Assembly: GCA_964422585.1 (NCBI GenBank)
Contig: CAYRBH010000005.1
Coordinates: 3,401-67,400 of the forward strand
DNA from: an uncultured Gammaproteobacteria bacterium
Lineage (GTDB): Bacteria > Patescibacteriota > Patescibacteriia > UBA1558 > 2-01-FULL-52-15
Direction of reading: 5' to 3'
Length of the DNA: 64,000 nucleotides
Position 1 is the first letter of the stretch. The number at the start of each line of letters is the position of its first letter. The notes under the pieces were generated by a model. That model worked only from the letters and a program-made list of their open reading frames with translations. It made no database searches and was not told the origin of the DNA. This document shows, one piece after another, positions 1 through 64,000 of this stretch. A program made the position numbers and the translations under genes.

Positions 1-514
1 TCGGCTATGTCGCGAAAATACGGAAGCTGTTCGCCGTTTTCAATAACTAAGGCTTTAAGTTGTTTCTGTATACAAAAGGGGCCTCGCGCGTACGCGGGCC
101 CCTATCCAAGATGGTCTCAGCTCGAAAGAGTCAGTGTCCGACCAGTTGCCTCATCAGGCTCATGGGTCTGACAGTTGGCGTCAGCTCGAACCGTTCGCTG
201 TGCGGACGAACGTTCGGCGCGGCATGGCGTCCGAGACCGCCGTCTTCTTCCGGAGCCGGGTCCAGATCTCCCCGGTACTCGGCTGCGCCTCGTTTGGGCG
301 CGGCGTTGACATTCTTGGTCTTCGCTTTTCTTTTTTTGTTGGTCAATGTGCCTTCTCCTTGTTGCGCCCCACACTATGTGGAACAAGGCATTACATCATA
401 GATTTGATATTCTGTCAATAAGAGTTTGAATATACAGCCTTGGCTGGTTGTTTAATAACTGGGTTTCCAGTAGGATTAGTGCTGTAAGAAACCTTTTTAA
501 TATACAGAGAACTA

Positions 515-1909
515 ATGGCAACTTTCGACACATTAGGTATTGCACCGAAATTCCTCGATATACTCAAAAATCTTCAATTTACGACCCCGACCCCGATCCA
601 GGAAAAGGCCATTCCTATAGCTATAGAGGGAAATGACATCATCGGCATTGCTCAGACTGGTACTGGTAAGACCATGGCTTTCGGCATTCCTATGATACAG
701 CGCCTGGCAAAGGTGGGCGGCAAAGGGTTGGTCGTACTCCCTACTCGTGAGCTCGCATTGCAGGTGGAGGAGGTGCTGCGCAAGATCGGCGGACCCCTTG
801 GGCTTCGCACGAGCGTTCTGATCGGTGGCGCGCCGATGGGAAAGCAGATGCAGGATCTGCGTAGGAATCCGCATATCGTCATAGCAACGCCCGGCAGACT
901 CCTGGATCACGCTGAACAGCGCTCGGTGAACCTAAGTGTCATGACTATCGTCGTGCTTGATGAAGCGGACCGCATGCTTGATATGGGCTTTGCTCCGCAG
1001 ATAAAGAAAATCCTGGCGGGACTCCCGAAGGAGCGTCATATGATGCTCTTTTCCGCAACCATGCCACAGGATATTGTGCAGATTGCGACTAAACATATGA
1101 AGCTGCCGCTTCGCGTCGAGATAGCTCCGACCGGTACTACTGCTGAACGTGTGGAGCAAGAGCTTTTCATGGTTCCGAAAGAGGATAAGCTCCGTTTGCT
1201 CGAGACCTTGCTTGGGCAGTATCATGGAACAGTACTGATCTTCTCACGGACGAAGCATGGCGCGAAGAAGATCTGTAGAGCAGTGACCGCTATGGGCCAT
1301 CCTGCGGCTGAATTGCATGCGAATAGATCGCTCGCGCAGCGCAAAGAAGCGCTGGGAGGCTTCAAAGCTGGGAAGTATCGTGTCATGGTAGCAACGGATA
1401 TTGCCGCGCGCGGGATCGATGTCGAAGGTATCGAGTTGGTTATCAATTTTGATATCCCCGATGATCCAGGAGACTATGTGCATCGCATAGGCCGGACTGC
1501 TCGAGCCGGGCGGGAGGGTAAAGCTATCACGTTCGTTGCGCCGGATCAGCGCGGCAAGCTGCGGGACATAGAGCGATTGACGCGGATGACTTTAAAAATT
1601 TCACAACCGCCGGTACTGGCTCCGCGTCGCATCCCTGAGCTCGCTACTCGCCCGCATCGTCCAGGGCGTCCGCATCAACCGAATCATCATGGATCTCCGG
1701 CATCGCCTTTCAAGTCCGTAGCGCCGACCCAACGAACGCGTCGTTTCCCTCGGAGAGGCTCTGAGCGTGTGCTGCGAGAAGAGCGGGTCGCTCGCTCAGA
1801 AGCTTCGCATGAATCGGTCGATGATCACTTCTTCAGCAGACCAAGACCCTCAAGACCCTATCGCGATCCGAAACGCGGACATCGAGGACGGGGGAGATCG
1901 TCAAGGTAG
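515..1909 (+). CDS. DEAD-box ATP-dependent RNA helicase with Arg-rich C-terminal tail
   Basis: Helicase motifs are present in order: AQTGTGKT (motif I), PTRELA (Ia), VLDEADRMLDMGF (DEAD, II), SAT (III), HRIGRTARAG (VI). The C-terminal ~100 aa is R/P/S-rich low-complexity sequence. Confidence 0.9.
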   Translation: MATFDTLGIAPKFLDILKNLQFTTPTPIQEKAIPIAIEGNDIIGIAQTGTGKTMAFGIPMIQRLAKVGGKGLVVLPTRELALQVEEVLRKIGGPLGLRTSVLIGGAPMGKQMQDLRRNPHIVIATPGRLLDHAEQRSVNLSVMTIVVLDEADRMLDMGFAPQIKKILAGLPKERHMMLFSATMPQDIVQIATKHMKLPLRVEIAPTGTTAERVEQELFMVPKEDKLRLLETLLGQYHGTVLIFSRTKHGAKKICRAVTAMGHPAAELHANRSLAQRKEALGGFKAGKYRVMVATDIAARGIDVEGIELVINFDIPDDPGDYVHRIGRTARAGREGKAITFVAPDQRGKLRDIERLTRMTLKISQPPVLAPRRIPELATRPHRPGRPHQPNHHGSPASPFKSVAPTQRTRRFPRRGSERVLREERVARSEASHESVDDHFFSRPRPSRPYRDPKRGHRGRGRSSR

Positions 1910-1918
1910 TATGGTTCT

Positions 1919-2563
1919 ATGAAAACCTTCATAGTCATTAATGGTTACGGAGTTCCTGTTGATATCATGACCGATCGCAGCTACCATAGCTATCTTGGTC
2001 AGGTTTTGAATTATCTATGGGACCATTATCGTTCCACATCGTTGACTATCATTACTGCCGGTGGCAATACCGATATGGTCAAGCCATATCGCAGAACTGA
2101 GGCAGGAGAGATGGCGAAGTGGTTAGCGCCTCGTATCAAAAGTCTGCATCGTTCGAAACAGTGGAAGATAAGAACAATCGTTTCAAGTCTTAATGCTCTG
2201 GATACTCTTCTGGCAGCACAGCGAATCGTCGGGGTCAATAAGCTTATCTATTGCTGTGAGAAAACGCGTGAACAGAAAAGTAACATGTTGGTGAAAAAGT
2301 TATTCGGCTCACGAGGCTCTGTGCTCGCCTTTGATTTTGACACTTCGAAACCGCGTTATGATACGGTGACACGAAAGGCTATGGAGCGGGAAGACATGCA
2401 GTATTGTCTCCGGGCATTGAAGGATCCGCAGTGGGCCGCCAAGTTGCGGGCCGCGAATAGAATGAAAATTGAGGTACTGCGTACAACATCTGCTGCTACG
2501 AGAGCGATCTCGATTGATACGATAACACGTCAGTTGCGTAAGGAATATCTGCGGAGAAAATAA
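1919..2563 (+). CDS. DUF218 (YdcF/SanA-like) domain protein, putative
   Basis: The order FIVINGYG ... IITAGGNTD ... EAGEMAKWL ... SSLNALDTL loosely fits the DUF218 pattern (GG-rich core, EA..M..yL, S.nT.eNa). Match recalled from memory, not searched. Confidence 0.4.
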   Translation: MKTFIVINGYGVPVDIMTDRSYHSYLGQVLNYLWDHYRSTSLTIITAGGNTDMVKPYRRTEAGEMAKWLAPRIKSLHRSKQWKIRTIVSSLNALDTLLAAQRIVGVNKLIYCCEKTREQKSNMLVKKLFGSRGSVLAFDFDTSKPRYDTVTRKAMEREDMQYCLRALKDPQWAAKLRAANRMKIEVLRTTSAATRAISIDTITRQLRKEYLRRK

Positions 2564-2606
2564 TCATTGTTATTTTGGGTAGGGCATAGTATAGTAAAGG
2601 TGTTCT

Positions 2607-3728
2607 ATGAACAAAGTGAACTGGAAGAACTTCAATTGGACCATCGGCGGATTCATCATCATCTACCAGAGTCTTTTTATACTCATAGTGCCGTTCTATC
2701 TGTACTTTTTTCCGCCGAAACTATCAATGCTGCTGTGGTCTTTGCTGCTGCTCGTCCTCACGGTATTCAGCATTGGGGTGTATCATCGGCACTATGCGCA
2801 TCGTGGCTATAAGCTCAGCAAATGGGTCGAGCCATTTTTCCTGTTCTTCGCGACAGCCGCCTTCCAAGGCAGTGCTATCTGGTGGTCGCATGATCATCGC
2901 AAGCATCATCATTTCGTTGATACCGATGGGGATCCTTATGCTATAAACAAGGGTTTTTGGCACGCGCATGTGCTGTGGCTATTGGAGCGACCCACGCCCA
3001 AAGAGGAAGAGCGCTATGTGCCAGATCTTCTGAAGAATAAGTTGCTCGTATTCCAAAACAAGTACTATCTACCGTTAGCGATTGGCACCAATGTTGTGCT
3101 GTGGCTCATTGGGGGCTTCCTGCTGCATGATTTTATCGGAGCATTCGTGTTGGCATGGTGGGGGAGGCTCTTCGTATCACATCATGTGACGTGGTTTATT
3201 AATTCGCTCGCGCATTATTGGGGCGAACGGACCTACTCGAAGGAGCACTCCGCGGTCGATAACTATATGATGGCATTCTTCACGGGCGGTGAAGGCTACC
3301 ATAACTACCATCACACATTTCCGGCTGACTATCGCAATGGGATTCGCTGGTATCATTTTGACCCGAATAAGTGGCTGGTCTGGACCTTGAGCAAGGTTGG
3401 TCTCGCGTCAGGGCTCCTGCGCTACCCTGAACATGCCATTCAGGAGCGTCTGCTGTTGGCAGATAAGGAATTATTTCTTGATAAACTTTCTAAGCGCGCT
3501 TATGCCAGCAAAGCTGAACTCGAGCAGCGCGTGCAGCAACTGGCCGCATCGATACAGGGGAAATTACATCGTATGCGGACGCTCGCCGATGAACGACGAG
3601 CCGCATTCAAAACAAAGCGCAAGGAGTTAGCTCGAGAATTGCGCGGCGTACGCAAGAGCATTCGCGCGGAATGGCGCCAATGGCATGAGATAGGACGGAC
3701 TATTGTCTATCCGCGCATTGTGCGGTAA
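2607..3728 (+). CDS. Membrane fatty-acid desaturase (stearoyl-CoA/acyl-lipid delta-9-type), with C-terminal coiled-coil extension
   Basis: Three His boxes HRHYAH, HDHRKHHH and HNYHHTF are in the canonical order and spacing within a polytopic N-terminal region. The extra ~90-aa K/R/E-rich C-terminal tail is not typical of the family. Confidence 0.85.
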   Translation: MNKVNWKNFNWTIGGFIIIYQSLFILIVPFYLYFFPPKLSMLLWSLLLLVLTVFSIGVYHRHYAHRGYKLSKWVEPFFLFFATAAFQGSAIWWSHDHRKHHHFVDTDGDPYAINKGFWHAHVLWLLERPTPKEEERYVPDLLKNKLLVFQNKYYLPLAIGTNVVLWLIGGFLLHDFIGAFVLAWWGRLFVSHHVTWFINSLAHYWGERTYSKEHSAVDNYMMAFFTGGEGYHNYHHTFPADYRNGIRWYHFDPNKWLVWTLSKVGLASGLLRYPEHAIQERLLLADKELFLDKLSKRAYASKAELEQRVQQLAASIQGKLHRMRTLADERRAAFKTKRKELARELRGVRKSIRAEWRQWHEIGRTIVYPRIVR

Positions 3729-3737
3729 GGTCTCCCT

Positions 3738-3944
3738 ATGGGATTACTACAAGATTTAGAGAGTGCCATCGGTTTTACTGGCTCTGATTCTGATAGCTAT
3801 CACGATTCAGGGCTTGCAGGCATCGGCCATGGTATAGCGCATGGTATACGGGATATCGCTCCAGCCGCGCTCGGCTTAGGTATTGTTGCCGCGGGATTCA
3901 AGATTATCACGAGCGGCCTTTCGGGCAGCAAGAAGAGGCGGTAA
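3738..3944 (+). CDS. Small Gly/His-rich hypothetical protein
   Basis: 68-aa ORF tightly packed between the desaturase and the prenyltransferase (10-bp gaps). GxxxG-rich with a basic C-terminus. No recognisable family. Confidence 0.25.
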   Translation: MGLLQDLESAIGFTGSDSDSYHDSGLAGIGHGIAHGIRDIAPAALGLGIVAAGFKIITSGLSGSKKRR

Positions 3945-3953
3945 TACGGAAGT

Positions 3954-5516
3954 ATGTTCGCCGGACTTCTGTCATCATTTCGTAAAGTAGTAGCGGCACT
4001 CGAGGATACTCGCGTGCCTTTTGTGTATAGTGTTTTGACTTTTTGCGGCTGTATTGCGCTGCGTACTTTTTTTGAAGTGCTGGTGACTCAGAACGATGTT
4101 ATCAAGCCGGTGATGTTCCTAGAGTATGTGATGCTCTATATAGTGCTCGCGCTTTGTATCATACTGCTCTTTAAGTTCGCCACGAAAAAATCAGCGGCTG
4201 TGCTGGCCCGCGTCGTACTGCCATTCTTCGCCATACTGCTGCTCGTGCCGCTCATTGATATACTTGCTGGCTGGAAGGGATATCCATTGATGTACTTAAT
4301 TCCAGAGATACATGGTCCGCTACTTCCACGCTTTTTCACTTTTTTTGGCAATGCGCCTGATGCTGGCGGTATTTCACTGGGCATGCGCATAGAGATGGCT
4401 CTCGCAATCATAGGCAGCGGGCTCTATTTCTATATAAGCACCTTGCAGAAAGCGCGGAGCATCATCTACGCGATAGCTGTCTATGTCATATTCTTCCTTC
4501 TGGCAGCGTCGCCGTATTGGATTGCGGCTATCTATCGCATCGCCGGTTTCTCGTATGATGGTATCAATCAGGTGTCAGATAGCATGTTCATTCGTTTCTT
4601 TTTGATCATCAGTGCCATAGTGACGGCAAGCATTGCCTATTTAGAGAATAAGCGTCTTTTTCACGTTCTGGTTAAGGATTTGCGGTTATTGCGCATAGCG
4701 CATTATGTGCTCATGATCCTTTTTGGCGTCATCCTTGGTATGCAGCGGGCATCGCATATATTCGGTATTGATCAGTTATTCGCGATGGTACTTATTCCAT
4801 TGGCCTTAGTATCGGCTGTTATCTTTTCGATTGTCATGAACAATACAGCTGATATTGAGATAGACCGCATAACGAATAGTGACCGTCCGTTAGTACAGAA
4901 TGAGGTAACCCTGCACACCTATCATGTTATCGGCTGGACCTTCTTCGTCCTGAGTCTCATATTCGCCGCCGCTGTATCTATGTACGCATTCTTTTTCATA
5001 GCGCTTTTCATCCTGGTCTATTTCCTGTATTCAATGCCGCCATTGCGATTGAAGCGCGTACCATTTTTTTCTAAAGTACTGATCGCGCTCAACACTCTGT
5101 TTATGACGATGCTCGGTTTCCTGAGTACGAGCAGGCTGACGATACTCGATTTCCCTTTTGGATTAGGATGCGGGATGGTCATCATGTATACATTCGCTGC
5201 CCAACTCATAGACCTGAAGGATTATGAGGGCGATAAGCGCGCCGGAATACAAACGCTCCCGGTTCTTCTGGGCCTGTCTACAGCTCGCCTGGTGATAGGG
5301 AGTATACTAGTGCTTGCTTATATGTCCGTCTACCTGCTGCTTCCAGATACTCTGCTGATTCTGCCTTTAGTAGTATTCGGCTGTCTACAGTTTCATTTTG
5401 TCATGAAGGTGCCTTATCATGAGAAGCCGATATTCGTGACCTATATCATAAGCCTCCTCATGCTATTGTTGTATTGCTGTACGATAGGAAGCGGTTTTGT
5501 ATCGGGTACTGCGTGA
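3954..5516 (+). CDS. UbiA-family prenyltransferase domain fused to an N-terminal polytopic membrane domain
   Basis: The C-terminal half carries the two Asp-rich UbiA motifs, NNTADIEIDRITNSDRP and DLKDYEGDKRAG, between hydrophobic helices. The N-terminal ~280 aa are additional transmembrane helices of unknown function. Confidence 0.65.
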   Translation: MFAGLLSSFRKVVAALEDTRVPFVYSVLTFCGCIALRTFFEVLVTQNDVIKPVMFLEYVMLYIVLALCIILLFKFATKKSAAVLARVVLPFFAILLLVPLIDILAGWKGYPLMYLIPEIHGPLLPRFFTFFGNAPDAGGISLGMRIEMALAIIGSGLYFYISTLQKARSIIYAIAVYVIFFLLAASPYWIAAIYRIAGFSYDGINQVSDSMFIRFFLIISAIVTASIAYLENKRLFHVLVKDLRLLRIAHYVLMILFGVILGMQRASHIFGIDQLFAMVLIPLALVSAVIFSIVMNNTADIEIDRITNSDRPLVQNEVTLHTYHVIGWTFFVLSLIFAAAVSMYAFFFIALFILVYFLYSMPPLRLKRVPFFSKVLIALNTLFMTMLGFLSTSRLTILDFPFGLGCGMVIMYTFAAQLIDLKDYEGDKRAGIQTLPVLLGLSTARLVIGSILVLAYMSVYLLLPDTLLILPLVVFGCLQFHFVMKVPYHEKPIFVTYIISLLMLLLYCCTIGSGFVSGTA

Positions 5517-5601
5517 AGGCATGCACGGGGAAGAGCAACCTTCGTTTACTGTTTCCGTGAAAGTAGGCTATACTGTAGTCATTCAGCATTAATAACATCC
5601 T

Positions 5602-7983
5602 ATGCGCCAAAAAGTATCTACCTATTTTTACGCTATCTTAGGCGTTTTGTTCGTTATAAGCTTTGGATATCTTTTCTTAACACAGCACCTCAACCCCACG
5701 ACGAATACGAATATCGAGCCGAATACGAACAGCAACGGATCACAGAATCCATCCACCACCACTGGTCCAGGCGCTTTGAAGCAATTCACGAGCTACGATG
5801 ATTTCAAGAAATTCATAACCGATAATTTGACCACGGCTGGCGTTGGTGGAGGGGTCGCGATGCATAGTCTTGCTTCGAATGCTGTCGGAGCAGCCCCTGC
5901 CGCGGCACCTGCTCCTGATACTGCGGGTACTGAGCAGAAAAGCCCTGATACCACCATTCCGGCCGGACCCGATTATTCCCAGACGAATATACAGGTCGCT
6001 GGGGTGGATGAAGCTGATATCATTAAGAGCGATGGAAGCTATTTCTATATCGTTTCAGGGAATAGTCTCGCTATCGTGCAGGCAACGCCTGCGGCCGACG
6101 CAAAGATCGTGAGTACGGTAGCGCTCACTGATTACCCGCAAGGCTTGTATATCAGCGACGATCATACGAAATTGGCAGTGTATGGTAGCCAAAATCAAGT
6201 GTACTATCCGATGGGAGCTGGTGCGAAAGTGATGGCTGGCGGCCCAGTGAGTACCATGATGCCTATTCGTGGCGGTTCGCAGCAGACGTTTTTCAAAGTC
6301 TACGATATTACCGATAAGACACAGCCGAAACTGATCAGGGATGTGAGTTTCGAGGGTTCGGCGACGGATTCTCGTATGGTCGGGAACTTCGTGTACTTTA
6401 TAACGCAGAAAAATGAATACAATTGGTTCGATGGTCCGTATCCGCTCCCGCGTATACTGGACAATGGGAAAGTTGTTGGTGGTGAGCCTGACTCAGCATC
6501 TTATCGTTTCCCGAGCGTCTATTATTTCCCCTTTCCCTATGACAGCTCGAATTTGACGACAGTCTCTGCCATCAATCTGATGGACGCGACCGCAGAGCTT
6601 ACTACTCAAAATTATGTGCTGGAGAACGGACAGCAGATCTACGTATCACCCGAAGATATCTATATAACGTATACGAAAAACCTCGACCAGCAGCAGATAG
6701 AGTATGACGCCATGAAGTCTGTCTATATGGATAAGCTGACTGCCGTCGAGAAGGGGGAAGTGCAGCAGATCGAAGCGGCACCGAACTATATTCTCAATAA
6801 GTATGAGCGCCAGCAAAAAGCGACCATCATATTCCAGAACCATCTGGCAGCATTACCAGAAGTGGAGCAGCAGAGTTTGGAGAAGATTTTCGAAGATACG
6901 GTCAAGCAGAAGTATCAAGAATTGGCTGATCAATTCGAGCAGACTAGCATCTATAGGATCGCTTTTAAGGATGGCGCCCTGACCTATCAGGGGACAGCGG
7001 ATGTGCCGGGAATGGTGATTAATCAGTTCGCGATGGATGAATCGAATGGTTATTTCAGGATCGCTACCACGAAGGATCCTGTGTGGATACCCTATACTGA
7101 TGGAGAGCAAACAGAGAAGCCATACAATAATCTCTATGTGTTAGGGCCTGATATGAAGCGTGTCGGTGCTGTGGAGCATCTAGCAGAGGGTGAGCAGATC
7201 TATTCGGTACGCTTCATGCAGAATAGAGCTTATATGGTCACCTTCAAGCAAGTCGACCCGCTCTTCGTGATAGACGTAGCGGACCCGACTGCTCCGAAGG
7301 TGCTCGGCACCCTCAATGTGCCTGGTTACTCAAGTTATTTGCATCCGCTTGATGAGAACACCTTGATAGGATTAGGCAAAGAAACTGAGACGAACCAGTT
7401 CGGCGCGGTGATACCTAAGGGTATCAAACTATCATTGTTCGACGTGACCGATGTAGCGAATCCGAAAGAGACCGCGAGCTATAGCTTCAATACGCAATCA
7501 TCCGATTCACCGGCTCTCTATGATCATAAAGCCTTCCTGTATTCAGGCACTAAGGACCTCCTTGTGATACCGCTGCAAGTCTGGTCAGCTGGATATGGTG
7601 CGCCGAAAGGACTCTCAGATAATTTCATGGGAGCTGCGGTATTCACGGTGACGAAAGACAGTATAGCCCTGAAAGGATTCGTGAAGCACGCGAGCGATGT
7701 GCAGAATGGTTACACCTATGATCAGTATGTGAAGCGGAGTATGTATATCGATGATGTTCTCTATACCCTTTCGGATGCGTATTTGAAGGCAAATAACCTT
7801 TCCGATTTGAAAGAGATCAAGAGCATCGCTTTGCCGGCACTCCAGCCAGTCCCTGTCCAAAACGAAACGAAGCCTTCGCAGGGAGGTGCAACTTCTGATG
7901 CTCCGCCCGCGCCTGCCAGCGTGCCGCCTGCGGCCGGTTCTGGTGGCAGCGCATCAGGCGCAGCAACATCGCCGACATATTAG
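5602..7983 (+). CDS. Secreted or membrane-anchored beta-propeller domain protein (COG4880-like), Pro/Ala-rich C-terminus
   Basis: An N-terminal hydrophobic anchor is followed by a T/N/P low-complexity linker. The long central region has repeated beta-strand-like blocks resembling the archaeal/CPR 'beta-propeller domain' family, and the tail is PAPASVPPAAGSGG-rich. Confidence 0.5.
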   Translation: MRQKVSTYFYAILGVLFVISFGYLFLTQHLNPTTNTNIEPNTNSNGSQNPSTTTGPGALKQFTSYDDFKKFITDNLTTAGVGGGVAMHSLASNAVGAAPAAAPAPDTAGTEQKSPDTTIPAGPDYSQTNIQVAGVDEADIIKSDGSYFYIVSGNSLAIVQATPAADAKIVSTVALTDYPQGLYISDDHTKLAVYGSQNQVYYPMGAGAKVMAGGPVSTMMPIRGGSQQTFFKVYDITDKTQPKLIRDVSFEGSATDSRMVGNFVYFITQKNEYNWFDGPYPLPRILDNGKVVGGEPDSASYRFPSVYYFPFPYDSSNLTTVSAINLMDATAELTTQNYVLENGQQIYVSPEDIYITYTKNLDQQQIEYDAMKSVYMDKLTAVEKGEVQQIEAAPNYILNKYERQQKATIIFQNHLAALPEVEQQSLEKIFEDTVKQKYQELADQFEQTSIYRIAFKDGALTYQGTADVPGMVINQFAMDESNGYFRIATTKDPVWIPYTDGEQTEKPYNNLYVLGPDMKRVGAVEHLAEGEQIYSVRFMQNRAYMVTFKQVDPLFVIDVADPTAPKVLGTLNVPGYSSYLHPLDENTLIGLGKETETNQFGAVIPKGIKLSLFDVTDVANPKETASYSFNTQSSDSPALYDHKAFLYSGTKDLLVIPLQVWSAGYGAPKGLSDNFMGAAVFTVTKDSIALKGFVKHASDVQNGYTYDQYVKRSMYIDDVLYTLSDAYLKANNLSDLKEIKSIALPALQPVPVQNETKPSQGGATSDAPPAPASVPPAAGSGGSASGAATSPTY

Positions 7984-8073
7984 CTGTTCAGAGAGTACCA
8001 GTTACAATAGCGTAGCCCTCCGTCGCTCTCCCGAATATCGGGAGTTGAACGGAGGGCTGTGCGTTGCCCGGCC

Positions 8074-8373
8074 TCAGGGAGAACCGGGGAAGTAGTGTTT
8101 GAGAGTGAGGAACGCCGCGATGACGATGATGAAAGCCAGCAGCAGGATCAGCCTGCCTGTGCCTGAAAGCCGATCTTCGTCGGTGTCCGCTCGCTCGCGC
8201 TCCCTTGCGAGAGCCTTTTCTTCTTCCAAGTCACTTGCGAGTCCCATCTCGTCCCCTGGAGCAAGCTCTTCGTCAGGAGAGCTTAACTCGCCTCTGCGGT
8301 GGAGCTCTAGTCGCTCAGACTTAGTGAGTAAGCTCATAGCCCCCTCTCTGGAATTGAAGAACGTTACGGTCAT
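8074..8373 (-). CDS. Hypothetical acidic protein with C-terminal transmembrane anchor
   Basis: 99-aa ORF with an E/D/R-rich coiled-coil-like N-terminus and a C-terminal LILLLAFIIVIAAFL helix. No homolog recognised. Confidence 0.3.
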   Translation of the reverse strand: MTVTFFNSREGAMSLLTKSERLELHRRGELSSPDEELAPGDEMGLASDLEEEKALARERERADTDEDRLSGTGRLILLLAFIIVIAAFLTLKHYFPGSP

Positions 8374-8682
8374 AGAAACATACTAGTATGCTCTTTTGCA
8401 AGTATTTGTCAATCCCGCGGGGGCATTTTCTACCTGGCGGAGTAGTTCGAGTATGCGTAGAACCTCGCCGTACAGCTTGGGGCGAGGTCCCTAATGCTTC
8501 TTGAGCAGGTAGCTGACTACAGTAATCTCTACCACTTTGATAGCGACCAACAGGATAATCGCCTTCCAAGTCAGGGACAAGAATCGCTGCAGGACATAGA
8601 CTGCTGCTCTTTTTAACATGATGCACCTCGAAAGAACGTTGGTCATCAAAGAATAAGACATCTATGTCATCATGTCGAGTAT

Positions 8683-8710
8683 TGCATTCTTATACAAAGA
8701 CAGGTAGTAT
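8683..8710 (+). promoter_or_regulatory. Candidate sigma70-like promoter for tRNA-Pro (TTGCAT-16 nt-TAGTAT)
   Basis: Hexamers TTGCAT (8683-8688) and TAGTAT (8705-8710) lie about 50 nt upstream of the tRNA 5' end. Pattern only. Confidence 0.25.
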
Positions 8711-8762
8711 GGTGTCTATGCTTTTCGTGGATCGAATGAAAAGCGATCCGGAACATATATCA

Positions 8763-8839
8763 CGGGGTGTGGCGCAGTTGGCTAGCGCGCAGCGTTCGGG
8801 ACGCTGAGGTCGCCCGTTCGAGTCGGGTCACCCCGACCA
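8763..8839 (+). tRNA. tRNA-Pro (anticodon CGG)
   Basis: Cloverleaf folded by hand: acceptor CGGGGTG/CACCCCG, D-stem GCGC/GCGC, anticodon stem CAGCG/CGCTG with loop TTCGGGA (CGG), T-stem GCCCG/CGGGT with loop TTCGAGT, discriminator A, encoded CCA. Confidence 0.85.
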
Positions 8840-8889
8840 TTCTTCGCTCCGGGAGAGCTTCGAATGGTAGTAGTATTACTTTTTGAATA

Positions 8890-9450
8890 ATGACAAAGAA
8901 AAAATCGGCACAGATCACTTTTTTAAAATCAGCACTCACTGACCACATGGTCGGGGCATGGTTCCGCAGTTCGCGGTTTGTCATCAATAAAATTTTGAAG
9001 CAACTGAAGCCAAGTTATCGCTACATTGTTGAATATGGAGCTGGCGATGGCGTCATAACCCAGGAGCTGTTGAAACGGCTTCCACGCGACGCCAAAGTGA
9101 TAGCCCTTGAGATAAATAAACTATTACTCGAGGAACTTCGTACCATCAAGGATTCCCGACTGGTGGTGCTGGATGCTAGTGTGGTCGATATGTCGAAGGA
9201 TTTCTCTAAATTCGGCTTGCCACGGATAGACGCTGTCATATCAGGCATACCTTTTACTTTTTTTTCAGCCACTGTTCGTAAGGAGATTATGCAGAATACC
9301 CATGATGGTCTTGTACCAGGCGGACGCTTCATTGTGTATCAGTATTCTCTGCTCATGTATGCGCATCTGAAGAAAGCATTTCCGAAACGACATTTCGTCT
9401 ATGAGCCGAGAAATGTATTGCCCTACTTTATTATGGTAGGGGAGAAGTAA
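8890..9450 (+). CDS. Class I SAM-dependent methyltransferase (KsgA/Erm-like fold, small)
   Basis: Motif I is VEYGAGDGVIT, followed by an acidic post-I residue (ALE) and LDASVVD. The size and motif order fit small rRNA adenine methyltransferase-like enzymes. Confidence 0.55.
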   Translation: MTKKKSAQITFLKSALTDHMVGAWFRSSRFVINKILKQLKPSYRYIVEYGAGDGVITQELLKRLPRDAKVIALEINKLLLEELRTIKDSRLVVLDASVVDMSKDFSKFGLPRIDAVISGIPFTFFSATVRKEIMQNTHDGLVPGGRFIVYQYSLLMYAHLKKAFPKRHFVYEPRNVLPYFIMVGEK

Positions 9451-9459
9451 AGCATCGCC

Positions 9460-10485
9460 GTGTATTTGGACCGCTATAATTTTACTTTCCCTAAGGCATT
9501 GATAGCCCAGAAGCCTGTGCATCCGCGTGATGCCGCGCGGCTTCTTATTTTCGATCGCAGAAAGAAGAAGACGGCTTTCGTAACCTTTAAGGATCTGCCC
9601 AAGTTCTTGCCTAGCGGATCCGTACTGGTCTTGAATCAGACCAAGGTCATCCCGGCGCGGCTGTTCGTGAAGAAAGAGACAGGCGGCAGGGTCGAAATAC
9701 TTTATCTGAGCACAGAGGGGAAGAACATCAAAGCATTAGCGAATAAGAAAGTAGCCATTGGAGCGCGACTCATCCTCTCCAAGAGGTTTTCTTTCGTTGT
9801 TATGAAGCAGGTAGGTTCAGAGTATTTCTTGAAGCCATCATTTCCTCTCAAAGAATTGGATGGCATTTTTGAACGATATGGGCATACTCCGCTACCGCCC
9901 TATATTAAACATTCACTGCTCTCAGAAAAGAAGTTGCGAGAGGAATACCAGACTGTCTTCGCGAAAGAAAGGGGTTCGGTCGCAGCGCCTACAGCTTCGT
10001 TGCACATTACGAATAGACTTTTGAAAGAGTTACAGCGTCGAGGTATCGCTGTAGTATATGTGACATTGCATGTCGGTCTTGGCACTTTTGCTTCAGTTAC
10101 TGAGCGGCACATACGCTCAAAGACATTGCACCATGAGCGTTATCATATCTCGAAAGAGGCTGCGACATTTTTGAATCGAGCCAAGAAAGAAGGACGGCCA
10201 ATCATTGCGGTGGGCACGACCGTTGTACGCACATTAGAGTCGTCGGCTAGTTCTCGTCGGCATTGTAGAGAGGCGGTATCCGGAGACACAAGCCTTTTCA
10301 TTCAGGAAGGCTATCAATTCAAGTTCATTGACGGCATGATCACGAATTTCCACGTGCCGAAGTCGAGTTTATTGATGCTTGTCTCCGCTTTCGTAGGACG
10401 TGCTCAGGTTTTGAAATTATATCGCCACGCTATTCGAAAGAAGTTTCGATTATTTTCATTCGGTGACGGGATGCTTTTGCTTTGA
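9460..10485 (+). CDS. queA: S-adenosylmethionine:tRNA ribosyltransferase-isomerase
   Basis: Collinear with E. coli QueA across its length: VIPARLF, GHTPLPPYI, YQTV, APTASLH, TLHVGLGTF, AVGTTVVRTLES, TNFHVPKSSLLMLVSAF, RLFSFGDGM. Confidence 0.93.
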   Translation: MYLDRYNFTFPKALIAQKPVHPRDAARLLIFDRRKKKTAFVTFKDLPKFLPSGSVLVLNQTKVIPARLFVKKETGGRVEILYLSTEGKNIKALANKKVAIGARLILSKRFSFVVMKQVGSEYFLKPSFPLKELDGIFERYGHTPLPPYIKHSLLSEKKLREEYQTVFAKERGSVAAPTASLHITNRLLKELQRRGIAVVYVTLHVGLGTFASVTERHIRSKTLHHERYHISKEAATFLNRAKKEGRPIIAVGTTVVRTLESSASSRRHCREAVSGDTSLFIQEGYQFKFIDGMITNFHVPKSSLLMLVSAFVGRAQVLKLYRHAIRKKFRLFSFGDGMLLL

Positions 10486-10866
10486 AATTGGGAAGGGTGT
10501 CCGCACCTCTTCCCGATAGGCCTTCTGGCTTTGGTTCGGTGCAGACACCCTTTGTGCCCGTGCGCGCAAAGTCCCTGTGGACTTAAGCTAACGAACGGCA
10601 CGCGTCATGGAAATTTTACGAGCGGCGCATGATCGCTCTGGCGACCTCCTTCCGACGTTGCGGTCCGTCGTGTTCGTGGGAACAATAGTTGCACACCCAG
10701 CTTCCGGCCTATCAGCGGTGCGTCCGCTTTGCCGTAGGCACACAATGCGCAGAGCTGCTGTTCACGCGTGTACATAACAGAATAGACTCTTCTTTTTTTG
10801 TTGTCAATTACATCAATACAGGCACGCAGTACCATGGACTAAGCTCGCATATGCTATACTGCATAC

Positions 10867-11697
10867 ATGCACAGAACAGCAACAGCCCGAGAGATACGAA
10901 CATTTCGAAAGCTTCTCTACGATTTTTTCAAAAAAGAGGGGCGAGACTTGCCTTGGAGGAACACGAAAGACCCCTATCATATCCTTGTTTCGGAAATAAT
11001 GCTGCAGCAAACCCAAGTCGATCGAACGATACCAAAATTCAAGGAGTTTATTCGCACATTTCCTACGGCCCAGAAACTTGCCACGGCCTCGACTAAGAAA
11101 GTGCTGCAAGTTTGGCAAGGAATGGGCTATAACAGGCGAGTGTTGAATCTGCAGAAAGCAGCACAGGCTATCGTGACGCGCTATGCAGGCACGGTGCCGC
11201 ACACGATCGAGCAGTTGGTTGATTTACCGGGCATCGGTCCCTATACTGCGCGAGCCATCATGGCTTTTGCATTCGATCAGCCGGTGGTCCTTATAGAGAC
11301 CAATGTACGCACGGTGTACTTATATCATTTTTTCCCGAAGAAACAAAAGGTACGTGATGATGTTCTAATGCCTTTGATCGAGCAAACACTCGATAGCAAG
11401 CATCCGCGTCAATGGTACTCTGCTCTGATGGACTATGGCTCGTATTTGAAAAAGACAGTACCGAATCCTTCTCGCAGGAGCATACATCATACGAAGCAAT
11501 CGAAATTCGAAGGCTCACTTCGGCAAGCGCGGGGCGCTGTGCTGCGTTCACTACTTGGGACGAGTCAGCTTTCAGCCGAACAGATAGCTCATGCATCAGG
11601 TATCGAAGCGCCTCGAGTTCGTGAAGCACTTGCTGCGCTCCGGGCAGAGGGGATAGTGATGTTCGGCAAGAAAGGCTATCACTTGGTTGAGCACTAG
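10867..11697 (+). CDS. HhH-GPD base-excision DNA glycosylase (MutY/EndoIII-like, no obvious Fe-S cysteine cluster)
   Basis: LPWRNTKDPYHILVSEIMLQQTQV and the helix-hairpin-helix LVDLPGIGPYTARAIMAFAF with a catalytic Asp region. The C-terminal part lacks the Cys-x6-Cys-x2-Cys-x5-Cys cluster. Confidence 0.8.
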   Translation: MHRTATAREIRTFRKLLYDFFKKEGRDLPWRNTKDPYHILVSEIMLQQTQVDRTIPKFKEFIRTFPTAQKLATASTKKVLQVWQGMGYNRRVLNLQKAAQAIVTRYAGTVPHTIEQLVDLPGIGPYTARAIMAFAFDQPVVLIETNVRTVYLYHFFPKKQKVRDDVLMPLIEQTLDSKHPRQWYSALMDYGSYLKKTVPNPSRRSIHHTKQSKFEGSLRQARGAVLRSLLGTSQLSAEQIAHASGIEAPRVREALAALRAEGIVMFGKKGYHLVEH

Positions 11698-11761
11698 GCA
11701 TACCTGCTCGCTTGACCCCCAGAGAGAGGCTGGCATATACTGAAGCTACCCAGTCAATCAT

Positions 11762-12196
11762 ATGCAGAACAAAAACATACAGCTCGTTCCGATCATGCTC
11801 CTCTATGCAGTGGCGTTCATGGTCACTGGATGCGCAACATCAACGAAACAAGCTCCTGCTGCAGCAGCGAGTCCTACGCAACAACAGAATACGAACACGA
11901 CTGCAGCGCCGGTTCAGCCAGGACCCAAGGAATTTTCGATCACTGCCTCGAATTTCTCCTATGACGTGAAAGAGATAGATGTGAACAAGGGTGACACAGT
12001 AACTATACATGTCAAAGATGTGGAAGGGTATCATGATTGGGTCATCGATGCGTTCAAGACCAGAACCAAACAGCTGCAGCCAGGCGAAACTGCTACGATC
12101 ACGTTCGTAGCGGATCAGACTGGCAGCTTCGAATATTACAGTAGTATAGGTCAGCAGCGATCGATCGGCATGACCGGGAAAGTAGTGGTCCATTAA
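11762..12196 (+). CDS. Cupredoxin-like lipoprotein with degenerate type-1 copper site
   Basis: Lipobox-like signal (...MVTGC). The C-terminal FEYYSSIGQQRSIGMTGKVVV aligns with the plastocyanin FYCSPHQGAGMVGKVTV loop, but the Cys and His copper ligands are replaced. Confidence 0.6.
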   Translation: MQNKNIQLVPIMLLYAVAFMVTGCATSTKQAPAAAASPTQQQNTNTTAAPVQPGPKEFSITASNFSYDVKEIDVNKGDTVTIHVKDVEGYHDWVIDAFKTRTKQLQPGETATITFVADQTGSFEYYSSIGQQRSIGMTGKVVVH

Positions 12197-12234
12197 ATAA
12201 TTCGAGGGCATAGTAAGTCGGACAGTATACGATT

Positions 12235-12957
12235 ATGATAGACACAGGTATCATCGGTATCGGAGTAGCTTTTGCCGGCGGGTTGGTCTCATTTTTTGCG
12301 CCCTGCATCTTGCCGTTGATCCCGGGGTTTCTGGCCTACCTTGCTGGCACCACGGTCGCTGGCGCTCAGGTCAAACGAAAAGACATGTTCATTCACAGCT
12401 TACTCTTCGTATGTGGGTTCTCATTGGTCTTTTCATTGCTTGGAGTATTGTTGAATACGGTGCTGCAACACGCCGCCTATAGCGTGCAAGAGTGGCTCTC
12501 GCGTATCGGTGGTATTATCATTATCTTTTTTGGATTATATATTACTGGTTTATTGCATATCGGATTTCTAGAGAAAACATTGAAGATACAAGTGCGAGAG
12601 AAAAGCAGCCGCTCTCGCTATGTGACATCCATACTGTTTGGCGCGGCCTTTGCTGCCGGCTGGACCCCATGCGTCGGCATTGCTCTCGGGGCTATTTTGG
12701 GTCTTGCCGCGTCACAACCAGGCATCTCATTCTATCTATTGTTGGCCTACTCTATAGGATTGGGCATTCCCTTCCTTATCGCTGGTGTCTTCGCAGCAGA
12801 AGTACAGCGGGGCTTGCACCGTCTTGGTGTGATCGCCCAGTATATTAATATTCTGTTTGGCATCATCCTTATCATCCTGGGTATCCTTATTTTCACTCAA
12901 AATCTTGCCCAAATCGCTAATTGGGATCTATTAAATCAAGTGCTATTAAGCAAATAA
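12235..12957 (+). CDS. ccdA: Cytochrome c-type biogenesis/thiol-disulfide electron transporter CcdA (DsbD beta-domain family)
   Basis: Six transmembrane helices with the two hallmark membrane-embedded cysteines, FFAPCILPLIPG and GWTPCVGIALG. Confidence 0.85.
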   Translation: MIDTGIIGIGVAFAGGLVSFFAPCILPLIPGFLAYLAGTTVAGAQVKRKDMFIHSLLFVCGFSLVFSLLGVLLNTVLQHAAYSVQEWLSRIGGIIIIFFGLYITGLLHIGFLEKTLKIQVREKSSRSRYVTSILFGAAFAAGWTPCVGIALGAILGLAASQPGISFYLLLAYSIGLGIPFLIAGVFAAEVQRGLHRLGVIAQYINILFGIILIILGILIFTQNLAQIANWDLLNQVLLSK

Positions 12958-12961
12958 TCCT

Positions 12962-14080
12962 ATGCAAGAACGAATTCGACTGCTGTTACTGTGCCTTGTT
13001 ATCGGGGTCATTATCGGGGCTATCGTCTATCTGCAAAAGCAGAAGGTAAATCCGATAGCAAGTTCTTCTGGTTCCCAGCAAGCAGCGATCGTTCCGAAAG
13101 GGCTCTCTATGACTGCGGCTGAAAAAGCTAAAAAATATCCTGTAGCGAAAGAGATCAGCACACCTGACGGATTCATCAATACTGACAAGATCAGTATCGG
13201 TGATCTGATCGGTAAGAAGGTCATTCTCGTCGATTTCTGGACCTATAGCTGTATTAATTGTCAGCGCACGACGCCGTATCTGAATGCTTGGTATGATAAG
13301 TATAAGGACCAGGGTCTCGAGATCATCGGTATTCATACGCCGGAATTTGATTTTGAAAAAAATTATGACAATGTAAAAAAAGCAGTCGAGAAAGAAGGTA
13401 TCAAGTTTCCGGTCGTTCTGGATAATGACTACTCGACCTGGATGGCCTATGGTAATGAGTATTGGCCGCGCAAGTACCTGATCGATATCGATGGGTATAT
13501 TGTCTATGATCATATCGGCGAGGGCGCGTATGACGAGACCGAGCAGAAGATACAGGCAGCTCTTGCTGAGCGTATGGCAGCTTTGAAGGAGAATGGCACG
13601 GTACAGTCGGGCCTTGTATCGCCAGATCATGTAGAGATCCCGAAGGCCCAAAGTCCCGAGACCTATTTTGGCGCATCGAGGAATAATCTGGGCTCGGGTA
13701 CTTCGCAGGCCGTTGGTGAACAGTCATTCACGAAACCAGCGAGTCTGGTCAATGATACAGGCTATTTGGTCGGGGATTGGGATATACAGAATGAGTATGC
13801 GCAGTCGAAAAGTGACAATGCGAGCGTACTATTCCGCTACACGGCTGAGAATGTCTATGTCGTCGCCAGTAGCGACACGCCTGTTCGGGCTAAAGTACTG
13901 ATCGACGGCCAGCCGGTAGGTGATCGAGCGGGTGCCGATGTCGGCAGTGATGGCTCGGTGATGATTAGCGGCGATCAGTTATTCGAGTTGGTAGCTGATC
14001 CGAAAGGAGTAGGCACCCATACCCTTGAATTGCAGATCGAGAAGCCAGGCGCCAAGGTATTCACATTCACTTTCGGATAG
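12962..14080 (+). CDS. Membrane-anchored thioredoxin-fold thiol:disulfide oxidoreductase (TlpA/ResA-like) with extra C-terminal domain
   Basis: N-terminal transmembrane anchor and a thioredoxin fold with WTYSCINCQ (CxxC) in TlpA-like context (VILVDFWTYSC..C). The start is 5 bp downstream of the ccdA stop. Confidence 0.8.
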   Translation: MQERIRLLLLCLVIGVIIGAIVYLQKQKVNPIASSSGSQQAAIVPKGLSMTAAEKAKKYPVAKEISTPDGFINTDKISIGDLIGKKVILVDFWTYSCINCQRTTPYLNAWYDKYKDQGLEIIGIHTPEFDFEKNYDNVKKAVEKEGIKFPVVLDNDYSTWMAYGNEYWPRKYLIDIDGYIVYDHIGEGAYDETEQKIQAALAERMAALKENGTVQSGLVSPDHVEIPKAQSPETYFGASRNNLGSGTSQAVGEQSFTKPASLVNDTGYLVGDWDIQNEYAQSKSDNASVLFRYTAENVYVVASSDTPVRAKVLIDGQPVGDRAGADVGSDGSVMISGDQLFELVADPKGVGTHTLELQIEKPGAKVFTFTFG

Positions 14081-14327
14081 AACAGTAGTATACTTACTAC
14101 GAGCGGACGAGATGTGAAGGCAACAGGGGGAAAAGTAAGCTATACGCCAACCTCCGGGGAACACCGCGCGATGTTCGCGGCCTCGAACAGGCAGGCACCT
14201 GACCGGCGTCTATCGCCCTTACACTTTCATATTTTTTCCGCGGAGGCTGCGTGACTTCGGTTGCGCAGCCTCAAACCTATTTAGAACTTGCGATTTTTCA
14301 CATCATAGGTTAGCCTATGTCAGTAAT

Positions 14328-14401
14328 GGGCCTATGGTCTAGTGGTATGACACGGCATTCGCATTGCTGAAGCGGGAGTTCGATTCTCCCTAGGTCCACC
14401 A
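14328..14401 (+). tRNA. tRNA-Ala (anticodon CGC)
   Basis: Hand-folded cloverleaf: acceptor GGGCCTA/TAGGTCC containing the G3:U70 alanine identity pair, anticodon stem CGGCA/TGCTG with loop TTCGCAT, T-loop TTCGATT, encoded CCA. Confidence 0.85.
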
Positions 14402-14433
14402 AAAATATTAATTCTCACAGTTGAGCACCGACT

Positions 14434-14784
14434 ATGAATGAGATGTTAAGAGATGCTTATCATGAAGGCGAGCCAGATCTTCACCTTGAGGAGGATAACT
14501 GGCTTGCATTGCCGGAGGAACTCAGAGAACGCATCGAAGGCTATATACAAGGCACCGCAGTTGACTGGAGCGAGGAAGAGCGGGTTCAGTTACAGCGCTA
14601 TTTACGATGGAATTTGATCTATCTGCATAAACTTATCTATAAGGAACAGCAAGAGCATGCGGCCGAAGGAACGGATGTTATAATGAAAGGGCTACTCGAG
14701 AGATATCAGGCGGTGCAGCGACGTATAGAGATGAAAGTGCTCGCGGATGCATTGCATCGTGAGCAGGAGAAAGAGCAGCAATGA
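14434..14784 (+). CDS. Hypothetical acidic coiled-coil protein
   Basis: 116-aa ORF with E/Q/R-rich heptad-like sequence. No family recognised. Confidence 0.35.
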   Translation: MNEMLRDAYHEGEPDLHLEEDNWLALPEELRERIEGYIQGTAVDWSEEERVQLQRYLRWNLIYLHKLIYKEQQEHAAEGTDVIMKGLLERYQAVQRRIEMKVLADALHREQEKEQQ

Positions 14785-14793
14785 TCTAAGAGT

Positions 14794-15285
14794 ATGGATT
14801 GGCAATTACTTTTCGGCCATAAAACAGTAGCTTTCTTCGACCTCTGGTCCATCGAGCATATCGTGAGCGGTATCTCATTCGGTTCCCTCGCCTTCCTGCA
14901 TACGCGTAAGAAATTCTCAAATGTCGTTGCTCAATTCGGCGCTACGCTTGAGCATCTCGCAGAGAAGCAGCGCGCTGTTCTCACGCGTTTCGACGTCATC
15001 ACTGTTCTCTTTATTGCTTATTTTTGGGAGACACTCGAGCACTATCTCGAGACAGGACTGCTCGGGCCCAAAGTAGTGTACTGGTTCCAGGGAGTGGAGG
15101 CTTGGGATAACCGTTTCATTTCGGATCCGTTGATGCTGCTGCTCGGCTATTGGATAGTGAAACGTTGGCCGAAACTTGTCTGGCCGGCGCGGATATTTTC
15201 TATCGTGTGGCTTTATTTCCACATTTTTGTTTTCCCGCATAGTATGTATCTGCAGGATATGTTGGACCGCATTCTGTACCATTGA
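14794..15285 (+). CDS. Hypothetical membrane protein
   Basis: 163-aa ORF with several hydrophobic helices, 10 bp after the preceding ORF. No family recognised. Confidence 0.35.
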   Translation: MDWQLLFGHKTVAFFDLWSIEHIVSGISFGSLAFLHTRKKFSNVVAQFGATLEHLAEKQRAVLTRFDVITVLFIAYFWETLEHYLETGLLGPKVVYWFQGVEAWDNRFISDPLMLLLGYWIVKRWPKLVWPARIFSIVWLYFHIFVFPHSMYLQDMLDRILYH

Positions 15286-15324
15286 TCGGCAGGCCTTTTT
15301 ACATGCTGGTACAGGCGTGTTAGG

Positions 15325-16701
15325 ATGCATCCATCTATGAAAAGATTCATCATACAGATTATACTCTTCTATCTTCGTTTCTGGGCCCGTCTCGCGATAG
15401 CAGTGCATCGGCCTCTAGTCATTGGTATCGCGGGTTCTGTCGGTAAATCATCGACGAAACAGGTACTGTTGGCAGCCTTAAGTTCTTTCGGTAAGACGAT
15501 TGCCACTCAGGGCAACTCAGAAACAGGCTTGCCGCTTTCTATACTCGGTGTGCAGGTGGATGGATATCGGATGCTTGATTGGCTTCGCTATTTGTGGCAA
15601 GCGCCATTCGGCATCTTTAACCTGGTCGGCGTTGACTATCTTATTGCTGAGATGGGCATCGATAGTCCGAGGCCGCCGAAGAATATGAGGTATCTCTTGA
15701 CGATCGTGGAGCCCGATATCGCGGTCATCGTCCAAGAATCAGCGGCACACACCGAGGAATTCGAACAGCTACTGACGCCGGAGGAGCGGAAGCATTTGTC
15801 AGACGAGCAACGTCTCCGGCGATTAGTGCAGTTTATTATTGAGGAAGATATAATGATGGCACAGACGCAGCGCTGTACCAAGGTCATCTATAATGCCGAT
15901 ACTGAGGAGCTCGCGGCAGCTATATCTCAAATCCAACATGGAGGTAAGAAGTTTTTTGCTTTCGGCGCTTCGAATCACATGGATGCCTACTATCTGACTA
16001 CAGCGACTTCTCTTGATGAAACGCGTTTCGATATGATGGTGCTGGGCGCTCCGGTAACGGTCAGGTATGCTAAAGCGGTGTTACCTCGTGAGTACCAGGA
16101 AGTGACAGCCGCGGCATTGCTGGCATGTGCAGTATTGGGGTTGAATGTGAATCAAGCTGCCGCCGCGATAGAAAAAACGGTATCCCTGCCAAAAGGCCGC
16201 GCAAGCGTGTTCAAAGGTATTGCTGCTTCGACCATACTAGATTCTTCATATAATGCTTCACGAGAATCAGTCATGGCTTTCCTGGATCTTCTGGAGCAGT
16301 TAAAGAAGCAGACAGGCAGTGTTGTTATCTTTGCTTGTGGAGATATGCGGGAGCTGGGAGCAGAAGCAAAGATTGAGCATGCGGCAGTAGCGAACAGGAT
16401 CCTCGAAGTCGTAGATATCGCTTATTGTGTTGGTGCTGTAACCAAAGATTATGTCATGCCGCTTTTGCAGGATAAAGTTCCATCGAAGTGGTTTCAGAAT
16501 GCTCGCGAGCTGGGGGCGCATTTGAAAGAGCATATGCCTCAGGGAGCAATTGTGCTTTTCAAAGGCTCGCAGAATACTATCTTTCTGGAGGAAGCCATCA
16601 AGGCTGTTCTTGCTGACCCGAACGACGAAAGAAAACTCTGCAGACAAGAGGAATATTGGTTAGCTATGAAGAAGCGGCTTGGTTTTCTGAACGAAGCATA
16701 A
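15325..16701 (+). CDS. murF: Mur ligase, MurF-like (UDP-MurNAc-tripeptide:D-Ala-D-Ala ligase), N-terminal domain reduced to a hydrophobic segment
   Basis: P-loop IGIAGSVGKSSTK, DSSYNASRES (MurF DDSYNAN-like) and C-terminal ACGDMRELG (MurF GDMLELG-like). The P-loop sits at aa ~35, so the ~80-aa N-terminal domain of canonical MurF is missing. Confidence 0.7.
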   Translation: MHPSMKRFIIQIILFYLRFWARLAIAVHRPLVIGIAGSVGKSSTKQVLLAALSSFGKTIATQGNSETGLPLSILGVQVDGYRMLDWLRYLWQAPFGIFNLVGVDYLIAEMGIDSPRPPKNMRYLLTIVEPDIAVIVQESAAHTEEFEQLLTPEERKHLSDEQRLRRLVQFIIEEDIMMAQTQRCTKVIYNADTEELAAAISQIQHGGKKFFAFGASNHMDAYYLTTATSLDETRFDMMVLGAPVTVRYAKAVLPREYQEVTAAALLACAVLGLNVNQAAAAIEKTVSLPKGRASVFKGIAASTILDSSYNASRESVMAFLDLLEQLKKQTGSVVIFACGDMRELGAEAKIEHAAVANRILEVVDIAYCVGAVTKDYVMPLLQDKVPSKWFQNARELGAHLKEHMPQGAIVLFKGSQNTIFLEEAIKAVLADPNDERKLCRQEEYWLAMKKRLGFLNEA

Positions 16702-17899
16702 GCGCTTTCTCAACAGCTTTTCGCTCATCCCATGTAATCTCGCCTTCTGCCATCGCGAGTGATTGTTCATGGCCTTTCCCAGCAAGAACGATCGTGTCGC
16801 CTGGTTTCGCTATCTGTATGGCGAAGTCAATAGCTTGTTGTCGGTCAGGAATAGCATAGAGCAACTTCATGCCCGCAGGGGCTATCGTTCCTGGGTCAAG
16901 TTTGGTAAACCCAGCAATGCCTTGCGCTATCATCGCATTGATAGCAAGCACGTTCTCATCGCGAGGATCATCGGCAGTCAGTATGATAGTCGAAGCATAG
17001 CGAGCGGCAGCTCGGCCCATATCTGGGCGTTTTTTCGTGTCGCGTTTGCCGGCTGAACCGAAGAGCACGATGAGTCTGCCTTTGGTGGTTTCTTTCGCTG
17101 CCCGGAATATATTTTCAAGCGCGTTCGGCGTATGGGCGAAGTCAACAATAATGCGGAAGTCCTGATCATACACAATTTCTTGCCTTCCTTTCGGTGCGGT
17201 GAATGACTGGAGGCTCTGCACAATATCCTGCTTCGCAAGGCCGAGTTTCTCGGCGGCTGCGTAGGCTGCGAGCGCGTTCATCACATTGAATGAGCCAAGC
17301 AGCTGAAGTTTGAAAGGGTATTTCATCGGGGTATACTTCGCCTTTTGATTCACCGCCGAGTAACTGATGATCTTATCTGATCTCAATGTGCGCACTAAGA
17401 GTTCATAGGACCGGTCATCATAATTGATAATGGCGGTGTCCGCTGCTTTCAGCAAGATACATTTAGCCTGTGTATACCGTTCATAGGTTTTGTGATAATC
17501 CAGATGTTCATTCGTGATATTCGTCAGGATGCCTATGGAGAAATGGATGCCAGCGACACGGTTCTGATCCAATGCATGCGAGGTCGTCTCAAGCACGGCG
17601 TAGGTGCAGCCTTTTTGGACCGCGGTTCTTAGTAATTTTTGCACGGTGAAGGAAGAGGGTGTGGTGACGTGCAGACCAATAGCATACTGCTCATCATTGA
17701 TCAGTGCTCCGACAGTGGTAATGACGATACCTTTCTTCCCGGAGTCGCGGAGTATGCGATAGAGCATATGCGCGGTCGTCGTCTTGCCGTCAGTACCGGT
17801 AATGCCTACGACGGTAAGCTTCCGCGAGGGGAATCCATAGATCAGATTGGCTAGACAAGCCTGGATCAGATGATAGAAATTTTTGATAGATTGCCACAT
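16664..17899 (-). CDS. murE: Mur ligase, MurE-like (adds diamino acid), lacking canonical N-terminal domain
   Basis: P-loop VVGITGTDGKTTTAHML at aa ~33 and the MurE-specific DNPR-like motif LTADDPRDE near the C-terminus. There is no ~90-aa N-terminal UDP-binding domain. Confidence 0.75.
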   Translation of the reverse strand: MWQSIKNFYHLIQACLANLIYGFPSRKLTVVGITGTDGKTTTAHMLYRILRDSGKKGIVITTVGALINDEQYAIGLHVTTPSSFTVQKLLRTAVQKGCTYAVLETTSHALDQNRVAGIHFSIGILTNITNEHLDYHKTYERYTQAKCILLKAADTAIINYDDRSYELLVRTLRSDKIISYSAVNQKAKYTPMKYPFKLQLLGSFNVMNALAAYAAAEKLGLAKQDIVQSLQSFTAPKGRQEIVYDQDFRIIVDFAHTPNALENIFRAAKETTKGRLIVLFGSAGKRDTKKRPDMGRAAARYASTIILTADDPRDENVLAINAMIAQGIAGFTKLDPGTIAPAGMKLLYAIPDRQQAIDFAIQIAKPGDTIVLAGKGHEQSLAMAEGEITWDERKAVEKALMLRSENQAASS

Positions 17900-17901
17900 A
17901 C

Positions 17902-20505
17902 TTATTTCCCCCCTAGCATCTTCGCATATTTTTTGAATTCATTTCCTTTCTCTATGAAATTTTTCCACAGAGAATAGCTTGGCGATGCGGTTGACAGTAA
18001 ACAGATACTGCCTGGCTGAGTGTATTTGTAGGCAAAAGCGATTGCTCGTTCTATACTTCTCGTCTCAAATACCCTAAGTCCTTTCTGGGACTTGAGCATT
18101 CGCTTGCCGGTATCAGGAAACAGGACAATATTTCGTATCTTATATTTCCGTACGGTCTTCTCAAGTCGCGCAAAATCATAACCGCGATCTTCGCCACCCA
18201 GGAAAATCGTATCAACTTTTTTTAACGCTTTGATAGCCATAATGGTTGAATCAGGCGTTGTGGAAATAGCATCGTCATAGAAAGTAATTCCTTTGAACGT
18301 GCCAATGTTCTCAAGTCGATGGGGCAGCGGTTTGAAGTTCTTGATTCCTTTACGTATTGCCGCGTCTGAAATACCAAGCTGCCGGACAACTTTGATCGCG
18401 GCGCGTATATTCTGCATATTATGATCGCCAATGAGAGGAATGTCAGATTTTTTCAATGGGATTTTCGCATTGAAAGGCGCGACGATTGCGATATCCTGTG
18501 AACTCTGGAACCTGAATATATTTTTTTTCGCGGCATAGTAGTTCCCAAGTCCGCCATGATAGGTCATATGATCAGGGAAGAGATTGAGTAGTAGCGCGAT
18601 ATTCGGTGAATAGTCGATATCATCGAGCATATAGCTCGAAAGCTCTATGACAAAGATCTCTTTCGGATTAATTCTGGTAAGTAAAGTCGCGAGCATCGGA
18701 TTGCCGATATTGCCGACGAGCCGTACTTTTTTGCCAGCTGCTCGCAGCATCGCGTAGATGAGACTTACCGTCGTGCTTTTGCCCTTGGTGCCAGTAACAC
18801 CGATCGTGAAATTTTTATTCTCAGCGAAAAAGATATTGGTGGCCGTGGTATAGGGAATGGTGATTTTATATTTTGGTATGCCTGGTGTTTTGAGCGCAAG
18901 ATCATAGTGATCTTGTTTTGTGAGATAGTTTTTATCGAATTTCTGATCGAGGATCCCGATCTTCAGGTGAGGGTATTTTTTTCGTAGGTATTTTTCAGTG
19001 GCTTTTCCCTCGACATCATAGCCGATAATGCACACAGTCTTGATGCCAAGTAGTCTGAAGGACGCGGGTGTTGTTGGCGCTGGTTGCGTTTTGAATACTT
19101 CAGTAATGAGCGCGCGGCCATTTCGTATCTGAGGAAGAAAGGTTTTGACCACGAGACTTTCTTTGAAGTGTTTGGCCGCGAGGTAGAGTGCCGCGCGCGA
19201 CTCTTCGAAGGTGCCAACGCAATCAAATGGCTTATAGTTCCCGAAACCAAGGGTATTTTTATAAGTCAGCAGAAGTGTTTTGTCTTCGAAAAGATTCTTC
19301 CCAAATATGCTAATTAGTTTTTTCTTTGGAAGAAATGGCGCGAGTATCAGAAAAACGAAAGCGCATTTCGGACACGCGCCGCACCAGCGCGTATTCGGCG
19401 TAGTTTTCGCGCTAGCGGAGCTTCTATTACAGCTTGAGAAGAGTGAATGATACTTTGTATGCCTGGCGAACAGTTCCGCTATTCTTATTTCATATAATTG
19501 TCGCAGCAACGAGAAGTAGACAATGTCAGGGGTGATGAATTTCCTGGTGTAGTTTTGCAGTAATGCCTCGAATTCGGCGGATTTGCTCCATTGATGATTG
19601 ATCATGTCGCCACGATAGCGCGTGTTCCCGAAATTGCTGCTCTGCTCATTGCTCACAATGACGTACCTGTATTTATAGAGCGCTGCCGAGAGTAGGCCGA
19701 GGAACGCGAATATGGCTGAAATAGGGATATGTCCAGTATAACCCCCTTCATGTTTCTGAAGGATTTTCGGATCCAATATTCTTCGCAGCTGCAATGAAGG
19801 ATTTCCGATTTTTTGTATAACGGCTTTGGCTGTAGCATCTTTTCTCCGTGTCTCAATATGAAATGAGGTCACATCGAACTCATGCAGCAGCTCGGCAGAT
19901 ACAATAGAGTCTTTGCCACCGCCGATGCCGAGGAGTATTTTTTCAAACTGTCCAACTGGAGCGGCAGCAGTCTTGACGGTAGAGTAAGGGAAGCGGGCGA
20001 CATGTTGTGGATCAAGCCTATTCCGATAGAGGAATTCACCGAGACCTTTACGATAGACACTGTTCCAGAACTCAGCTTGTTCTTTCGACAGTTTGAAAGG
20101 CAGAGTTACCTTCGGCGGGCAATACAGTTTATAGTAGCTAATACCCAAGATGAGATGCAGCGGCTCGAGGAATTTCCGAAGTGTCTCGTGATCTAGTTTC
20201 TGAGACGGAGCTTTCGGGAGTATGACCCGCTCGGTAAAGGTAAGAGGCTTTCTATCTGAGAAGGTGATCTCATACGTAAAAGAAAAGGAGCGCCTCTGGG
20301 CGGTATAGGCGTATCCTCGGAAGTGAAATGCTTGGGCTTTTGGTCGCATAGTGAGCGCTGCAAGATGCGTAGTTATCCTACTGTACTTAGCGGAATTTTC
20401 CAAGAGAGCAGGGCTTCTTCCCTTTTTCGCAATAGTATGCAAATCTATAGCTGCTATGCGCAAGAAAAAACGATTCATCGTCATCTGCGACAATATCCGG
20501 AGCAC
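17902..20505 (-). CDS. Fusion protein: N-terminal PP-loop ATP-pyrophosphatase-like domain (~480 aa) + complete MurD-like ligase. Start codon uncertain (alternative Met would place it at 20349)
   Basis: The C-terminal ~380 aa carry a MurD Rossmann N-domain (KTVCIIGYDVEGKA), P-loop IGVTGTKGKSTT and GNIGNPML. The N-terminal half carries an SGGxDS-like PP-loop (LLGIGGGKDS) and a WCGACPKC cysteine cluster. Translated by eye. Confidence 0.7.
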   Translation of the reverse strand: MLRILSQMTMNRFFLRIAAIDLHTIAKKGRSPALLENSAKYSRITTHLAALTMRPKAQAFHFRGYAYTAQRRSFSFTYEITFSDRKPLTFTERVILPKAPSQKLDHETLRKFLEPLHLILGISYYKLYCPPKVTLPFKLSKEQAEFWNSVYRKGLGEFLYRNRLDPQHVARFPYSTVKTAAAPVGQFEKILLGIGGGKDSIVSAELLHEFDVTSFHIETRRKDATAKAVIQKIGNPSLQLRRILDPKILQKHEGGYTGHIPISAIFAFLGLLSAALYKYRYVIVSNEQSSNFGNTRYRGDMINHQWSKSAEFEALLQNYTRKFITPDIVYFSLLRQLYEIRIAELFARHTKYHSLFSSCNRSSASAKTTPNTRWCGACPKCAFVFLILAPFLPKKKLISIFGKNLFEDKTLLLTYKNTLGFGNYKPFDCVGTFEESRAALYLAAKHFKESLVVKTFLPQIRNGRALITEVFKTQPAPTTPASFRLLGIKTVCIIGYDVEGKATEKYLRKKYPHLKIGILDQKFDKNYLTKQDHYDLALKTPGIPKYKITIPYTTATNIFFAENKNFTIGVTGTKGKSTTVSLIYAMLRAAGKKVRLVGNIGNPMLATLLTRINPKEIFVIELSSYMLDDIDYSPNIALLLNLFPDHMTYHGGLGNYYAAKKNIFRFQSSQDIAIVAPFNAKIPLKKSDIPLIGDHNMQNIRAAIKVVRQLGISDAAIRKGIKNFKPLPHRLENIGTFKGITFYDDAISTTPDSTIMAIKALKKVDTIFLGGEDRGYDFARLEKTVRKYKIRNIVLFPDTGKRMLKSQKGLRVFETRSIERAIAFAYKYTQPGSICLLSTASPSYSLWKNFIEKGNEFKKYAKMLGGK

Positions 20506-20923
20506 TCATAATGTAGGCTCTATTTTTCGTACGAGCGATGGAGCTGGCGTGGATCAGATATACTTATGCGGCATCACGCCGCGCCCGCCGCGGAAAGATA
20601 TCGATAAGGTTTCGCTGGGAGCTGAGAGGTCGGTCCCGTTTGTTTATCGTAGAAGCGTCTTGAGTGTGGTGACAAAACTCAAAAAAGAAGATTATCAAAT
20701 CATTGCCCTTGAGAATAATGTGCCAGGGGTGATCGAATATCAGAAATATAAACCCACATTTCCTCTGGCCCTGGTTATCGGCAGTGAAGTGGGAGGTATT
20801 GACTCGAACATCCTGAAAAAGGCTCATCAGAAAGTGTCTATCCCTATGCGCGGGAAGAAGGAGTCGTTGAATGTGTCTGTCGCCTTTGGGATCATCGCGT
20901 ATGCGCTGACCACGGGGGAGTAG
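20456..20923 (+). CDS. SpoU/TrmH-family RNA 2'-O-methyltransferase (start set at internal Met; track ORF begins at 20351)
   Basis: SPOUT motifs NVGSIFRTSDGAGVD, LALVIGSEVGGID and SLNVSVAFGIIAYA. The upstream extension would overlap the neighbouring gene, so MRKKKRF is the likelier start. Confidence 0.8.
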   Translation: MRKKKRFIVICDNIRSTHNVGSIFRTSDGAGVDQIYLCGITPRPPRKDIDKVSLGAERSVPFVYRRSVLSVVTKLKKEDYQIIALENNVPGVIEYQKYKPTFPLALVIGSEVGGIDSNILKKAHQKVSIPMRGKKESLNVSVAFGIIAYALTTGE

Positions 20924-20992
20924 GCTGCCGGGTGTGGATTTCGCGCTGTAGCGGTGCTATACTAGATGCGTCTTATACTTAAGAACTAAACT

Positions 20993-21217
20993 ATGCAAAA
21001 TTTAGGAAGCGGTCAGTTGTGGTTCATACTTATTTCCCTATGGACCTTGCCCTGGAAAGGTGTCGCTCTGTGGAAGTCTGCACGAGCTCAAGAGAAGTGG
21101 TGGTTCATCGCATTATTATTGATTAATACTATAGGGATTTTGGAGATCGTATACATTTTCTTCTTCGCGCCTTCTACGACGCAGAAAAAAGGTTTTCACT
21201 GGCCTTGGAAGAAGTAA
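20993..21217 (+). CDS. Small hypothetical membrane protein (two TM helices)
   Basis: 74-aa ORF with W-rich hydrophobic helices. No family recognised. Confidence 0.3.
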   Translation: MQNLGSGQLWFILISLWTLPWKGVALWKSARAQEKWWFIALLLINTIGILEIVYIFFFAPSTTQKKGFHWPWKK

Positions 21218-21232
21218 CTACCTGCAGTAGCC

Positions 21233-21961
21233 ATGGGTAAGCTTCAAACATTTCCTGCCATTGTCGCGCACCGTGGCTTCTGGATGCAGTATCCGGAAAA
21301 TACGGTGCCTGCTTTTATTGAGGCCATGCGCATGGGTGTTGATATGGTCGAGCTGGACGTGCATGAGACTAAGGATGGCGAATTTATTGTGTGCCATGAC
21401 GCGACCCACCCTGCAGCTATACACCCCTGGCGTAAATTGACCTACGCGGAGATCAGGAAGTCTATGGGCGATCTGCTCGTTCCGAAGCTCGAGGACTGCA
21501 TACGAGCGATCCCTACCCTCCGTATTAATTTTGAGATCAAGAGCATAAAGCATCCATCGAAACTGCTACGCCTTCTCGAGAAGAATCCGCCTCTTCCCGG
21601 CAGCTTTATCTCTAGTTTTCACTATATCGATCTGAAAACGCTACATCGATTACATTGCGCTTTCCCGCTCTATCTGATTACATCGCTCCCGCCGCGAGGT
21701 TTCCAGCGATTGTTCACGCAGCTCGTATTCTGGCTGAGGCTCTATCGATTCACGCCGAGGTTCTTGGCGGGCGTATCTTTGCAGTATCGTCTGGTTACCC
21801 GGAGGCTTATCCGGACTATGCATCGTCGGGGGTTCAAGGTTCATAGTTGGACCGTGGATAATCCTAAGAAAATGAAAAAGTTCATCGAATACGCTATTGA
21901 CGGCATCATTACCAACCGTCCTGACATACTGCTCGGTTTGAAAGATCAATTGCTGCGCTGA
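21233..21961 (+). CDS. Glycerophosphodiester phosphodiesterase
   Basis: Canonical GP-PDE N-terminus VAHRGFWMQYPENTVPAFIEAMRMGVDMVELDVHETKDGEFIVCHD. Confidence 0.88.
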   Translation: MGKLQTFPAIVAHRGFWMQYPENTVPAFIEAMRMGVDMVELDVHETKDGEFIVCHDATHPAAIHPWRKLTYAEIRKSMGDLLVPKLEDCIRAIPTLRINFEIKSIKHPSKLLRLLEKNPPLPGSFISSFHYIDLKTLHRLHCAFPLYLITSLPPRGFQRLFTQLVFWLRLYRFTPRFLAGVSLQYRLVTRRLIRTMHRRGFKVHSWTVDNPKKMKKFIEYAIDGIITNRPDILLGLKDQLLR

Positions 21962-21963
21962 GT

Positions 21964-23628
21964 ATGAAACGATTGAAGATGTATATACTGCCCATTGCCT
22001 TCCTTGCGGTGGCACTTATTGTATTTCCTGTGCCGAAGCAAGGAGGGTTCGTTTCGGACGACTGGGATTGGTTATCGGCAGCAGCCAGACATACCAGCAT
22101 CTTCCCTGATCTGCTGGCAAACAGCACCGGCACACATGCTGGTGGCTCCTATAATCCGCTGAGCTCGCTCTGGATCAATGTGCTCCATCGATCTTTCAGA
22201 ATGAACGCAGCTTCGTATCATATCGCGAGCATCATACTGCATAGCCTGAACGCTTTCTTATTGGCATTACTTGCGATGCTGATTTTGAGAGTTTTCTTTT
22301 TAGAAAAAAGGGCTTGGAAGTTCGGTACAGGAGCAGGACTTCTTTTTGTACTTTGGCCCACTCATGTCGAGGCAGTACAGTGGATAGCGGCAGTACCTCA
22401 TATGCTGGCAACCTTCTTTGTTCTGCTCACCCTCTATGCGTATATCTTGTTTCGAGTCGATAAGAGCCGCTTCGCCTCTTGGTTGGTGCTGTTCTCAAGT
22501 CTTTGCGCTTTTTGCAGTAAAGAAACAGCCTTGATGCTACCATTGCTATTGCTTGGCATTGAGCTGTGGTATCAACGTCATCATCTCAAGACAATTAAAC
22601 TGGGCGAGTATAGGTTTGTCATAGGAGTCTTTCTTGTAGCCATCATATTTCTAGTGATGCGTTTCGTTGCTACGGGCATCGTACTTGGTGATTATGCTGA
22701 ACAGCAGCTGGTCATACGACCGTTGCAGTGGATCAATACGCTGCTGACCTTCTTCGAAGAGTTTCTTACCCTCGGTACGGCTCGCGTGCCGTGGATGCAG
22801 TGGTACTGGCAGCACCCCGTGCTCATCGGTTGTAGTGGCCTAGTAGTATTCGCTGGTATCTGGTGGTGTATTTGGCGTTTACGGAAAGAGGGTCTCTTAC
22901 TGTGGTGGCATTTGTTACTTATTTCACTCGTGCCGTTCATAACGCTCGGATTCAATCGCCTATCCCAAGAGGGCGAGCGCTATACCTATTTGCCGTCGGC
23001 GTTTTTCATCATATTCGTGACGATACTAGTATATCTGTATGCGCGTCGTTTCGCGTATCTACTATTCGTACTGATGTTCTGCGCTACAGTACAGCCACTA
23101 GTGATCCGGAATCAGGCTTGGCAACAGGCATTTCGCGTCGCTCATGACATCGTTATTGCAGCTAGTAGCTTGCCGCAACTTTCTGACCCCTCCCATCTCT
23201 ATCTGTTCGTAGGATTGCCTGACACTATCGGTGGAGCGCAGGTGTTCCGTAATAATCTGGCTGAAGCCGTCCTATTCTCCGCACCAGAGCATGCTGCGCA
23301 GGTGATCGAGCTGCCGATCTATACACAATTCAGGAGTTCTGAAGCGAATGCTTCGGTACTGCGATGGACATCTGATAGCAGGGGGCTGTTCGCGAGGAAT
23401 CCGGACCATCGCCTAGTAGTGACCGGTTTCGATCGACGTGAGACCGAGTATCTGACCTATGAGCTCTGGGATTATAACTATTCTTTTTTCAGCTCAGATA
23501 CGATACGTCTTCTGTTCGCCGATAGCCTGAAGCAAGCTATTAGCAGCGGCAAGGCCTCTATTATGACCTGGAATGCTGGTAGCCTTCTGGAGGTGACTCA
23601 CTCACCGGCAGAGACTTCCTCATTGTGA
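21964..23628 (+). CDS. Polytopic membrane protein, possibly GT-C-fold glycosyltransferase (PMT/ArnT-like)
   Basis: About 11 predicted TM helices. The first extracytoplasmic loop has acidic DDWDW followed by an NPL motif, reminiscent of GT-C mannosyl/arabinosyl transferases. It starts 3 bp after the phosphodiesterase. Assignment tentative. Confidence 0.4.
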   Translation: MKRLKMYILPIAFLAVALIVFPVPKQGGFVSDDWDWLSAAARHTSIFPDLLANSTGTHAGGSYNPLSSLWINVLHRSFRMNAASYHIASIILHSLNAFLLALLAMLILRVFFLEKRAWKFGTGAGLLFVLWPTHVEAVQWIAAVPHMLATFFVLLTLYAYILFRVDKSRFASWLVLFSSLCAFCSKETALMLPLLLLGIELWYQRHHLKTIKLGEYRFVIGVFLVAIIFLVMRFVATGIVLGDYAEQQLVIRPLQWINTLLTFFEEFLTLGTARVPWMQWYWQHPVLIGCSGLVVFAGIWWCIWRLRKEGLLLWWHLLLISLVPFITLGFNRLSQEGERYTYLPSAFFIIFVTILVYLYARRFAYLLFVLMFCATVQPLVIRNQAWQQAFRVAHDIVIAASSLPQLSDPSHLYLFVGLPDTIGGAQVFRNNLAEAVLFSAPEHAAQVIELPIYTQFRSSEANASVLRWTSDSRGLFARNPDHRLVVTGFDRRETEYLTYELWDYNYSFFSSDTIRLLFADSLKQAISSGKASIMTWNAGSLLEVTHSPAETSSL

Positions 23629-23658
23629 GCGCTACGCCTATCGGCTATACTATAGTAT

Positions 23659-25035
23659 ATGGATGATGCTGATCAGCCTATCAATCCAAGCGCACCGGAA
23701 CAGCCGCGAGACTCTGCTGACCGTATGGCCCAAGAAACGCGTATCCGCTTAGAGTTGCAGCGGAGGCTTTCGTATAGCGATGAAGCGCAGGTGCTGTCTG
23801 AAAAAGTAGGGAGTTCTCGGGGTAGGCATCGACTGCGGAAACTCCTCATTTTTTTGGTATTAGTCTGCGGTATTTTTATAATTGGCGCGCTGGCATTAAA
23901 TATGGCCATCGTCCCTCGTGTCATAGCTGGACTGCCGAGCTTCATTCGGGTACCGTATCAAACACTTCCTGGCTACAAGAGGACGATCAGTGGTTCAGTC
24001 GATTATTATCCGCCATTGGTGGTAAGTCCCACAAAGACAGGTATTTCAGAGTTCGATCATGGAGCGTCATTCTCGTTCATATCGAGCGCAGATGTGCTCT
24101 CGCACAAAGGGATCGAGGGTGTTCTCAGGCTTGATATCAATAAGACTCAGGCAAGCACAGCGGCAAGCGATATTGATGTGGGGTATAAGGTCTTGTTCCC
24201 GCAGAAGCAGGGGACTGGCATTTACTTTTTCTTTAACCACTGGCCTTCATACCTACAAGACTTGGGAATCGCCGGTGACAGTCGTGGTATATGGTTTGGT
24301 TATGATTCTCAAGATAAGCAAACTTCCCAGCCAGATATCAATGAACTCCTTGGTCTCCTGAATCCAGAGAGCAATCAGCAGGGCGCCCAGCATTTTATCA
24401 ATGCTCTCTGGACCTATGCTTCTGCGAAAGGCGCTTTACAATGGAAAGTGCAGCGACTTTTCTATAGCTTATCTGATGGCACCCGCGCCGCTGATATACA
24501 GGTGTCTATAGATCCTGATACATTTCCCTCAACGATCGCTGCTTTTGTGAAAGATCCTTCGTATACCGGAGATATCAAGGCCATCGGTGATTCGCCGGTT
24601 GCCGGCACCACCGTTGCCGGCCTGCTTGGATCGATACGTTCATTGACCGGCCTTATCACGGTTGGCATCACTGATCATTTTATCCATCAGGCGGTGTGGA
24701 ATTTCGATATTAATGATCCGGCTGCAGGCACCTATCGTGGCACTGTCACCTCAGCCCTTGATCTTGTACAGGCCAAGAAAGATATTGTGAAACCTCAGCA
24801 GACTAAGAGTGCGATAGATATCCTTGACTTAATCGCAACAGGAACGCCGGATCTGACTCCGGCGACTGTGGCAACCACGACCGATTCGGATGGGGATGGT
24901 CTCAGTGATAGCGATGAGATAAATAAATATCACACGGATCCGTTCGTAGCTGACACCGATCATGACGGGTTCAGCGACGGCGCTGAGGTGCGGATGGGGT
25001 ATAATCCCTTAGGACCAGGGAAGCTGAAGCAGTAA
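23659..25035 (+). CDS. N-terminally anchored surface protein with C-terminal tandem DxDxDG calcium-binding repeats (thrombospondin-type-3/dockerin-like)
   Basis: A TM helix at aa ~60-85, a large extracytoplasmic domain, and a C-terminal DSDGDGLSDSDE...DTDHDGFSDGAEV pair. Confidence 0.5.
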   Translation: MDDADQPINPSAPEQPRDSADRMAQETRIRLELQRRLSYSDEAQVLSEKVGSSRGRHRLRKLLIFLVLVCGIFIIGALALNMAIVPRVIAGLPSFIRVPYQTLPGYKRTISGSVDYYPPLVVSPTKTGISEFDHGASFSFISSADVLSHKGIEGVLRLDINKTQASTAASDIDVGYKVLFPQKQGTGIYFFFNHWPSYLQDLGIAGDSRGIWFGYDSQDKQTSQPDINELLGLLNPESNQQGAQHFINALWTYASAKGALQWKVQRLFYSLSDGTRAADIQVSIDPDTFPSTIAAFVKDPSYTGDIKAIGDSPVAGTTVAGLLGSIRSLTGLITVGITDHFIHQAVWNFDINDPAAGTYRGTVTSALDLVQAKKDIVKPQQTKSAIDILDLIATGTPDLTPATVATTTDSDGDGLSDSDEINKYHTDPFVADTDHDGFSDGAEVRMGYNPLGPGKLKQ

Positions 25036-25039
25036 GCTT

Positions 25040-25558
25040 CTAGAAACGGTACACGAAGACATTGCGCCATCGCTCATGGAATTCTTTGAGCGGTTTTTTA
25101 GTATCAAATGAAAAATTGTATGAGATGACATAGGTCCCTGGTTTCGCTTCACGAGTGAGCTTAGGTCCTATCTTTTGGTTGATGGTATCAGGCAGGCCAT
25201 AGACAAAAATGATGTCGAATGTTCCTAGAGGTGCAGCATAGAGATCTTGCAGGACTATGTTCACCGAAGCTCCGCGGTAAAATAGTTGACGAAGCTTAGC
25301 TAGAGCATAGGGGAGTGGTGAGATTTCATAACCAGTCGCCGCGAGTCTATACTTCCGCCACACATAGAATACAACCCGTCCGTAACCGAGGCCAAGATCT
25401 GCGAAGCGCATGCCTGGCTGTGGGTGTATCGATGCTAAGGCTTGTGCGACCATCGTGGTTTTGCTGGGTATCCATGGTGCGAGAGAATAGAATGCCCGTA
25501 TCAGGTAAAAAACAACAATTGCGATCACCACATAGATACCGATGACCAGGAATGCCAT
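25040..25558 (-). CDS. Membrane-anchored class I SAM-dependent methyltransferase, putative
   Basis: An N-terminal TM helix, then motif I FADLGLGYGRVV, post-I GYEISP and IIFVYG. Confidence 0.45.
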   Translation of the reverse strand: MAFLVIGIYVVIAIVVFYLIRAFYSLAPWIPSKTTMVAQALASIHPQPGMRFADLGLGYGRVVFYVWRKYRLAATGYEISPLPYALAKLRQLFYRGASVNIVLQDLYAAPLGTFDIIFVYGLPDTINQKIGPKLTREAKPGTYVISYNFSFDTKKPLKEFHERWRNVFVYRF

Positions 25559-25563
25559 AGGTA

Positions 25564-26859
25564 TCAGCGGATGTAGTTCAACGGGTTGGTCACGCGACCA
25601 TTGATCCTGATCTCGAAATGCAGGTGAGGGCCAGTAGAGCGGCCGGTCGAGCCTATCAACCCGATAGTTTGTCCACGCGTGACCGTGTCACCAGCTTTCA
25701 CAAGGATCTTCGATTGATGACCATAGAGTGTCTGTATGCCATTACCATGATTGAGAATGACATAGTTGCCATAACCGCCATTATTCCAGCCGGCGCGCTC
25801 GACGCGGCCGCTTTCAGCCGCATAGATTGGATCGCCGATGGTTTCCCCGATATCAACACCGGTATGCCGCAGGCCGAAATATTGCGTGATACGTCTGCTC
25901 AGGACCGGCCAGAGGAATTTGCCGCCAAGCTCTTGTCCTGATCCCGCTGGCGGTGGGATAAAGAAGTTCTTTATGACATTGCCGAGACTTTGCGGTGTCC
26001 GTTGTCGGACAACCACATCGGTCGGATTGATGCCGTCGGGTATGATGAGGTCTTCACCGACCTGTATGTCAGTAGCGCTCGCGAGCTTATTGCCTTCGAT
26101 GATAGCGGTTGGATCTACCTGATACTTTTTCGCTATCTCGGCAATGGTTTCTCCGGATTTCACGGTATGCGACACGCCACTCCTTGGCAGTATGGTCAGT
26201 GTCTGACCGGGTTTGATGGTGCTATTCCAAGTCAAGCTGTTTGCCCAGAGTATGGTGTTCACGCTGATCTCGAATTTTTGCGCTATCGTACCCAAGGTGT
26301 CGCCTGACTCGACCGTATAGGTCTCGTTTTTCGAGCGCCCTGTCCCAGTGCCATTCCCTGTGTCCGTGATGACCGGCGCCACTATTGGTTGATCATCCTC
26401 CGGATTATAGATCATATCCTGGTCGGTATCCGGAGCAGCCGGACCAGTGATAATATCGTCGGTCACGACGGTATCCGTATCAAGGTAGCTGACCTTGGCT
26501 GATTGTCCATTCGCCGGCAGCGGACCCTCTTGGATCAGCTGTACGGCCGTTTGGTCGTTCTGACCCATGATGCTATTCAGTGGTATGCTTGCGGCGAGCT
26601 CTTCAGCATTCAAGGTAGTGGCCCAGAGATTATGTCCGAGTGCTATGATGACAATACTGAGGATGGTTCCTTTATATAGATAACGATTGAGCCATGTCAA
26701 AATCGTATGGTTGCTGGATTGAGTTAATGACTTTACCTTTCGTTGCACTTTCAAGATTAGGAAGTAGACGCTGAGTATGCTACCGAGGAAGAATCGCTTG
26801 ATGAACTTCCGTGCACTGCGGAGCGGTGGCATCGCGCCTCGCCGCAGCTTGTTTCCCAT
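25564..26859 (-). CDS. LysM-domain M23 (LytM-type) peptidoglycan peptidase
   Basis: Two LysM motifs (YTVESGDTLGTIAQKF, HTVKSGETIAEIAKKY) and a C-terminal M23 domain (HTGVDIG...GNYVILNHGNGIQTLYGHQ...GSTGRSTGPHLHFEI). Confidence 0.88.
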   Translation of the reverse strand: MGNKLRRGAMPPLRSARKFIKRFFLGSILSVYFLILKVQRKVKSLTQSSNHTILTWLNRYLYKGTILSIVIIALGHNLWATTLNAEELAASIPLNSIMGQNDQTAVQLIQEGPLPANGQSAKVSYLDTDTVVTDDIITGPAAPDTDQDMIYNPEDDQPIVAPVITDTGNGTGTGRSKNETYTVESGDTLGTIAQKFEISVNTILWANSLTWNSTIKPGQTLTILPRSGVSHTVKSGETIAEIAKKYQVDPTAIIEGNKLASATDIQVGEDLIIPDGINPTDVVVRQRTPQSLGNVIKNFFIPPPAGSGQELGGKFLWPVLSRRITQYFGLRHTGVDIGETIGDPIYAAESGRVERAGWNNGGYGNYVILNHGNGIQTLYGHQSKILVKAGDTVTRGQTIGLIGSTGRSTGPHLHFEIRINGRVTNPLNYIR

Positions 26860-27032
26860 CCATACGAAAGCGTCGACCAGTTTAATGATCGACCACAGTG
26901 CAATGCGCTTGATTGTGAGATTCAGTTTACGAATACGGCCTTTCTTTAACTATTCATAGATACCATATTTATATGAGTTTGTAAACAGTTCTTGCGTTGA
27001 TTTTTATCAGACGCTTTGTTAGAGTAAGACCT

Positions 27033-29564
27033 ATGGCTGAAAGGAAATATCAACCGCGTGATTTCGAATCGCATTGGCAAGAGCAGTGGGAACAACAAGG
27101 CATCTACCATGCGAAAGATTTTGATACACGAAAGAAGCAATATGTTCTTGTTGAGTTTCCGTACCCTTCGGGCGAAGGTCTGCATGTAGGGCATTGTCTT
27201 TCCTACATTGCGCAGGACATCGTTGCTCGGTATCTGCGTATGAAAGGTAATAATGTGTTGTATCCGATTGGTTGGGATGCGTTCGGTTTGCCGGCTGAAA
27301 ATTTTGCGATCAAGCATAAAGTAAAGCCGCAAGACTCAACCAAAAAAAATATCGCGAACTTCAAGCGACAGATCCAATCAATGGGTATTTCATTTGATTG
27401 GTCGCGTGAACTTAATACCACAGATCCAAAATACTATAGATGGACACAGTGGATTTTTTTGCAACTATTCAAAGCAGGTCTTGCCGAGAAAAAAGAAATG
27501 CCGATTAACTGGTGCCCGAAAGATAAGATTGGTTTGGCTTTTGAGGAAGTCGTTAACGGCTGCTGTGAACGTTGCGGCGCGCCGGTCGAACGAAGAAATA
27601 TCAAACAATGGATCTTGAAGATTACGAAGTACGCTGATCGATTGATCGATGATCTCAAAACAGTTAATTTTTTGCCGGCTATTGCGCAGCAGCAGATCAA
27701 CTGGATCGGGAGGAGCGAGGGTGCTGAAATTGATTTTGCAGTTTCAGGCTCAAAAGAGAAAATAACAGTTTTTACCACCCGACCAGACACGCTTTTTGGC
27801 GCTACCTATATGGTCCTTTCGCCAGAGCATGAGTTTATTGAAAAAAATAAGAATTCGATCACGAACTTCAAAGAAGTTTCAAAGTATATTTCTGTTGCAA
27901 AGAATAAATCTGAACGTGAAAGGCAGGAAAATAGAGAAAAAACAGGCGTTGCATTAAAAGGTATCAAGGCAATCAATCCTGCGAATAAGAAAGAAATCCC
28001 GATCTGGGTTGCTGATTATGTTTTAAGTGGATATGGCACTGGTGCGATCATGGCAGTGCCTGCGCATGATTTACGAGATAATGAATTTGCTCACAAATTT
28101 AGAATTCATCCAATCGTGCCAGTGATTATTCCTGAGAGCATCGATAACCTTGGGCACACTCGAGCAGTTATTAAAGATAGCGGCCAAATCGGTATAATCG
28201 GCGATGTTTTGACAGTCTGGCAGGGCCAAAGCACCTCGGAGGCATTTCAAATTTTAGTTGGAAGGATTAAGTCTGGAACTCAGTCCTACTTTGGCGAAGG
28301 AAGATTAATTAATTCAGGAAAGTTTGATGGCTTAGCTTCAGAAGAGGCAAAACAAAAAATCACCAAGGCTGTTGGTGGAGAAATGAAAGTGCAATACAAG
28401 CTCCGCGATTGGATTTTTTCACGACAACATTATTGGGGTGAGCCAATCCCTATTATTCATTGTGAAACATGTGGTGAAGTTGCAGTCCCTGAAAAAGACT
28501 TACCAGTAGTTTTACCAGATGTTGAGTACTATGAGCCAACTGATACTGGCGAGTCGCCATTAGCGAAAATCGAGACTTGGGTCAATGTACAATGTCCAAA
28601 TTGTCACGGCGATGCAAAGCGTGAAACAGATACCATGCCAAACTGGGCCGGCAGCTCTTGGTATTTTATGCGCTATACTGATCCGCATAATGACAAAGCA
28701 TTTGCTGATAAGAAAAAATTGAAGTACTGGATGCCCGTGGATCTGTATAATGGAGGAGCAGAGCATACAACATTGCATGTTTTGTATTCGCGGTTTTGGT
28801 ATAAATTTTTGTATGATCAGGGCTATGTGCCAACGTCAGAACCGTATCAGGTCAGAGTGCAACACGGCATGATCCTAGCGCCTGATGGTCAGAAAATGTC
28901 AAAGTCGCGCGGTAATGTTATCAATCCTGATGAGATAATCGAAAAGCACGGAGCAGATATTTTCCGCCTGTATATGATGTTTATGGGAGAGTATGATCAG
29001 TACAAATCGTGGAATGATAAAAATTTGCAAGGTGTGGCGCGATTCATGAGGCGACTCTATGAGTATGTGACGCAAGTGACTATCGCAAAGTCGTCTGTTG
29101 CTGCTCGGACAGCAGTACATCGCGCTATTCGGGATATAGGCGCGGATCTCGAGCGCAGATCGTTCAACACAGCCGTGAGCAAGCTCATGATCTGCCTCAA
29201 CTCACTAGAAAAAGAATCATCCATCGACCGCAAAGACTTGAGCGCTCTAGTGCGTAGCACTGCTCCATTCGCGCCGCATCTCACGGAGGAGCTTTGGCAC
29301 AGTAAACTCAGCGAAAAAACCAGCATACACAGGTCTCAGTGGCCAGACTTTGATGCCTCGGCAATCAATGAAGAAGGAGTTACTCTCGGTGTGCAGGTTA
29401 ACGGTAAGGTTCGCGCGGACATAGTAGTTACCACGGATATGAGCGAGGCTGATGTACGCACTGCCGTACTTGCTCTGGAGTCGATACAGAAATATGTGCC
29501 GAATCCAGCCGCCATCAAAAAGTTCATCTATGTGAAAGGCAGGATCATCAGCATTGTCGTATAG
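27033..29564 (+). CDS. leuS: Leucyl-tRNA synthetase
   Basis: HIGH (PYPSGEGLHVGH) and KMSKSRGN motifs plus LeuS-specific blocks (WDAFGLPAEN, DWIFSRQHYWGEPIP). Start placed at the Met giving the canonical MAERKYQP N-terminus. Confidence 0.95.
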   Translation: MAERKYQPRDFESHWQEQWEQQGIYHAKDFDTRKKQYVLVEFPYPSGEGLHVGHCLSYIAQDIVARYLRMKGNNVLYPIGWDAFGLPAENFAIKHKVKPQDSTKKNIANFKRQIQSMGISFDWSRELNTTDPKYYRWTQWIFLQLFKAGLAEKKEMPINWCPKDKIGLAFEEVVNGCCERCGAPVERRNIKQWILKITKYADRLIDDLKTVNFLPAIAQQQINWIGRSEGAEIDFAVSGSKEKITVFTTRPDTLFGATYMVLSPEHEFIEKNKNSITNFKEVSKYISVAKNKSERERQENREKTGVALKGIKAINPANKKEIPIWVADYVLSGYGTGAIMAVPAHDLRDNEFAHKFRIHPIVPVIIPESIDNLGHTRAVIKDSGQIGIIGDVLTVWQGQSTSEAFQILVGRIKSGTQSYFGEGRLINSGKFDGLASEEAKQKITKAVGGEMKVQYKLRDWIFSRQHYWGEPIPIIHCETCGEVAVPEKDLPVVLPDVEYYEPTDTGESPLAKIETWVNVQCPNCHGDAKRETDTMPNWAGSSWYFMRYTDPHNDKAFADKKKLKYWMPVDLYNGGAEHTTLHVLYSRFWYKFLYDQGYVPTSEPYQVRVQHGMILAPDGQKMSKSRGNVINPDEIIEKHGADIFRLYMMFMGEYDQYKSWNDKNLQGVARFMRRLYEYVTQVTIAKSSVAARTAVHRAIRDIGADLERRSFNTAVSKLMICLNSLEKESSIDRKDLSALVRSTAPFAPHLTEELWHSKLSEKTSIHRSQWPDFDASAINEEGVTLGVQVNGKVRADIVVTTDMSEADVRTAVLALESIQKYVPNPAAIKKFIYVKGRIISIVV

Positions 29565-29581
29565 AACCTTGTGTCGGTATC

Positions 29582-30211
29582 GTGTATACTGTAAGCATGA
29601 AGATCATCAAGTATGCGCCAGAAAAGAAAGCCTCTATCCTTGCCGAAGCATTGGTAGTCCTGTTGTCAGGCGGGACGGTCGTCTATCCGACCGAGACAGC
29701 TTACGGACTGGGGGCTGATTTTTTTTCGCCGCGTGCCTATCGATCGATTTTTTCCATCAAGTATCGTGATGCGAAGAAGGCCTTGCCCGTGATTGTCCCT
29801 GACCTCGAATATGCGACGACGCTCGTTGAATTCAGTCCACAGGCATCGAAGCTTGCCGCTGAGTATTGGCCCGGACCTTTGACGCTCGTATTACCCTTCC
29901 GCTATGGGAAGGAGTATGAGTATCACACTGATCCGTATCTAGCACTTCGAGTGAGCTCCCATCCCATTGCTGCGAGCCTTGCTCAGGCTTTCGGTAAGCC
30001 ATTGATAGCGACATCGGCCAATGCGAGCGGCAAAGCAGTATGCTATAGTGCTGATGACGTCATCCGGCAATTCGAAAGCAGCCGTTCACAACCTGATCTG
30101 GTCATCGATGCGGGTATGCTGCCCGAAGCCCCGCCCTCAACGATAGTAAAGGTAGACCGCGACTCTCTGGAAGTAATACGTAATGGTTCGATACTACTCA
30201 ACAAAAAATAA
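29582..30211 (+). CDS. tsaC: L-threonylcarbamoyladenylate synthase (YrdC/Sua5 family)
   Basis: YrdC fold signature VVYPTETAYGLGAD, K..LP.IV, PGPLTLVL and SANASG. Confidence 0.85.
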   Translation: MYTVSMKIIKYAPEKKASILAEALVVLLSGGTVVYPTETAYGLGADFFSPRAYRSIFSIKYRDAKKALPVIVPDLEYATTLVEFSPQASKLAAEYWPGPLTLVLPFRYGKEYEYHTDPYLALRVSSHPIAASLAQAFGKPLIATSANASGKAVCYSADDVIRQFESSRSQPDLVIDAGMLPEAPPSTIVKVDRDSLEVIRNGSILLNKK

Positions 30212-31390
30212 ATGCTCAAAAAGACCACAGATCGTTTCTTGAATATCTTCCCGCATCATATGCGACAGCAGATACGTGAGCTGTATGCGGCAACCTCGAT
30301 CTTGGATTTCGCGGTAGCGATGATCCAGATCTTCGAGCCGATCTATTTGTATACTTTAGGCTATACACTGCAGCAGATTATTCTGTTCTTCCTCATCGTC
30401 TATGGTGTTTATTTTTTTATCATGCCGCTCGGTGCTCGTGTCGCGAGGCGGGTTGGATATGAACATGCTATCGCCTATAGCACGGTCGTGTTCATACTGT
30501 ATTATTTCATTTTTTATAATATCGCGTTCGCTCCATTTTTATTCGTTCCCGCAGCCCTGCTGTATGCCATCCAGAAAATGCTGTACTGGCCGGCATATCA
30601 TGCTGATTTCGCACGTTTTGCGGATGCGGGTCAAGATGCTCGGGAGATTAGCTTTCTGACAGTCACCGCGGCAGTCGTTGGAGTGATCGCCCCATTAGCA
30701 TCAGGTTTTATACTTGAGTATTGGGGATTTGGCGCGCTTTTTACCTTTGTTTCATTGATCTTCCTCATATCCAATGTCCCCTTGCTAATCACGAAAGAGA
30801 TATTCGAGCCAGGTACTTTCGAGTATTTCAGCGTGTATAAGGATCTTTTTTCGAAGGAGCGCAGAAGGAGCTTTTTCGCCTATGTAGGGTTCGGAGAAGA
30901 ATTGATAGTGCTTGTCGTATGGCCTGTTTTCATCGCGACCATTGTCGTTGATCTTTTGAATATTGGTATTTTGACTGCGCTGACGACCCTGATCAGTGTT
31001 ATCATTACCGTTTATATCGGCAAGTCTTCAGATGTCGGTGACAAGCGTAGCATCTTAAAATTCGGCGCTATCATATATTCGATTGCCTGGTTTATGCGAC
31101 TCATCGTTCATGCGACAGTGGGCATCTTCTTCACTGACACGCTATCACGCATTTCGAAGAATATTGTTACCGTACCTCAGACAGCGCTTACCTATGAACA
31201 GGCGAAGCAACAGAATGTGATGCATACGGTTGTGTTCTTCGAAGCAAGTTTAGTCGTTGGCAAGCTGATAGCGATGTTGATCATATATGGTGCGCTCTTC
31301 ATCTTGCCCTCATTCTTGTCCGGCGCGATGATATACCAATCGATCTTCGTTCTTGCCGGCCTCATGTCGCTCTTGTATATGCTACAGTAA
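30212..31390 (+). CDS. MFS-type transporter, putative
   Basis: About 10-12 TM helices and MPLGARVARRVG, resembling MFS motif A between TM2 and TM3. Confidence 0.5.
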   Translation: MLKKTTDRFLNIFPHHMRQQIRELYAATSILDFAVAMIQIFEPIYLYTLGYTLQQIILFFLIVYGVYFFIMPLGARVARRVGYEHAIAYSTVVFILYYFIFYNIAFAPFLFVPAALLYAIQKMLYWPAYHADFARFADAGQDAREISFLTVTAAVVGVIAPLASGFILEYWGFGALFTFVSLIFLISNVPLLITKEIFEPGTFEYFSVYKDLFSKERRRSFFAYVGFGEELIVLVVWPVFIATIVVDLLNIGILTALTTLISVIITVYIGKSSDVGDKRSILKFGAIIYSIAWFMRLIVHATVGIFFTDTLSRISKNIVTVPQTALTYEQAKQQNVMHTVVFFEASLVVGKLIAMLIIYGALFILPSFLSGAMIYQSIFVLAGLMSLLYMLQ

Positions 31391-32223
31391 TGTCGAAAGC
31401 TACGGTCCAGTATGTGATGCAGAAGTGGAACATTCGTCCGGATACGGAGCAGGGTCAGCATTTTTTAGTCGATGACACGATACTGCAGCGTATCATCACT
31501 GCATCTCAGCTCAACAAGAAACAACATGTGCTTGAAGTAGGCCCGGGCATCGGTACTCTCACCTCGCTGCTTGCTGAAACCGCTGAACGAGTCGCTGCTG
31601 TTGAGATCGACCCTCAGTTCAAGCCGTTGCTCGAAGCTTTCGTTGCAGTTAATACGAATGTGCAACTGCTCTTCGCGGATATTTTGAAGGTACCTTTTGA
31701 AACAGTACGCGCCGCTCTGGATTTGAGATCGGGGAGTGGGTATAAGGTTATTGCGAATATCCCTTACTATCTCACGTCCCGATTTTTTGCGACGGTCCTG
31801 AAGTATCAAGAGCTTCCGACGATGATCGTAGTCTTGATACAGAAAGAAGTAGCTGAGCGTATCGTCGCGCAGCCTGGTGATCATTCGAAGTTATCATTGA
31901 GCATTCAGCTCTATGGCGCCCCGCGCATCGCTTTTCAGGTGCCACGAACAGCTTTCAGTCCTATACCGGAGGTCGATTCAGCAGTCTTGGTCATAGAAGA
32001 TATCCACCAATGGAGTTATGCGGTGCCAGAACGTAAAGTATGGCAGCTCATTACCTTCGGTTTTAGCTCACGCCGGAAGAAATTGGTGAATAACCTTATG
32101 GCAGGTATGCATATCTCAAGGGATGCTGCCTTAGATATACTGAAAAAGGCAGGTATTGAGCCAAATATACGAGCTGAAGACATGTCTATTGAGAGTTGGC
32201 TGCGTCTCGCTGAGCATGCATAA
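31390..32223 (+). CDS. rsmA: 16S rRNA (adenine1518/1519-N6)-dimethyltransferase
   Basis: QHFLVD..., VLEVGPGIGTLT and the NIPY motif region. The start overlaps the previous stop by 1 nt. Confidence 0.92.
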   Translation: MSKATVQYVMQKWNIRPDTEQGQHFLVDDTILQRIITASQLNKKQHVLEVGPGIGTLTSLLAETAERVAAVEIDPQFKPLLEAFVAVNTNVQLLFADILKVPFETVRAALDLRSGSGYKVIANIPYYLTSRFFATVLKYQELPTMIVVLIQKEVAERIVAQPGDHSKLSLSIQLYGAPRIAFQVPRTAFSPIPEVDSAVLVIEDIHQWSYAVPERKVWQLITFGFSSRRKKLVNNLMAGMHISRDAALDILKKAGIEPNIRAEDMSIESWLRLAEHA

Positions 32224-32348
32224 GAGATAGCTCTTGACGCTCTTCAAAGCACTTGGTGGTTGCTTATAGAATATGCTATAATAATCCCATTGTTGGTAGC
32301 CAGGTATTGGCTAATAAGAAATAAAATCACTACCATTTTACACTAACT

Positions 32349-33101
32349 ATGCCGCAGAGTAAGAACAGTGGACCGGGGCATGGTATTGGGTTCCGTTCGC
32401 AGCCGCGAGGTGTACAAGCGTTATTGGTTGCGGTTGCTTTCTTCGGAGCAGCTTCACTCGGCTATGGAGCATATGCCATTCAAGATAAATTGGTCAGCCC
32501 TTTCAAAGCAAGTGTCATAACATCCGATAAGGTTTTGAATGAAATACTGCCCACGGCTGATCAGGGCGCGCTCGCGTCAAAGACCAAAGATACTGATGGC
32601 GACGGATTGAGCGATTATGACGAAGTGGCTATCTATAATACGAGTCCATATCTCGCTGATACTGATGGCGATGGTATTCCTGACGGGGTTGAAGTGAAGA
32701 ACGGTACTGATCCGAACTGCCCCCAGGGCCAAGTATGCAATGGTTTGCGGCTCGTAACACCTGATACGAAGATCTCTGATCTGTTCCCGCAGTTCTCTAC
32801 CTCGAATGTTACGTTGAAAGATAAGACGGTTCAGGAATTTAGGCAGATACTGCTGGCTCAGGGATTCGATAAAGCTAAACTTGATCAGATCAGTGATAAT
32901 ACCTTGCTCATCATACTGCAGGAGAGCTTGAAGGCTCAGGATGAGGCGCAAGGCACCAGCACCCCGACCACCACGGATGCGATCACGGTAGGAGATTATG
33001 ATCAGCTTCGCTTGCTTCTCGTCGATATGGGCGTGCCTCATGATGAGGTGTATAGCATGAGCAATCAAGATATACAGAATATGCTGAAGACATTCAAGTA
33101 G
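32349..33101 (+). CDS. N-terminally anchored protein with tandem DxDxDG calcium-binding repeats, immediately upstream of the giant protein
   Basis: A TM helix (LLVAVAFFGAASLGYGAYA), then DTDGDGLSDYDE...DTDGDGIPDGVEV. This is the same motif pair as in 23659..25035. Confidence 0.5.
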   Translation: MPQSKNSGPGHGIGFRSQPRGVQALLVAVAFFGAASLGYGAYAIQDKLVSPFKASVITSDKVLNEILPTADQGALASKTKDTDGDGLSDYDEVAIYNTSPYLADTDGDGIPDGVEVKNGTDPNCPQGQVCNGLRLVTPDTKISDLFPQFSTSNVTLKDKTVQEFRQILLAQGFDKAKLDQISDNTLLIILQESLKAQDEAQGTSTPTTTDAITVGDYDQLRLLLVDMGVPHDEVYSMSNQDIQNMLKTFK

Positions 33102-33114
33102 GACCAGAATATCC

Positions 33115-36100
33115 ATGCAGGCACCAAAAACAAACCGCAAACTATTCTTACGCCTTGTCGCCACCGTTTTTTGTTTGAGTATCTTTTTGATAGCAGCACC
33201 GCTCAAGCCGGTGCATGCGCAGCTCTCTGTTTTTGATCCTCAGCAGTTCGTGGAGACGATCAAGGAGTATATCGCGAAATTGAAAGATATCTCTTGGAGG
33301 CAAGCGGCGACCGTAGCTTTGGATAAAGCAGCTTCGAGCTTCATCAATAAACTAGCTCAAGACGCTGGCAACTACTTAGCTACCGGGGGCAAGGGGCAGA
33401 GCAGCCTGGTCCGCCGCGAGTCATTCGGCTCTATTTTAAGGAAGGATGGCGAGGCGGCATTGGGCAATTTCGTCCAAGATCTCTCATCAGAAACACAGCT
33501 TGATAAGCTTGGCTTAAACTTATGTAATCCGTCGGCGCAGCTCAAAGCAAATATTAGCTTGCAGCTTTTGGACGCTGGCCAGCCAGTGCCACTCGGGGCT
33601 GCCGGCTGTAATATCCGGGATATTCAGGCCAATTGGCAGCGATTCGCTCAGAATGCCGGCGTCGTCAATGTGAATGTGACCACCGGCAGTCAGCTGGGTA
33701 TCAGTGGCGGCGCAATTTATGGAGCACCGACAGCGGGGACTTGTCAGACCTCGAAAGGCCAATGTGTGCTTTCAGGATCGAACGCTTCATATGCCGGCTA
33801 CTGCGAGCAGCTTTCTTCATCAAGCCAGCAGCTGCAGACCTACTGTAATACGAAAGCCGATTGCGCAGGAGGAGCGAACTGTATCATCGTAACGGGAGAT
33901 TGTTCTAGTAATGCCGATTGTAAAGGAGGCTCGACATGTAATCTCGTCAGCGGAGGGTCATGCTTCACTGATAGTGATTGTTCTGGTGTAGGAGCGAGAT
34001 GTGTCGGCGCCACCAGCGCATCAAGTGGTGTGCCTTGGCTCGACATCACTAAAGATTTCTCACCAGCTGAAAAACTAAAGACTCTGAATGACCTCTTCTC
34101 GCCTCAACAGAGTGATCTCGGTGCTTATACATTGCTTTCCACCAAAGAAGCTGAGCTGCAGGCAGCAGAAGAAAAATATAAGACCCTCGACCTCTCGACC
34201 TGTAATGCTTACAAAGATGTTGGTTCGAAGATCACTGATGACTATGTCCATCAGAACTGTGATGAGATAAAGGCGTTAGCAGCGAAAACCGCTCCACCAT
34301 CGACAGCCGAGGAAACGCAGGCATTGAAGAGTCAGGGCGATAATGGCTTTTGGCTCAATGCGGCCAAGATCTTCGGCCGTTCACTCATCTCAGGCTTGCT
34401 GAAGAAATATATCAAGGCAGGTTCTTTCTCGCTGGCGCAACTCGGACAGCAAACCGATCTCAGTCAGGTGCGGGAGAATATCGTACAGCAGCTTCGCGGC
34501 GGAGTCACCTCACCGTTGAATGCTTTACAAGTGACGAATACATTGTCTACCGACCAGAAGCCGTCATTGGATAAAGTCGATAATTTCGATTATATCGCTA
34601 CCTTCTCACAGTGTCCTGATGACCGTACGCTTGTTGAGCTTGATAACTGTACTCTCGATGATAACTTTGCTTCTGCGATCCGTGACAAGAAAACTGTCGG
34701 AGATGCATTGGCTGATGGCACACTGCGGGGCGATTTGCCGCTTATCTCCGACCTCAATACAAGCCTTGATGGCGATCCATTCTGTGTAAGGAGTGGTTAT
34801 TGCCATAGCAATATCGTGCGTCTGCGTAAGTATCGCGTGTTGCCAGTCGGTTGGGAGATCGCTGCGTCCCTGAGTCCGATAGACGCGCCAATCACGCTGC
34901 AGGATGCGGTCGACTGTTTCGATAATAATGGTAAGTGCAAGCTTGATCCAGCCTCGAATATCTACTATCACTTGATCGACCCGAATTGGGTATTGAAGGC
35001 GCCGGAAACGCAATGTAAGGCAATGGTCTATGGTCCGAAGCCTCTCAGTACTGAAGTAGCTGAACGTCAGCAGTATTGTGCGGATGGTGTTTCTTGTCTG
35101 GCGGAGGATGATAACGGCACCTGTACTGGCGGCTATGGTTACTGCACGAAAGAGAGCAATATCTGGCGCTTCAATGGTGAGCAGTGCCCAATGCAGTATG
35201 CCAGCTGCACGACGTATACGCGCACCAGCGATAAGCAGGTATTTTCCTATTTGAGCAATTCGGTCGACACCTGTGACGCTTCGGAGAATGGCTGTCAGTG
35301 GTATTCGAAGAGCCAGGATAATGTCGGCACGGTGGATCAGCCGCAGTATGTATGGAATCCACATGACCGCATTTATTTCAATAAGAATGTCGCGACCTGC
35401 GAAGCTGATCAGGTCGGCTGTAATGAGTATGTCTCATTGCTCACGCCTGGCGTCAACTTAGTCACGAACGGCGACTTCGATTATTTCACGGCTTCTTCGT
35501 CGACGAATTTTTCAGATCCGAATTGGATGAACGATACTCTGCCGGACACCTTCGATGGCTGGCAGGGCACGGCTAATGCGTTCACGACTCGCGATAATGC
35601 ATACTATGGATCTGTCGGCTTGCATTTACAGGGTGGCGGCAGGCTTTCGACGAATGTGATAACCGGCATTTTGGCTGACAAGACCTACATACTATCGTGG
35701 TATGCGAAGTCGGCGAGCGGTAATGACTGCACGACCGACGTATCTATCGCTTCCCCGGGTTCTCCGGCCCAGAGTACGACCGTCACCTATACGAAAGATT
35801 GGAAGCGCTTCGAGCTCTCGAAGAGCTTCGATGTGAATGCTCAGGATACCCAAGCGACCATCTCGTTCTCAGGCAACTGTGCAGCCCCGACGGCGAGCGA
35901 TATGTATATTGATGGAGTGAAGTTCGAGCTGAATAATCAATCGTCCGGTTTCACGCAGTATGCTGAGAATGGGAAGACTTATCTCAAGTCACAGAACCAG
36001 TGTACGAAAGATGATGTCGGATGTGATATGTATACGGCGACTGATAGCGGGATCAAGGTACCAGGTAAGATCGATTCGAACGACATTTGTCCGGCTGAGT

Positions 36101-39100
36101 GTGTGGGGTATCAGAATTATCTCGAGCTCGCAAGCCAATACGATGTGCTTGAACGGTTGCCACTGGCTCCGCCAGCGCCTCGGTCTGTTAATTTCATAGC
36201 ATCGACGGCTGCCGCATGCCCGGCGAACGAAGTTGGCTGCGAAGAGTTTACCAATGAGCAGGAAGTGGCTCAGGGCGGCGAAGGCAAGCATTACTTCAGC
36301 TATGTCAGGCAATGCGTCGAGGATGCTCTTGGCAGCACCTACTATACCCTCGAAGGCAGTGATACTGCTGGATATCAAGTGAAGACCTGGAGACTCTTGG
36401 CATCGGACCTTCCTTCTGGTCAGCCTTGTACCAATGTCGATATCGGAGCCAAGAACTGTATCGATGGCAGCACGACGCCAGCGACTTGCAGCGCGGCCGA
36501 CCTGGGGACGAACTTGGATTGTCGCGAGTTCTTCGATATCAATGGCAACCCGCATTATGTGCTGCAAAGCAGGGTCATCATTTCAAGCACTGATTGTCAG
36601 GCATATCGCAGAACCTCTACGGGGACGACATTCTACGCGCTCGGTAGTGAGAGCAGGGCCTGCTCCGCTCAGAGCAATAATTGTCGCGAATACCGCGGTA
36701 ACCAATCAGGCAATCTACGAACCGTTTTCTCGGATTACTTCGAGCAAGGCACTATCGATGCTTGGGACTCTACGCTCTCATCACTTTCGACCGAAGCAGT
36801 AAGTACCGGCGGCCACTCTATCGTTAATCGTAATCCATCGGATGTGCTGCAGAGTACCTTATCACGGAATGCGAAGAGTTATCCGATCGATGCTGGCCGC
36901 GAGATATATATGGACTTCTGGATGAAGAATACTGGTCCGGTGCAGGTGACGATGAAGGCTGACGCGAGCACGTATTTCGCGACGACCACCATGCAAGTGG
37001 CAAGTGACTGGCAGCAGTATACAGTAGGTCCTGTGTATTTGGATACTGCGATCACGGCGACGCCATCGATACAACTGACTCCGGTGGGGGCCAATCCGAT
37101 ACCAGCGGTATATTTTGACAATATCGACTTCAAGGAATCACAGACCAATATCTTCCTTATTAAGGATAGCTGGAAGACGCCGCTTTCCTGCGATCAGCCG
37201 ATACCTGGCGCAATGCTGGGCTGTCAGGAATACACCAATAAAGCAGGTGTCTCCTATGACCTACGTTCATTCACGAAGCTGTGCTCGACCGATGTGATTG
37301 GCTGCCAGGCTTTCATCAATACGCAGAATTCGACTAATCCATTCCAGAAGATCTATAACGCGGATGATCCTTCGCAGGTCATTGTCCCGGCCGATACCAT
37401 CAGCTACCTGGTTTACAATGAACAGAACCGCTGCTTCAGTCAGAGCAAGGGTTGCAGCGCGCTTGGTTCTCCGCAGCTGAATCTCAATCTGCCTGAGGCT
37501 GATCCGAAATACATCGATGGCTATAAAGTAAAGACATTAATCAATAATCCAGACACCTACGACAATACGCTCTGTACCGATAAGGGATTGTTCTGCGAAG
37601 AGTATACCAATAGCGACTCTCAGACGGTATATTTCAAGAACCCTCGCGATCGCGTCTGCGTCTATAAGGAAAATCAGAATGTGAACGGTAAGATCGTTAC
37701 GGGTTGGTTCCAAAAGAAGAGCATCGATGGCGGCGGGACGCCGATTGGCTGTTCTGATGACGGCGTGTTGCCGATCGAAGATAAAGATTTCCAGCTTTCG
37801 AACAATTTGGATTTCAACTATCAAGGCTGGGTTGGCGAGTGTTCGGCGCAGTATGATCAGTGCACGGAATTCAGGGATCCGCTTGATACCCAGGGCGATA
37901 ATGCGTTGAAAAACGCCGACTTCAGTCTGATAAACCCCGCCAATGGGCAGCCATTGAATTGGAATGACCATATTTGGAGCTGGCCATATCAGAGTACGCC
38001 GCCGGCCAACTGGTTACAGACCAACCCTGGTCTCCGCTATGGTATATCGACCTTCGAACCGTATGGCTCTATGTCATTCGGGCAGGACTTCTCGAATGTC
38101 GATGGCAGCGATGTGTTCGCCTATAGCGTTGATGTGAATGTGCAGAAGATGACTCATGGTATGAACTCTGGCGTCAGCGCGAACCTATCATGCCATTTCG
38201 ATTCACCTAAGGATATAGATTTCTGCAGTACCTCAACGTGGACAGATCCAGCCAGCACTTGTACCACTACAGCTGATTGTAAGGCTGGCGGCGCTTGTAC
38301 AGCGGGGCAGTGCAAGTATCCGACGGGCAACTATGATTATAGTAAGCCTTGTGGGCCGAATAATTCCTGTTCCGGAAACAGTATGTGCTATACCTTCTCT
38401 TGGAATGCCTGCGAAGGACCGGGTCCAGATGGTACTTTCAATAATCGCGCCGACGATGACTTCACTAATATGCAATGCGCTGCATCGACTCCGACTGATG
38501 ACGCTGCCTGCGCAGCGGTCCCTGGCCGAGCAGGGTATAAGTGCTTGAGCTGGCCATATGATAAGACCAAGGATCGCGATCTGGTCTTGGACTATGTCAC
38601 GAATGCCAATCCATATCTCTACAATCAATGGCAGACACTGCGCAGGGTCGTTGACCTTGGAGCGGATAGTGGACAACGGAACGTGTATGAGTGTACGTTC
38701 TGGCTTAGCGCGACGCAGAATCAATATGACCAAAACAACACGAATAGCAGTGGCGGCGCCTGTGCCCCAGCCGCAACCTATGCCTATGACTTGGCATGTG
38801 GAGATACCTACTGTACGAGACCTGGGCCTGACGGCAAGGTCGGCACTGCTGACGATATACCGACCACCGTTAAATGCTCTACGAGTACGAACCCGGCTCT
38901 ACCGACGGTCATTGGTGATGCTGGTTGTAAAGCGGCTCCTACGGGCGCACGACCTGGTACTGGTGACCCTGCGGCGGTCTGCGGGAGCACTGCTGCCGAG
39001 CCCGATACATTCTGGTGGACGAATCCTTTGTTCAAGAAGGCCAAGAGTTACTACTACTTGAATAATGATGAGATAGATACGAAGACCTGCAACGGTCAGG

Positions 39101-42100
39101 TAGGTAAGAAAGATGGTTGCTTGCTCTTCCTCGACATGAGCAAGCGAGACGTGAAGAATTATAGCGCCTTTGCCAGCTATGATAAGAGCGATGGTAACAA
39201 TGGCGGTCTGGTGCAACCAGTGTCATGCGCTGCAGGGGACCCGAATTGCAGTAATGATAGCAATACGATACTCAAGGTGCAGCGTGATCGACAGTGCTCA
39301 GAGTGGCTCGCCTGCCGCAGCGCTACTGAAGTCTTCGACCCGGCGACCAATTCGTTTAGACAGGTCTGTGATCAGGTAGGTACCTGTACCAAGTATTCCT
39401 CAGGGAGCGACATTTTGAACTGTGCTCAGTGGGCGCAGCCATCAACCCAGCGACTCGAGTATGGTTACTATGTGAATCGTTCCATCAATTTCGACGCGGC
39501 TGATTATAGCGGATACTCTATCTATAATGATTATCCGGTCGGTAGCCTCGAGTTGGTCGATATTAGCCACATGGACACCACCTCTGGCGGAGTCACTACT
39601 GAAGGTCCTGACGCGAGGAACCCTGATTATCGCTTGGTACGTGTCGTTGACTCATGTAATAGCACGACATCCTACGGGCAGCCATGCGGGCCTATCGATC
39701 CATTGAATCCGGTCGATAAGCTTGGTAGATGCTTCGCGACGAATAAATGCGTGGTCGGCATCGACGGCAGCAATTTCAGCGCCGACTCTGATTTCGTCAT
39801 CAAACGCTCGACTCGGGCCTATGCTGAGAAAGACTCACCGTTCCCTTATTCGGTCGTGGAGAGCGACCAGGGTGATACGCGTACAGTGAAGTTCGGCTTC
39901 CAGCAGGCGCATATCTGCGATACGGCGACCGCTTCATGCGAGGATCATTACTATAAGTTCCAATATGGCGCTGCTAATGCCATCACGAAGTATTTTTCAG
40001 CTGATGTGCAGCTATCAGGTGGCGCGATACCGACCTGCGTATGTCAGGGTGGTCAGCTTGATAACCAAGAATGTTCGACCAAGGATATCGAAGGAGCATT
40101 CGCGTGCAGTAGTGCGAGTGGTACGACGACTGGCTCCTGTCAGACAGATGCCGATTGTAACAAGAATGGTAATACTGGACAGCGATGCTTGCCTGCTCCT
40201 GACGGTAAGCTGTCAGCAGAAGAGCGCTGCCCCGATAATGGTAGCCCGCTGTATTTGAGGAGATCAGATAGCTTCCTGAACTGGCCTGGATTCTGTCTGG
40301 AGAAGGATAATCGGGCTAATATCAATGCGTCGCAGACCGAGCATGCCTGCCTGAACTGGTTGCCGGTAGATAATGCGCCGGTAGGCTATGATTTCTATAA
40401 TCAGAATAGAGAAGCTGGCTACTCCTACAAAGCCCCTGCTTATTATTGCCTCGAAGTGGGCCTGTTCGAATTCCGTCATAAGGTGAATGTGGGATGTATG
40501 TGTTCAGGCGACTGTACTACAGGTAATTCGAACATCAATCCTGACCCGCGCTACTACCATACTGAATGGGGTCCGAATTGTGGCTCATGCCATAGCTGGC
40601 ATGCGTGGGGCAATAGATATGTATGCTACATAGTCCCGAATGGCGGAGAAGGTTCATATCCCTACAATGGCGACACTATAGCGACTTGGTATGGCCAACC
40701 TCTCGAAGATAAGCCAGACAGCAGCTGTCAGGTACTGGGTATGGCAGTGGATGCCAAAGGCGAGAATGCCGCGATGACCAACTTCTTCTGGTCGGATTAT
40801 AAGGGTGGCGCGGGTTATGCTATAGGCGATAATCCTATCGGTACCAGCACAGCGCCGCTCGGCTATAAACTCGGTCAAGACGATAAGCCATTCGGCTCAG
40901 CAGTACCCACGGGCTTTGGATTCGTGACCGACCAGCTGACTATGCAATCTTCGCAGAGCATACCTCGCGCTGGCAGCCCCTATGCGTGTAGCAGTACCGC
41001 AGCTTCCTGCGCGCTCTGGGATCCAATTAATAATTCGCCACTGGCAATACAAGGTTGGAAAAATCCGCCGTTCGTGGGGAATGAAGGCTATACGATCGGT
41101 GTCCGTCGCTTGAAAGAGATCTATCGTAAGATATTCAATATCTATCGATGGGGAAATGGCAATACTTGCGACAATATGATCTGCGGCCGCACTGATGATG
41201 GGCCGAATGCTAGTGGCGTCAGCCCGGAGCATGGCGGTTATTTCGGTGGACAAGCCTGTGATCCTGCTGATGCGAATTCATGTAACAATACGCCGGGCGT
41301 GACATCGTGCGCACCAATCATTCAGAAATGTGTCAACTCGGTATTCAATAATCAAACTAATCCATCGTCTTCCCTGACATCGAACTGCCAGACCTGCCGG
41401 CCAGGCGATCTTGTCGAGAGGACTCCCGATAAACGTTGTATGAGCTCGACGCTCTACACTGATGCGGCCTCCTGTGAATCTGCTACCTTATGTACTTCCG
41501 CCTATCCTGGAGGAGCCTGCGCTGTTGATCCAACCGATGCTTCAGGAAGGTATCGATGCTACAGCGCGAAGTTGGCTGGTAATGATTGTAAGATCCCAAC
41601 CAATCCTGACGGTACACTCATCGCTTCGTATCTGACCTGTAATCAGACGACACCGGGGCAGCCAGGCACCTGCTTCTACAATGGTGAAGATACCCAAGTG
41701 CCGTGTAATTCGGTCAGTGATTGCACGGCGAATGATGATGGTGACCCGAACAATACTATCGGTACATTGGCGGCGACGAATAAGACAGCGTATTGCGCGG
41801 ATAATAACTTAGAAGGCACCTATGATTATGGCACCGGAAGCTTCTGCCTTGGTGAGCCATTCTCATTCGGTGATAATATCGGTAACCCGAACGCCTACCT
41901 CTTCAATGGCCCGCCGGTACACTGTGAGGGCGGCGCCAATCCTGCGACATACACGAATGCGCTTGGCTATACCCTTACCGGTCCGGATATCTGTAATTTC
42001 CACGGTATGTGCTTGGCCTCATTTGAAGTCAAGAACGCCAGCGGAGCATTGATGTGCAAGCAGCAACCTGAGAAAGGCTATCTCCCGCTCTGTAACCCTG

Positions 42101-42966
42101 ATATCGAAGATTGCACAGGCCTTGATCCGCAATGGATAATCAAGAAATCAGCTCTGCCGCTCGATATAACCGCTTCATCCAGTCTCGATGGCCTGACATC
42201 GGTACCGGCCTATGCGCCATATATCATCCCGGCGGTGTGTGATGCTTCCGGCGTGAAGTGCAAGCAGTCAACTTCGACGAGCCAATTCCAGGTACCGAAT
42301 GGTCCCGCGGATCCACATAATGATAATGGCTTCAGTGTCAATGATAAACTTGGCACCGACGCGACCCCGCAGAACAATATCATCGATGGTTTCCAGAATC
42401 TGCTGACATCGCTCAAGTTCTACATGGCATCGGATAAGAACCATATGCCGATCCGCTATATTGATCTTGATTGGGGCGATGGTTTGGCGCAGACTCGCAT
42501 CGGTTACTATAAGAACTATATGGACCAATGCGGCGACCCGAACGCTTTCGGACCGAAGACTCCGCCGGTCGCGCAGTCACATCTCGATTATGCGGCAACT
42601 GATCAGGCCTGTCGTGAGGCCTTCAGGAACTATCTCCACGTCTATGCCTATGATCCAGCCTATACCTGCAGCCGCTGTGATAATGATGCGAACCGTAGCT
42701 GTGGTAGAGACGAGGATTGTGCTGGTGGCGGCAAATGTGACCCGGCGAAGCGAGGTATTGATGGAGCCGTAGCATGCTATCGCCCGCGCGTCATGCTGCA
42801 GGACAATTGGGGCTGGTGTACGAATGGAGTCTATGGTCTTACTGGCATGGGCTGTAAAGATCCTAATGTAATCAACAGTGGCCTGCCTCCATCGCCGCCT
42901 TCTTCGAAATCAGCCTATGTGAATTATCCGGGTATCATCATGGTGTATAAAGACGCTAAACCCTAA
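33115..42966 (+). CDS. Giant (3283-aa) secreted or cell-surface cysteine-rich protein, function unknown
   Basis: Uninterrupted ORF with a signal peptide (…FLIAAPLKPVHAQ). Cysteines are very frequent along the whole length, often in C-x(2-8)-C spacing and recurring (S/T/A)DC-x-GG-x-C modules. Rich in G/N/T/D/Y with no TM helix after the signal. Confidence 0.8.
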   Translation: MQAPKTNRKLFLRLVATVFCLSIFLIAAPLKPVHAQLSVFDPQQFVETIKEYIAKLKDISWRQAATVALDKAASSFINKLAQDAGNYLATGGKGQSSLVRRESFGSILRKDGEAALGNFVQDLSSETQLDKLGLNLCNPSAQLKANISLQLLDAGQPVPLGAAGCNIRDIQANWQRFAQNAGVVNVNVTTGSQLGISGGAIYGAPTAGTCQTSKGQCVLSGSNASYAGYCEQLSSSSQQLQTYCNTKADCAGGANCIIVTGDCSSNADCKGGSTCNLVSGGSCFTDSDCSGVGARCVGATSASSGVPWLDITKDFSPAEKLKTLNDLFSPQQSDLGAYTLLSTKEAELQAAEEKYKTLDLSTCNAYKDVGSKITDDYVHQNCDEIKALAAKTAPPSTAEETQALKSQGDNGFWLNAAKIFGRSLISGLLKKYIKAGSFSLAQLGQQTDLSQVRENIVQQLRGGVTSPLNALQVTNTLSTDQKPSLDKVDNFDYIATFSQCPDDRTLVELDNCTLDDNFASAIRDKKTVGDALADGTLRGDLPLISDLNTSLDGDPFCVRSGYCHSNIVRLRKYRVLPVGWEIAASLSPIDAPITLQDAVDCFDNNGKCKLDPASNIYYHLIDPNWVLKAPETQCKAMVYGPKPLSTEVAERQQYCADGVSCLAEDDNGTCTGGYGYCTKESNIWRFNGEQCPMQYASCTTYTRTSDKQVFSYLSNSVDTCDASENGCQWYSKSQDNVGTVDQPQYVWNPHDRIYFNKNVATCEADQVGCNEYVSLLTPGVNLVTNGDFDYFTASSSTNFSDPNWMNDTLPDTFDGWQGTANAFTTRDNAYYGSVGLHLQGGGRLSTNVITGILADKTYILSWYAKSASGNDCTTDVSIASPGSPAQSTTVTYTKDWKRFELSKSFDVNAQDTQATISFSGNCAAPTASDMYIDGVKFELNNQSSGFTQYAENGKTYLKSQNQCTKDDVGCDMYTATDSGIKVPGKIDSNDICPAECVGYQNYLELASQYDVLERLPLAPPAPRSVNFIASTAAACPANEVGCEEFTNEQEVAQGGEGKHYFSYVRQCVEDALGSTYYTLEGSDTAGYQVKTWRLLASDLPSGQPCTNVDIGAKNCIDGSTTPATCSAADLGTNLDCREFFDINGNPHYVLQSRVIISSTDCQAYRRTSTGTTFYALGSESRACSAQSNNCREYRGNQSGNLRTVFSDYFEQGTIDAWDSTLSSLSTEAVSTGGHSIVNRNPSDVLQSTLSRNAKSYPIDAGREIYMDFWMKNTGPVQVTMKADASTYFATTTMQVASDWQQYTVGPVYLDTAITATPSIQLTPVGANPIPAVYFDNIDFKESQTNIFLIKDSWKTPLSCDQPIPGAMLGCQEYTNKAGVSYDLRSFTKLCSTDVIGCQAFINTQNSTNPFQKIYNADDPSQVIVPADTISYLVYNEQNRCFSQSKGCSALGSPQLNLNLPEADPKYIDGYKVKTLINNPDTYDNTLCTDKGLFCEEYTNSDSQTVYFKNPRDRVCVYKENQNVNGKIVTGWFQKKSIDGGGTPIGCSDDGVLPIEDKDFQLSNNLDFNYQGWVGECSAQYDQCTEFRDPLDTQGDNALKNADFSLINPANGQPLNWNDHIWSWPYQSTPPANWLQTNPGLRYGISTFEPYGSMSFGQDFSNVDGSDVFAYSVDVNVQKMTHGMNSGVSANLSCHFDSPKDIDFCSTSTWTDPASTCTTTADCKAGGACTAGQCKYPTGNYDYSKPCGPNNSCSGNSMCYTFSWNACEGPGPDGTFNNRADDDFTNMQCAASTPTDDAACAAVPGRAGYKCLSWPYDKTKDRDLVLDYVTNANPYLYNQWQTLRRVVDLGADSGQRNVYECTFWLSATQNQYDQNNTNSSGGACAPAATYAYDLACGDTYCTRPGPDGKVGTADDIPTTVKCSTSTNPALPTVIGDAGCKAAPTGARPGTGDPAAVCGSTAAEPDTFWWTNPLFKKAKSYYYLNNDEIDTKTCNGQVGKKDGCLLFLDMSKRDVKNYSAFASYDKSDGNNGGLVQPVSCAAGDPNCSNDSNTILKVQRDRQCSEWLACRSATEVFDPATNSFRQVCDQVGTCTKYSSGSDILNCAQWAQPSTQRLEYGYYVNRSINFDAADYSGYSIYNDYPVGSLELVDISHMDTTSGGVTTEGPDARNPDYRLVRVVDSCNSTTSYGQPCGPIDPLNPVDKLGRCFATNKCVVGIDGSNFSADSDFVIKRSTRAYAEKDSPFPYSVVESDQGDTRTVKFGFQQAHICDTATASCEDHYYKFQYGAANAITKYFSADVQLSGGAIPTCVCQGGQLDNQECSTKDIEGAFACSSASGTTTGSCQTDADCNKNGNTGQRCLPAPDGKLSAEERCPDNGSPLYLRRSDSFLNWPGFCLEKDNRANINASQTEHACLNWLPVDNAPVGYDFYNQNREAGYSYKAPAYYCLEVGLFEFRHKVNVGCMCSGDCTTGNSNINPDPRYYHTEWGPNCGSCHSWHAWGNRYVCYIVPNGGEGSYPYNGDTIATWYGQPLEDKPDSSCQVLGMAVDAKGENAAMTNFFWSDYKGGAGYAIGDNPIGTSTAPLGYKLGQDDKPFGSAVPTGFGFVTDQLTMQSSQSIPRAGSPYACSSTAASCALWDPINNSPLAIQGWKNPPFVGNEGYTIGVRRLKEIYRKIFNIYRWGNGNTCDNMICGRTDDGPNASGVSPEHGGYFGGQACDPADANSCNNTPGVTSCAPIIQKCVNSVFNNQTNPSSSLTSNCQTCRPGDLVERTPDKRCMSSTLYTDAASCESATLCTSAYPGGACAVDPTDASGRYRCYSAKLAGNDCKIPTNPDGTLIASYLTCNQTTPGQPGTCFYNGEDTQVPCNSVSDCTANDDGDPNNTIGTLAATNKTAYCADNNLEGTYDYGTGSFCLGEPFSFGDNIGNPNAYLFNGPPVHCEGGANPATYTNALGYTLTGPDICNFHGMCLASFEVKNASGALMCKQQPEKGYLPLCNPDIEDCTGLDPQWIIKKSALPLDITASSSLDGLTSVPAYAPYIIPAVCDASGVKCKQSTSTSQFQVPNGPADPHNDNGFSVNDKLGTDATPQNNIIDGFQNLLTSLKFYMASDKNHMPIRYIDLDWGDGLAQTRIGYYKNYMDQCGDPNAFGPKTPPVAQSHLDYAATDQACREAFRNYLHVYAYDPAYTCSRCDNDANRSCGRDEDCAGGGKCDPAKRGIDGAVACYRPRVMLQDNWGWCTNGVYGLTGMGCKDPNVINSGLPPSPPSSKSAYVNYPGIIMVYKDAKP

Positions 42967-42968
42967 GC

Positions 42969-45527
42969 ATGCGGTCACTTACTACCAAAACAAAAAATAT
43001 AAGCCGGACATTCTGGATACTGCTCATGACCGTCGCGGTCAGCGGAGTTGGTATTTTGTTAGCGCATCCGGTCTATGCTGATTGGGTGCAGGATGTGTTC
43101 GGCCCGATCATACTCTATGGTATATTCTCGCCTTTCATAATTCTTCTGAACCTCCTGACCTATGCGTTGGTGAAAGTCGCTCTGTACAATGGTTTTGCTA
43201 ACGCAACCATCGTCAATATCGGCTGGCCGATCATTCGAGATGTCAGTAATATGTTCTTCGTGCTGATCTTGTTGGTTATCGCTATCGGTACGATAGTGAA
43301 ATGGGACAGAATCAATTACCGGCAGAACTTACGACGCCTCATCATCATGGCTTTGCTCATCAATTTCAGCAAGACCATCGTCGTTTTTTTCATTGATATA
43401 TCTCAGATTTTCACCCTAACCTTCATCAATGCGGTCAGCAGTGTGCTGCAAGTCGGTATGATCACGGCATTAGGCTTGAATAAAATAGCGAACCCGGTCA
43501 CTGAAGGATTGATAGATACCTCTACTCAGGCAGGTATCGGGTTATTTACCTATATCATGGCCGGCATTATGGTCGCGATAGCTGCACTCACGGTGGCAGT
43601 TATGGTCATTATTTTCGTAGTGCGTATCATTACTCTTTGGGTTTTGATGGTGTTCGCGCCGCTGGCTTTCTTGGCCAGCACCTTACCGCAAACAAAACGT
43701 TGGTATGATGAGTGGTGGGATGCATTAGGCAAGGCGCTGGTCGTAGCGCCGGTTCTTGCCTTCATGCTCTGGCTGGTGTTCGCGGTTGTTTCTAAAGATG
43801 CAAGTTTTGCGAATGTCGGTGGTTTCACAGGAACTGATCCCGCCCCCCAAGGCGTTGCCCCGGGCGACATCATCGCCTTCGCGACAGCTATAGGGCTTCT
43901 GATCTACTCTATCAAGCTTGCGATACAAATGGGCGGTGCTGGTGGTAAATTCGCTTCTGCATTGCAGAGCAAAGCAGCGGGCGGAGCTAAGTGGCTTGCC
44001 TATGGTTCAAGCGGCAAGGGAGGATTGGTCGGCTTGGTGAAGAGCGGAGCTACCGCGGCAGTGACAAGGCCGGTACAGACTGCGGGAAATATCGCAGGAG
44101 GAGCTTATCGTTTGACGGTAGGCGGCTTAGGAGCTGGCGGGGTACAAACAGTGGGACGTATTATCGGCAGCGAACGCATACAGCGTGCTGGCGCCCGAGT
44201 TAGAGAGGATGTTGCTGCGCGTGGTCGACGCTTTGATGCTGCTACGAAAGAATCTCGCGCTACGTTCGATTCTTCTCGTAATGTATTTGCGCGTACGGCG
44301 AGATTTGGTCTGGGCGTATTGAGCCGGCAGGAAGAGGATCGTCAGAAAGCCCGTGCTGCTATATATACAGGGTCTACTGCTCGCGAAGATTTGAAGTCAC
44401 GTGTCGATAATATTCAGAACCCAGTTATCTTCCCTGCCAAGAAAGCTGAGGAGGCTCGCCAGATAGTGAAGGATGGTCAGCTAGAAGAAATAGAGAAGAT
44501 GAGCAAAGCAGGCCAGCTTCCAGAGGGATTTGCACAGCAAGTCTTTGACCGCTTCATCTCTGATTCTGGTTTGACTGCCCAAGAACAGCTCGAGTACAAG
44601 AAGAAAAATCTGCGTTATGTGAAGGATAGGCAGGAACGGAAAAAACTTAATAATGAGCTTGCTGATGATAAGAAACTGCCGTCTCTCGATGATCTGCGTA
44701 GTAAGAATGCTGCTGGTGAAAACGAAGTCGCAGCAAATTTCGTGGCAGACGCCTATGGTCGTCTGAGTAAGGATGATTTTGGTGATCTCATGAAAAAGAT
44801 GCCGCGCGATCTGCAGGACGCTATCGCTAAAGGAATGCAGATCTCCATGCGTCGCTTATCCGATACTGCCACAGGGCGTGATCCGAAAGAAATTGATAAG
44901 GATCTCGAGCGCATACGCGGCGAGCTGATCAAGCGTGATCCTGATAATATACGCAGTACGTACTCGAAGCCAATAGAGAAGGGCCCTGATGGCCAGTATC
45001 GTTTCAATACTCTGGCTGCTTCAGATGAAGCGATCATCAGGCAGCATGTTCGCAAGCTCAAGCCGAAAGAATTCAGCAGTATGAAAGAGGACACCTTGCG
45101 CGACGTCGGTTACCATTTGGCACCGGGCGATATCGTCAAAGTTATCAACCATGAGGATATGAATCCTGAGCAGAAAGAGGCTATCATTGAGAGCGTCGGA
45201 AGCCACTTGGGGGATGAGAATATCAATGTTACCTTTAATAGCATACTCAAGAATGACCTAGTAGGAGGCGACACTCGAAAATTGGTACAAGAATCGTTGA
45301 ACCCTGCTAGCCCAGACAGCATTTTCAGTAAGCTGAAAACAGCTGGTGGTGATCCTGATGCAGCAGTTGCGGCTACAGATACCGATGATGTCGCTAAGTT
45401 GAAACAGCGTCTTGCCGCGTATCGTAAAATGAAAGTTGCTATAGACGCTTATGATACATCGAAAGGCGGCGGCTCGAAGCCGAAGGATTCCGCGACGCCA
45501 CCTCCTCCAGATAGCCGTACGCGTTAG
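42969..45527 (+). CDS. Polytopic membrane protein with long hydrophilic C-terminal domain; putative VirB6/TrbL-like T4SS channel component
   Basis: The start is 3 bp after the giant gene. It has a signal/TM and about six TM helices in the first ~330 aa with a large loop, a Gly-rich segment, and a ~450-aa charged coiled-coil C-terminus. The topology resembles VirB6/TrbL/ConG. Confidence 0.45.
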   Translation: MRSLTTKTKNISRTFWILLMTVAVSGVGILLAHPVYADWVQDVFGPIILYGIFSPFIILLNLLTYALVKVALYNGFANATIVNIGWPIIRDVSNMFFVLILLVIAIGTIVKWDRINYRQNLRRLIIMALLINFSKTIVVFFIDISQIFTLTFINAVSSVLQVGMITALGLNKIANPVTEGLIDTSTQAGIGLFTYIMAGIMVAIAALTVAVMVIIFVVRIITLWVLMVFAPLAFLASTLPQTKRWYDEWWDALGKALVVAPVLAFMLWLVFAVVSKDASFANVGGFTGTDPAPQGVAPGDIIAFATAIGLLIYSIKLAIQMGGAGGKFASALQSKAAGGAKWLAYGSSGKGGLVGLVKSGATAAVTRPVQTAGNIAGGAYRLTVGGLGAGGVQTVGRIIGSERIQRAGARVREDVAARGRRFDAATKESRATFDSSRNVFARTARFGLGVLSRQEEDRQKARAAIYTGSTAREDLKSRVDNIQNPVIFPAKKAEEARQIVKDGQLEEIEKMSKAGQLPEGFAQQVFDRFISDSGLTAQEQLEYKKKNLRYVKDRQERKKLNNELADDKKLPSLDDLRSKNAAGENEVAANFVADAYGRLSKDDFGDLMKKMPRDLQDAIAKGMQISMRRLSDTATGRDPKEIDKDLERIRGELIKRDPDNIRSTYSKPIEKGPDGQYRFNTLAASDEAIIRQHVRKLKPKEFSSMKEDTLRDVGYHLAPGDIVKVINHEDMNPEQKEAIIESVGSHLGDENINVTFNSILKNDLVGGDTRKLVQESLNPASPDSIFSKLKTAGGDPDAAVAATDTDDVAKLKQRLAAYRKMKVAIDAYDTSKGGGSKPKDSATPPPPDSRTR

Positions 45528-45571
45528 ACGTTTTTTGTAGCTACACCTGAAATTAACAAACAAAAAGAAAC

Positions 45572-46867
45572 ATGCCTTTTGACTCGCTGAAAACGCTGCC
45601 GCCAGCAGTCCGTGAAGAATTACTTGATGACAAGTATGTTGCCTTTTTTGATACACTCTATGCGTCATATGGTTTGACCGGTGTTCAGGTTGCTGTCTAT
45701 GGGGACATTGTCCGAGATATTATATTCAAGAAGCGCCCGGTCCTTGATTTTTCTGAACTGCTAACACAAAGGATGTCTGACCCTCAGAACATTGACCTGC
45801 GTGGACTTGCACTGCAAACAGCGCTACATCGTTTCTGGCCCATTAATTACTATCTTGGTAATGTTGATCTTCTGATCCGCCGCCTCGGTGGGGTCGTGCC
45901 GGCCCCTGTGCTTCCTCGTATCGTCGAAGCTGATGATGAAAAAGGGGATGAGCCTGTGCCTGCGGACGAAGCTCCTCAAGAGGGCGGCTGGGTACAGGGC
46001 GTTGCGAAAGAGATACTGCGGCGCTACCAGTCCTATGCGGAGCTCTACCTCACCCAGAAGCCTATACGCGACAGTGAGGACCGGTTAAAAGCCCCCACCC
46101 TCAATAATTGGCTGCAGGACTATTTACATACCGTGGGAGCAGAAGGTACTGGTAGCTTGAAGCGCAGCAAGTATTTGACTCGGAGTATGAACGCGCTTGC
46201 TTTGAACGGCCCAGAAAAACAAAATCTGTTGAATTTTTTGCTTTCCTATGAGGAAGGCATGCCTATGTATTGGCATGTGGCTGAGCAGCAGTATTTGCTG
46301 ATCGAGGCAGAGATGCCTACAGAACAGGCGCAGGCGAAAGCTGCGCAGCAGTCCACCGAGCAGATGTCTGGACTCGTCGAGAAATATACTTCGATACAAC
46401 GTAGTTATCAGGCTCTCTTTGAAGAAAAGAAGAAAGGCCTGGAACTCGAGATCAATGGCAATAACGCAAAGATAGCTGATATCGTTTGGGATGCCCTGGG
46501 CTTAGGTGATAGCGAACGCTGTCTCGCCGCACTGGATTTGCTCATCGATCATCATTGGCTGCTGGAAACACTGAAGACCGATCATCGATTCCAGGGAATC
46601 GTCAGCAGGATCCTTGGAGTGAAGTATGGCCTTGAAGCAAAGAACACCTGGAATGGCGACCTGACGACCGGTATGATGCTTGCTCTGTTCTGGAAATTAG
46701 TGCTGGTGGATAAGCTTGGCCTGGATGAGATGACGGCAGCCATACTTGCTGATTACTATAGGAAGAAGCTCGAACTGAAGGCGAGTCCGGTCTATTTAGA
46801 CCTTAAGTTAGGAACATTCTTGTTTAGAGATGTCACGTATAAAGACAGGGCATTCAGTTTTGCGTAA
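45572..46867 (+). CDS. Hypothetical soluble protein
   Basis: 431-aa ORF with no TM helices and no recognisable motifs. It follows the VirB6-like gene on the same strand. Confidence 0.4.
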   Translation: MPFDSLKTLPPAVREELLDDKYVAFFDTLYASYGLTGVQVAVYGDIVRDIIFKKRPVLDFSELLTQRMSDPQNIDLRGLALQTALHRFWPINYYLGNVDLLIRRLGGVVPAPVLPRIVEADDEKGDEPVPADEAPQEGGWVQGVAKEILRRYQSYAELYLTQKPIRDSEDRLKAPTLNNWLQDYLHTVGAEGTGSLKRSKYLTRSMNALALNGPEKQNLLNFLLSYEEGMPMYWHVAEQQYLLIEAEMPTEQAQAKAAQQSTEQMSGLVEKYTSIQRSYQALFEEKKKGLELEINGNNAKIADIVWDALGLGDSERCLAALDLLIDHHWLLETLKTDHRFQGIVSRILGVKYGLEAKNTWNGDLTTGMMLALFWKLVLVDKLGLDEMTAAILADYYRKKLELKASPVYLDLKLGTFLFRDVTYKDRAFSFA

Positions 46868-46941
46868 TTGTTCGATACAGAGTATACGAAACAGCGGCGG
46901 GCCTATGGCCCGCCGCTGTTGACGTCAGAGATAGTTCTTGG

Positions 46942-47511
46942 TTACTCGTTCGCCCGCTCTACATATTCACCGGTTTCAGTATTGATACGGATTGATTCGC
47001 CTGGGTCGATGAAGAGCGGAACACGGATTTCGATGCCGGTCTCAAGCGTCGCGGTCTTCGTCGCAGAGCCAGAGGTGTCGCCGCGTACTCCGGGAGGAGC
47101 GCTTTTCACGAGCAGGGTTATTTTTTTCGGAAGCTCTATGATGAGCGCGTTGCCATTGTAGAGGAGTACGTCCACGGCTTGCCCTTCTTTCAGATAACCT
47201 GCTCGTTCAGCGATGATGTCGGTGTCGAATTCATACTGTTCGAAGTTCTCATTGTCCATGAAGTAGAATTTGCCACCTTCGGTATAGAGAAAATTTGCTT
47301 TTCTGCGGCCGAGATCAGCTTCTTCTACCTTATCACCGCCCGAGAAACTCTTTTCGAGCATTGATCCGGTCAGGAGATTCTTCAGTTTTGTGCGCAGGGT
47401 CGCGGCGCTTCGAGCGACTTTGATATGCTGCGTGAATACGACCACATAGGGCTGCTCATTCAGCGTCAAGACTTTGCCCAACTTGATCTCGCTCATTGCT
47501 AGGTGTGCCAT
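46942..47511 (-). CDS. efp: Elongation factor P
   Basis: The N-terminus KLGKVLTLNEQPYVVVFTQHIKVARSAATLRTKLKNLLTG matches the EF-P KOW domain, including the conserved K/R loop. Confidence 0.93.
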   Translation of the reverse strand: MAHLAMSEIKLGKVLTLNEQPYVVVFTQHIKVARSAATLRTKLKNLLTGSMLEKSFSGGDKVEEADLGRRKANFLYTEGGKFYFMDNENFEQYEFDTDIIAERAGYLKEGQAVDVLLYNGNALIIELPKKITLLVKSAPPGVRGDTSGSATKTATLETGIEIRVPLFIDPGESIRINTETGEYVERANE

Positions 47512-47522
47512 AGTCTATCTGA

Positions 47523-47750
47523 TTACCTTGGCGTATAGGGGATCAGCGCCATATAACGCGCGCGTTTGATCGCGGTCGCGAGTTTCCGTTGATGCTTCGA
47601 ACAGACGCCTGATTTGCGTCGCGGCACGATCTTCGAATACGATGAGGTGTATCTCAGCAGACCCTGACCATTCTTATAATCAATGGTCTTCAGAGAGTTC
47701 ACGCAGAAATCGCATGCTTTGGTTCGTGGCTTAGTAGTAGTTGTTTGCAT
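47523..47750 (-). CDS. rpsR: 30S ribosomal protein S18
   Basis: CDFC...IDYKN..LLRY.S..SKIVPRRKSGVC.KHQRKLATAIKRARYMALIPY matches the S18 signature. Confidence 0.93.
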   Translation of the reverse strand: MQTTTTKPRTKACDFCVNSLKTIDYKNGQGLLRYTSSYSKIVPRRKSGVCSKHQRKLATAIKRARYMALIPYTPR

Positions 47751-47759
47751 ACAAGTGCT

Positions 47760-48212
47760 TTAAAAAGGGATATCTTCAATATTAATCTCTTCTTCAGGGG
47801 CCGGCGCTGGCGCTGGCTGAGCAGCATCTTCGAAGGGTGTATTACTCGATGCGCCTGCAGAGCCTTGTCCGCCGGCAGCGGATCCCGCTTTGTCGAGGAG
47901 GATCATGTTGTCAGCGATGATCTCGGTTCGGTAGCGTTTGATCCCGTTCTGATCATCCCAGCTACGATTTTGTAAACGCCCTTCGAGGTAGATCTTGCTG
48001 CCTTTCTTCACATATTGTCCGACTATCTCACCGAGGCGTCTCCAGGCCACGATATTATGGAACTCGGCCTTCTTTTGCTGTTGACCGTTTTTGTCTTTCC
48101 AGACCAGGTTCGTGGCTATCGAGAACGATGCGACGGATTGGCCCGAGGGAGTGGTCCGCACTTCAGGGTCGCGGACGACATTGCCGATGAGCATAACCTT
48201 ATTCAGGTCCAT
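47760..48212 (-). CDS. ssb: Single-stranded DNA-binding protein
   Basis: OB-fold N-terminus (MDLNKVMLIGNVVRDPEVRTTPSGQSVASFSIATN), a Gly/Ala/Pro linker, and the acidic C-terminal tip ...EEINIEDIPF. Confidence 0.93.
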   Translation of the reverse strand: MDLNKVMLIGNVVRDPEVRTTPSGQSVASFSIATNLVWKDKNGQQQKKAEFHNIVAWRRLGEIVGQYVKKGSKIYLEGRLQNRSWDDQNGIKRYRTEIIADNMILLDKAGSAAGGQGSAGASSNTPFEDAAQPAPAPAPEEEINIEDIPF

Positions 48213-48222
48213 AGACGTAGTA

Positions 48223-48723
48223 TTAATTGATCATCTCAGTATCAAGGAGCTCGTCGAGCTTCTTGTCGAGATCATCGAGGCTTATCTTAGCGTCCTTCTT
48301 CGATCCGGTCGTGGATTCATCAGAAGGCATCGCTGCATCTTGGCGCTTGCCAGGACGCATATCGGTTCCTTGGCCATGCGTTAATGCTCGACGGCGAGCA
48401 TTCTCTTGCATCAGGACTTCTTTCGCCGAGAGTGGCTTCTTGTCCAACAGCAAATACCGCATAATGAGTTTATGCAGCCTGAGGTCTTTCTGCAATTCGG
48501 CAACATTCAAGCTCTCCAGGTCGAATTCGTTCAGGAGATAGAAACCGAACTTTTCTTTATTAATTGGGTAGGCAAGCTTCTTCCTTCCCCATGATTCTTG
48601 CTTGGTGATCGTACCACCGAGCTTCTTCACCCATCCAGAGACTTCGTTCTGTATGGTTTCTAGCTGGTTTTCAGGCACATGAGCCGAGACCAGGTAGAGT
48701 AATTCATATTGTTTCATGAACAC
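48223..48723 (-). CDS. rpsF: 30S ribosomal protein S6 (with C-terminal extension)
   Basis: MKQYELLYLVSAHVPENQ...WGRKKLAYPI matches S6. It lies in the conserved rpsF-ssb-rpsR arrangement. Confidence 0.9.
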   Translation of the reverse strand: MFMKQYELLYLVSAHVPENQLETIQNEVSGWVKKLGGTITKQESWGRKKLAYPINKEKFGFYLLNEFDLESLNVAELQKDLRLHKLIMRYLLLDKKPLSAKEVLMQENARRRALTHGQGTDMRPGKRQDAAMPSDESTTGSKKDAKISLDDLDKKLDELLDTEMIN

Positions 48724-48883
48724 CTTACATTACTAATTAAGTAAGGACCTTCAGCACAAGGCCGATAGGTATGGCTGATACATGATCTTATAACGATGTT
48801 ACAGAGAACGTATCGGGCATTACCGTATCATAGAGTGCTCACTATGTCAAGAATAATATGATATACTATACCAATACTATTCT

Positions 48884-50089
48884 ATGCATACGTATCTCTG
48901 TATTTTGGGCCGTACTCCAGAATTATCTACCGAGGAATTATTGGTTGTAGCCAGAAAGCTTGGGCATATCGTCGAGGTTACCCCAGGATGTGTAGTGCTG
49001 CAGGGCTCATTCGATCCGGTGGCATTACTTTCACGCCTGGGTGGCACAATAAAGATAGCTCGGGTCGAGAAGACCATCAAGAGCTGGCAAGATATGACCA
49101 AGGATACCTGGCTCGCGATCTTGAGGAGCGAACTGCATGATGTGAAGGGTAAATTCCTGTTTGGCTATAGTATCTATGATGCACAAGGTCGGGCACAGAA
49201 GCACTTCTATGCTATCGGCTTGGCGTTGAAGAAGCATTTGAAGATTGCCGGAATTTCGGCCCGATTGGTCAGCTCGAGCGAGGAGGCATTGTCATCAGTC
49301 GTGGTCAGGAAGAATAACCTCATTGGTCGTGAGCTGATTGTCGTGCAGGGAGAAAAATGTTATCTGGGCCGTACGATGGCTGTACAGGACTTTGATTCAT
49401 ACGGCCTACGCGATTATGGACGGCCATCGCGTAATATGGAGCGAGGATTGTTGCCACCGAAACTCGCACAGGTGCTATTGAATCTCGCTGAAGTGACTAC
49501 CGCTACGAAGCTGCTGGATCCTTTCTGCGGTGGTGGCACGGTCGTGCAGGAAGCTTTGCTGATGGGTTTGCATGCGGTATGGGGGAGTGATATCGATCCG
49601 AAGGCTATCGAAGAGACGCAGAAGAATAGCACTTGGCTCTCAGAGCAGTTCAAGGTGCCGAAGCCGAAGCTTGCGGTAGCTGACGCGCTTGATCTAGCCA
49701 CGAGTTACCCTGATGAACATTTTGATGCCATAGTCACCGAGCCATTCCTTGGTCCAGCACGGATACTGCGCCAGAAAAGCCTGACGCGGGCAGAGCTTAC
49801 TCGGATTGTTGCCGATATTAGCCGCGTCTATAGTGACTTTTTCAGGTCTATGAGCTTGGTGTCAGCGCCTGGCGTGACAGCGGTAGTTGTGTTCCCTATC
49901 ATCAGGCTTTTCGGCAATGAGTATATGGTGGGAGATCTGTCGCAGATGGCGAAACATGGGTGGAAGCTCCAGACGCCTGAAGTATCGCATCGCATGCCAC
50001 AGCCGCATCTTTCTTCTCGGGGCCAACTGCTGTACTCTCGTGATGATCAGATCGTCTTGCGTGAAATTACGATATGGAAGCGTGTCTAA
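48884..50089 (+). CDS. RNA methyltransferase with N-terminal THUMP-like domain (Trm14/RlmL-like m2G family), putative
   Basis: An N-terminal ~150-aa domain, then LLDPFCGGGTVVQEA (DPFCGSGT-type motif I) and VTEPFLG (motif IV-like). Confidence 0.55.
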   Translation: MHTYLCILGRTPELSTEELLVVARKLGHIVEVTPGCVVLQGSFDPVALLSRLGGTIKIARVEKTIKSWQDMTKDTWLAILRSELHDVKGKFLFGYSIYDAQGRAQKHFYAIGLALKKHLKIAGISARLVSSSEEALSSVVVRKNNLIGRELIVVQGEKCYLGRTMAVQDFDSYGLRDYGRPSRNMERGLLPPKLAQVLLNLAEVTTATKLLDPFCGGGTVVQEALLMGLHAVWGSDIDPKAIEETQKNSTWLSEQFKVPKPKLAVADALDLATSYPDEHFDAIVTEPFLGPARILRQKSLTRAELTRIVADISRVYSDFFRSMSLVSAPGVTAVVVFPIIRLFGNEYMVGDLSQMAKHGWKLQTPEVSHRMPQPHLSSRGQLLYSRDDQIVLREITIWKRV

Positions 50090-50185
50090 TAGTTTGGTGT
50101 TTAGGGCTTACTATGGTATACTAGTTACTGTATATGACAGCAGTATCTCTCAAGGTTAGCTAAAAAATAAGCCTTTTCGAATAGG

Positions 50186-51502
50186 ATGGAAGAAAATAAA
50201 AATCAAACAGGACAAGCAGGCCCGAATGGCATTGTCGTCAAAGATTATGACGGCAATTTTAAGGTATTGAGCGACGGAGAACTGAAAGATCTCGATGCAT
50301 TGCTTTCGTCTACCGAGAGTAGCGGGTCCTCAGCACAGCCGATGTCAATGGCAGCTCAGCAGGATGGTGGTGTCCTTAGTTTTCCCAAGTTTACTGACCT
50401 GGCAGTCATCCCAAAGGATGAACATTTCCAGGCTCCTGAGACGAAACAGACCGGAAATAAGGTGGCTGAGTTACAGTTCCATCCTGACGATACAGCTGAG
50501 GTTGAGCGCGAACTAGAAAAGTTGAACGCAGCCTTTAATTTGAATACGCAGAAGCAGTACAGCGTTGCTAAGATCACGCAGAAGCTTATTGATAAGCACG
50601 GGCTGAAACTTTCTCAGGAGGATGTGTCAGCCTTGCATAAGGTACTCCTTTCTTATTTCCGTCAGGCACGAAGCTTGGTCGAGACGAGAGCTATGCTGAC
50701 CCAGTCGAAGCAGGCTGGTGGCCTTGGGATAGCCTTGGATACCGCTGACCATATGATCGCCGTCTTGAAGCATTTGAAGCTGAAGATAGAGGAAAGCGAC
50801 GGCATCGTTGTTGAGGTTGATGAGCCTTCAGCAGGTGCTGCGCCAGCATCTCCGAAAATGGTCGAAGAGAAGAAAATCCAGCCTCAACAAAGGCCAATGC
50901 CTGCTCCGGAACCTCCCAAACCTGCCCTGCCGAATCTCGCGACGTTTACGCCGCCTCCGATGGCAGCAAAAGTAGAACCAGCTCCCGTAAGGCCAATGAC
51001 ACCGCCACCCGCTCCTGCCCCGGAGCCTCCGCGTCCAGAGCAGCCGAAGACGCCGGAACAGCCAAGGCCTGTTGTAGCGGAGGAGACGCCGAAGATCAAT
51101 CGACCGCAGATCCCTAGTTTCAAGCCCCCGATGATGGAGATTAAGCGCCCGCAGACAAATGCTGTTCTTTCTGGAAAACCGACAGGGCGTGTCGACGAAC
51201 TTGCCCTCATGGACATGGCAACGTGGCGCATGCTCGATCCTGATCCACGCATCCGCGCAGGCAAGATCTTGGGCAAAATACAGAACTTGGAACAAGAGTC
51301 ACTGACCAGAAAGAGCCAGGGCATTCAAGCATGGCGTTCGAACGAGGTATATCAGTACTATCTGATGATCGGGCAGATGAGCTTGGAGCAGAAGAAAGAT
51401 GTCGCCGAAGTGATACAGGCTTTGACCGCGCAGGGCCAGCAGACATTGACCCTTGATGAGTTCGAGGCGATCTCGGACCTGAATAGAATGTTACGATACT
51501 AG
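50186..51502 (+). CDS. Hypothetical protein with central Pro-rich segment; first gene of the T4SS-like operon
   Basis: 438-aa ORF with a PxP-rich region (PAPEPPKPALP...PPPAPAPEPPRPEQPKTPEQPRP). The stop lies 2 bp before the PrgI-like gene. Confidence 0.4.
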   Translation: MEENKNQTGQAGPNGIVVKDYDGNFKVLSDGELKDLDALLSSTESSGSSAQPMSMAAQQDGGVLSFPKFTDLAVIPKDEHFQAPETKQTGNKVAELQFHPDDTAEVERELEKLNAAFNLNTQKQYSVAKITQKLIDKHGLKLSQEDVSALHKVLLSYFRQARSLVETRAMLTQSKQAGGLGIALDTADHMIAVLKHLKLKIEESDGIVVEVDEPSAGAAPASPKMVEEKKIQPQQRPMPAPEPPKPALPNLATFTPPPMAAKVEPAPVRPMTPPPAPAPEPPRPEQPKTPEQPRPVVAEETPKINRPQIPSFKPPMMEIKRPQTNAVLSGKPTGRVDELALMDMATWRMLDPDPRIRAGKILGKIQNLEQESLTRKSQGIQAWRSNEVYQYYLMIGQMSLEQKKDVAEVIQALTAQGQQTLTLDEFEAISDLNRMLRY

Positions 51503-51504
51503 CA

Positions 51505-51966
51505 ATGCAAAAATTCGTGGTACCACAATTCATCGACGTCGAGAGCAAGATCCTGGGTCCTATCACGGTCCGGCAGTTCGCGACGGTCGCGGTCGGCGCG
51601 GTGTTCCTCTTCGCTGCCTATAAGCTGGCTACGTTTAATTTATTCCTGATCTGGGCGACTCTCATTCTCGGAGCTACCATGTTGCTCGCATTCTTTAAGT
51701 TCAATGGCCTTCCTTTTCACATCTTCATGCTGAATGTCGTATCCACCTATAAGCGTCCTATGCTGCGGGTATGGCTGAAAGAAGAGTATAAACCAGTGAA
51801 AGAATCCAAGAACAATAAAGATAAGGCTGAAGAGAAATTTTTCGTCCCGAAGAAGGAATTTTCATCCGAGAAGCTCTCTGAGCTTGCCCTCATAATCGAT
51901 ACGGGCGGTATCTATAAAGGGGAGGCGGAAGCGAATCGTATCAATAAGTCTTTGTATGAAAAGTAA
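51505..51966 (+). CDS. PrgI/VirB3-like small membrane protein
   Basis: 153 aa. The N-terminal ...IDVESKILGPITVRQFATVAVGAV... is followed by two TM helices, and the gene sits directly upstream of VirB4. This is the pattern of PrgI/TcpE/ConD-family proteins, recalled from memory. Confidence 0.5.
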   Translation: MQKFVVPQFIDVESKILGPITVRQFATVAVGAVFLFAAYKLATFNLFLIWATLILGATMLLAFFKFNGLPFHIFMLNVVSTYKRPMLRVWLKEEYKPVKESKNNKDKAEEKFFVPKKEFSSEKLSELALIIDTGGIYKGEAEANRINKSLYEK

Positions 51967-52636
51967 GGCATTACAAGGTAATAAACCGAAGGTCTCTACG
52001 CAGCGTTTCTTGGATATCGCGGAGATCCGCGATGATATGGTCGTGATGAAGGATGGGACGGTGCGCGCGGTTCTGATGGTTTCGTCGGTTAACTTCGACC
52101 TTAAGTCTGAGGAAGAGCAGAATGCCATGGTCGGATCCTATGTGCAGTTCCTGAACTCACTGCAATTCCCTTTGCAGATCGTAGTACAGTCGCGTCCGTT
52201 GAATATCGATGAGTATATACAGCGCCTTATCATCACCGAACGCGAACATTCCAATGAGCTGCTGCGCATGCAGACCGCCGACTACCGCAATTTCGTTAAT
52301 GACCTGGTACATCTTGAGAAGATCATGAGCAAGAAGTTTTTCATCGTAGTGCCGTATGCGCCAGGGCAGGATAATAAGTTGAAATTCAGCGACCGCTTCG
52401 TAAGTTTGTTCTCGACAGCCAAGGCGGTTACCGTGAGCCGTAAGAAATTTGAGAACTATTCCCGTGAACTGAATAAGCGCGCGCTCTTCATCTATTCAGG
52501 CACGACCAGTATGGGATTGACCGCTCGCCGTTTGAATACACAAGCCCTGATTGAGCTGTATTACAATAGTTATAATCCCTCCCTATCTCAGAATGAGCAG
52601 TTGGGAGACATTAATGAATTATCAATCGACGAGTAA
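51956..52636 (+). CDS. VirB4-family N-terminal domain, encoded as a separate ORF (split VirB4, part 1)
   Basis: STQRFLDIAEIRDDMVVMKDGTVRAVLMVSSVNFDLKSEEEQNAMVGSYVQFLNSLQFPLQIVVQSRPLNIDEYI resembles the N-terminus of Gram-positive conjugative VirB4 ATPases (PrgJ/TraE/TcpF type). The TAA stop overlaps the next ATG (TAATG). Confidence 0.55.
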   Translation: MKSKALQGNKPKVSTQRFLDIAEIRDDMVVMKDGTVRAVLMVSSVNFDLKSEEEQNAMVGSYVQFLNSLQFPLQIVVQSRPLNIDEYIQRLIITEREHSNELLRMQTADYRNFVNDLVHLEKIMSKKFFIVVPYAPGQDNKLKFSDRFVSLFSTAKAVTVSRKKFENYSRELNKRALFIYSGTTSMGLTARRLNTQALIELYYNSYNPSLSQNEQLGDINELSIDE

Positions 52637-54543
52637 TGTTTAAACCAAAAGAAGCGCAAGCGACGAAGCAGCAAGAGGATCAGCCGATGCTCTCGTTCGA
52701 GGAGCAGAAATCGATAGGCGTAGAACGAGCGGAGACCGAAGGCGAATTACTCTTGGCGGAGAAGGCGTTCCGCGAGGGTGTCGTCTCAATCACCGATATT
52801 ATAGCACCGGCTGCTTTCAAGGTAGACTCCAGCTTTGTACGCTTGGGAGAACAATTCGTGCGGACAGTATTCGTTGTCGCTTACCCGCGCTATATTACGA
52901 TCGGCTGGTTCGCGCCGATCATCAATTTCAGCCTGGCGCTCGATATCGCGATGTTCTTCTATCCGGTCGACAGCGCTATAATCTTGAAAAAGTTGAAGTA
53001 TAAGGTCGGAGCCATCGAAGCGCAGATAGCCGCAGACTTAGAGAAAGGTGCGCCTCGCGACCCTGTGCAGGAAACAGCGCTCAGGGACATCGAGTCTTTG
53101 CGTGACTCACTGAGCCAGGGCACTGAGAAATTTTTTAAATTCGCTCTGTATATCACGCTGTACTGCAAATCCAAAGAAGAGTTAGATTCGAATACCGATA
53201 AGATCGAGAGTACGCTTGGTGCATATTTGGTCCTTTCACGCAGGTCGCTCTGGCAAGCGGAGCAAGGCTTCAATTCGACTCTGCCTCTCGGCAATGATGA
53301 GATCGCGATCTCGAACAATATGTCATCATCGCCGGCGGCCGCATCGTTTCCCTTCATTTCATCTGAGCTCACCTCGGATAATGGCATCATGTATGGCATC
53401 AATCGGCACAATAACAGCTTGATTATTTTCGATCGTTTCAGCTTACAGAATGCGAATTCGGTCGTCTTCGCGACCTCAGGCGCGGGCAAAAGTTATACGA
53501 TCAAACTCGAAGTGCTGCGCAGCATGATGTTAAATACTGATGTCATCTGTATTGATCCTGAGAAAGAGTATCTGCATCTCTCTGATGCTGTCGGCGGCAC
53601 TTACATCAACTTGTCATTGAACTCAGATAGCAAACTGAATCCTTTCGACCTGCCGACGAACTTGGGTGACAGCAAGCCAGAGGATGTACTCAGGAGCGCG
53701 GTAATCACGCTGAAAGGCTTGATCAGACTCATGGTCGGTGAATTGACGCATGATGAGGACTCGATCGTCGACCGTGCCTTGCTTGAGACCTACGCGAAGA
53801 AGGATATCAGCTCGACCAGCGATTGGTCGAAAGCGGAAATGCCGCTCATGGCTGATCTTGAGCAGATACTCGCTGGTATGATCGGGGGAGAGGACCTCGC
53901 TCTGCGTATCAAGAAGTACACACAAGGAACCTTCTCTGGACTGTTCAATAGCAGGACTAATGTTGACATTACGAATCAGCTTGTTGTCTTCAGCGTCCGC
54001 GACTTGGAAGATGAGCTGCGGCCGATCGCTATTTATACTATCGTAAACTATATCTGGAACGTGGTGCGCTCACATGTGAAGAAGCGCATCCTGGTCATCG
54101 ATGAAGCGTGGTGGCTCATGCAGCATGAGGATTCGGCGAAGTTCATCTATGCCTTGGTCAAGCGTTGCCGCAAATACTACCTGGGCGTCACGACCATTAC
54201 GCAAGACGTGAATGACTTCCTGCGATCACCTTATGGACAGGCTATCGTTACCAACTCCAGTATGCAGATCCTGTTGAAGCAATCACCTGCATCCGTTGCG
54301 CTCATTCAGAAGACCTTCATATTGACCGAGGGTGAGAAGTATTTACTGCTCGAATCAGGAGTCGGAGAAGGCATTTTCTTCGCCGGTAACAAGCATGCCG
54401 CGATTAAAGTGCTCGCTTCCTATACTGAAGATCAGATCATCACCTCAGATCCGAAACAACTTTTGCAAATAGAGGAATCTAAGAAAGAGTTCAAGCAGGC
54501 TATGCAATTGCAGCAGGAGTCTGCCCCTGAGCCAGCAGCTTAA
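52636..54543 (+). CDS. VirB4-family T4SS ATPase (split VirB4, part 2; contains the full ATPase core)
   Basis: Walker A VVFATSGAGKSYT, Walker B ILVIDEAWWLM, and the surrounding AAA_10/VirB4-type blocks (VAYPRYITIGW..., GINRHNNSLIIFDRF, TTITQDVNDF). Confidence 0.85.
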   Translation: MFKPKEAQATKQQEDQPMLSFEEQKSIGVERAETEGELLLAEKAFREGVVSITDIIAPAAFKVDSSFVRLGEQFVRTVFVVAYPRYITIGWFAPIINFSLALDIAMFFYPVDSAIILKKLKYKVGAIEAQIAADLEKGAPRDPVQETALRDIESLRDSLSQGTEKFFKFALYITLYCKSKEELDSNTDKIESTLGAYLVLSRRSLWQAEQGFNSTLPLGNDEIAISNNMSSSPAAASFPFISSELTSDNGIMYGINRHNNSLIIFDRFSLQNANSVVFATSGAGKSYTIKLEVLRSMMLNTDVICIDPEKEYLHLSDAVGGTYINLSLNSDSKLNPFDLPTNLGDSKPEDVLRSAVITLKGLIRLMVGELTHDEDSIVDRALLETYAKKDISSTSDWSKAEMPLMADLEQILAGMIGGEDLALRIKKYTQGTFSGLFNSRTNVDITNQLVVFSVRDLEDELRPIAIYTIVNYIWNVVRSHVKKRILVIDEAWWLMQHEDSAKFIYALVKRCRKYYLGVTTITQDVNDFLRSPYGQAIVTNSSMQILLKQSPASVALIQKTFILTEGEKYLLLESGVGEGIFFAGNKHAAIKVLASYTEDQIITSDPKQLLQIEESKKEFKQAMQLQQESAPEPAA

Positions 54544-54554
54544 ATACTACTCGT

Positions 54555-55145
54555 ATGCAGCAGCAACAAGGAAAATACAATAAGAATCGATTGGCAGCAC
54601 TGGGTGTATTGATACTGCTGCTCCTGTTGCTGCTCTTCCTGATATGGTGGTGGTTCATACCGCACTCGAGTGCGCCAACGGGCCCGCAGCCTACCGCGAC
54701 CGCGCCTGCGCACGATACGGTGGTATTACCGCCACAGCAGGCGCCAGCGACCGATGTGCAGCCCAAAGTTGACACGCCAGCCCCTGGCGAGACTGAAGTG
54801 CGCTCTCTCGCGCGGAATTTCACTGAGCGGTATGGGAGCTGGTCGACCGATAGTAAGTTTCAGAACCTTAAGGATTTGTTCCCGAATATAACCTCACGAT
54901 TGCAGGCGTCATTCCAGAAAACGATTGACACCTCATCGGCGCCGACTGATTTCAAGAGCGCTGAGACGCGGGTGGTCCAGATACAGATCGACTCGCTAAC
55001 GGCGACCAAGGCCAGTGTCTTGGTCACGGCACAGCAGACGACCCGCGATGCCGCGCTGAAAGAGACGCAAGCTTTCGTGAAACTAGCGCTCACGATGGTG
55101 AATGATGGTAAGTATTGGTATGTGGACAGCGCTGAGTGGAAATAA
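54555..55145 (+). CDS. Bitopic membrane protein with C-terminal NTF2-like domain; candidate VirB8-like component
   Basis: An N-terminal poly-Leu TM helix and a P/T/A linker, then a ~120-aa domain ending ...VNDGKYWYVDSAEWK with a strand pattern suggestive of an NTF2-like fold. Topology and position match VirB8. Tentative. Confidence 0.3.
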   Translation: MQQQQGKYNKNRLAALGVLILLLLLLLFLIWWWFIPHSSAPTGPQPTATAPAHDTVVLPPQQAPATDVQPKVDTPAPGETEVRSLARNFTERYGSWSTDSKFQNLKDLFPNITSRLQASFQKTIDTSSAPTDFKSAETRVVQIQIDSLTATKASVLVTAQQTTRDAALKETQAFVKLALTMVNDGKYWYVDSAEWK

Positions 55146-55154
55146 TAACTACCT

Positions 55155-55736
55155 ATGGCTGAAGCAGTACAACAATTCCCTTACTATGACGCAGTAGCGC
55201 GCGATCAAGAAGAAGCGCGCCGCGCGCGCGAATTGCGCGCGCGGCGAGTGATGACCGGCGCCCTTCGAGCTGAACAGGGCCGTCAGAGCGCCTTCGGCCA
55301 AGTCGGTCAATCGGCCGAGGCTTTGCAGGAGATCCAGAAGAAAATAAAGAATATACGGAATGTCGTCACGCTTATCGGAGGACTGACTTCGCTCACCCTG
55401 ATTGGTATTATTTGGACCATTATACAATGGAATCTACAGATGATATGGAAAGTATTTGGATTGCCAGGTGAAAATTATTTTGGCCTTTCCTGGTGGCTTG
55501 TGCCGGTGATACTATTGGTTGATTTTATCCTGTTTATACTTTTTATTGCAGTGATGCTGGTCGCGTTCTTCGTTTCAAATCCGACCCAAGCCTGTAGCAT
55601 CGCTCCCGATCTGACGAAGTTAGCGCTTGGCGATGGATTCATAGGAACCTTGGGTACTTTAGGAGCTAAAGTGCTCTGTGGCATCCCTGCTCTGATCAGC
55701 CACGCTGTAGATACAATTAAGAGCGCGGTTCAATAG
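55155..55736 (+). CDS. Hypothetical membrane protein (Arg-rich N-terminus, 3-4 TM helices)
   Basis: 193-aa ORF inside the operon with RRARELRARRVM followed by hydrophobic helices. No family recognised. Confidence 0.35.
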   Translation: MAEAVQQFPYYDAVARDQEEARRARELRARRVMTGALRAEQGRQSAFGQVGQSAEALQEIQKKIKNIRNVVTLIGGLTSLTLIGIIWTIIQWNLQMIWKVFGLPGENYFGLSWWLVPVILLVDFILFILFIAVMLVAFFVSNPTQACSIAPDLTKLALGDGFIGTLGTLGAKVLCGIPALISHAVDTIKSAVQ

Positions 55737-55737
55737 T

Positions 55738-56970
55738 ATGGATAGAAAAAGAATATTACTTATCACGTTATTCATCCTGTCGGTCATTCTGTTCGGCTGG
55801 GGTTTGTATGCGATATTCTTCAGCAGTCTCTTGCCGGGCGCTCCTACCAATGGGAATACGAATCAAGTTGGCACCTTGCCAACCCCTGGCAATGGCGGTC
55901 CGGGCAGAGTCAATACCAATGCAAGCCAGACACCGGTGCTGCCCGGTTTCTCGACGACTATCGATGTGAATGCGCCCACGGATATCGCACAGGGCGGCTA
56001 TACTAAAGTAGTGGATTATGGTTCAACGCAGGTTCAGGACTTCGTTTCCGGATCCCAGGGGGCTTTTTTCTACAACAAAGACTCGGGCTTATTCTATAAA
56101 ATGGATGCTGGCAAGGCAGTACCGATTTCTGATCAGAAGTTTTTTGATGTAAGTACTATTACCTGGTCTGCTGATCAGAGTAAGGCTATCCTGGAGTATC
56201 CTGATGGCTCGAATATCGTCTACGATTTCAAAGCGAATAAGCAGATATCCTTGCCGAAAGAGCTGACCGATTTTTCGTTCTCGCCGCAAGGTGATTCTAT
56301 AGCCGGCAAATGGATGGGCAAAACTAATGATGAGAATTGGCTCATGGTGGGAGATTCGAATGGTTCGAATTTTAAGCTGATTGAGCCGCTCGGTGATCGA
56401 TACAATAATGTGCAAGTAGATTATTCTAATGACGGGCAAGTCGTGGCCCTGGTGCGAGACCCGGTCGACGCGAACACACAGAGCGTACTGCCTATCGGTT
56501 TGAATGGTGAGAATTTCCCCTCATTCAATGTGGAAGGGCTGAAATTCGAGAGCAAATGGGCCCCCAGCGGCGATCAGTTGCTCTATAATGTCTCGACCAA
56601 AGACAATAACTATGATCCTAAGCTCCTCATTACCGGTGGTAATGGTGATACGCTTGGTTCGAGCAGTCTGGATCTACAGCTGAACACCTGGGCTTCGAAA
56701 TGTGCCTTCAATGCAGCCTCGACTTCGCTCTATTGTGCCGAGCCAACGAGTTTGCCGCGCGGTTCAGGTCTCTATCCTGATCTGGCGCGGGGTATTCCTG
56801 ACGTGTTCTATCGTATCGACCTGCGGAGCGGACAGAAGATACCGCTGGCAGTCCCGGTCGGCAATCAATCGTCGTATAGCGCTTCATCGGTATTCCTGTC
56901 GCAGGATGAAAAGTCATTGTACTTCGTCGATGAATTGACCAATCAACTGCATTCGATACGGCTACAGTGA
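55738..56970 (+). CDS. N-terminally anchored beta-propeller-like (TolB/WD40-like repeat) protein
   Basis: A TM helix, then a G/N/P/T linker and repeated ~40-aa blocks with aromatic/Gly/Asp patterns (..DGS.IVYDF.., ..DGQVVALVRD.., ..SGDQLLYNV..). Confidence 0.35.
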   Translation: MDRKRILLITLFILSVILFGWGLYAIFFSSLLPGAPTNGNTNQVGTLPTPGNGGPGRVNTNASQTPVLPGFSTTIDVNAPTDIAQGGYTKVVDYGSTQVQDFVSGSQGAFFYNKDSGLFYKMDAGKAVPISDQKFFDVSTITWSADQSKAILEYPDGSNIVYDFKANKQISLPKELTDFSFSPQGDSIAGKWMGKTNDENWLMVGDSNGSNFKLIEPLGDRYNNVQVDYSNDGQVVALVRDPVDANTQSVLPIGLNGENFPSFNVEGLKFESKWAPSGDQLLYNVSTKDNNYDPKLLITGGNGDTLGSSSLDLQLNTWASKCAFNAASTSLYCAEPTSLPRGSGLYPDLARGIPDVFYRIDLRSGQKIPLAVPVGNQSSYSASSVFLSQDEKSLYFVDELTNQLHSIRLQ

Positions 56971-57617
56971 TGAAGCGTTTTTTTATAGTGTTAGGTATTC
57001 TTCTGGTAGTTATCGGAGGCTTGGCATTGCTCATTAGCATCTATGGGACGGAGGATCAGCAAGCAGCCACTCCCGTAACAACTCCTGTGCAGCATGGGTT
57101 GCACGCTGCAGACACCGATCCTTCTCAGGGACCACGTAATGGGAAGGTGACGGTCATCACGATGAGTTCATTTACCTGTCCAGCATGTAAAAGTACGAGC
57201 GAAGAGATGGATCAGTTGCGGGCGCTCTATCCGGATCAGGTCCGTCTCGTCTGGAAGGATCTGCCTGATACCGTTGGTACTGCCTATCAGGCCGCGATAG
57301 CTGCTCGTTGCGCTCAGGAGCAAGGCAAGTTCTGGCAATTTCACGATGTTCTTTTTCAGAAACAAGATTTTCTAGCGACGCGTTCCCTGTATACCTTATG
57401 GGCTCAGGCTCTAGGTATGCTGAGCGATGTATTCGATAACTGCCTGGATAAGCAACAGACGAAGCCGCTCGTCGATGCTAATATCAACGAAGCGCTCCAG
57501 CAGGGTGTGAAACTGGTCCCTTATGTGCAAATAGGGGATATGACCTATGAAGGGCCGCAGACGCTTACGGTGTATCGGACAGCAGTCGATCAAGCTCTTG
57601 GTATGACAAAGAAGTAA
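56967..57617 (+). CDS. DsbA-like thiol:disulfide oxidoreductase (membrane-anchored)
   Basis: An N-terminal TM helix, then a thioredoxin fold with SFTCPACK (CPxC), DsbA-like helical-insert sequence (FWQFHDVLFQKQ) and a cis-Pro region (KLVPYV). Confidence 0.75.
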   Translation: MMKRFFIVLGILLVVIGGLALLISIYGTEDQQAATPVTTPVQHGLHAADTDPSQGPRNGKVTVITMSSFTCPACKSTSEEMDQLRALYPDQVRLVWKDLPDTVGTAYQAAIAARCAQEQGKFWQFHDVLFQKQDFLATRSLYTLWAQALGMLSDVFDNCLDKQQTKPLVDANINEALQQGVKLVPYVQIGDMTYEGPQTLTVYRTAVDQALGMTKK

Positions 57618-57619
57618 GT

Positions 57620-58525
57620 ATGTCCCCCCAAAAAACCTCCCTCATTGTAGTGACTTTGGCGCTGCTCACCCTGTGTGCCATGCCTGTGCATGCCCTGACG
57701 GGTACTGATGTCATGAAGTACACTGGCTTAACCAAAGCCGACCAGACCTGCACGTTCACGTCCATGTCAGGCCTCCTGAACAATGGTAAAGTATTCACCA
57801 GCGGCTGTACCGGAGGCGACCTCGTTGCCTTTATCAATGCCCTCGATACCTTCTTCTACCGCCTCGCCATAGTCTTAGCAGTTCTCATGATAACCATCGG
57901 GGGTATGCAGTGGCTCATGGCCATAGGCAATTCCTCCAAAATCTCCAATGCCAAAGATACTATCCAACAGGCTGTCATAGGCCTGATCCTTGCTATGACT
58001 GCCATACTACTCTTCAACCAGATAGACCCAAGCTTTACGAATTTGAAGAGTATAGATTTGAAGAAATTGGATTCGGCAACAAGCGCTTCATGCGAATCTA
58101 TAACTGCGATAGCGCAATGTCTCGCTACAAAAAATTGTCGATGGACCCCAACGGATCCTACGAAAGGAGCATTGAGCGCAGGTACCTGTAGTGCTGGAGA
58201 CGCGACACAGGATGGTGACTGTAGCGGAGCTAGCTCAGGAACTTGCCTCAATTACACAGGTTGTTATTTAAGCAAAGATGGGCTGTGTGCTTCGTCGCCG
58301 AATATATGTATAAAGACTGCCGCTGACTATCAATCTTTCAAAGCTCAATACTCCACGGTCAAGCCTGAGTGCTGTGTTAATAAAAGCGGGCCGACACCCG
58401 TATATGCTTGGGCTAACTTTGTACTGAATAAGAATATTGAGTGTTCTACAGTATGCGGCTCGGATGCTCTTTCTACAGAATGGCAGAAAGGCGATATAAA
58501 TGACTGCATAAATAATATGCAATAG
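57620..58525 (+). CDS. Pilin-like (VirB2/TrbC-like two-helix hairpin) protein, paralogue A, with Cys-rich C-terminal domain
   Basis: A signal peptide (…PVHA), a short Cys-containing segment, two long hydrophobic helices separated by NSSKISNAKDT, then a ~150-aa domain with about 15 Cys. The N-terminal 145 aa are identical to paralogue B. Confidence 0.4.
   Translation: MSPQKTSLIVVTLALLTLCAMPVHALTGTDVMKYTGLTKADQTCTFTSMSGLLNNGKVFTSGCTGGDLVAFINALDTFFYRLAIVLAVLMITIGGMQWLMAIGNSSKISNAKDTIQQAVIGLILAMTAILLFNQIDPSFTNLKSIDLKKLDSATSASCESITAIAQCLATKNCRWTPTDPTKGALSAGTCSAGDATQDGDCSGASSGTCLNYTGCYLSKDGLCASSPNICIKTAADYQSFKAQYSTVKPECCVNKSGPTPVYAWANFVLNKNIECSTVCGSDALSTEWQKGDINDCINNMQ
57689..58047. repeat. Direct repeat copy 1 (359 bp, identical to 58608..58966)
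   Basis: A constant offset of 919 bp and no mismatch found by eye over the whole length. The identical antisense ORFs in the track (57856..58251 and 58775..59008) share the same peptide, which corroborates the repeat. Confidence 0.9.
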
Positions 58526-58538
58526 TTTTGAATTAGAA

Positions 58539-59651
58539 ATGTTTACTAGAGCGCGTCTCTTTATCCTTGTTAGTGTCGGCCTATCACTGGTACTGTCTGT
58601 CCCGGCTCATGCCCTGACGGGTACTGATGTCATGAAGTACACTGGCTTAACCAAAGCCGACCAGACCTGCACGTTCACGTCCATGTCAGGCCTCCTGAAC
58701 AATGGTAAAGTATTCACCAGCGGCTGTACCGGAGGCGACCTCGTTGCCTTTATCAATGCCCTCGATACCTTCTTCTACCGCCTCGCCATAGTCTTAGCAG
58801 TTCTCATGATAACCATCGGGGGTATGCAGTGGCTCATGGCCATAGGCAATTCCTCCAAAATCTCCAATGCCAAAGATACTATCCAACAGGCTGTCATAGG
58901 CCTGATCCTTGCTATGACTGCCATACTACTCTTCAACCAGATAGACCCAAGCTTTACGAATTTGAAAGGCCCGACGCTTGTGACGTCAACTTTCAGTTGT
59001 GAGACCATTCAAGATCCTAGTTCATGTATTGCCCAGGCAGCGGCGAATTCTTGTAAGTGGACCTGCACCGATCCATCGGAAAGTAAGAAACGGGTACTCC
59101 CGCCGAACACCAAGTGGACCTCTGATTTTCAGAACCCACTGTGCATACCTGGGAAATGCACGACGGGCGTTACGACGGCCGGAGGTGCGGCAAATGCAGC
59201 AACTTGTGATAATACGAGTGGACTCGCGGCCCAGTATGGAACGAATCCGAACCTTACAAACTCGCCTCAGTTGAATGCTTTGATACAATGTGTTAACAGT
59301 AGTCCGGCCGGAGCTCTTCTCGGGCCAGATTCGAATCAGGGAACCTGGGAAAGTGCTCAGCATAACACAAAATGTAATTTTACGCGGGGTAATCCCATCT
59401 GTGGGCCATGTGTACACGCGGTGAACTCGTGTCACTATGGTGGTAAGACTGGTAATAATGGCGCTGAGGCCGTTGACTTTAACGCGGCAGATGGATCACC
59501 TGCCGGAGAAGCAGCGTTATGCCGGGCTTTGAGAGCTGCGAGTGCTGGCTGCAACTTCGGATTCCTTAACTTCGAAGGTAATCATACTCATGTAAGCACA
59601 GCCTCATGTGATGGCGATGGCACAGGCATCGGAACAGACTGTCCGAGCTAA
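58539..59651 (+). CDS. Pilin-like (VirB2/TrbC-like) protein, paralogue B, with a different Cys-rich C-terminal domain
   Basis: The N-terminal module is the same as paralogue A, with a perfect 359-bp DNA repeat. The C-terminal ~220 aa are unrelated, Cys/Gly/Asn-rich and end in ...DGDGTGIGTDCPS. Confidence 0.4.
   Translation: MFTRARLFILVSVGLSLVLSVPAHALTGTDVMKYTGLTKADQTCTFTSMSGLLNNGKVFTSGCTGGDLVAFINALDTFFYRLAIVLAVLMITIGGMQWLMAIGNSSKISNAKDTIQQAVIGLILAMTAILLFNQIDPSFTNLKGPTLVTSTFSCETIQDPSSCIAQAAANSCKWTCTDPSESKKRVLPPNTKWTSDFQNPLCIPGKCTTGVTTAGGAANAATCDNTSGLAAQYGTNPNLTNSPQLNALIQCVNSSPAGALLGPDSNQGTWESAQHNTKCNFTRGNPICGPCVHAVNSCHYGGKTGNNGAEAVDFNAADGSPAGEAALCRALRAASAGCNFGFLNFEGNHTHVSTASCDGDGTGIGTDCPS
58608..58966. 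repeat. Direct repeat copy 2 (359 bp, identical to 57689..58047)
   Basis: See copy 1. Identity ends exactly where the two C-terminal domains begin (…CTAATTTGAA then G vs A). Confidence 0.9.
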
Positions 59652-59655
59652 CGGT

Positions 59656-61029
59656 ATGGCTATACAGACGATATATGTTTGTTCCAACTGCGACGCCCAA
59701 GCTCCCAAGTGGTCTGGACGCTGTTTAGAGTGTGGTAAATGGGGGACCTTAGTTGAACAAGCAAAGCCGGTTATTGCGGCAAAGACCGCCCGAGGCAAAG
59801 CCGCGGGCGGCTCGAGGCCAGCCTTTTCTTCTGCGCCCGCAAAAGTCATTAAATTTTCTGACCTTGAACAAGGCGCGGTACAGCGCATTTCTGCCAAAGG
59901 TTTTCCCTTTGATGAGATTTTTCCAAAAGGCATAGCTTTAGGCAGCCTGACCTTGCTGACCGGCGAACCTGGTTCAGGTAAATCAACACTTGCTTTGCAG
60001 CTGATGCGGACTTTGAGTAGCGAGCATCAAGCCTTGTATGTCTCGGCAGAGGAGTCAGCGGTACAGGTGAAGGAACGTGCCAGTCGTGTAGGCACCTTTG
60101 GTCACTACTTTAGTATTACGGAAAGCACGAATCTGGAAGAAATCATCGCTACATTACATGTCCAGAAACCAAAAGTCGTGTGCATTGATTCTCTACAGGC
60201 CATAGTGAGCGCCGAAGTCACCGGTGATGCTGGATCTTTGAATCAAATCAGAGCCGTGACCGCGCAACTGTTAGAGTTAGCTCGTAAGGAACACATAGCA
60301 ATTCTTCTGATCGGTCATGTGACAAAAGACGGCACCTTGGCAGGTCCGAAATCGCTGGAACATTTGGTAGATGCAGTCTATTACCTCGAAGCTGATCGTA
60401 ACAGCAGTTATCGTCTCCTGCGCGTCTACAAGAATCGCTATGGCGCTTCAGGTGCAGTCCTCGTTATGCAAATGGGCGGGGGAGGCATGACAGCGGTCGC
60501 AAACCCAGCAACGATTTTCATTCATAACTTTAGCCCCAAGCCCGGCTCAGTGCTGACCGTGACTGAAATTGATGATCAGTTTTTCTTTCTGGAAGTTCAG
60601 GCTTTGGTTGCCAAAAGCGGTTTTGGCTATGCCAAGCGCACTGCGTCTGGTTTTTCTAAGTCGCGTCTTGAATTATTGCTCGCGATTGTCAAAAAACAAC
60701 TACATATCGATGCCGATCTCTATGATATCTATATCAATATTGCCGGCGGCTTTTCCGTGCATGAGCCGGCGCTTGATCTTGCAGTATTGATGAGTATTCT
60801 CTCAAGCCTCAAAGAGCAATCTTTGCCTCCGAAGACAGTTGTCTTTGGCGAACTTGGCCTTTCAGGAGAGCTGCGCGTGGTGAAAGACACGGGAGCACGC
60901 TTGAAGACTATTGCTGAACATGGGTTTGCAAACGTGTATTTCCCGCCGCTTGAACAGAAAGTACAGAGTAAACTAAATCTACACTCATTCGCTTCAATTA
61001 CAGAGTTTGTAAAAAAACTTGGTTGGTAA
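59656..61029 (+). CDS. radA: DNA repair protein RadA/Sms
   Basis: N-terminal C4 zinc finger (CSNCDAQAPKWSGRCLECGKWG), Walker A GEPGSGKSTL, the KNRYG motif and a Lon-protease-like C-terminal domain. The start is taken at the Met just after the upstream stop. Confidence 0.93.
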   Translation: MAIQTIYVCSNCDAQAPKWSGRCLECGKWGTLVEQAKPVIAAKTARGKAAGGSRPAFSSAPAKVIKFSDLEQGAVQRISAKGFPFDEIFPKGIALGSLTLLTGEPGSGKSTLALQLMRTLSSEHQALYVSAEESAVQVKERASRVGTFGHYFSITESTNLEEIIATLHVQKPKVVCIDSLQAIVSAEVTGDAGSLNQIRAVTAQLLELARKEHIAILLIGHVTKDGTLAGPKSLEHLVDAVYYLEADRNSSYRLLRVYKNRYGASGAVLVMQMGGGGMTAVANPATIFIHNFSPKPGSVLTVTEIDDQFFFLEVQALVAKSGFGYAKRTASGFSKSRLELLLAIVKKQLHIDADLYDIYINIAGGFSVHEPALDLAVLMSILSSLKEQSLPPKTVVFGELGLSGELRVVKDTGARLKTIAEHGFANVYFPPLEQKVQSKLNLHSFASITEFVKKLGW

Positions 61030-61034
61030 AACAT

Positions 61035-61403
61035 ATGTCTACAATCCACTTTATTCAGCATGGGTTCAAGAGACCCACTAAAGCGGCCGGCGCTCTTAAA
61101 GAGGCATTAGAGATTCGTGGAGTTGGAGTTTTATCAGAATTATATGACGGTTATAAACACATTGATTTAGCCATTCCTAGGGCAAAGATTAATATCGAGA
61201 TTGATGGTATTCAACATCTGATAAACCCATATCAAATTGTCGCAGACCTTTCGCGCGGATATTATTCCAATCAATTAGGTTACAATACTATGCATATACC
61301 AAACGAAATGATACGTTTACATCTGCCTGAAATTGCCGACGCTTTAGCCGAGGCATCTAAAATTCGAGAGCAAAGAATAAGGGTTCATCTCACAAAATCC
61401 TAA
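61035..61403 (+). CDS. DUF559 (Vsr-like endonuclease fold) domain protein
   Basis: ...DGYKHIDLAIPRAKINIEIDGIQH... matches the DUF559 core. The track ORF starts at a TTG that overlaps the radA stop; ATG at 61035 is the likelier start. Confidence 0.55.
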   Translation: MSTIHFIQHGFKRPTKAAGALKEALEIRGVGVLSELYDGYKHIDLAIPRAKINIEIDGIQHLINPYQIVADLSRGYYSNQLGYNTMHIPNEMIRLHLPEIADALAEASKIREQRIRVHLTKS

Positions 61404-61429
61404 ATATTCAAGCTATATTGTGTAGCATT

Positions 61430-63511
61430 TTATTCCCAATGCAACCCCACCCGTTCATCTAGTCTGTGCGTAATTGAGTTATAGTAGTCTAGGTTTGTAT
61501 CATCTTTCACAATCTGATCAACATATTTTTTCGCCTTTTCGATCAAATCAGTATCACGCAACGTAGCTATTTTGAAATTAACGATACCAGATTGTCTGGT
61601 GCCAAAGACTTCTCCTTCGCCACGGAGTTTCAGATCTGCTTCAGCAAGCTCGAAACCGTCATTACTCTTGGTCAGCAACTCAAGCCGCTGTTTCGTTGTT
61701 TCATTTTTACTTTCAGTAAAGAGCAGACAATAGGATTGCATGTCATTTCTGCCAACCCGGCCTCGGAATTGATGGAGCTGCGCAATACCGAACCTGTCGG
61801 CGCCTTCGATCACCATGACAGTGGCTTTGGGTATATCAATGCCCACTTCTATCACCGAGGTTGTAACGAGAATCGGGAAGGCGCCGCTCTTGAAATCCTC
61901 AAGTATTTTTTTCTTTTGTTCCGGCTTCAGCTTGCCATGTAAGTAACGAAGCTCCAGATCAGGGAAAATATCCTTTTGTAGCCGTTCATATTCAGAAAGC
62001 ACGGATTTGCTTTCACTTTTATCATTCTCATTGATCAAGGGGCAGAGGATAAATATCTGTTGTCCTTTTTTGATAAGCCCCCGGATAAAGTCATAGGCTT
62101 TGGGTCGTTTAGTTTCATCAACGATTTTGGTAATGATCGGCTTTCTGCCTTGTGGCCGTTCTTTAATGTTTGTAACCTGGAGCTCGCCATACAATGTCAA
62201 AGCAAGCGTACGGGGGATTGGGGTTGCGGTCAGTGAAAGTAAATGCGGAACCATGCCATCGCGTCGCATCGAAGTCAATGTTTTTCGCTGTCCAACACCG
62301 AATCGATGCTGCTCGTCAACGACTGCAAGCCCCAAATTTGGAATATGCAGATCTTTCTGAATGAGACTATGTGTGCCGATGATCAGGAGTATCTGTTCAC
62401 TCCCAAGCCCCTCTACTATAGTATTTCGCGAGGTCTTCTTGCCCCGGTACATGGCATGTTTGGCTGTCAGTAGGGCAATAGGCAGACTCGGTAGTAGTTT
62501 TGTGAGGGTTTCATAGTGCTGCAGTGCCAAAACCTCAGTCGGAGCCATGAGCGAGCTCTGATAGCCTGCCAAAGCAGTGCTTAACATACCCATAGCAGCG
62601 ACAACGGTCTTCCCAGAGCCCACATCGCCTTGCACCAGACGGTTCATTGGCTCTGATTTCTCAATATCCTGCACAATCTGATACCCAGCTTTTTTCTGGT
62701 CATCAGTCAGTTTGAAAGGAAGTGTTTTGACCCAGTCAGCAATATCTTGCTGCTTGAATGGAATCTGCGGCGTATCATGCTGTTGATAGAAACGCTTTGC
62801 ATACCCAACGCCCAACTGCAGCCAAAAAAGTTCTTCAAATTTTAAACGACGTATCGCTTTCTCTAGTTTTTCAGGATCATCAGGAAAGTGAACCTGTTTC
62901 AGAGCGTCCGCCAGCAATGGCAGCTTTTCTTTTGAAATTATGTCCTCAGGTATTTCTTCAACCGGCTGCTCGGCAGTTTTCAAGGCCGTTTGTATGAGGA
63001 AGCGCAGCTGTTTATGGCTGACTCCTTCAGTCAATGAGTAGTAGGGGATGATATGCGCCGTATGCAGTTGTTCTTCTCTGACTTTTTCATAGACCGGATT
63101 GATAAACTCCGGGCCAACCAAGGTTAGTTTTGCTTTTCCAGAAAGGTATATCTCGTCACCAACTTTCAATGTCTTACTAATATACGATTGTCCAAACCAT
63201 ACTGCTTTAAGCTCACCAGTATCATCTTCCATACGCAGGTCAGTAATAAACATTCTTTTTTTGAACGACCGAAATGCTTTGACTGCGATAATTTTTCCAC
63301 GTACCGTTACTACCGTGTCGGCGGGTATATCGGCAACGTGAACAACAGTGCGCATATCTTCATAGCGCAGAGGCACATACCAGAGCAAGTCGGCGATGGT
63401 AGTGATACCAAGTCTGTGTAATCTCGGAGCTGTTTTGCTGCCGATATGGTGTAAGTCTTCGAGTGGGGATTCCAGGGAGAGCATATGGGTATTGTACCAG
63501 AAGAAATACAA
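61430..63511 (-). CDS. recG: ATP-dependent DNA helicase RecG
   Basis: An N-terminal wedge/OB region, Walker A GDVGSGKT, DEQHRFGV (DExH), TATPIPRTL and QLHQFRGRVGR. Full length, about 690 aa. Confidence 0.93.
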   Translation of the reverse strand: MYFFWYNTHMLSLESPLEDLHHIGSKTAPRLHRLGITTIADLLWYVPLRYEDMRTVVHVADIPADTVVTVRGKIIAVKAFRSFKKRMFITDLRMEDDTGELKAVWFGQSYISKTLKVGDEIYLSGKAKLTLVGPEFINPVYEKVREEQLHTAHIIPYYSLTEGVSHKQLRFLIQTALKTAEQPVEEIPEDIISKEKLPLLADALKQVHFPDDPEKLEKAIRRLKFEELFWLQLGVGYAKRFYQQHDTPQIPFKQQDIADWVKTLPFKLTDDQKKAGYQIVQDIEKSEPMNRLVQGDVGSGKTVVAAMGMLSTALAGYQSSLMAPTEVLALQHYETLTKLLPSLPIALLTAKHAMYRGKKTSRNTIVEGLGSEQILLIIGTHSLIQKDLHIPNLGLAVVDEQHRFGVGQRKTLTSMRRDGMVPHLLSLTATPIPRTLALTLYGELQVTNIKERPQGRKPIITKIVDETKRPKAYDFIRGLIKKGQQIFILCPLINENDKSESKSVLSEYERLQKDIFPDLELRYLHGKLKPEQKKKILEDFKSGAFPILVTTSVIEVGIDIPKATVMVIEGADRFGIAQLHQFRGRVGRNDMQSYCLLFTESKNETTKQRLELLTKSNDGFELAEADLKLRGEGEVFGTRQSGIVNFKIATLRDTDLIEKAKKYVDQIVKDDTNLDYYNSITHRLDERVGLHWE

Positions 63512-64000
63512 AAGAGCTCTTTGGTAAGAGCCCTTTTGTAAACGTCTACTTATTTGTCGTGAGTATAGGTTTCCCCCAAGTATGCGCTTAAGGAATGCCT
63601 AAACCCTTTTATTAACTGGGACAAATAGGTAACTTATACAGAGTATAAGTTAGATGGAGTATAGCATATATGTGAGGAGCGCGCAATGCGTTTAGAGCAG
63701 GGGTTGTGTATAACTTGCCGCGCTCTTAATTGTCATTCCCGACTTCTATTTCCAAGTCATCTATATGCGGCTTTTTTCGCAATAATCCTTGCAGACGAGG
63801 GTTTCGAATATGCCCATTCTCTCCTGAGTCTCCAGAGGTATTCCCGTTTTGTTGACTTTCTGATTGATCGGCTATGCTCGAATCAGGCCCGATGACTGTG
63901 AACGATAGGGTGCTCGTGGGGCTTGTAGTTCCGACAGAAGCATCCTCGGCCCTCTTGAATTTGATCTGTATATGCCCCTTAAGATTAGTATGTGCATTGA

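Follow-up and report, generated by a model that had tools for sequence, protein, structure and literature searches.

A chromosomal T4SS locus of the ABY1 form in Patescibacteria with pilin genes fused to probable cell-wall-cutting domains

The gene cluster analysed here represents a real and previously described kind of locus, the chromosomal, relaxase-less T4SS of ultrasmall CPR/Patescibacteria, and it adds a fresh detail, namely the fusion of its pilin genes to probable cell-wall-cutting domains. On balance, we favour its interpretation as the ABY1 form of the Patescibacteria-clade chromosomal T4SS, probably acting as a host-contact filament or translocon and not in plasmid conjugation. Chromosomal, pilin-bearing Patescibacteria-clade T4SSs without a relaxase or T4CP, and the tie of the ABY1 form to radA/recG, have been described before (Wang 2023; Quinonero-Coronel 2025). 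A survey of 2,474 virB4 genes placed those of Patescibacteria in a distinct clade, sister to MPF-FATA, with TrsD, PrgI, VirB6 and VirB2 near virB4 and relaxases rare (PMC12102498). S. epibionticum, a member of Saccharimonadia and thus of another class than ABY1, cannot grow as an epibiont without its T4SS genes, among them a pilin array, and neither a relaxase nor a T4CP could be recognised in it (PMC10633639). An earlier note on this DNA had favoured a non-conjugative role, in line with how Patescibacteria T4SSs are seen in the literature (PMC10633639, PMC12102498, PMC12857230).

Ten co-directional ORFs, all intact and on the + strand, span positions 50186-59651 of the window, by which we mean the whole 64-kb stretch of DNA that was analysed; they encode the products listed in Table 1 from the Pro-rich protein to the second pilin paralogue. 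Successive junctions measure +2, -11, -1, +11, +9, +1, -4, +2 and +13 nt, so the compact operon recognised earlier stands, with ten ORFs, the number that the earlier list itself contained, instead of the nine counted and gaps of -11 to +13 instead of -10 to +14. In profile scans of the 64-kb window, none of the large ORFs matched a VirD4, relaxase or VirB11 domain, as had been claimed for the locus. Pfam scans of the window revealed no integrase domain, GC content is uniform and the two tRNA genes (at 8763 and 14328) lie far from the T4SS locus; by GC, tRNA and domain scans, no mobile-element signature was present within the 64 kb. The locus is chromosomal and sits, as first described, among housekeeping genes, with rpsF-ssb-rpsR-efp on one side and radA/recG on the other. 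This placement is conserved, and the nearest genomes, which are Komeilibacteria/ABY1 MAGs and not the Saccharibacteria with which, among other CPR, the earlier note had proposed a comparison, show the same gene order. radA begins 4 nt past the stop of the second pilin gene and is probably co-transcribed with it; recG lies nearby in convergent orientation.

Table 1. Features of the T4SS locus and its surroundings (positions in the window)
Feature	Position	Strand	Evidence or remark
Giant secreted Cys-rich protein	33115..42966	+	3283 aa, 155 Cys, N-terminal hydrophobic segment
VirB6-like polytopic membrane protein	42969..45527	+	TrbL PF04610 E 1.6e-4, 21.9 bits < GA 25.9
Conserved soluble protein, 3' of VirB6-like gene	45572..46867	+	No TM segment
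Pro-rich protein, first cluster gene	50186..51502	+	Cytoplasmic; no TM segment
PrgI/VirB3-like small membrane protein	51505..51966	+	PF12666 PrgI 32.7 bits > GA 27
TrsD-like protein	51956..52636	+	NCBIfam TrsD E 2.1e-9; VirB4_plasma E 4.2e-11
VirB4 ATPase (CD1110-type)	52636..54543	+	conju_CD1110 360.9 bits > cutoff 325; P-loop_TraG 98 bits; AAA_10
VirB8-like bitopic protein	54555..55145	+	N-terminal TM, Pro-rich linker, NTF2-like ectodomain
Small membrane protein, ~3 TM	55155..55736	+	Hydropathy; Arg-rich cytoplasmic N-terminus
Membrane-anchored extracytoplasmic beta-propeller, PD40/TolB-like	55738..56970	+	N-terminal TM; family-level matches
Membrane-anchored DsbA-like thiol-disulfide oxidoreductase	56967..57617	+	Thioredoxin_4 88 bits; DSBA 44.7 bits
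Pilin paralogue 1	57620..58525	+	T4SS_pilin PF18895 34.1 bits > GA 26.6
Identical block, copy 1	57689..58047	+	359 nt, within pilin 1 gene
Pilin paralogue 2	58539..59651	+	T4SS_pilin PF18895 ~34 bits > GA 26.6
Identical block, copy 2	58608..58966	+	359 nt, within pilin 2 gene
radA	59656..61029	+	TIGR00416 sms 411.7 bits > cutoff 403; start inferred from translation

For comparison we used the best 80 related loci by VirB4 in GTDB species genomes, and counts out of 80 below refer to this set. Its loci are labelled Komeilibacteria, Falkowbacteria, Parcubacteria or Patescibacteria, with many others bulk-labelled 'uncultured Gammaproteobacteria'; the lineage is thus ABY1/Komeilibacteria-like, as assigned from the labels of related genomes, many of them bulk labels. 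Related genomes repeat the order ProRich-PrgI-TrsD-VirB4-VirB8like-(...)-propeller-DsbA-pilin-radA, which is therefore no chance arrangement. Against one related locus, L001, identity reaches 95% for VirB4, 94% for TrsD, 96% for rpsR and 91% for efp and just 53-61% for the pilins; judged from these sequences, the cluster appears to be under selection, with VirB4 and TrsD about as conserved as the ribosomal protein rpsR and as efp.

The locus encodes a monoderm-type inner translocon, made up of PrgI/VirB3, the TrsD-like protein with VirB4 (the only Walker-A protein of the cluster in a motif scan, and its sole ATPase), a VirB8-fold protein and a probable VirB6. The T4SS core proposed earlier is thereby specified as monoderm-type and MPF-FATA-like, with a CD1110-family VirB4 and VirB2-like pilins. 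The PrgI/VirB3 assignment holds, with PF12666 above GA; hydropathy leaves room for two TM segments in the hydrophobic stretch at aa 20-66, and the gene is present in 74/80 loci. VirB4 covers positions 180-730 of the 752 in the NCBIfam conju_CD1110 profile, carries a Walker A motif (279-ATSGAGKS) and a Walker B-like motif (ILVIDE at aa 485), and is 69-95% identical in the 80 related genomes; the closest plasmid-borne VirB4s, annotated as CD1110 family, come from Bacillota and Actinomycetota and are 29-36% identical. The TrsD-like ORF (226 aa; NCBIfam matches below curated cutoffs) aligns to positions 93-240 of the VirB4_plasma profile and 15-119 of conju_CD1110, shares 30% identity with the product of the gene that precedes virB4 on a Pontibacillus megaplasmid, and resembles the N-terminal domain of a CD1110-type VirB4 placed in a gene of its own. 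The 'split VirB4' of the earlier note was apt in that the two ORFs together are colinear with one CD1110-type VirB4; they are, however, separate in 80/80 loci and on the Pontibacillus megaplasmid, and a frameshift is therefore rejected in favour of an old and fixed arrangement of TrsD and VirB4 as two genes.

The suspected VirB8-like NTF2 fold gained structural backing. The AF2 model has pLDDT >90 over about aa 79-196, save for a single block at 81, and its best Foldseek PDB matches are VirB8 proteins, namely CagV (E 4.9e-5), Rickettsia VirB8, TrwG, PrgL and TcpC (E 5e-5 to 1e-3); the family profile matched PrgL (7aed) weakly (E 4.1). Homologues lie directly 3' of virB4 in 42/80 loci. A VirB6 is probably encoded 7 kb upstream of the cluster, by the gene already singled out in the earlier note, with a TrbL match that is sub-threshold here and found in just 4 of 23 homologues. 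Hydropathy indicates about eight TM segments in aa 1-320 followed by a hydrophilic C-terminal extension of ~530 aa; the protein also matches the CD3337/EF1877 mobilome membrane protein (E 1.5e-3), the family has no sequence match in the PDB, and in 31/80 loci a homologue is encoded 4-8 kb 5' of virB4.

Both pilin-like paralogues noticed earlier match PF18895 above GA and are also similar to TrbC/VirB2. Each contains a signal peptide, a VirB2-like helical hairpin and 17-18 Cys; the first (17 Cys in the whole protein) continues into a ~155-aa C-terminal domain and the second into a Cys-rich linker and a LAS/M15-like domain at aa ~215-360. The fold matches of the latter domain are Zn DD-peptidase, VanY and Hedgehog-N, its S-x-H and H-x-H motifs are invariant and its D near-invariant, and it is a probable Zn peptidoglycan peptidase of the Hedgehog/DD-peptidase fold. 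The domain family comprises 217 clusters, with a pilin module also present in 119 of the best 142. In syntenic loci, Pfam identifies T4SS_pilin fused to SLT (L015, L027, L051 and L060; 41-72 bits), to Peptidase_M15_4 (L017; 72 bits) and to VanY (L022; 27.1 bits against GA 25), a local HMM adds a further SLT fusion (L038), and pilin+SLT and phage-lysozyme+pilin proteins also occur among relatives in the databases. The earlier statement that the locus encodes no cell-wall hydrolase is thus probably wrong. The two pilin genes share a block that an ungapped comparison shows to be 100% identical (nt 70-428 in each gene) and that encodes the mature N-terminus and pilin hairpin (aa 24-143 are the same in both proteins); a repeat search of the window reported a 300-nt perfect repeat in the same pair. 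Paralogous pilin modules are also 89-94% DNA-identical within L001, L076 and L027, and cores kept identical here and homogenised in other genomes suggest that they co-assemble.

Our data suggest a model whereby VirB4/TrsD, docked by VirB3, VirB6 and VirB8, would pull pilins out of the membrane for assembly into a short surface filament or conduit. The co-encoded DsbA may oxidise the pilin ectodomains, because the pilins are Cys-rich and dsbA directly precedes their genes. One pilin would display the LAS/M15-like peptidase, for which relatives would use SLT, M15_4 or VanY domains, and so supply the otherwise missing VirB1 function by opening the cell's own wall, the host cell wall or both. Such a machine could serve host-cell contact and macromolecule exchange in an episymbiotic lifestyle.

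It is unlikely, in our view, that the locus is instead a competence-type DNA-uptake T4SS, delivering host or environmental DNA to RadA/RecG recombination or as a nucleotide source, for which H. pylori ComB and the archaeal Ced system are the models. ComB has no T4CP, relaxase or VirB11, as is the case in this window. The tight coupling to radA, at 4 nt, fits a DNA-related role equally well, recG is convergent, and these genes lie 3' of the cluster in 24/80 and 21/80 loci, respectively; their adjacency may, however, be lineage synteny, as rpsF/ssb/efp adjoin too and the intervening genes vary. ABY1 T4SS genes have been found near comF/recG/radA and coordination was suggested (PMC12102498), and VirB4 cross-matches CedB in NCBIfam (E 3e-16, far below cutoff). 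On the other hand, competence in Saccharibacteria relies on T4P/ComEC, with the T4SS essential independently of comEC (PMC12857230), and window scans identified no comEC, comEA or dprA.

Less likely still is a reading with no pilus, in which VirB2-like hairpins anchor or target enzymes rich in disulfides (equivalents of VirB1) as well as binding domains at a Gram-positive-style protein-secreting channel. The window holds no bare pilin, and because both pilins carry C-terminal domains of 155-225 aa, the tight packing of a canonical VirB2 pilus may be difficult on steric grounds; pilin-module proteins of related loci are likewise all long (~230-590 aa) with large extra domains, hydrolase domains stand where VirB1-like enzymes are otherwise absent, and pili are normally absent from Gram-positive T4SSs (PMC12102498, PMC12857230). 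The identical pilin cores, the PF18895 and TrbC/VirB2 similarity and the essential pilin arrays of S. epibionticum (PMC10633639) nevertheless argue for a filament. Working conjugation machinery with its coupling protein and relaxase encoded elsewhere in the genome is very improbable: virB4 and T4CP genes often lie far apart, and most of 5,713 VirD4 homologues in Patescibacteria are distant from virB4, but just 109 relaxases occur in 103 Patescibacteria genomes, and S. epibionticum needs its T4SS but not the T4CP that it encodes at a distance (PMC12102498). The 64 kb without a mobile-element signature and the deeply conserved chromosomal synteny point the same way. That the locus is the decaying remnant of an integrated conjugative element, as the absence of a nearby relaxase and T4CP and the seemingly split VirB4 might suggest, is effectively refuted by ten intact ORFs of ten, the same split in every compared locus and a Bacillota megaplasmid, the conservation of VirB4 and TrsD, and HMM or fold support for several small ORFs besides VirB4.

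Among the further proteins of the locus, the Pro-rich protein has 29% Pro over a linker at aa 215-330, a C-terminal domain of ~115 aa conserved in alignment and no Pfam or NCBIfam match; homologues stand immediately 5' of PrgI in 66/80 loci, and those in databases are all 'hypothetical protein' and all from Patescibacteria. The 3-TM protein, without a Pfam/NCBIfam domain match, is detectable only in the five closest of the 80 loci. For the anchored beta-propeller proposed earlier, Pfam gave no significant match to the protein encoded in the window, and the assignment draws on its family of 21 homologues (Beta-prop_THOC3 in 10, best E 7e-7; PD40 in 5, 1e-7; Peptidase_S9_N in 3). The DsbA-like oxidoreductase is upheld by its Thioredoxin_4 and DSBA matches and a CPAC motif at aa 71-74, and dsbA occurs in 36/80 loci, usually immediately 5' of radA or of the final pilin gene. 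The soluble protein 3' of the VirB6-like gene, with no Pfam or NCBIfam match, is kept in nine related loci. The giant Cys-rich protein, which has a weak CBM_4_9 match, no NCBIfam match and no internal repeats, lies 5' of the VirB6-like gene at a distance of 2 nt; it occupies this 5' position in eight related loci where the flank reaches, and is a candidate surface partner or adhesin of the system.

The genes between 50186 and 59651 form a real and well-supported T4SS locus. The earlier note had described a compact run of nine co-directional genes with gaps of -10 to +14 nt; the compactness and shared orientation were borne out, and the count became ten ORFs, all on the + strand, with junctions of +2, -11, -1, +11, +9, +1, -4, +2 and +13 nt. 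Five of the ten match profiles above curated thresholds (PrgI, VirB4, a DsbA-like thioredoxin and two T4SS_pilin proteins; Table), and profile support thus reaches beyond VirB4, in agreement with the PrgI/VirB3-like gene, the DsbA-like oxidoreductase and the two pilin-like paralogues that had been called from the sequence alone. The Pro-rich first gene was likewise as claimed (29% proline over residues 215-330, TM segment absent), and its family profile retrieved only Patescibacteria 'hypothetical proteins', all without Pfam domains. The anchored beta-propeller proposed for the 410-aa ORF held at the level of the family: 10 of 21 homologues match a propeller profile and 5 of 21 match PD40, which suggests a membrane-anchored beta-propeller; sequence-profile searches against the PDB returned nothing useful for this protein or for the Pro-rich one. 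For the VirB6-like gene, TrbL scores below GA and is matched by 4 of 23 homologues, and a sequence-profile search against the PDB gave low-complexity matches only; membrane topology and conserved nearness to virB4 favour the VirB6 assignment. As had been claimed for the locus, VirD4, relaxase and VirB11 domains were not found, here among the large ORFs of the whole 64-kb window, and VirB4 is the sole Walker-A protein of the cluster. A promoter/terminator scan was uninformative, promoter-like sites being fewer than in shuffles.

Table. Features of the T4SS region and its surroundings in the window, and single-ORF pilin-hydrolase fusions that close the T4SS cluster of other ABY1-like genomes (L-numbers, related loci from the VirB4 genome scan; single positions are ORF starts)
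Feature	Position (strand)	Size, match or remark
Cupredoxin-like, DsbD/CcdA-type membrane and thioredoxin-like/Redoxin proteins	11762-14080 (+)	in a row
Three Mur-ligase-domain genes	15325-20505 (both)	clustered
TSP3-repeat protein	23659-25035 (+)	
LysM + Peptidase_M23 protein	25564-26859 (-)	122.7 bits
TSP3-repeat protein	32349-33101 (+)	
Giant protein	33115-42966 (+)	3283 aa; weak CBM_4_9 match
VirB6-like	42969-45527 (+)	TrbL 21.9 bits, GA 25.9
Pro-rich protein	50186 (+)	
PrgI/VirB3	51505 (+)	PF12666 32.7 bits, GA 27
TrsD-like	51956 (+)	226 aa
VirB4	52636 (+)	P-loop_TraG 98 bits; NCBIfam conju_CD1110 360.9 bits, cutoff 325
VirB8-like	54555 (+)	196 aa
Membrane protein	55155-55736 (+)	193 aa
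GC-only inverted repeat	55218-55246	12-bp stem, 5-nt loop
Beta-propeller (family level)	55738 (+)	410 aa
DsbA-like thioredoxin	56967 (+)	88 bits; CPAC motif
Two pilins	57620-58525, 58539-59651 (+)	T4SS_pilin PF18895 34.1 and 34.4 bits, GA 26.6; 3-5 kb downstream of virB4
Identical pilin block	57689-58047, 58608-58966 (+)	359 nt; codes aa 24-143
radA	59656-61029 (+)	most likely start, 4 nt past pilin-2 stop
DUF559-like (endonuclease-like) ORF	61023-61403 (+)	7-nt overlap with radA stop
Pilin + SLT	L015:16286-17530	
Pilin + SLT	L027:16509-17705	
Pilin + SLT	L051:15150-16469	
Pilin + SLT	L060:15288-16298	
Pilin + Peptidase_M15_4	L017:16474-17820	
Pilin + VanY	L022:16244-17596	

The ORF in front of VirB4 resembles TrsD and the VirB4 N-terminus. 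It covers positions 15-119 of the conju_CD1110 profile and the VirB4 ORF covers 180-730, so the 'split VirB4' of the earlier note was correct insofar as the two are colinear with one CD1110-type VirB4; the split itself proved to be fixed. A VirB4 scan that took a single genome for each GTDB species confirmed 449 related stretches, and in all of the best 80 (68-95% identical) the upstream ORF stops before the VirB4 start, with varying frames and spacings; on the Pontibacillus megaplasmid, a separate TrsD homologue (30% identity, E 3e-26) overlaps virB4. These observations rule out a frameshift or pseudogene, and the two-ORF layout is a fixed TrsD/TrsE-type arrangement. The ORF after VirB4 has a TM segment at residues 9-40, and AlphaFold modelled the greater part of its C-terminal domain with pLDDT >90; its best Foldseek PDB matches are CagV, Rickettsia VirB8, TrwG, PrgL, TcpC and an IcmL-like protein, and the target-normalised TM-scores against isolated VirB8 domains are 0.6-0.72. 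No Pfam family, VirB8 PF04335 included, matches it, and against PrgL (7aed) its family profile attains no better than E 4.1; the proposed VirB8-like NTF2-fold candidate is thus sustained by structure prediction and not by sequence-profile membership, and the ORF is predicted to be a VirB8-fold protein with an N-terminal TM segment and an NTF2-like extracytoplasmic domain. VirB8 is detectable almost only in ABY1, a class of Patescibacteria, and structural searches found none in Candidatus Southlakia epibionticum (PMC12102498), in contrast to the clear VirB8-fold protein seen here; the ABY1 version offers a subunit that had proved elusive in the rest of the phylum.

Neither the T4SS nor its interpretation is new to the literature. 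S. epibionticum cannot grow epibiotically without an unusual T4SS (Wang et al. 2023, PMC10633639); this T4SS is Gram-positive-like, with essential pilin genes and no recognisable relaxase or coupling protein (PMC10633639). A survey of 2,474 virB4 genes (Quinonero-Coronel et al. 2025, PMC12102498) found the Patescibacteria VirB4 clade to be related, as a sister, to MPF-FATA, and recorded TrsD, PrgI/VirB3, VirB6 and VirB2-like pilins in the neighbourhood of virB4, few relaxases, and ABY1 T4SS loci that commonly adjoin comF, recG and radA; a 2025 FEMS review gives the same picture (PMC12857230). The present cluster resembles these systems (S. epibionticum SEML1_0006-0019; the 2025 survey) in being chromosomal with an apparently MPF-FATA-related VirB4, in having TrsD and PrgI/VirB3 beside virB4 and a VirB6-like gene nearby, in its VirB2-like pilins, unusual for monoderms, and in being free of relaxase and T4CP, and its recG/radA neighbours are those of published ABY1 loci. 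Judged by its genes, the window is probably an ABY1 member of the published Patescibacteria T4SS, and the T4SS interpretation of the earlier note was right in substance (PMC10633639, PMC12102498). The locus itself is an ordinary representative; the features that merit follow-up are the fusion of pilin and hydrolase, the homogenisation of the pilin cores and three conserved accessories, namely DsbA, the propeller and the Pro-rich protein. These three accessories belong to the conserved ABY1 cluster here, and the main text of the survey makes no mention of DsbA, thioredoxin or propeller (PMC12102498). The Patescibacteria T4SS is essential for epibiotic life in the one species tested, and the ABY1 version adds concrete leads, the dedicated DsbA inside the cluster being one of them.

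Our observations concern gene content, predicted topology, conservation and chromosomal context, and from these we infer a mechanism in which VirB3, VirB6 and VirB8 would hold VirB4 and TrsD at the membrane while these dislocate the pilins and build a surface filament or short conduit. Ectodomains would be oxidised by DsbA, peptidoglycan (the cell's own, the host's or both) would be opened by a pilin-borne hydrolase, and the device would then help an episymbiont to contact its host and to exchange macromolecules. ComB of Helicobacter pylori is a diderm system with VirB7/9/10, and its VirB2/3/4/6/8-type core goes without VirD4, relaxase and VirB11. The present cluster shares that core and those absences and is also coupled, by gene adjacency, to the recombination genes radA and recG. 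This adjacency speaks for a ComB-like role in DNA uptake tied to radA and recG, a reading that we consider unlikely; competence in cultivated Patescibacteria proceeds via T4P/ComEC (PMC12857230).

The pilins differ from those of Patescibacteria pilin arrays (mean identity 25%, maximum 54%; PMC12102498) in that there are only two, with cores 100% identical over 359 nt and large Cys-rich C-domains. The edges of the identical block are abrupt, with divergent signal peptides on one side and unrelated C-domains on the other. Because paralogous cores are 89-94% identical in DNA within genomes (L001, the closest relative, and the related loci L076 and L027) and far more divergent between genomes, the sequences indicate concerted evolution of the pilin cores. 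Gene conversion is suggested as the origin of the identical block, which could also be an assembly collapse; the block might in addition permit pilin cassettes to be gained or lost by recombination. Both proteins combine a predicted signal peptide with a two-helix hydrophobic hairpin (helices 65-100 and 105-140 in the model) and match the T4SS_pilin profile, and TrbC/VirB2 is also matched by 4 of 18 homologues. No 'bare' pilin occurs in the window, and canonical pilus packing is uncertain given the large C-terminal domains on both paralogues. That the pilin modules are mere membrane anchors for enzymes, with no pilus formed, is quite improbable in our estimation. The C-terminal domain of pilin 1 found no match in domain searches. 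With 17-18 Cys in each pilin and 155 in the giant upstream protein, all three are plausible clients of the cluster DsbA.

The statement of the earlier note that the locus encodes no cell-wall hydrolase is probably wrong, given the LAS-like C-domain of pilin 2 and the hydrolase-bearing syntenic pilins of relatives. In its model, the pilin-2 C-domain appears to share the Hedgehog/DD-peptidase fold of LAS/MEROPS M15 enzymes at moderate fold scores. Like them, it has an S-x-H...D / H-x-H metal-site pattern (SCHYGG...AVD at residues 297-313, EGNHTH at 346-351), conforming to the LAS metal/catalytic motif (S-x-H-x-x-G...A-x-D; H-x-H or E-x-x-H). Across 22 diverse homologues the S, H and H-x-H are invariant, the D is near-invariant and the Glu is not invariant, and the canonical S-x-H-x-x-G-x-A-x-D spacing occurs in one homologue (P0050). 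Unlike LAS enzymes, the domain carries a 7-residue insertion between His and Asp and is rich in disulfide-forming Cys, and unlike both LAS and VirB1-type enzymes it is fused to a VirB2-like pilin. Pfam families, those of M15, VanY and Hedgehog included, matched this domain in none of 18 homologues, no PDB profile match was obtained, and hhalign found no similarity between the family and the bona fide M15_4 (L017) and VanY (L022) domains; since these searches gave no sequence link, it is the fold and the motifs that make a LAS-like domain, and a putative hydrolase, the probable reading.

In relatives, the pilin at the same position, after dsbA and before radA, is joined to SLT, Peptidase_M15_4 or VanY (Table), SLT being found by Pfam in four loci and by a local HMM in a fifth (L038). 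The remaining pilins of the fusion-bearing loci measure 230-590 aa and bear Cys-rich domains of no recognised fold, and database relatives include pilin+SLT and lysozyme+pilin proteins. The pilin-2 C-domain represents a family without annotation (about 217 clusters at 50% identity), whose members nearly always occur joined to a T4SS pilin (119 of the best 142 of 217). We found no mention of pilin-hydrolase fusions in the accessible T4SS literature, where pilus biogenesis has been inferred not to need VirB1 and M23/LysM domains have been noted on VirB1-like proteins (PMC12102498); in S. epibionticum, by comparison, separate peptidase/lysozyme genes lie downstream of virB4. Such fusions would account for the scarcity of separate VirB1 genes, and they suggest that the mechanism includes penetrating a cell wall, the bacterium's own or the host's. 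We tentatively propose, as a possibility somewhat short of an even chance, that in ABY1 the pilin itself contains the 'missing VirB1': the final pilin gene would couple a VirB2-like core with an exchangeable hydrolase (here a new LAS-like family, in relatives SLT, M15_4 or VanY), cores kept identical by gene conversion would let differently armed subunits co-assemble, and the resulting disulfide-stabilised, wall-cutting filament would drill the host envelope. The accessible literature describes no filament of that kind for any T4SS. A LysM + Peptidase_M23 protein is encoded 24 kb from the T4SS and could be a wall hydrolase serving it in trans.

Conjugative MPF-FATA T4SSs (pGO1 TrsC/TrsD/TrsE, pCF10 PrgI/PrgJ/PrgL, CTn2 CD1110 type) share with the present cluster a CD1110-family VirB4, a separate TrsD-like gene, PrgI and a PrgL/TcpC-like VirB8 fold. 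The nearest plasmid-borne VirB4s belong to Bacillota and Actinomycetota; our VirB4 exceeds the CD1110-family cutoff, and plasmid relatives reach only 29-36% identity to it. Unlike MPF-FATA systems, the cluster has VirB2-like pilins and does not lie on a mobile element, and the window contains no relaxase, T4CP or separate VirB1-type hydrolase (PrgK/TcpG-like). The best plasmid match is the megaplasmid of Pontibacillus sp. ALD_SL1 (NZ_CP062975.1, 351-361 kb; VirB4 36% identity), with the order pilin-like protein, large hypothetical protein, small proteins, TrsD-like protein overlapping virB4, CD1110-type VirB4 and peptidoglycan DD-metalloendopeptidase. Detectable homology to the window is confined to TrsD and VirB4; the hydrolase there is a separate gene (~1050 aa), not a pilin fusion, and the pilin-like protein is of the Mbov_0395 family, whereas the window pilins have no NCBIfam match above noise. 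No relaxase is annotated within +/-12 kb of that cluster, and PLSDB lists the replicon as non-mobilizable. Of the analogues found outside CPR, this compact cluster beside flagellar genes on a Bacillota replicon is the nearest, and it may serve as a model for how the Patescibacteria system arose. Conjugation by the present system would call for a distant T4CP and relaxase and is very improbable; neither a cognate relaxase and T4CP nor signs of a plasmid or ICE location were found within the 64-kb window.

The earlier note had placed the locus on the chromosome, among housekeeping genes and off any obvious mobile island, and the comparison with CPR loci agrees: Komeilibacteria/ABY1-type relatives keep the same order. 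In the nearest genomes, the giant protein, VirB6-like and unknown genes are followed by efp-rpsR-ssb-rpsF (minus strand), a methyltransferase, the run from ProRich-PrgI-TrsD-VirB4-VirB8-like through the TM protein (variably present), propeller, DsbA and pilins to radA, and then recG. Among the best 80 of 449 loci, the core order ProRich-PrgI-TrsD-VirB4 is seen in 66-80, and TrsD and PrgI adjoin virB4 in 74-80. Identity to the closest relative is 95% for VirB4, 94% for TrsD, 96% for rpsR and 91% for efp, and only 53-61% for the pilins. GC content is flat across the window, no integrase domain was found in it, and no tRNA flanks the locus, the window's two tRNA genes being >35 kb away. From the conserved order, the conservation of VirB4 and TrsD, the flat GC and the lack of integrase and flanking tRNA, it follows that the locus is a stable chromosomal system, and the same evidence rules out, for practical purposes, an ICE remnant. 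Informative titles among the best 80 of 449 name Candidatus Komeilibacteria, Falkowbacteria, Parcubacteria and Patescibacteria group; many others bear the bulk TPA label 'uncultured Gammaproteobacteria bacterium', taken as uninformative, and one reads Nanoarchaeota. Contigs under the bulk label share a CPR-type locus with Komeilibacteria, Falkowbacteria and Patescibacteria contigs, and these titles are probably mislabels.

Several further features of the window deserve mention. The perfect GC-only inverted repeat in the 5' portion of the gene for the 193-aa membrane protein, coding ARRARELRARR, is not conserved in L001 or in the related loci L003 and L004, and is probably incidental. The DUF559-like ORF has no tblastn counterpart in the best 80 of the 449 related loci. 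The giant protein has an N-terminal signal-like segment and evenly spread Cys, without internal repeats; 2 nt separate its end from the VirB6-like gene, a pairing that recurs in related loci, and its role could be that of a T4SS substrate or an associated surface protein. The cupredoxin-like, DsbD/CcdA-type and thioredoxin-like/Redoxin trio, together with the T4SS-linked DsbA, points to an extracytoplasmic thiol-redox system that may serve many Cys-rich surface proteins. One of the Mur-ligase-domain proteins (867 aa) has its ligase domains in the C-terminal third only, the N-terminal ~560 aa being without assignment. Finally, bacterial thrombospondin type-3 (TSP3) repeats occur in two proteins, one encoded just upstream of the giant protein, and both weakly match models of cell-cohesion/gliding lipoproteins (MtsD, CglD).

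Follow-up and report, generated by a model that had tools for sequence, protein, structure and literature searches.

Two adjacent open reading frames close a T4SS operon of the Patescibacteria type (monoderm, MPF-FATA-like) in the 64-kb stretch of DNA that was analyzed here as a whole (64,000 nucleotides; the window). These two genes, which we call A and B, share a perfectly repeated stem and end in different Cys-rich heads. The features of the region are as follows.

42969 to 45527, plus strand: VirB6/TrbL-like polytopic membrane protein, 852 aa (weak Pfam TrbL match, E = 1.6e-4, 21.9 bits, below the gathering score)
51505 to 51966, plus strand: PrgI/VirB3-like T4SS component (Pfam PF12666 PrgI, 32.7 bits against a gathering score of 27)
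51956 to 52636, plus strand: TrsD/TraC-like T4SS component (NCBIfam TrsD, E = 2e-9, below the cut-off)
52636 to 54543, plus strand: VirB4-type T4SS ATPase (Pfam P-loop_TraG, E = 4.7e-28; AAA_10; weak CagE_TrbE_VirB)
56967 to 57617, plus strand: DsbA/MdbA-like thiol-disulfide oxidoreductase (Pfam Thioredoxin_4, E = 1e-24; DSBA, E = 1.7e-11)
57620 to 58525, plus strand: gene A, ORF of 301 aa with signal peptide, VirB2-like stem, and orphan Cys-rich head
57689 to 58047, plus strand: repeat copy 1 (gene A codons 24 to 143), an exact match to copy 2
58048 to 58525, plus strand: head A, 158 aa with 14 Cys, matching no known fold or family
58539 to 59651, plus strand: gene B, ORF of 370 aa with signal peptide, VirB2-like stem, Cys-rich linker, and Hedgehog/DD-peptidase-like head
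58608 to 58966, plus strand: repeat copy 2 (gene B codons 24 to 143), an exact match to copy 1
59181 to 59624, plus strand: putative LAS (Hedgehog/DD-peptidase) fold domain of B, aa ~215 to 362, assigned from fold and invariant residues
59656 (probable ATG start) to 61029, downstream of gene B: radA
between radA and recG: DUF559 gene
61430 to 63511, minus strand: recG

The PrgI, TrsD-like, and VirB4 genes lie 3 to 6 kb upstream of A and B on the same strand, as they also do in two related loci, L001 and L003, and the L001 orthologue of the TrsD/TraC-like protein matches PF26593 (TraC-like). The VirB6/TrbL-like gene is just 3' of a giant ORF of 3283 aa. Only 2 nt separate the end of the DsbA-like gene from gene A, and the spacer between A and B is 13 nt; a scan of the coding strand between A and B found no promoter-like or terminator-like site. 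The position of the DsbA-like gene is unchanged in L001 to L004. CPR genomes are enriched in a family of DsbA/MdbA-like oxidoreductases (PMC6744442). Downstream, radA adjoins gene B, and the DUF559 gene precedes recG.

An exact repeat in two divergent genes

Positions 57689 to 58047 and 58608 to 58966 form an exact 359-bp direct repeat with an offset of 919 and no mismatch; the recomputed values agree in full with the original prediction, and the block cannot be extended by even 1 base on either side. At the same offset, the flanks are 36 to 38% identical upstream and 26% identical downstream, which is chance level. BLASTN across the whole 64-kb window detected these two copies of the module only, and a search of the six-frame ORFs of the window (at least 50 aa) with an HMM of the stem found no third pilin-like ORF. 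No RNA family was found in the repeat region with Rfam.

The repeat occupies nucleotides 70 to 428 of both genes and thus has the same codon offset in A and B. It starts two codons ahead of the predicted signal peptide cleavage site (between VHA and LTG in A and between AHA and LTG in B) and ends shortly past the second helix (...FTNLK). The stem contains 2 Cys and two hydrophobic helices. Hydropathic segments are found at aa 1 to 28, 68 to 103, and 113 to 137, and the AF2 model has a helix at aa 2 to 20 that is followed by a long alpha-hairpin (aa 65 to 100 and 105 to 140), so that both methods confirm the two-helix hydrophobic hairpin that had been proposed. Pfam PF18895 (T4SS_pilin) matches aa 68 to 133 with 34.1 bits in A and 34.4 bits in B, above the gathering score of 26.6, which together with the T4SS operon context supports the assignment of this hairpin to the VirB2/TrbC type.

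The heads that follow are indeed different and Cys-rich, and their sizes are close to the ~150 and ~220 aa that had been estimated: 158 aa in A and 227 aa, with 16 Cys, in B. The claim of total divergence past the junction does not hold for a 29-aa linker (CxxxxxxxC...CxWTxTDP), which directly follows the junction and is homologous between A and B (41% identity, E = 5e-4 in a BLASTP comparison of the heads only). Because of this residual homology, "unrelated" is a slight overstatement for the two heads. Since the linker is diverged and yet homologous, the identical tract is one homogenized part of a longer paralogous region.

Stem identity within and between genomes

The gene order DsbA-A-B-radA recurs in four other assemblies (L001, L002, L003, and L004). 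Inside one genome the stems of A and B are 84 to 100% identical at the nucleotide level, whereas stems from different genomes are 64 to 80% identical. The length and end points of the tract vary by lineage: the A and B stems are 100% identical over 359 nt in the window and over 207 nt in L001, 88% identical over 211 nt in L002, and 97% (L003) and 95% (L004) identical over 288 nt. Synonymous codon differences between the A and B stems of the window number 0 to 1 in 78 same-amino-acid codons, compared with 29 to 30 in 68 to 70 between the stems of the window and those of L001. Genome-specific stem states are common to A and B.

Between genomes, no other part of the protein is conserved as well as the stem (87 to 90% aa identity between the window and L001). 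The core baseline for the same two genomes is 95% aa and 80.5% nt identity for VirB4 and 92% aa and 80% nt identity for radA, and because of this divergence we place the split between A and B before the split between the window and L001. From species to species the heads are hypervariable: B is 53% identical and head A largely unalignable where VirB4 is 95% identical.

A finer-scale comparison is provided by L003 and L004, which are ~99.9% identical. Of their ~18 differences over 3.7 kb, 12 fall in the gene A stem, in two reciprocal patches (9365 to 9414 and 9558 to 9567), each of which matches B in one strain while B is the same in both; these are assembled sequences, in which smoothing would look alike. 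A DNA pattern scan of metagenomes found no strain variants or other contexts, and a protein pattern scan yielded only eight further loci, which are more distant.

High within-genome stem similarity is present in at least nine independent loci. Some of these are replicates from other Patescibacteria: in L018, the stems of two genes 1.9 kb apart are 98.4% identical over 322 nt, and in L048 the stems are 90% identical over 342 nt; L031, L016, and L017 have 76 to 81% identity over the whole gene and 81 to 88% over the stem. Based on these sequence comparisons, we conclude that the A-B pair predates the species and that its stems are in concerted evolution by gene conversion. Recent gene conversion, which the original prediction had proposed, is the best explanation for a pair that is older than speciation and yet has identical stems, including their synonymous sites. 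The cause of the repeat is an ordinary one, gene conversion, and not a new recombination system.

The Cys-rich heads of A and B

When 1.84 billion representative proteins were searched exhaustively with head A, the only homologues returned were A itself and P0015; local BLASTP also found P0017, which is the L002 orthologue of A. P0043 and P0044 were rejected as relatives of head A, being spurious low-complexity repeat proteins. The AF2 model of head A is poor (pLDDT 54.6), and Foldseek with this poor model as query found no meaningful fold match in the PDB. Head A is an orphan Cys-rich domain, and our guess is that it most plausibly serves in binding or adhesion.

Head B looks like a zinc peptidase domain of the Hedgehog/DD-peptidase (LAS) fold with all catalytic residues conserved. 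The best 15 Foldseek matches in the PDB are Hedgehog N-domains (at best E = 0.044 and probability 0.97, which are modest statistics), followed by LdcB, and the AF2 pLDDT across the domain is mostly 81 to 94. With a head-only profile of B, the sequence matches in the PDB are exclusively Dhh and Shh N-domains, and the alignment proceeds residue for residue along the zinc and catalytic motifs; the full-length B profile found nothing in the PDB. The invariant residues are H293, S297-C298-H299, D313, E346, H349, and H351 (pattern H-x5-SCHYG...AxD...E-x2-HxH). All 21 homologues have H293, H299, D313, H349, and H351, and E346 does not vary in alignments of 14 and 15 sequences. These residues correspond to the His...Asp...His zinc triad and the catalytic Glu/His of the family motif (SxHxxGxAxD ... 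ExxH / HxH).

No Pfam, NCBIfam, or PHROG model matched head B in searches that covered 21 homologues, and no M15 model was significant. Since the curated M15 models do not match, head B is best regarded as a divergent LAS subfamily that is new. With hhalign, head B gave no significant match to M15_4 heads from other pilin fusions. B has orthologues in L001 to L004 and many metagenomic homologues, and head B is kept across distant relatives.

In a Pfam scan of 53 long ORFs with a pilin domain, sampled from 44 distinct loci that belong mostly to other Patescibacteria, the sole enzyme domains are cell wall hydrolases (Peptidase_M15_4 in three ORFs, SLT in two, and NlpC/P60, 3D, and VanY). In two further database homologues the domain is SLT or phage lysozyme, and a stem-only sequence search for fusion architectures returned one protein.

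Origin, function, and relation to known systems

The locus as a whole is probably explained by A and B being fusions on T4SS VirB2-like pilin stems, with the stems gene converted and the head of B a LAS zinc peptidase. Besides gene conversion, the original prediction had offered cassette-type recombination of a constant stem with variable tips, as in antigenic or phase variation or receptor switching. In a programmed system of this kind, cassettes would join the stem to alternative tips, perhaps with the aid of radA and recG. A perfect repeat beside highly divergent, fast-evolving heads is consistent with this, as is the in-frame position of the repeat, from which recombination would yield a functional chimera, and a role of VirB2 arrays in antigenic variation or host range has been the subject of speculation (PMC12102498). 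However, only the two copies are present in the 64-kb window, which has neither silent nor truncated cassettes. Both genes are complete and have their own signal peptides, and they belong to one operon with spacers of 2 and 13 nt; on the coding strand, the A-B spacer has neither a promoter-like nor a terminator-like site. Conversion acts on the constant stem and spares the variable part, the heads stay in place, and the two-gene layout, with an orthologous head B, is fixed across diverged genomes. The housekeeping genes radA and recG adjoin the pair as part of conserved synteny, and nothing ties them functionally to the repeat. We therefore regard programmed switching as very improbable and no longer maintain this part of the prediction.

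An assembly artifact, in which similar stems were given one consensus path or a tandem arrangement was misjoined, is unlikely. The contig is metagenome assembled, 359 bp is longer than typical k-mers, and bubble popping can homogenize near-identical repeats; the perfect identity, like the L003 and L004 patches, rests on assemblies, and near-identity smoothed by the assembler would look alike. Against this, four other independent assemblies pair the two genes in the same way, with signal peptides and heads that differ between them, stems are resolved at 88%, 95%, and 97% in other assemblies, so that assemblers can separate such copies, and high within-genome stem similarity is not confined to a few loci but recurs in the nine or more described above. 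Even with a few differences smoothed away, concerted evolution would hold. The perfect identity and the sharp boundary at the end of the stem would also fit a scenario in which one pilin-fusion gene was duplicated in tandem very recently and one copy then acquired another head by domain shuffling, without recurrent conversion between old paralogues. This was rejected as contradicted by synteny and orthology, and we give it scarcely any weight: orthologous A and B positions and B heads are found in genomes whose core is ~80% identical at the nucleotide level, orthologues of head A extend to the more distant lineage of L002, the signal peptides and linker are old and diverged, and there are lineage-specific tract lengths and strain-level patches. 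If the stem protein, or an RNA or DNA element inside it, were under extreme purifying selection without recombination, this would account for the stem being the best-conserved region between genomes, but selection on protein leaves synonymous sites free, and these are nearly identical between A and B while differing in more than a third of the codons compared between orthologues. A and B also have genome-specific stem states in common, Rfam gave no RNA family, and no conserved nucleotide element is seen between genomes, whose stems are only 64 to 80% identical. This explanation is barely credible.

Under the preferred reading of gene-converted pilin fusions, each protein consists of its own Sec signal peptide, a short two-Cys segment, a hydrophobic hairpin stem, and a disulfide-rich C-terminal head, which would face outward by analogy with VirB2 topology and which the upstream DsbA-like enzyme may oxidize. 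After an old duplication, non-reciprocal homologous recombination (gene conversion) between the adjacent stems would have made the 359-bp identity and would repeatedly renew it, so that the stems evolve in concert while the heads diverge fast. Identical stems would be tolerated or favored because both proteins probably dock on a shared T4SS platform or are built together into a single stem or pilus. We infer co-assembly as the selective reason, and neutral conversion between adjacent repeats predicts the same pattern. "Pilin" may not imply polymerization here, because a globular head of 16 to 25 kDa on each subunit may not fit a VirB2-type filament. Judging from its sequence and fold, head B would cut peptidoglycan stem peptides, and its target could be either the cell's own wall, in a VirB1/PrgK-like role in passage of the machine, or the wall of the host bacterium. 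The in-frame repeat would permit RecA-type deletion or unequal crossing-over that yields a protein with the A signal, the stem, and the B head, with loss of head A; we read this as a by-product and not as a programmed switch.

More tentatively, it is possible that many T4SS "pilins" of non-Saccharibacteria Patescibacteria are not simple filament subunits but a scaffold that delivers and anchors interchangeable, fast-evolving, disulfide-rich heads, many of them hydrolases (Hedgehog/DD-peptidase-like, M15, NlpC/P60, SLT, 3D, and lysozyme), with stems kept identical by conversion. If so, such stems would let different heads load onto one machine, and the essential Patescibacteria T4SS would be in part a wall-breaching device that carries enzymes on a VirB2-like stem facing the host cell. 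Few systems have been shown to be indispensable for epibiotic life in Patescibacteria, and the T4SS is one of them (PMC11665869, PMC12857230). In a published survey, VirB2-like genes are treated as divergent pilins and VirB1-type hydrolases are mostly missing (PMC12102498); this locus and related loci suggest that many lineages carry the hydrolase on the pilin-like stem itself. Homogenized stems with divergent heads could be a genomic signature for functional partner "pilins," and with head B the Hedgehog/DD-peptidase fold family would gain a divergent branch from bacteria.

Arrays of VirB2-like pilins occur commonly in Patescibacteria, and VirB1 is absent from most of the genomes that have them; the arrays comprise 2 to 11 divergent pilins with a mean aa identity of 25% and a maximum of 54% (Quinonero-Coronel et al. 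2025, PMC12102498). The T4SS and a six-pilin array are essential in Southlakia epibionticum, according to the citation of Wang et al. (2023) in PMC12857230, and the role of the T4SS in Patescibacteria has been termed "completely unknown" (PMC11665869). The present locus resembles these arrays in its PF18895 matches, tandem paralogues, chromosomal PrgI/VirB3-TrsD-VirB4-VirB6-like context, and absence of a relaxase nearby. It differs from them in having two long fusions with nucleotide-identical stems and large Cys-rich heads, one of which is enzyme-like; the array pilins of Saccharibacteria are short (~95 to 180 aa). A literature search found no description of stem homogenization or hydrolase heads for Patescibacteria pilins.

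With the conjugative pilins VirB2, TrbC, and TraA (T-pilus, F-pilus, and archaeal Ced/Ted), A and B have in common a signal peptide and a hydrophobic hairpin, and in both cases the genes adjoin VirB3 and VirB4. Foldseek gave a weak match to the conjugation pilin of Aeropyrum pernix (8dfu), and 5 of 21 family members have weak TrbC Pfam matches. In contrast to classical pilins, which are ~70 to 120 aa without an extra domain, A and B carry heads of 158 and 227 aa, and a filament may be sterically difficult.

Cell wall hydrolases of T4SSs include VirB1 and the Gram-positive proteins PrgK, TcpG, CwlT, and TraG of pIP501. Like these, B has a membrane-anchored peptidoglycan-hydrolase-like domain that is encoded inside a T4SS operon, and since most Patescibacteria are without VirB1, head B is a plausible VirB1 substitute. 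However, its anchor is a VirB2-like hairpin and not a single transmembrane helix, and its predicted fold is LAS and not SLT, CHAP, NlpC/P60, or M23; at the sequence level, homology to VirB1, PrgK, TcpG, CwlT, or TraG was not detected. Compared with the LAS references (the Streptomyces albus Zn D-Ala-D-Ala carboxypeptidase, 1lbu; the LD-carboxypeptidase LdcB, 4oxd; and the N-domains of Sonic and Desert hedgehog), head B appears to have the same fold, aligns by profile through H, SxHY, AxD, E, and HxH, and has zinc-binding and catalytic positions that are all invariant in 14 to 21 homologues. It differs in an insertion of 6 to 7 residues between the His and Asp ligands, in many extra disulfides, and in its fusion to a pilin stem.

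In the pilE/pilS system of Neisseria type IV pili, variable segments are transferred from silent copies into one expressed locus. Expansion of VirB2 paralogues occurs in Bartonella and Anaplasma, as cited in PMC12102498. Pilin paralogues, gene conversion, and variable surface parts are common to these systems and the A-B locus, but in the A-B locus two expressed genes have their conserved stem homogenized, and the window shows no silent copies. Among bacterial duplicates, tufA/tufB and the rRNA operons are known to evolve in concert by gene conversion. As in those cases, the A and B stems are closer to each other than to their orthologues, with homogenized synonymous sites and mosaic patches; the difference is that here one module of a multidomain protein is converted while the neighboring modules diverge fast.

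Two pilin-fusion genes and their shared module

When the repeat was recomputed, positions 57689 to 58047 and 58608 to 58966 of the window proved to be two copies of one 359-bp sequence, offset by 919 bp and free of mismatches, exactly as the original prediction had it, and no further base is gained at either end. Flanking identity at the same 919-bp offset is 36 to 38% upstream and 26% downstream, which is the level of unrelated sequence. BLASTN of the module against the window returned these two copies and no third. They lie in two adjacent genes, A and B, in the following setting.

42969-45527, plus strand: VirB6/TrbL-like protein, 852 aa (weak match), downstream of a giant ORF of 3283 aa
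[quoted passage not shown]
Plus strand: three small membrane or secreted proteins within the T4SS module
Ending 2 nt ahead of gene A, plus strand: DsbA-like thioredoxin
57620-58525, plus strand: gene A, ORF of 301 aa
58539-59651, plus strand: gene B, ORF of 370 aa, adjacent to A on the same strand

The repeat occupies nucleotides 70 to 428 of both genes. Its 5' edge is 2 codons ahead of the likely signal-peptidase site (between VHA and LTG in A and between AHA and LTG in B), and its 3' edge directly follows hydrophobic helix two. The stem common to both genes contains two cysteines and a helix-loop-helix, with the helices at about aa 68 to 103 and 113 to 137 by hydropathy and at aa 65 to 100 and 105 to 140 in the AF2 model. 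A and B each exceed the gathering score of Pfam PF18895 (T4SS_pilin, VirB2-like family), and a stem HMM found no other pilin-like ORF, and no short head-less pilin, in the 64-kb window. Each gene continues into a cysteine-rich head (158 aa with 14 cysteines in A and 227 aa with 16 cysteines in B, an even number in each). The abrupt passage into unrelated heads that had been described at this junction is borne out by the chance-level flanks, but a heads-only comparison shows that the first ~30 residues past the junction (SCExI...C...CxWTxTDP) form a linker in which the homology of A to B is still recognizable (41% identity, E 5e-4).

The plus-strand genes around A and B form a monoderm-type T4SS module, in whose operon A and B are paralogues that both look expressed. 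For the giant ORF (33115-42966, plus strand) the sole match is a weak one to the carbohydrate-binding family CBM_4_9; it is preceded by a TSP3-repeat (calcium-binding) protein at 32349-33101 and followed by the VirB6-like protein, and could be an outsized surface protein or adhesin of the T4SS neighborhood. A perfect inverted repeat of 12 bp, made up of G and C throughout and enclosing a loop of 5 nt (CGCCGCGCGCGC gaatt GCGCGCGCGGCG, 55218-55246), was flagged on the minus strand in a terminator scan, and sits in an ORF (55155-55736, plus strand) within a stretch coding for Arg/Ala/Glu-rich sequence. Between radA and recG there is a small ORF (61023-61403, plus strand) whose match to DUF559 (Vsr-like endonuclease fold), at 20.3 bits, is just under the Pfam threshold of 20.6; in L001, one of the related assemblies described next, its place is taken by an unrelated gene of 250 aa.

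Stem identity within and between genomes

The gene order DsbA-A-B-radA is kept in four other assemblies: a 633-kb MAG contig (L001), a Logan contig (L002) and two ENA scaffolds (L003 and L004). All four have an orthologous B head, and orthologues of the A head of the window are found in L002 and in the database protein P0015. Between the window and L001, VirB4 is 95% identical in amino acids and 80.5% in nucleotides, and radA 92% and 80%. Because the A/B order and head orthology are shared across such well-separated genomes, the A/B duplication must be older than the window-L001 split. Within each genome the stems of A and B nevertheless resemble one another far more closely than orthologous stems of different genomes do.

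Nucleotide identity of the pilin stems, A against B within a genome (with length of the tract) and across genomes
Window: 100% (359 nt)
L001: 100% (207 nt)
L002: 88% (211 nt)
L003: 97% (288 nt)
L004: 95% (288 nt)
Stems of different genomes: 64-80%

Among codons for the same amino acid, 0 to 1 of 78 differ between A and B of the window, compared with 29 to 30 of 68 to 70 between the window and L001, and the boundaries of the stem tract differ between lineages. Protein-level selection is therefore insufficient to account for the identity of the stems, and the synonymous sites contradict purifying selection acting on its own. A recent duplication followed by a head swap is likewise contradicted, in this case by the orthology of A and B across genomes. 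An assembly artefact could be the reason that identity is perfect instead of near-perfect, but it leaves the arrangement and the cross-genome pattern unexplained.

The original prediction offered either gene conversion or cassette-type recombination, and called attention to radA and recG immediately downstream. The stem and synonymous patterns across genomes favor the former. A pilE/pilS-like cassette system is not supported, since the window contains no silent copies, the converted part is the constant stem, the two-gene layout is fixed with a conserved putative enzyme as B head, and radA and recG, which are indeed the downstream neighbors, are housekeeping genes in conserved synteny. The repeat is real and its origin is unexceptional: tandem paralogues undergo gene conversion, and the A and B stems evolve in concert.

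The strains L003 and L004 have an overall identity of about 99.9%, and across 3.7 kb surrounding the pilin genes they differ at about 18 positions. Twelve of these are in the stem of gene A, in two patches: at 9365-9414 it is L003_A that equals B, and at 9558-9567 it is L004_A, with gene B unchanged between the two. These reciprocal patches have the look of ongoing short-patch conversion from B to A, although assemblers, too, are able to mix repeats that are nearly identical.

Nearly all homologues of the two pilin proteins belong to MAGs of Patescibacteria (Komeilibacteria, Uhrbacteria, Moranbacteria, Saccharibacteria and others). An independent replicate of the window pattern is found in L018, a distant MAG labelled Bdellovibrionales that is a Patescibacterium by appearance. 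Two further genes lie between its pilin-fusion genes (1042-1974 and 3836-4735), which have a stretch of 322 nt in common at an identity of 98.4%, the longest exact run being 243 nt, and whose heads are NlpC/P60 in one and cysteine-rich without a known family in the other. The pair in locus L048 shares 342 nt at 90%, and those in L031, L016 and L017 are 76 to 81% identical over the whole gene and 81 to 88% over the stem. In several genomes, among them L018 and L031 (the latter with a 3D-domain head and an M15-like head), the partners of a pair combine a homogenized stem with different heads. In contrast, Saccharibacteria have arrays of five or six short pilins that are 25 to 50% identical. Stem homogenization occurs independently in unrelated Patescibacteria. 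Patescibacteria-type T4SS pilin loci stand under record titles of "uncultured Gammaproteobacteria" or "Bdellovibrionales" in L005, L010, L013, L024, L039 and L018, and these labels are probably taxonomic mislabels.

Probable cell-wall hydrolase heads and an orphan head

The B head has no match in Pfam, NCBIfam or PHROGs. The invariant residues of its alignment (H293, S297-C298-H299, D313, E346, H349 and H351) fit the SxHxxG...AxD ... ExxHxH signature of LAS (Hedgehog/DD-peptidase group) zinc peptidases. Over the conserved region the AF2 model is confident, with pLDDT values of mostly 81 to 94, and a Foldseek search of the PDB places Hedgehog N-terminal domains in the top 15 positions (best E 0.044, probability 0.97), with the LD-carboxypeptidase LdcB next in order. 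A head-only B profile searched against the PDB finds only the Desert and Sonic hedgehog N-domains (E 0.12), in an alignment that passes exactly through the zinc-ligand and catalytic motifs. Each statistic is modest alone; because the three results agree, we class the B head as a divergent, putative zinc peptidase of the Hedgehog/DD-peptidase fold that has its catalytic residues intact, with peptidoglycan stem peptides as its most likely substrate.

Pfam was run on 53 long ORFs with a pilin domain, taken from the retrieved loci, and the sole enzyme domains it reports are cell-wall hydrolases: Peptidase_M15_4 (3), SLT (2), NlpC/P60, 3D and VanY. B-type heads occur in five of these ORFs, window B included, several others have M15 or CHAP-like motifs by eye, and the rest are cysteine-rich with no known family. 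Two database homologues also carry SLT or phage lysozyme domains. The fusion of a VirB2-like stem to a cell-wall hydrolase head is thus a recurrent architecture. Hedgehog-like motifs are also seen by eye in the heads of two pilin fusions (RHYNGCSVD...GNHLHV and SNHYTGQAIDI...NHIHL), L006 3992-4999 from a Komeilibacteria MAG and L014 791-1960 from a Moranbacteria MAG. The Pfam scan gives no M15-type matches other than the four in its counts, which it does not attribute to ORFs, and LAS-type heads may therefore be commoner than those counts indicate.

The A head is an orphan domain: 1.84 billion representative proteins, searched exhaustively, yield only A itself and one real relative, and its AF2 model is poor and gave no fold match. 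Between the window and L001, A is alignable through the stem and linker only, B is 53% identical overall and about 47% in the head alone, and the DsbA-like protein is unusually diverged at 60%. With VirB4 and RadA at 92 to 95% identity in the same comparison, both heads change very fast relative to the core genes, and the extracellular part of the operon evolves much faster than the cytoplasmic part.

Proposed function and relation to known systems

By analogy with VirB2, Sec export and signal-peptide cleavage would allow the hairpin to insert with both ends outside. The head would then lie outside the membrane, where its disulfides could be made by the DsbA encoded directly upstream. Both stems would serve on the same T4SS platform or be co-assembled, which may be why identical stems persist. 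The B head would cut peptidoglycan cross-links, either opening the cell's own wall for the machine and so filling in for a missing VirB1, or attacking the host wall at the contact site, and the A head might bind something on the host surface. An in-frame perfect direct repeat is predicted to cause occasional 919-bp deletions or unequal crossovers; these may be a route of array growth and shrinkage, but we regard them as a by-product.

The T4SS in the window is the one treated by Quinonero-Coronel et al. (2025, PMC12102498), who report arrays of 2 to 11 VirB2-like pilin genes in 383 assemblies, whose amino acid identity averages 25% and reaches 54% at most, and the absence of VirB1 from most genomes with such arrays. 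The Patescibacteria T4SS is essential in Southlakia, and reviews call its function unknown (PMC12857230, PMC11665869). Our literature search found no published account of a pilin-hydrolase fusion or of stem homogenization; pilin-hydrolase fusion and module-restricted concerted evolution are apparently undescribed features of the Patescibacteria T4SS.
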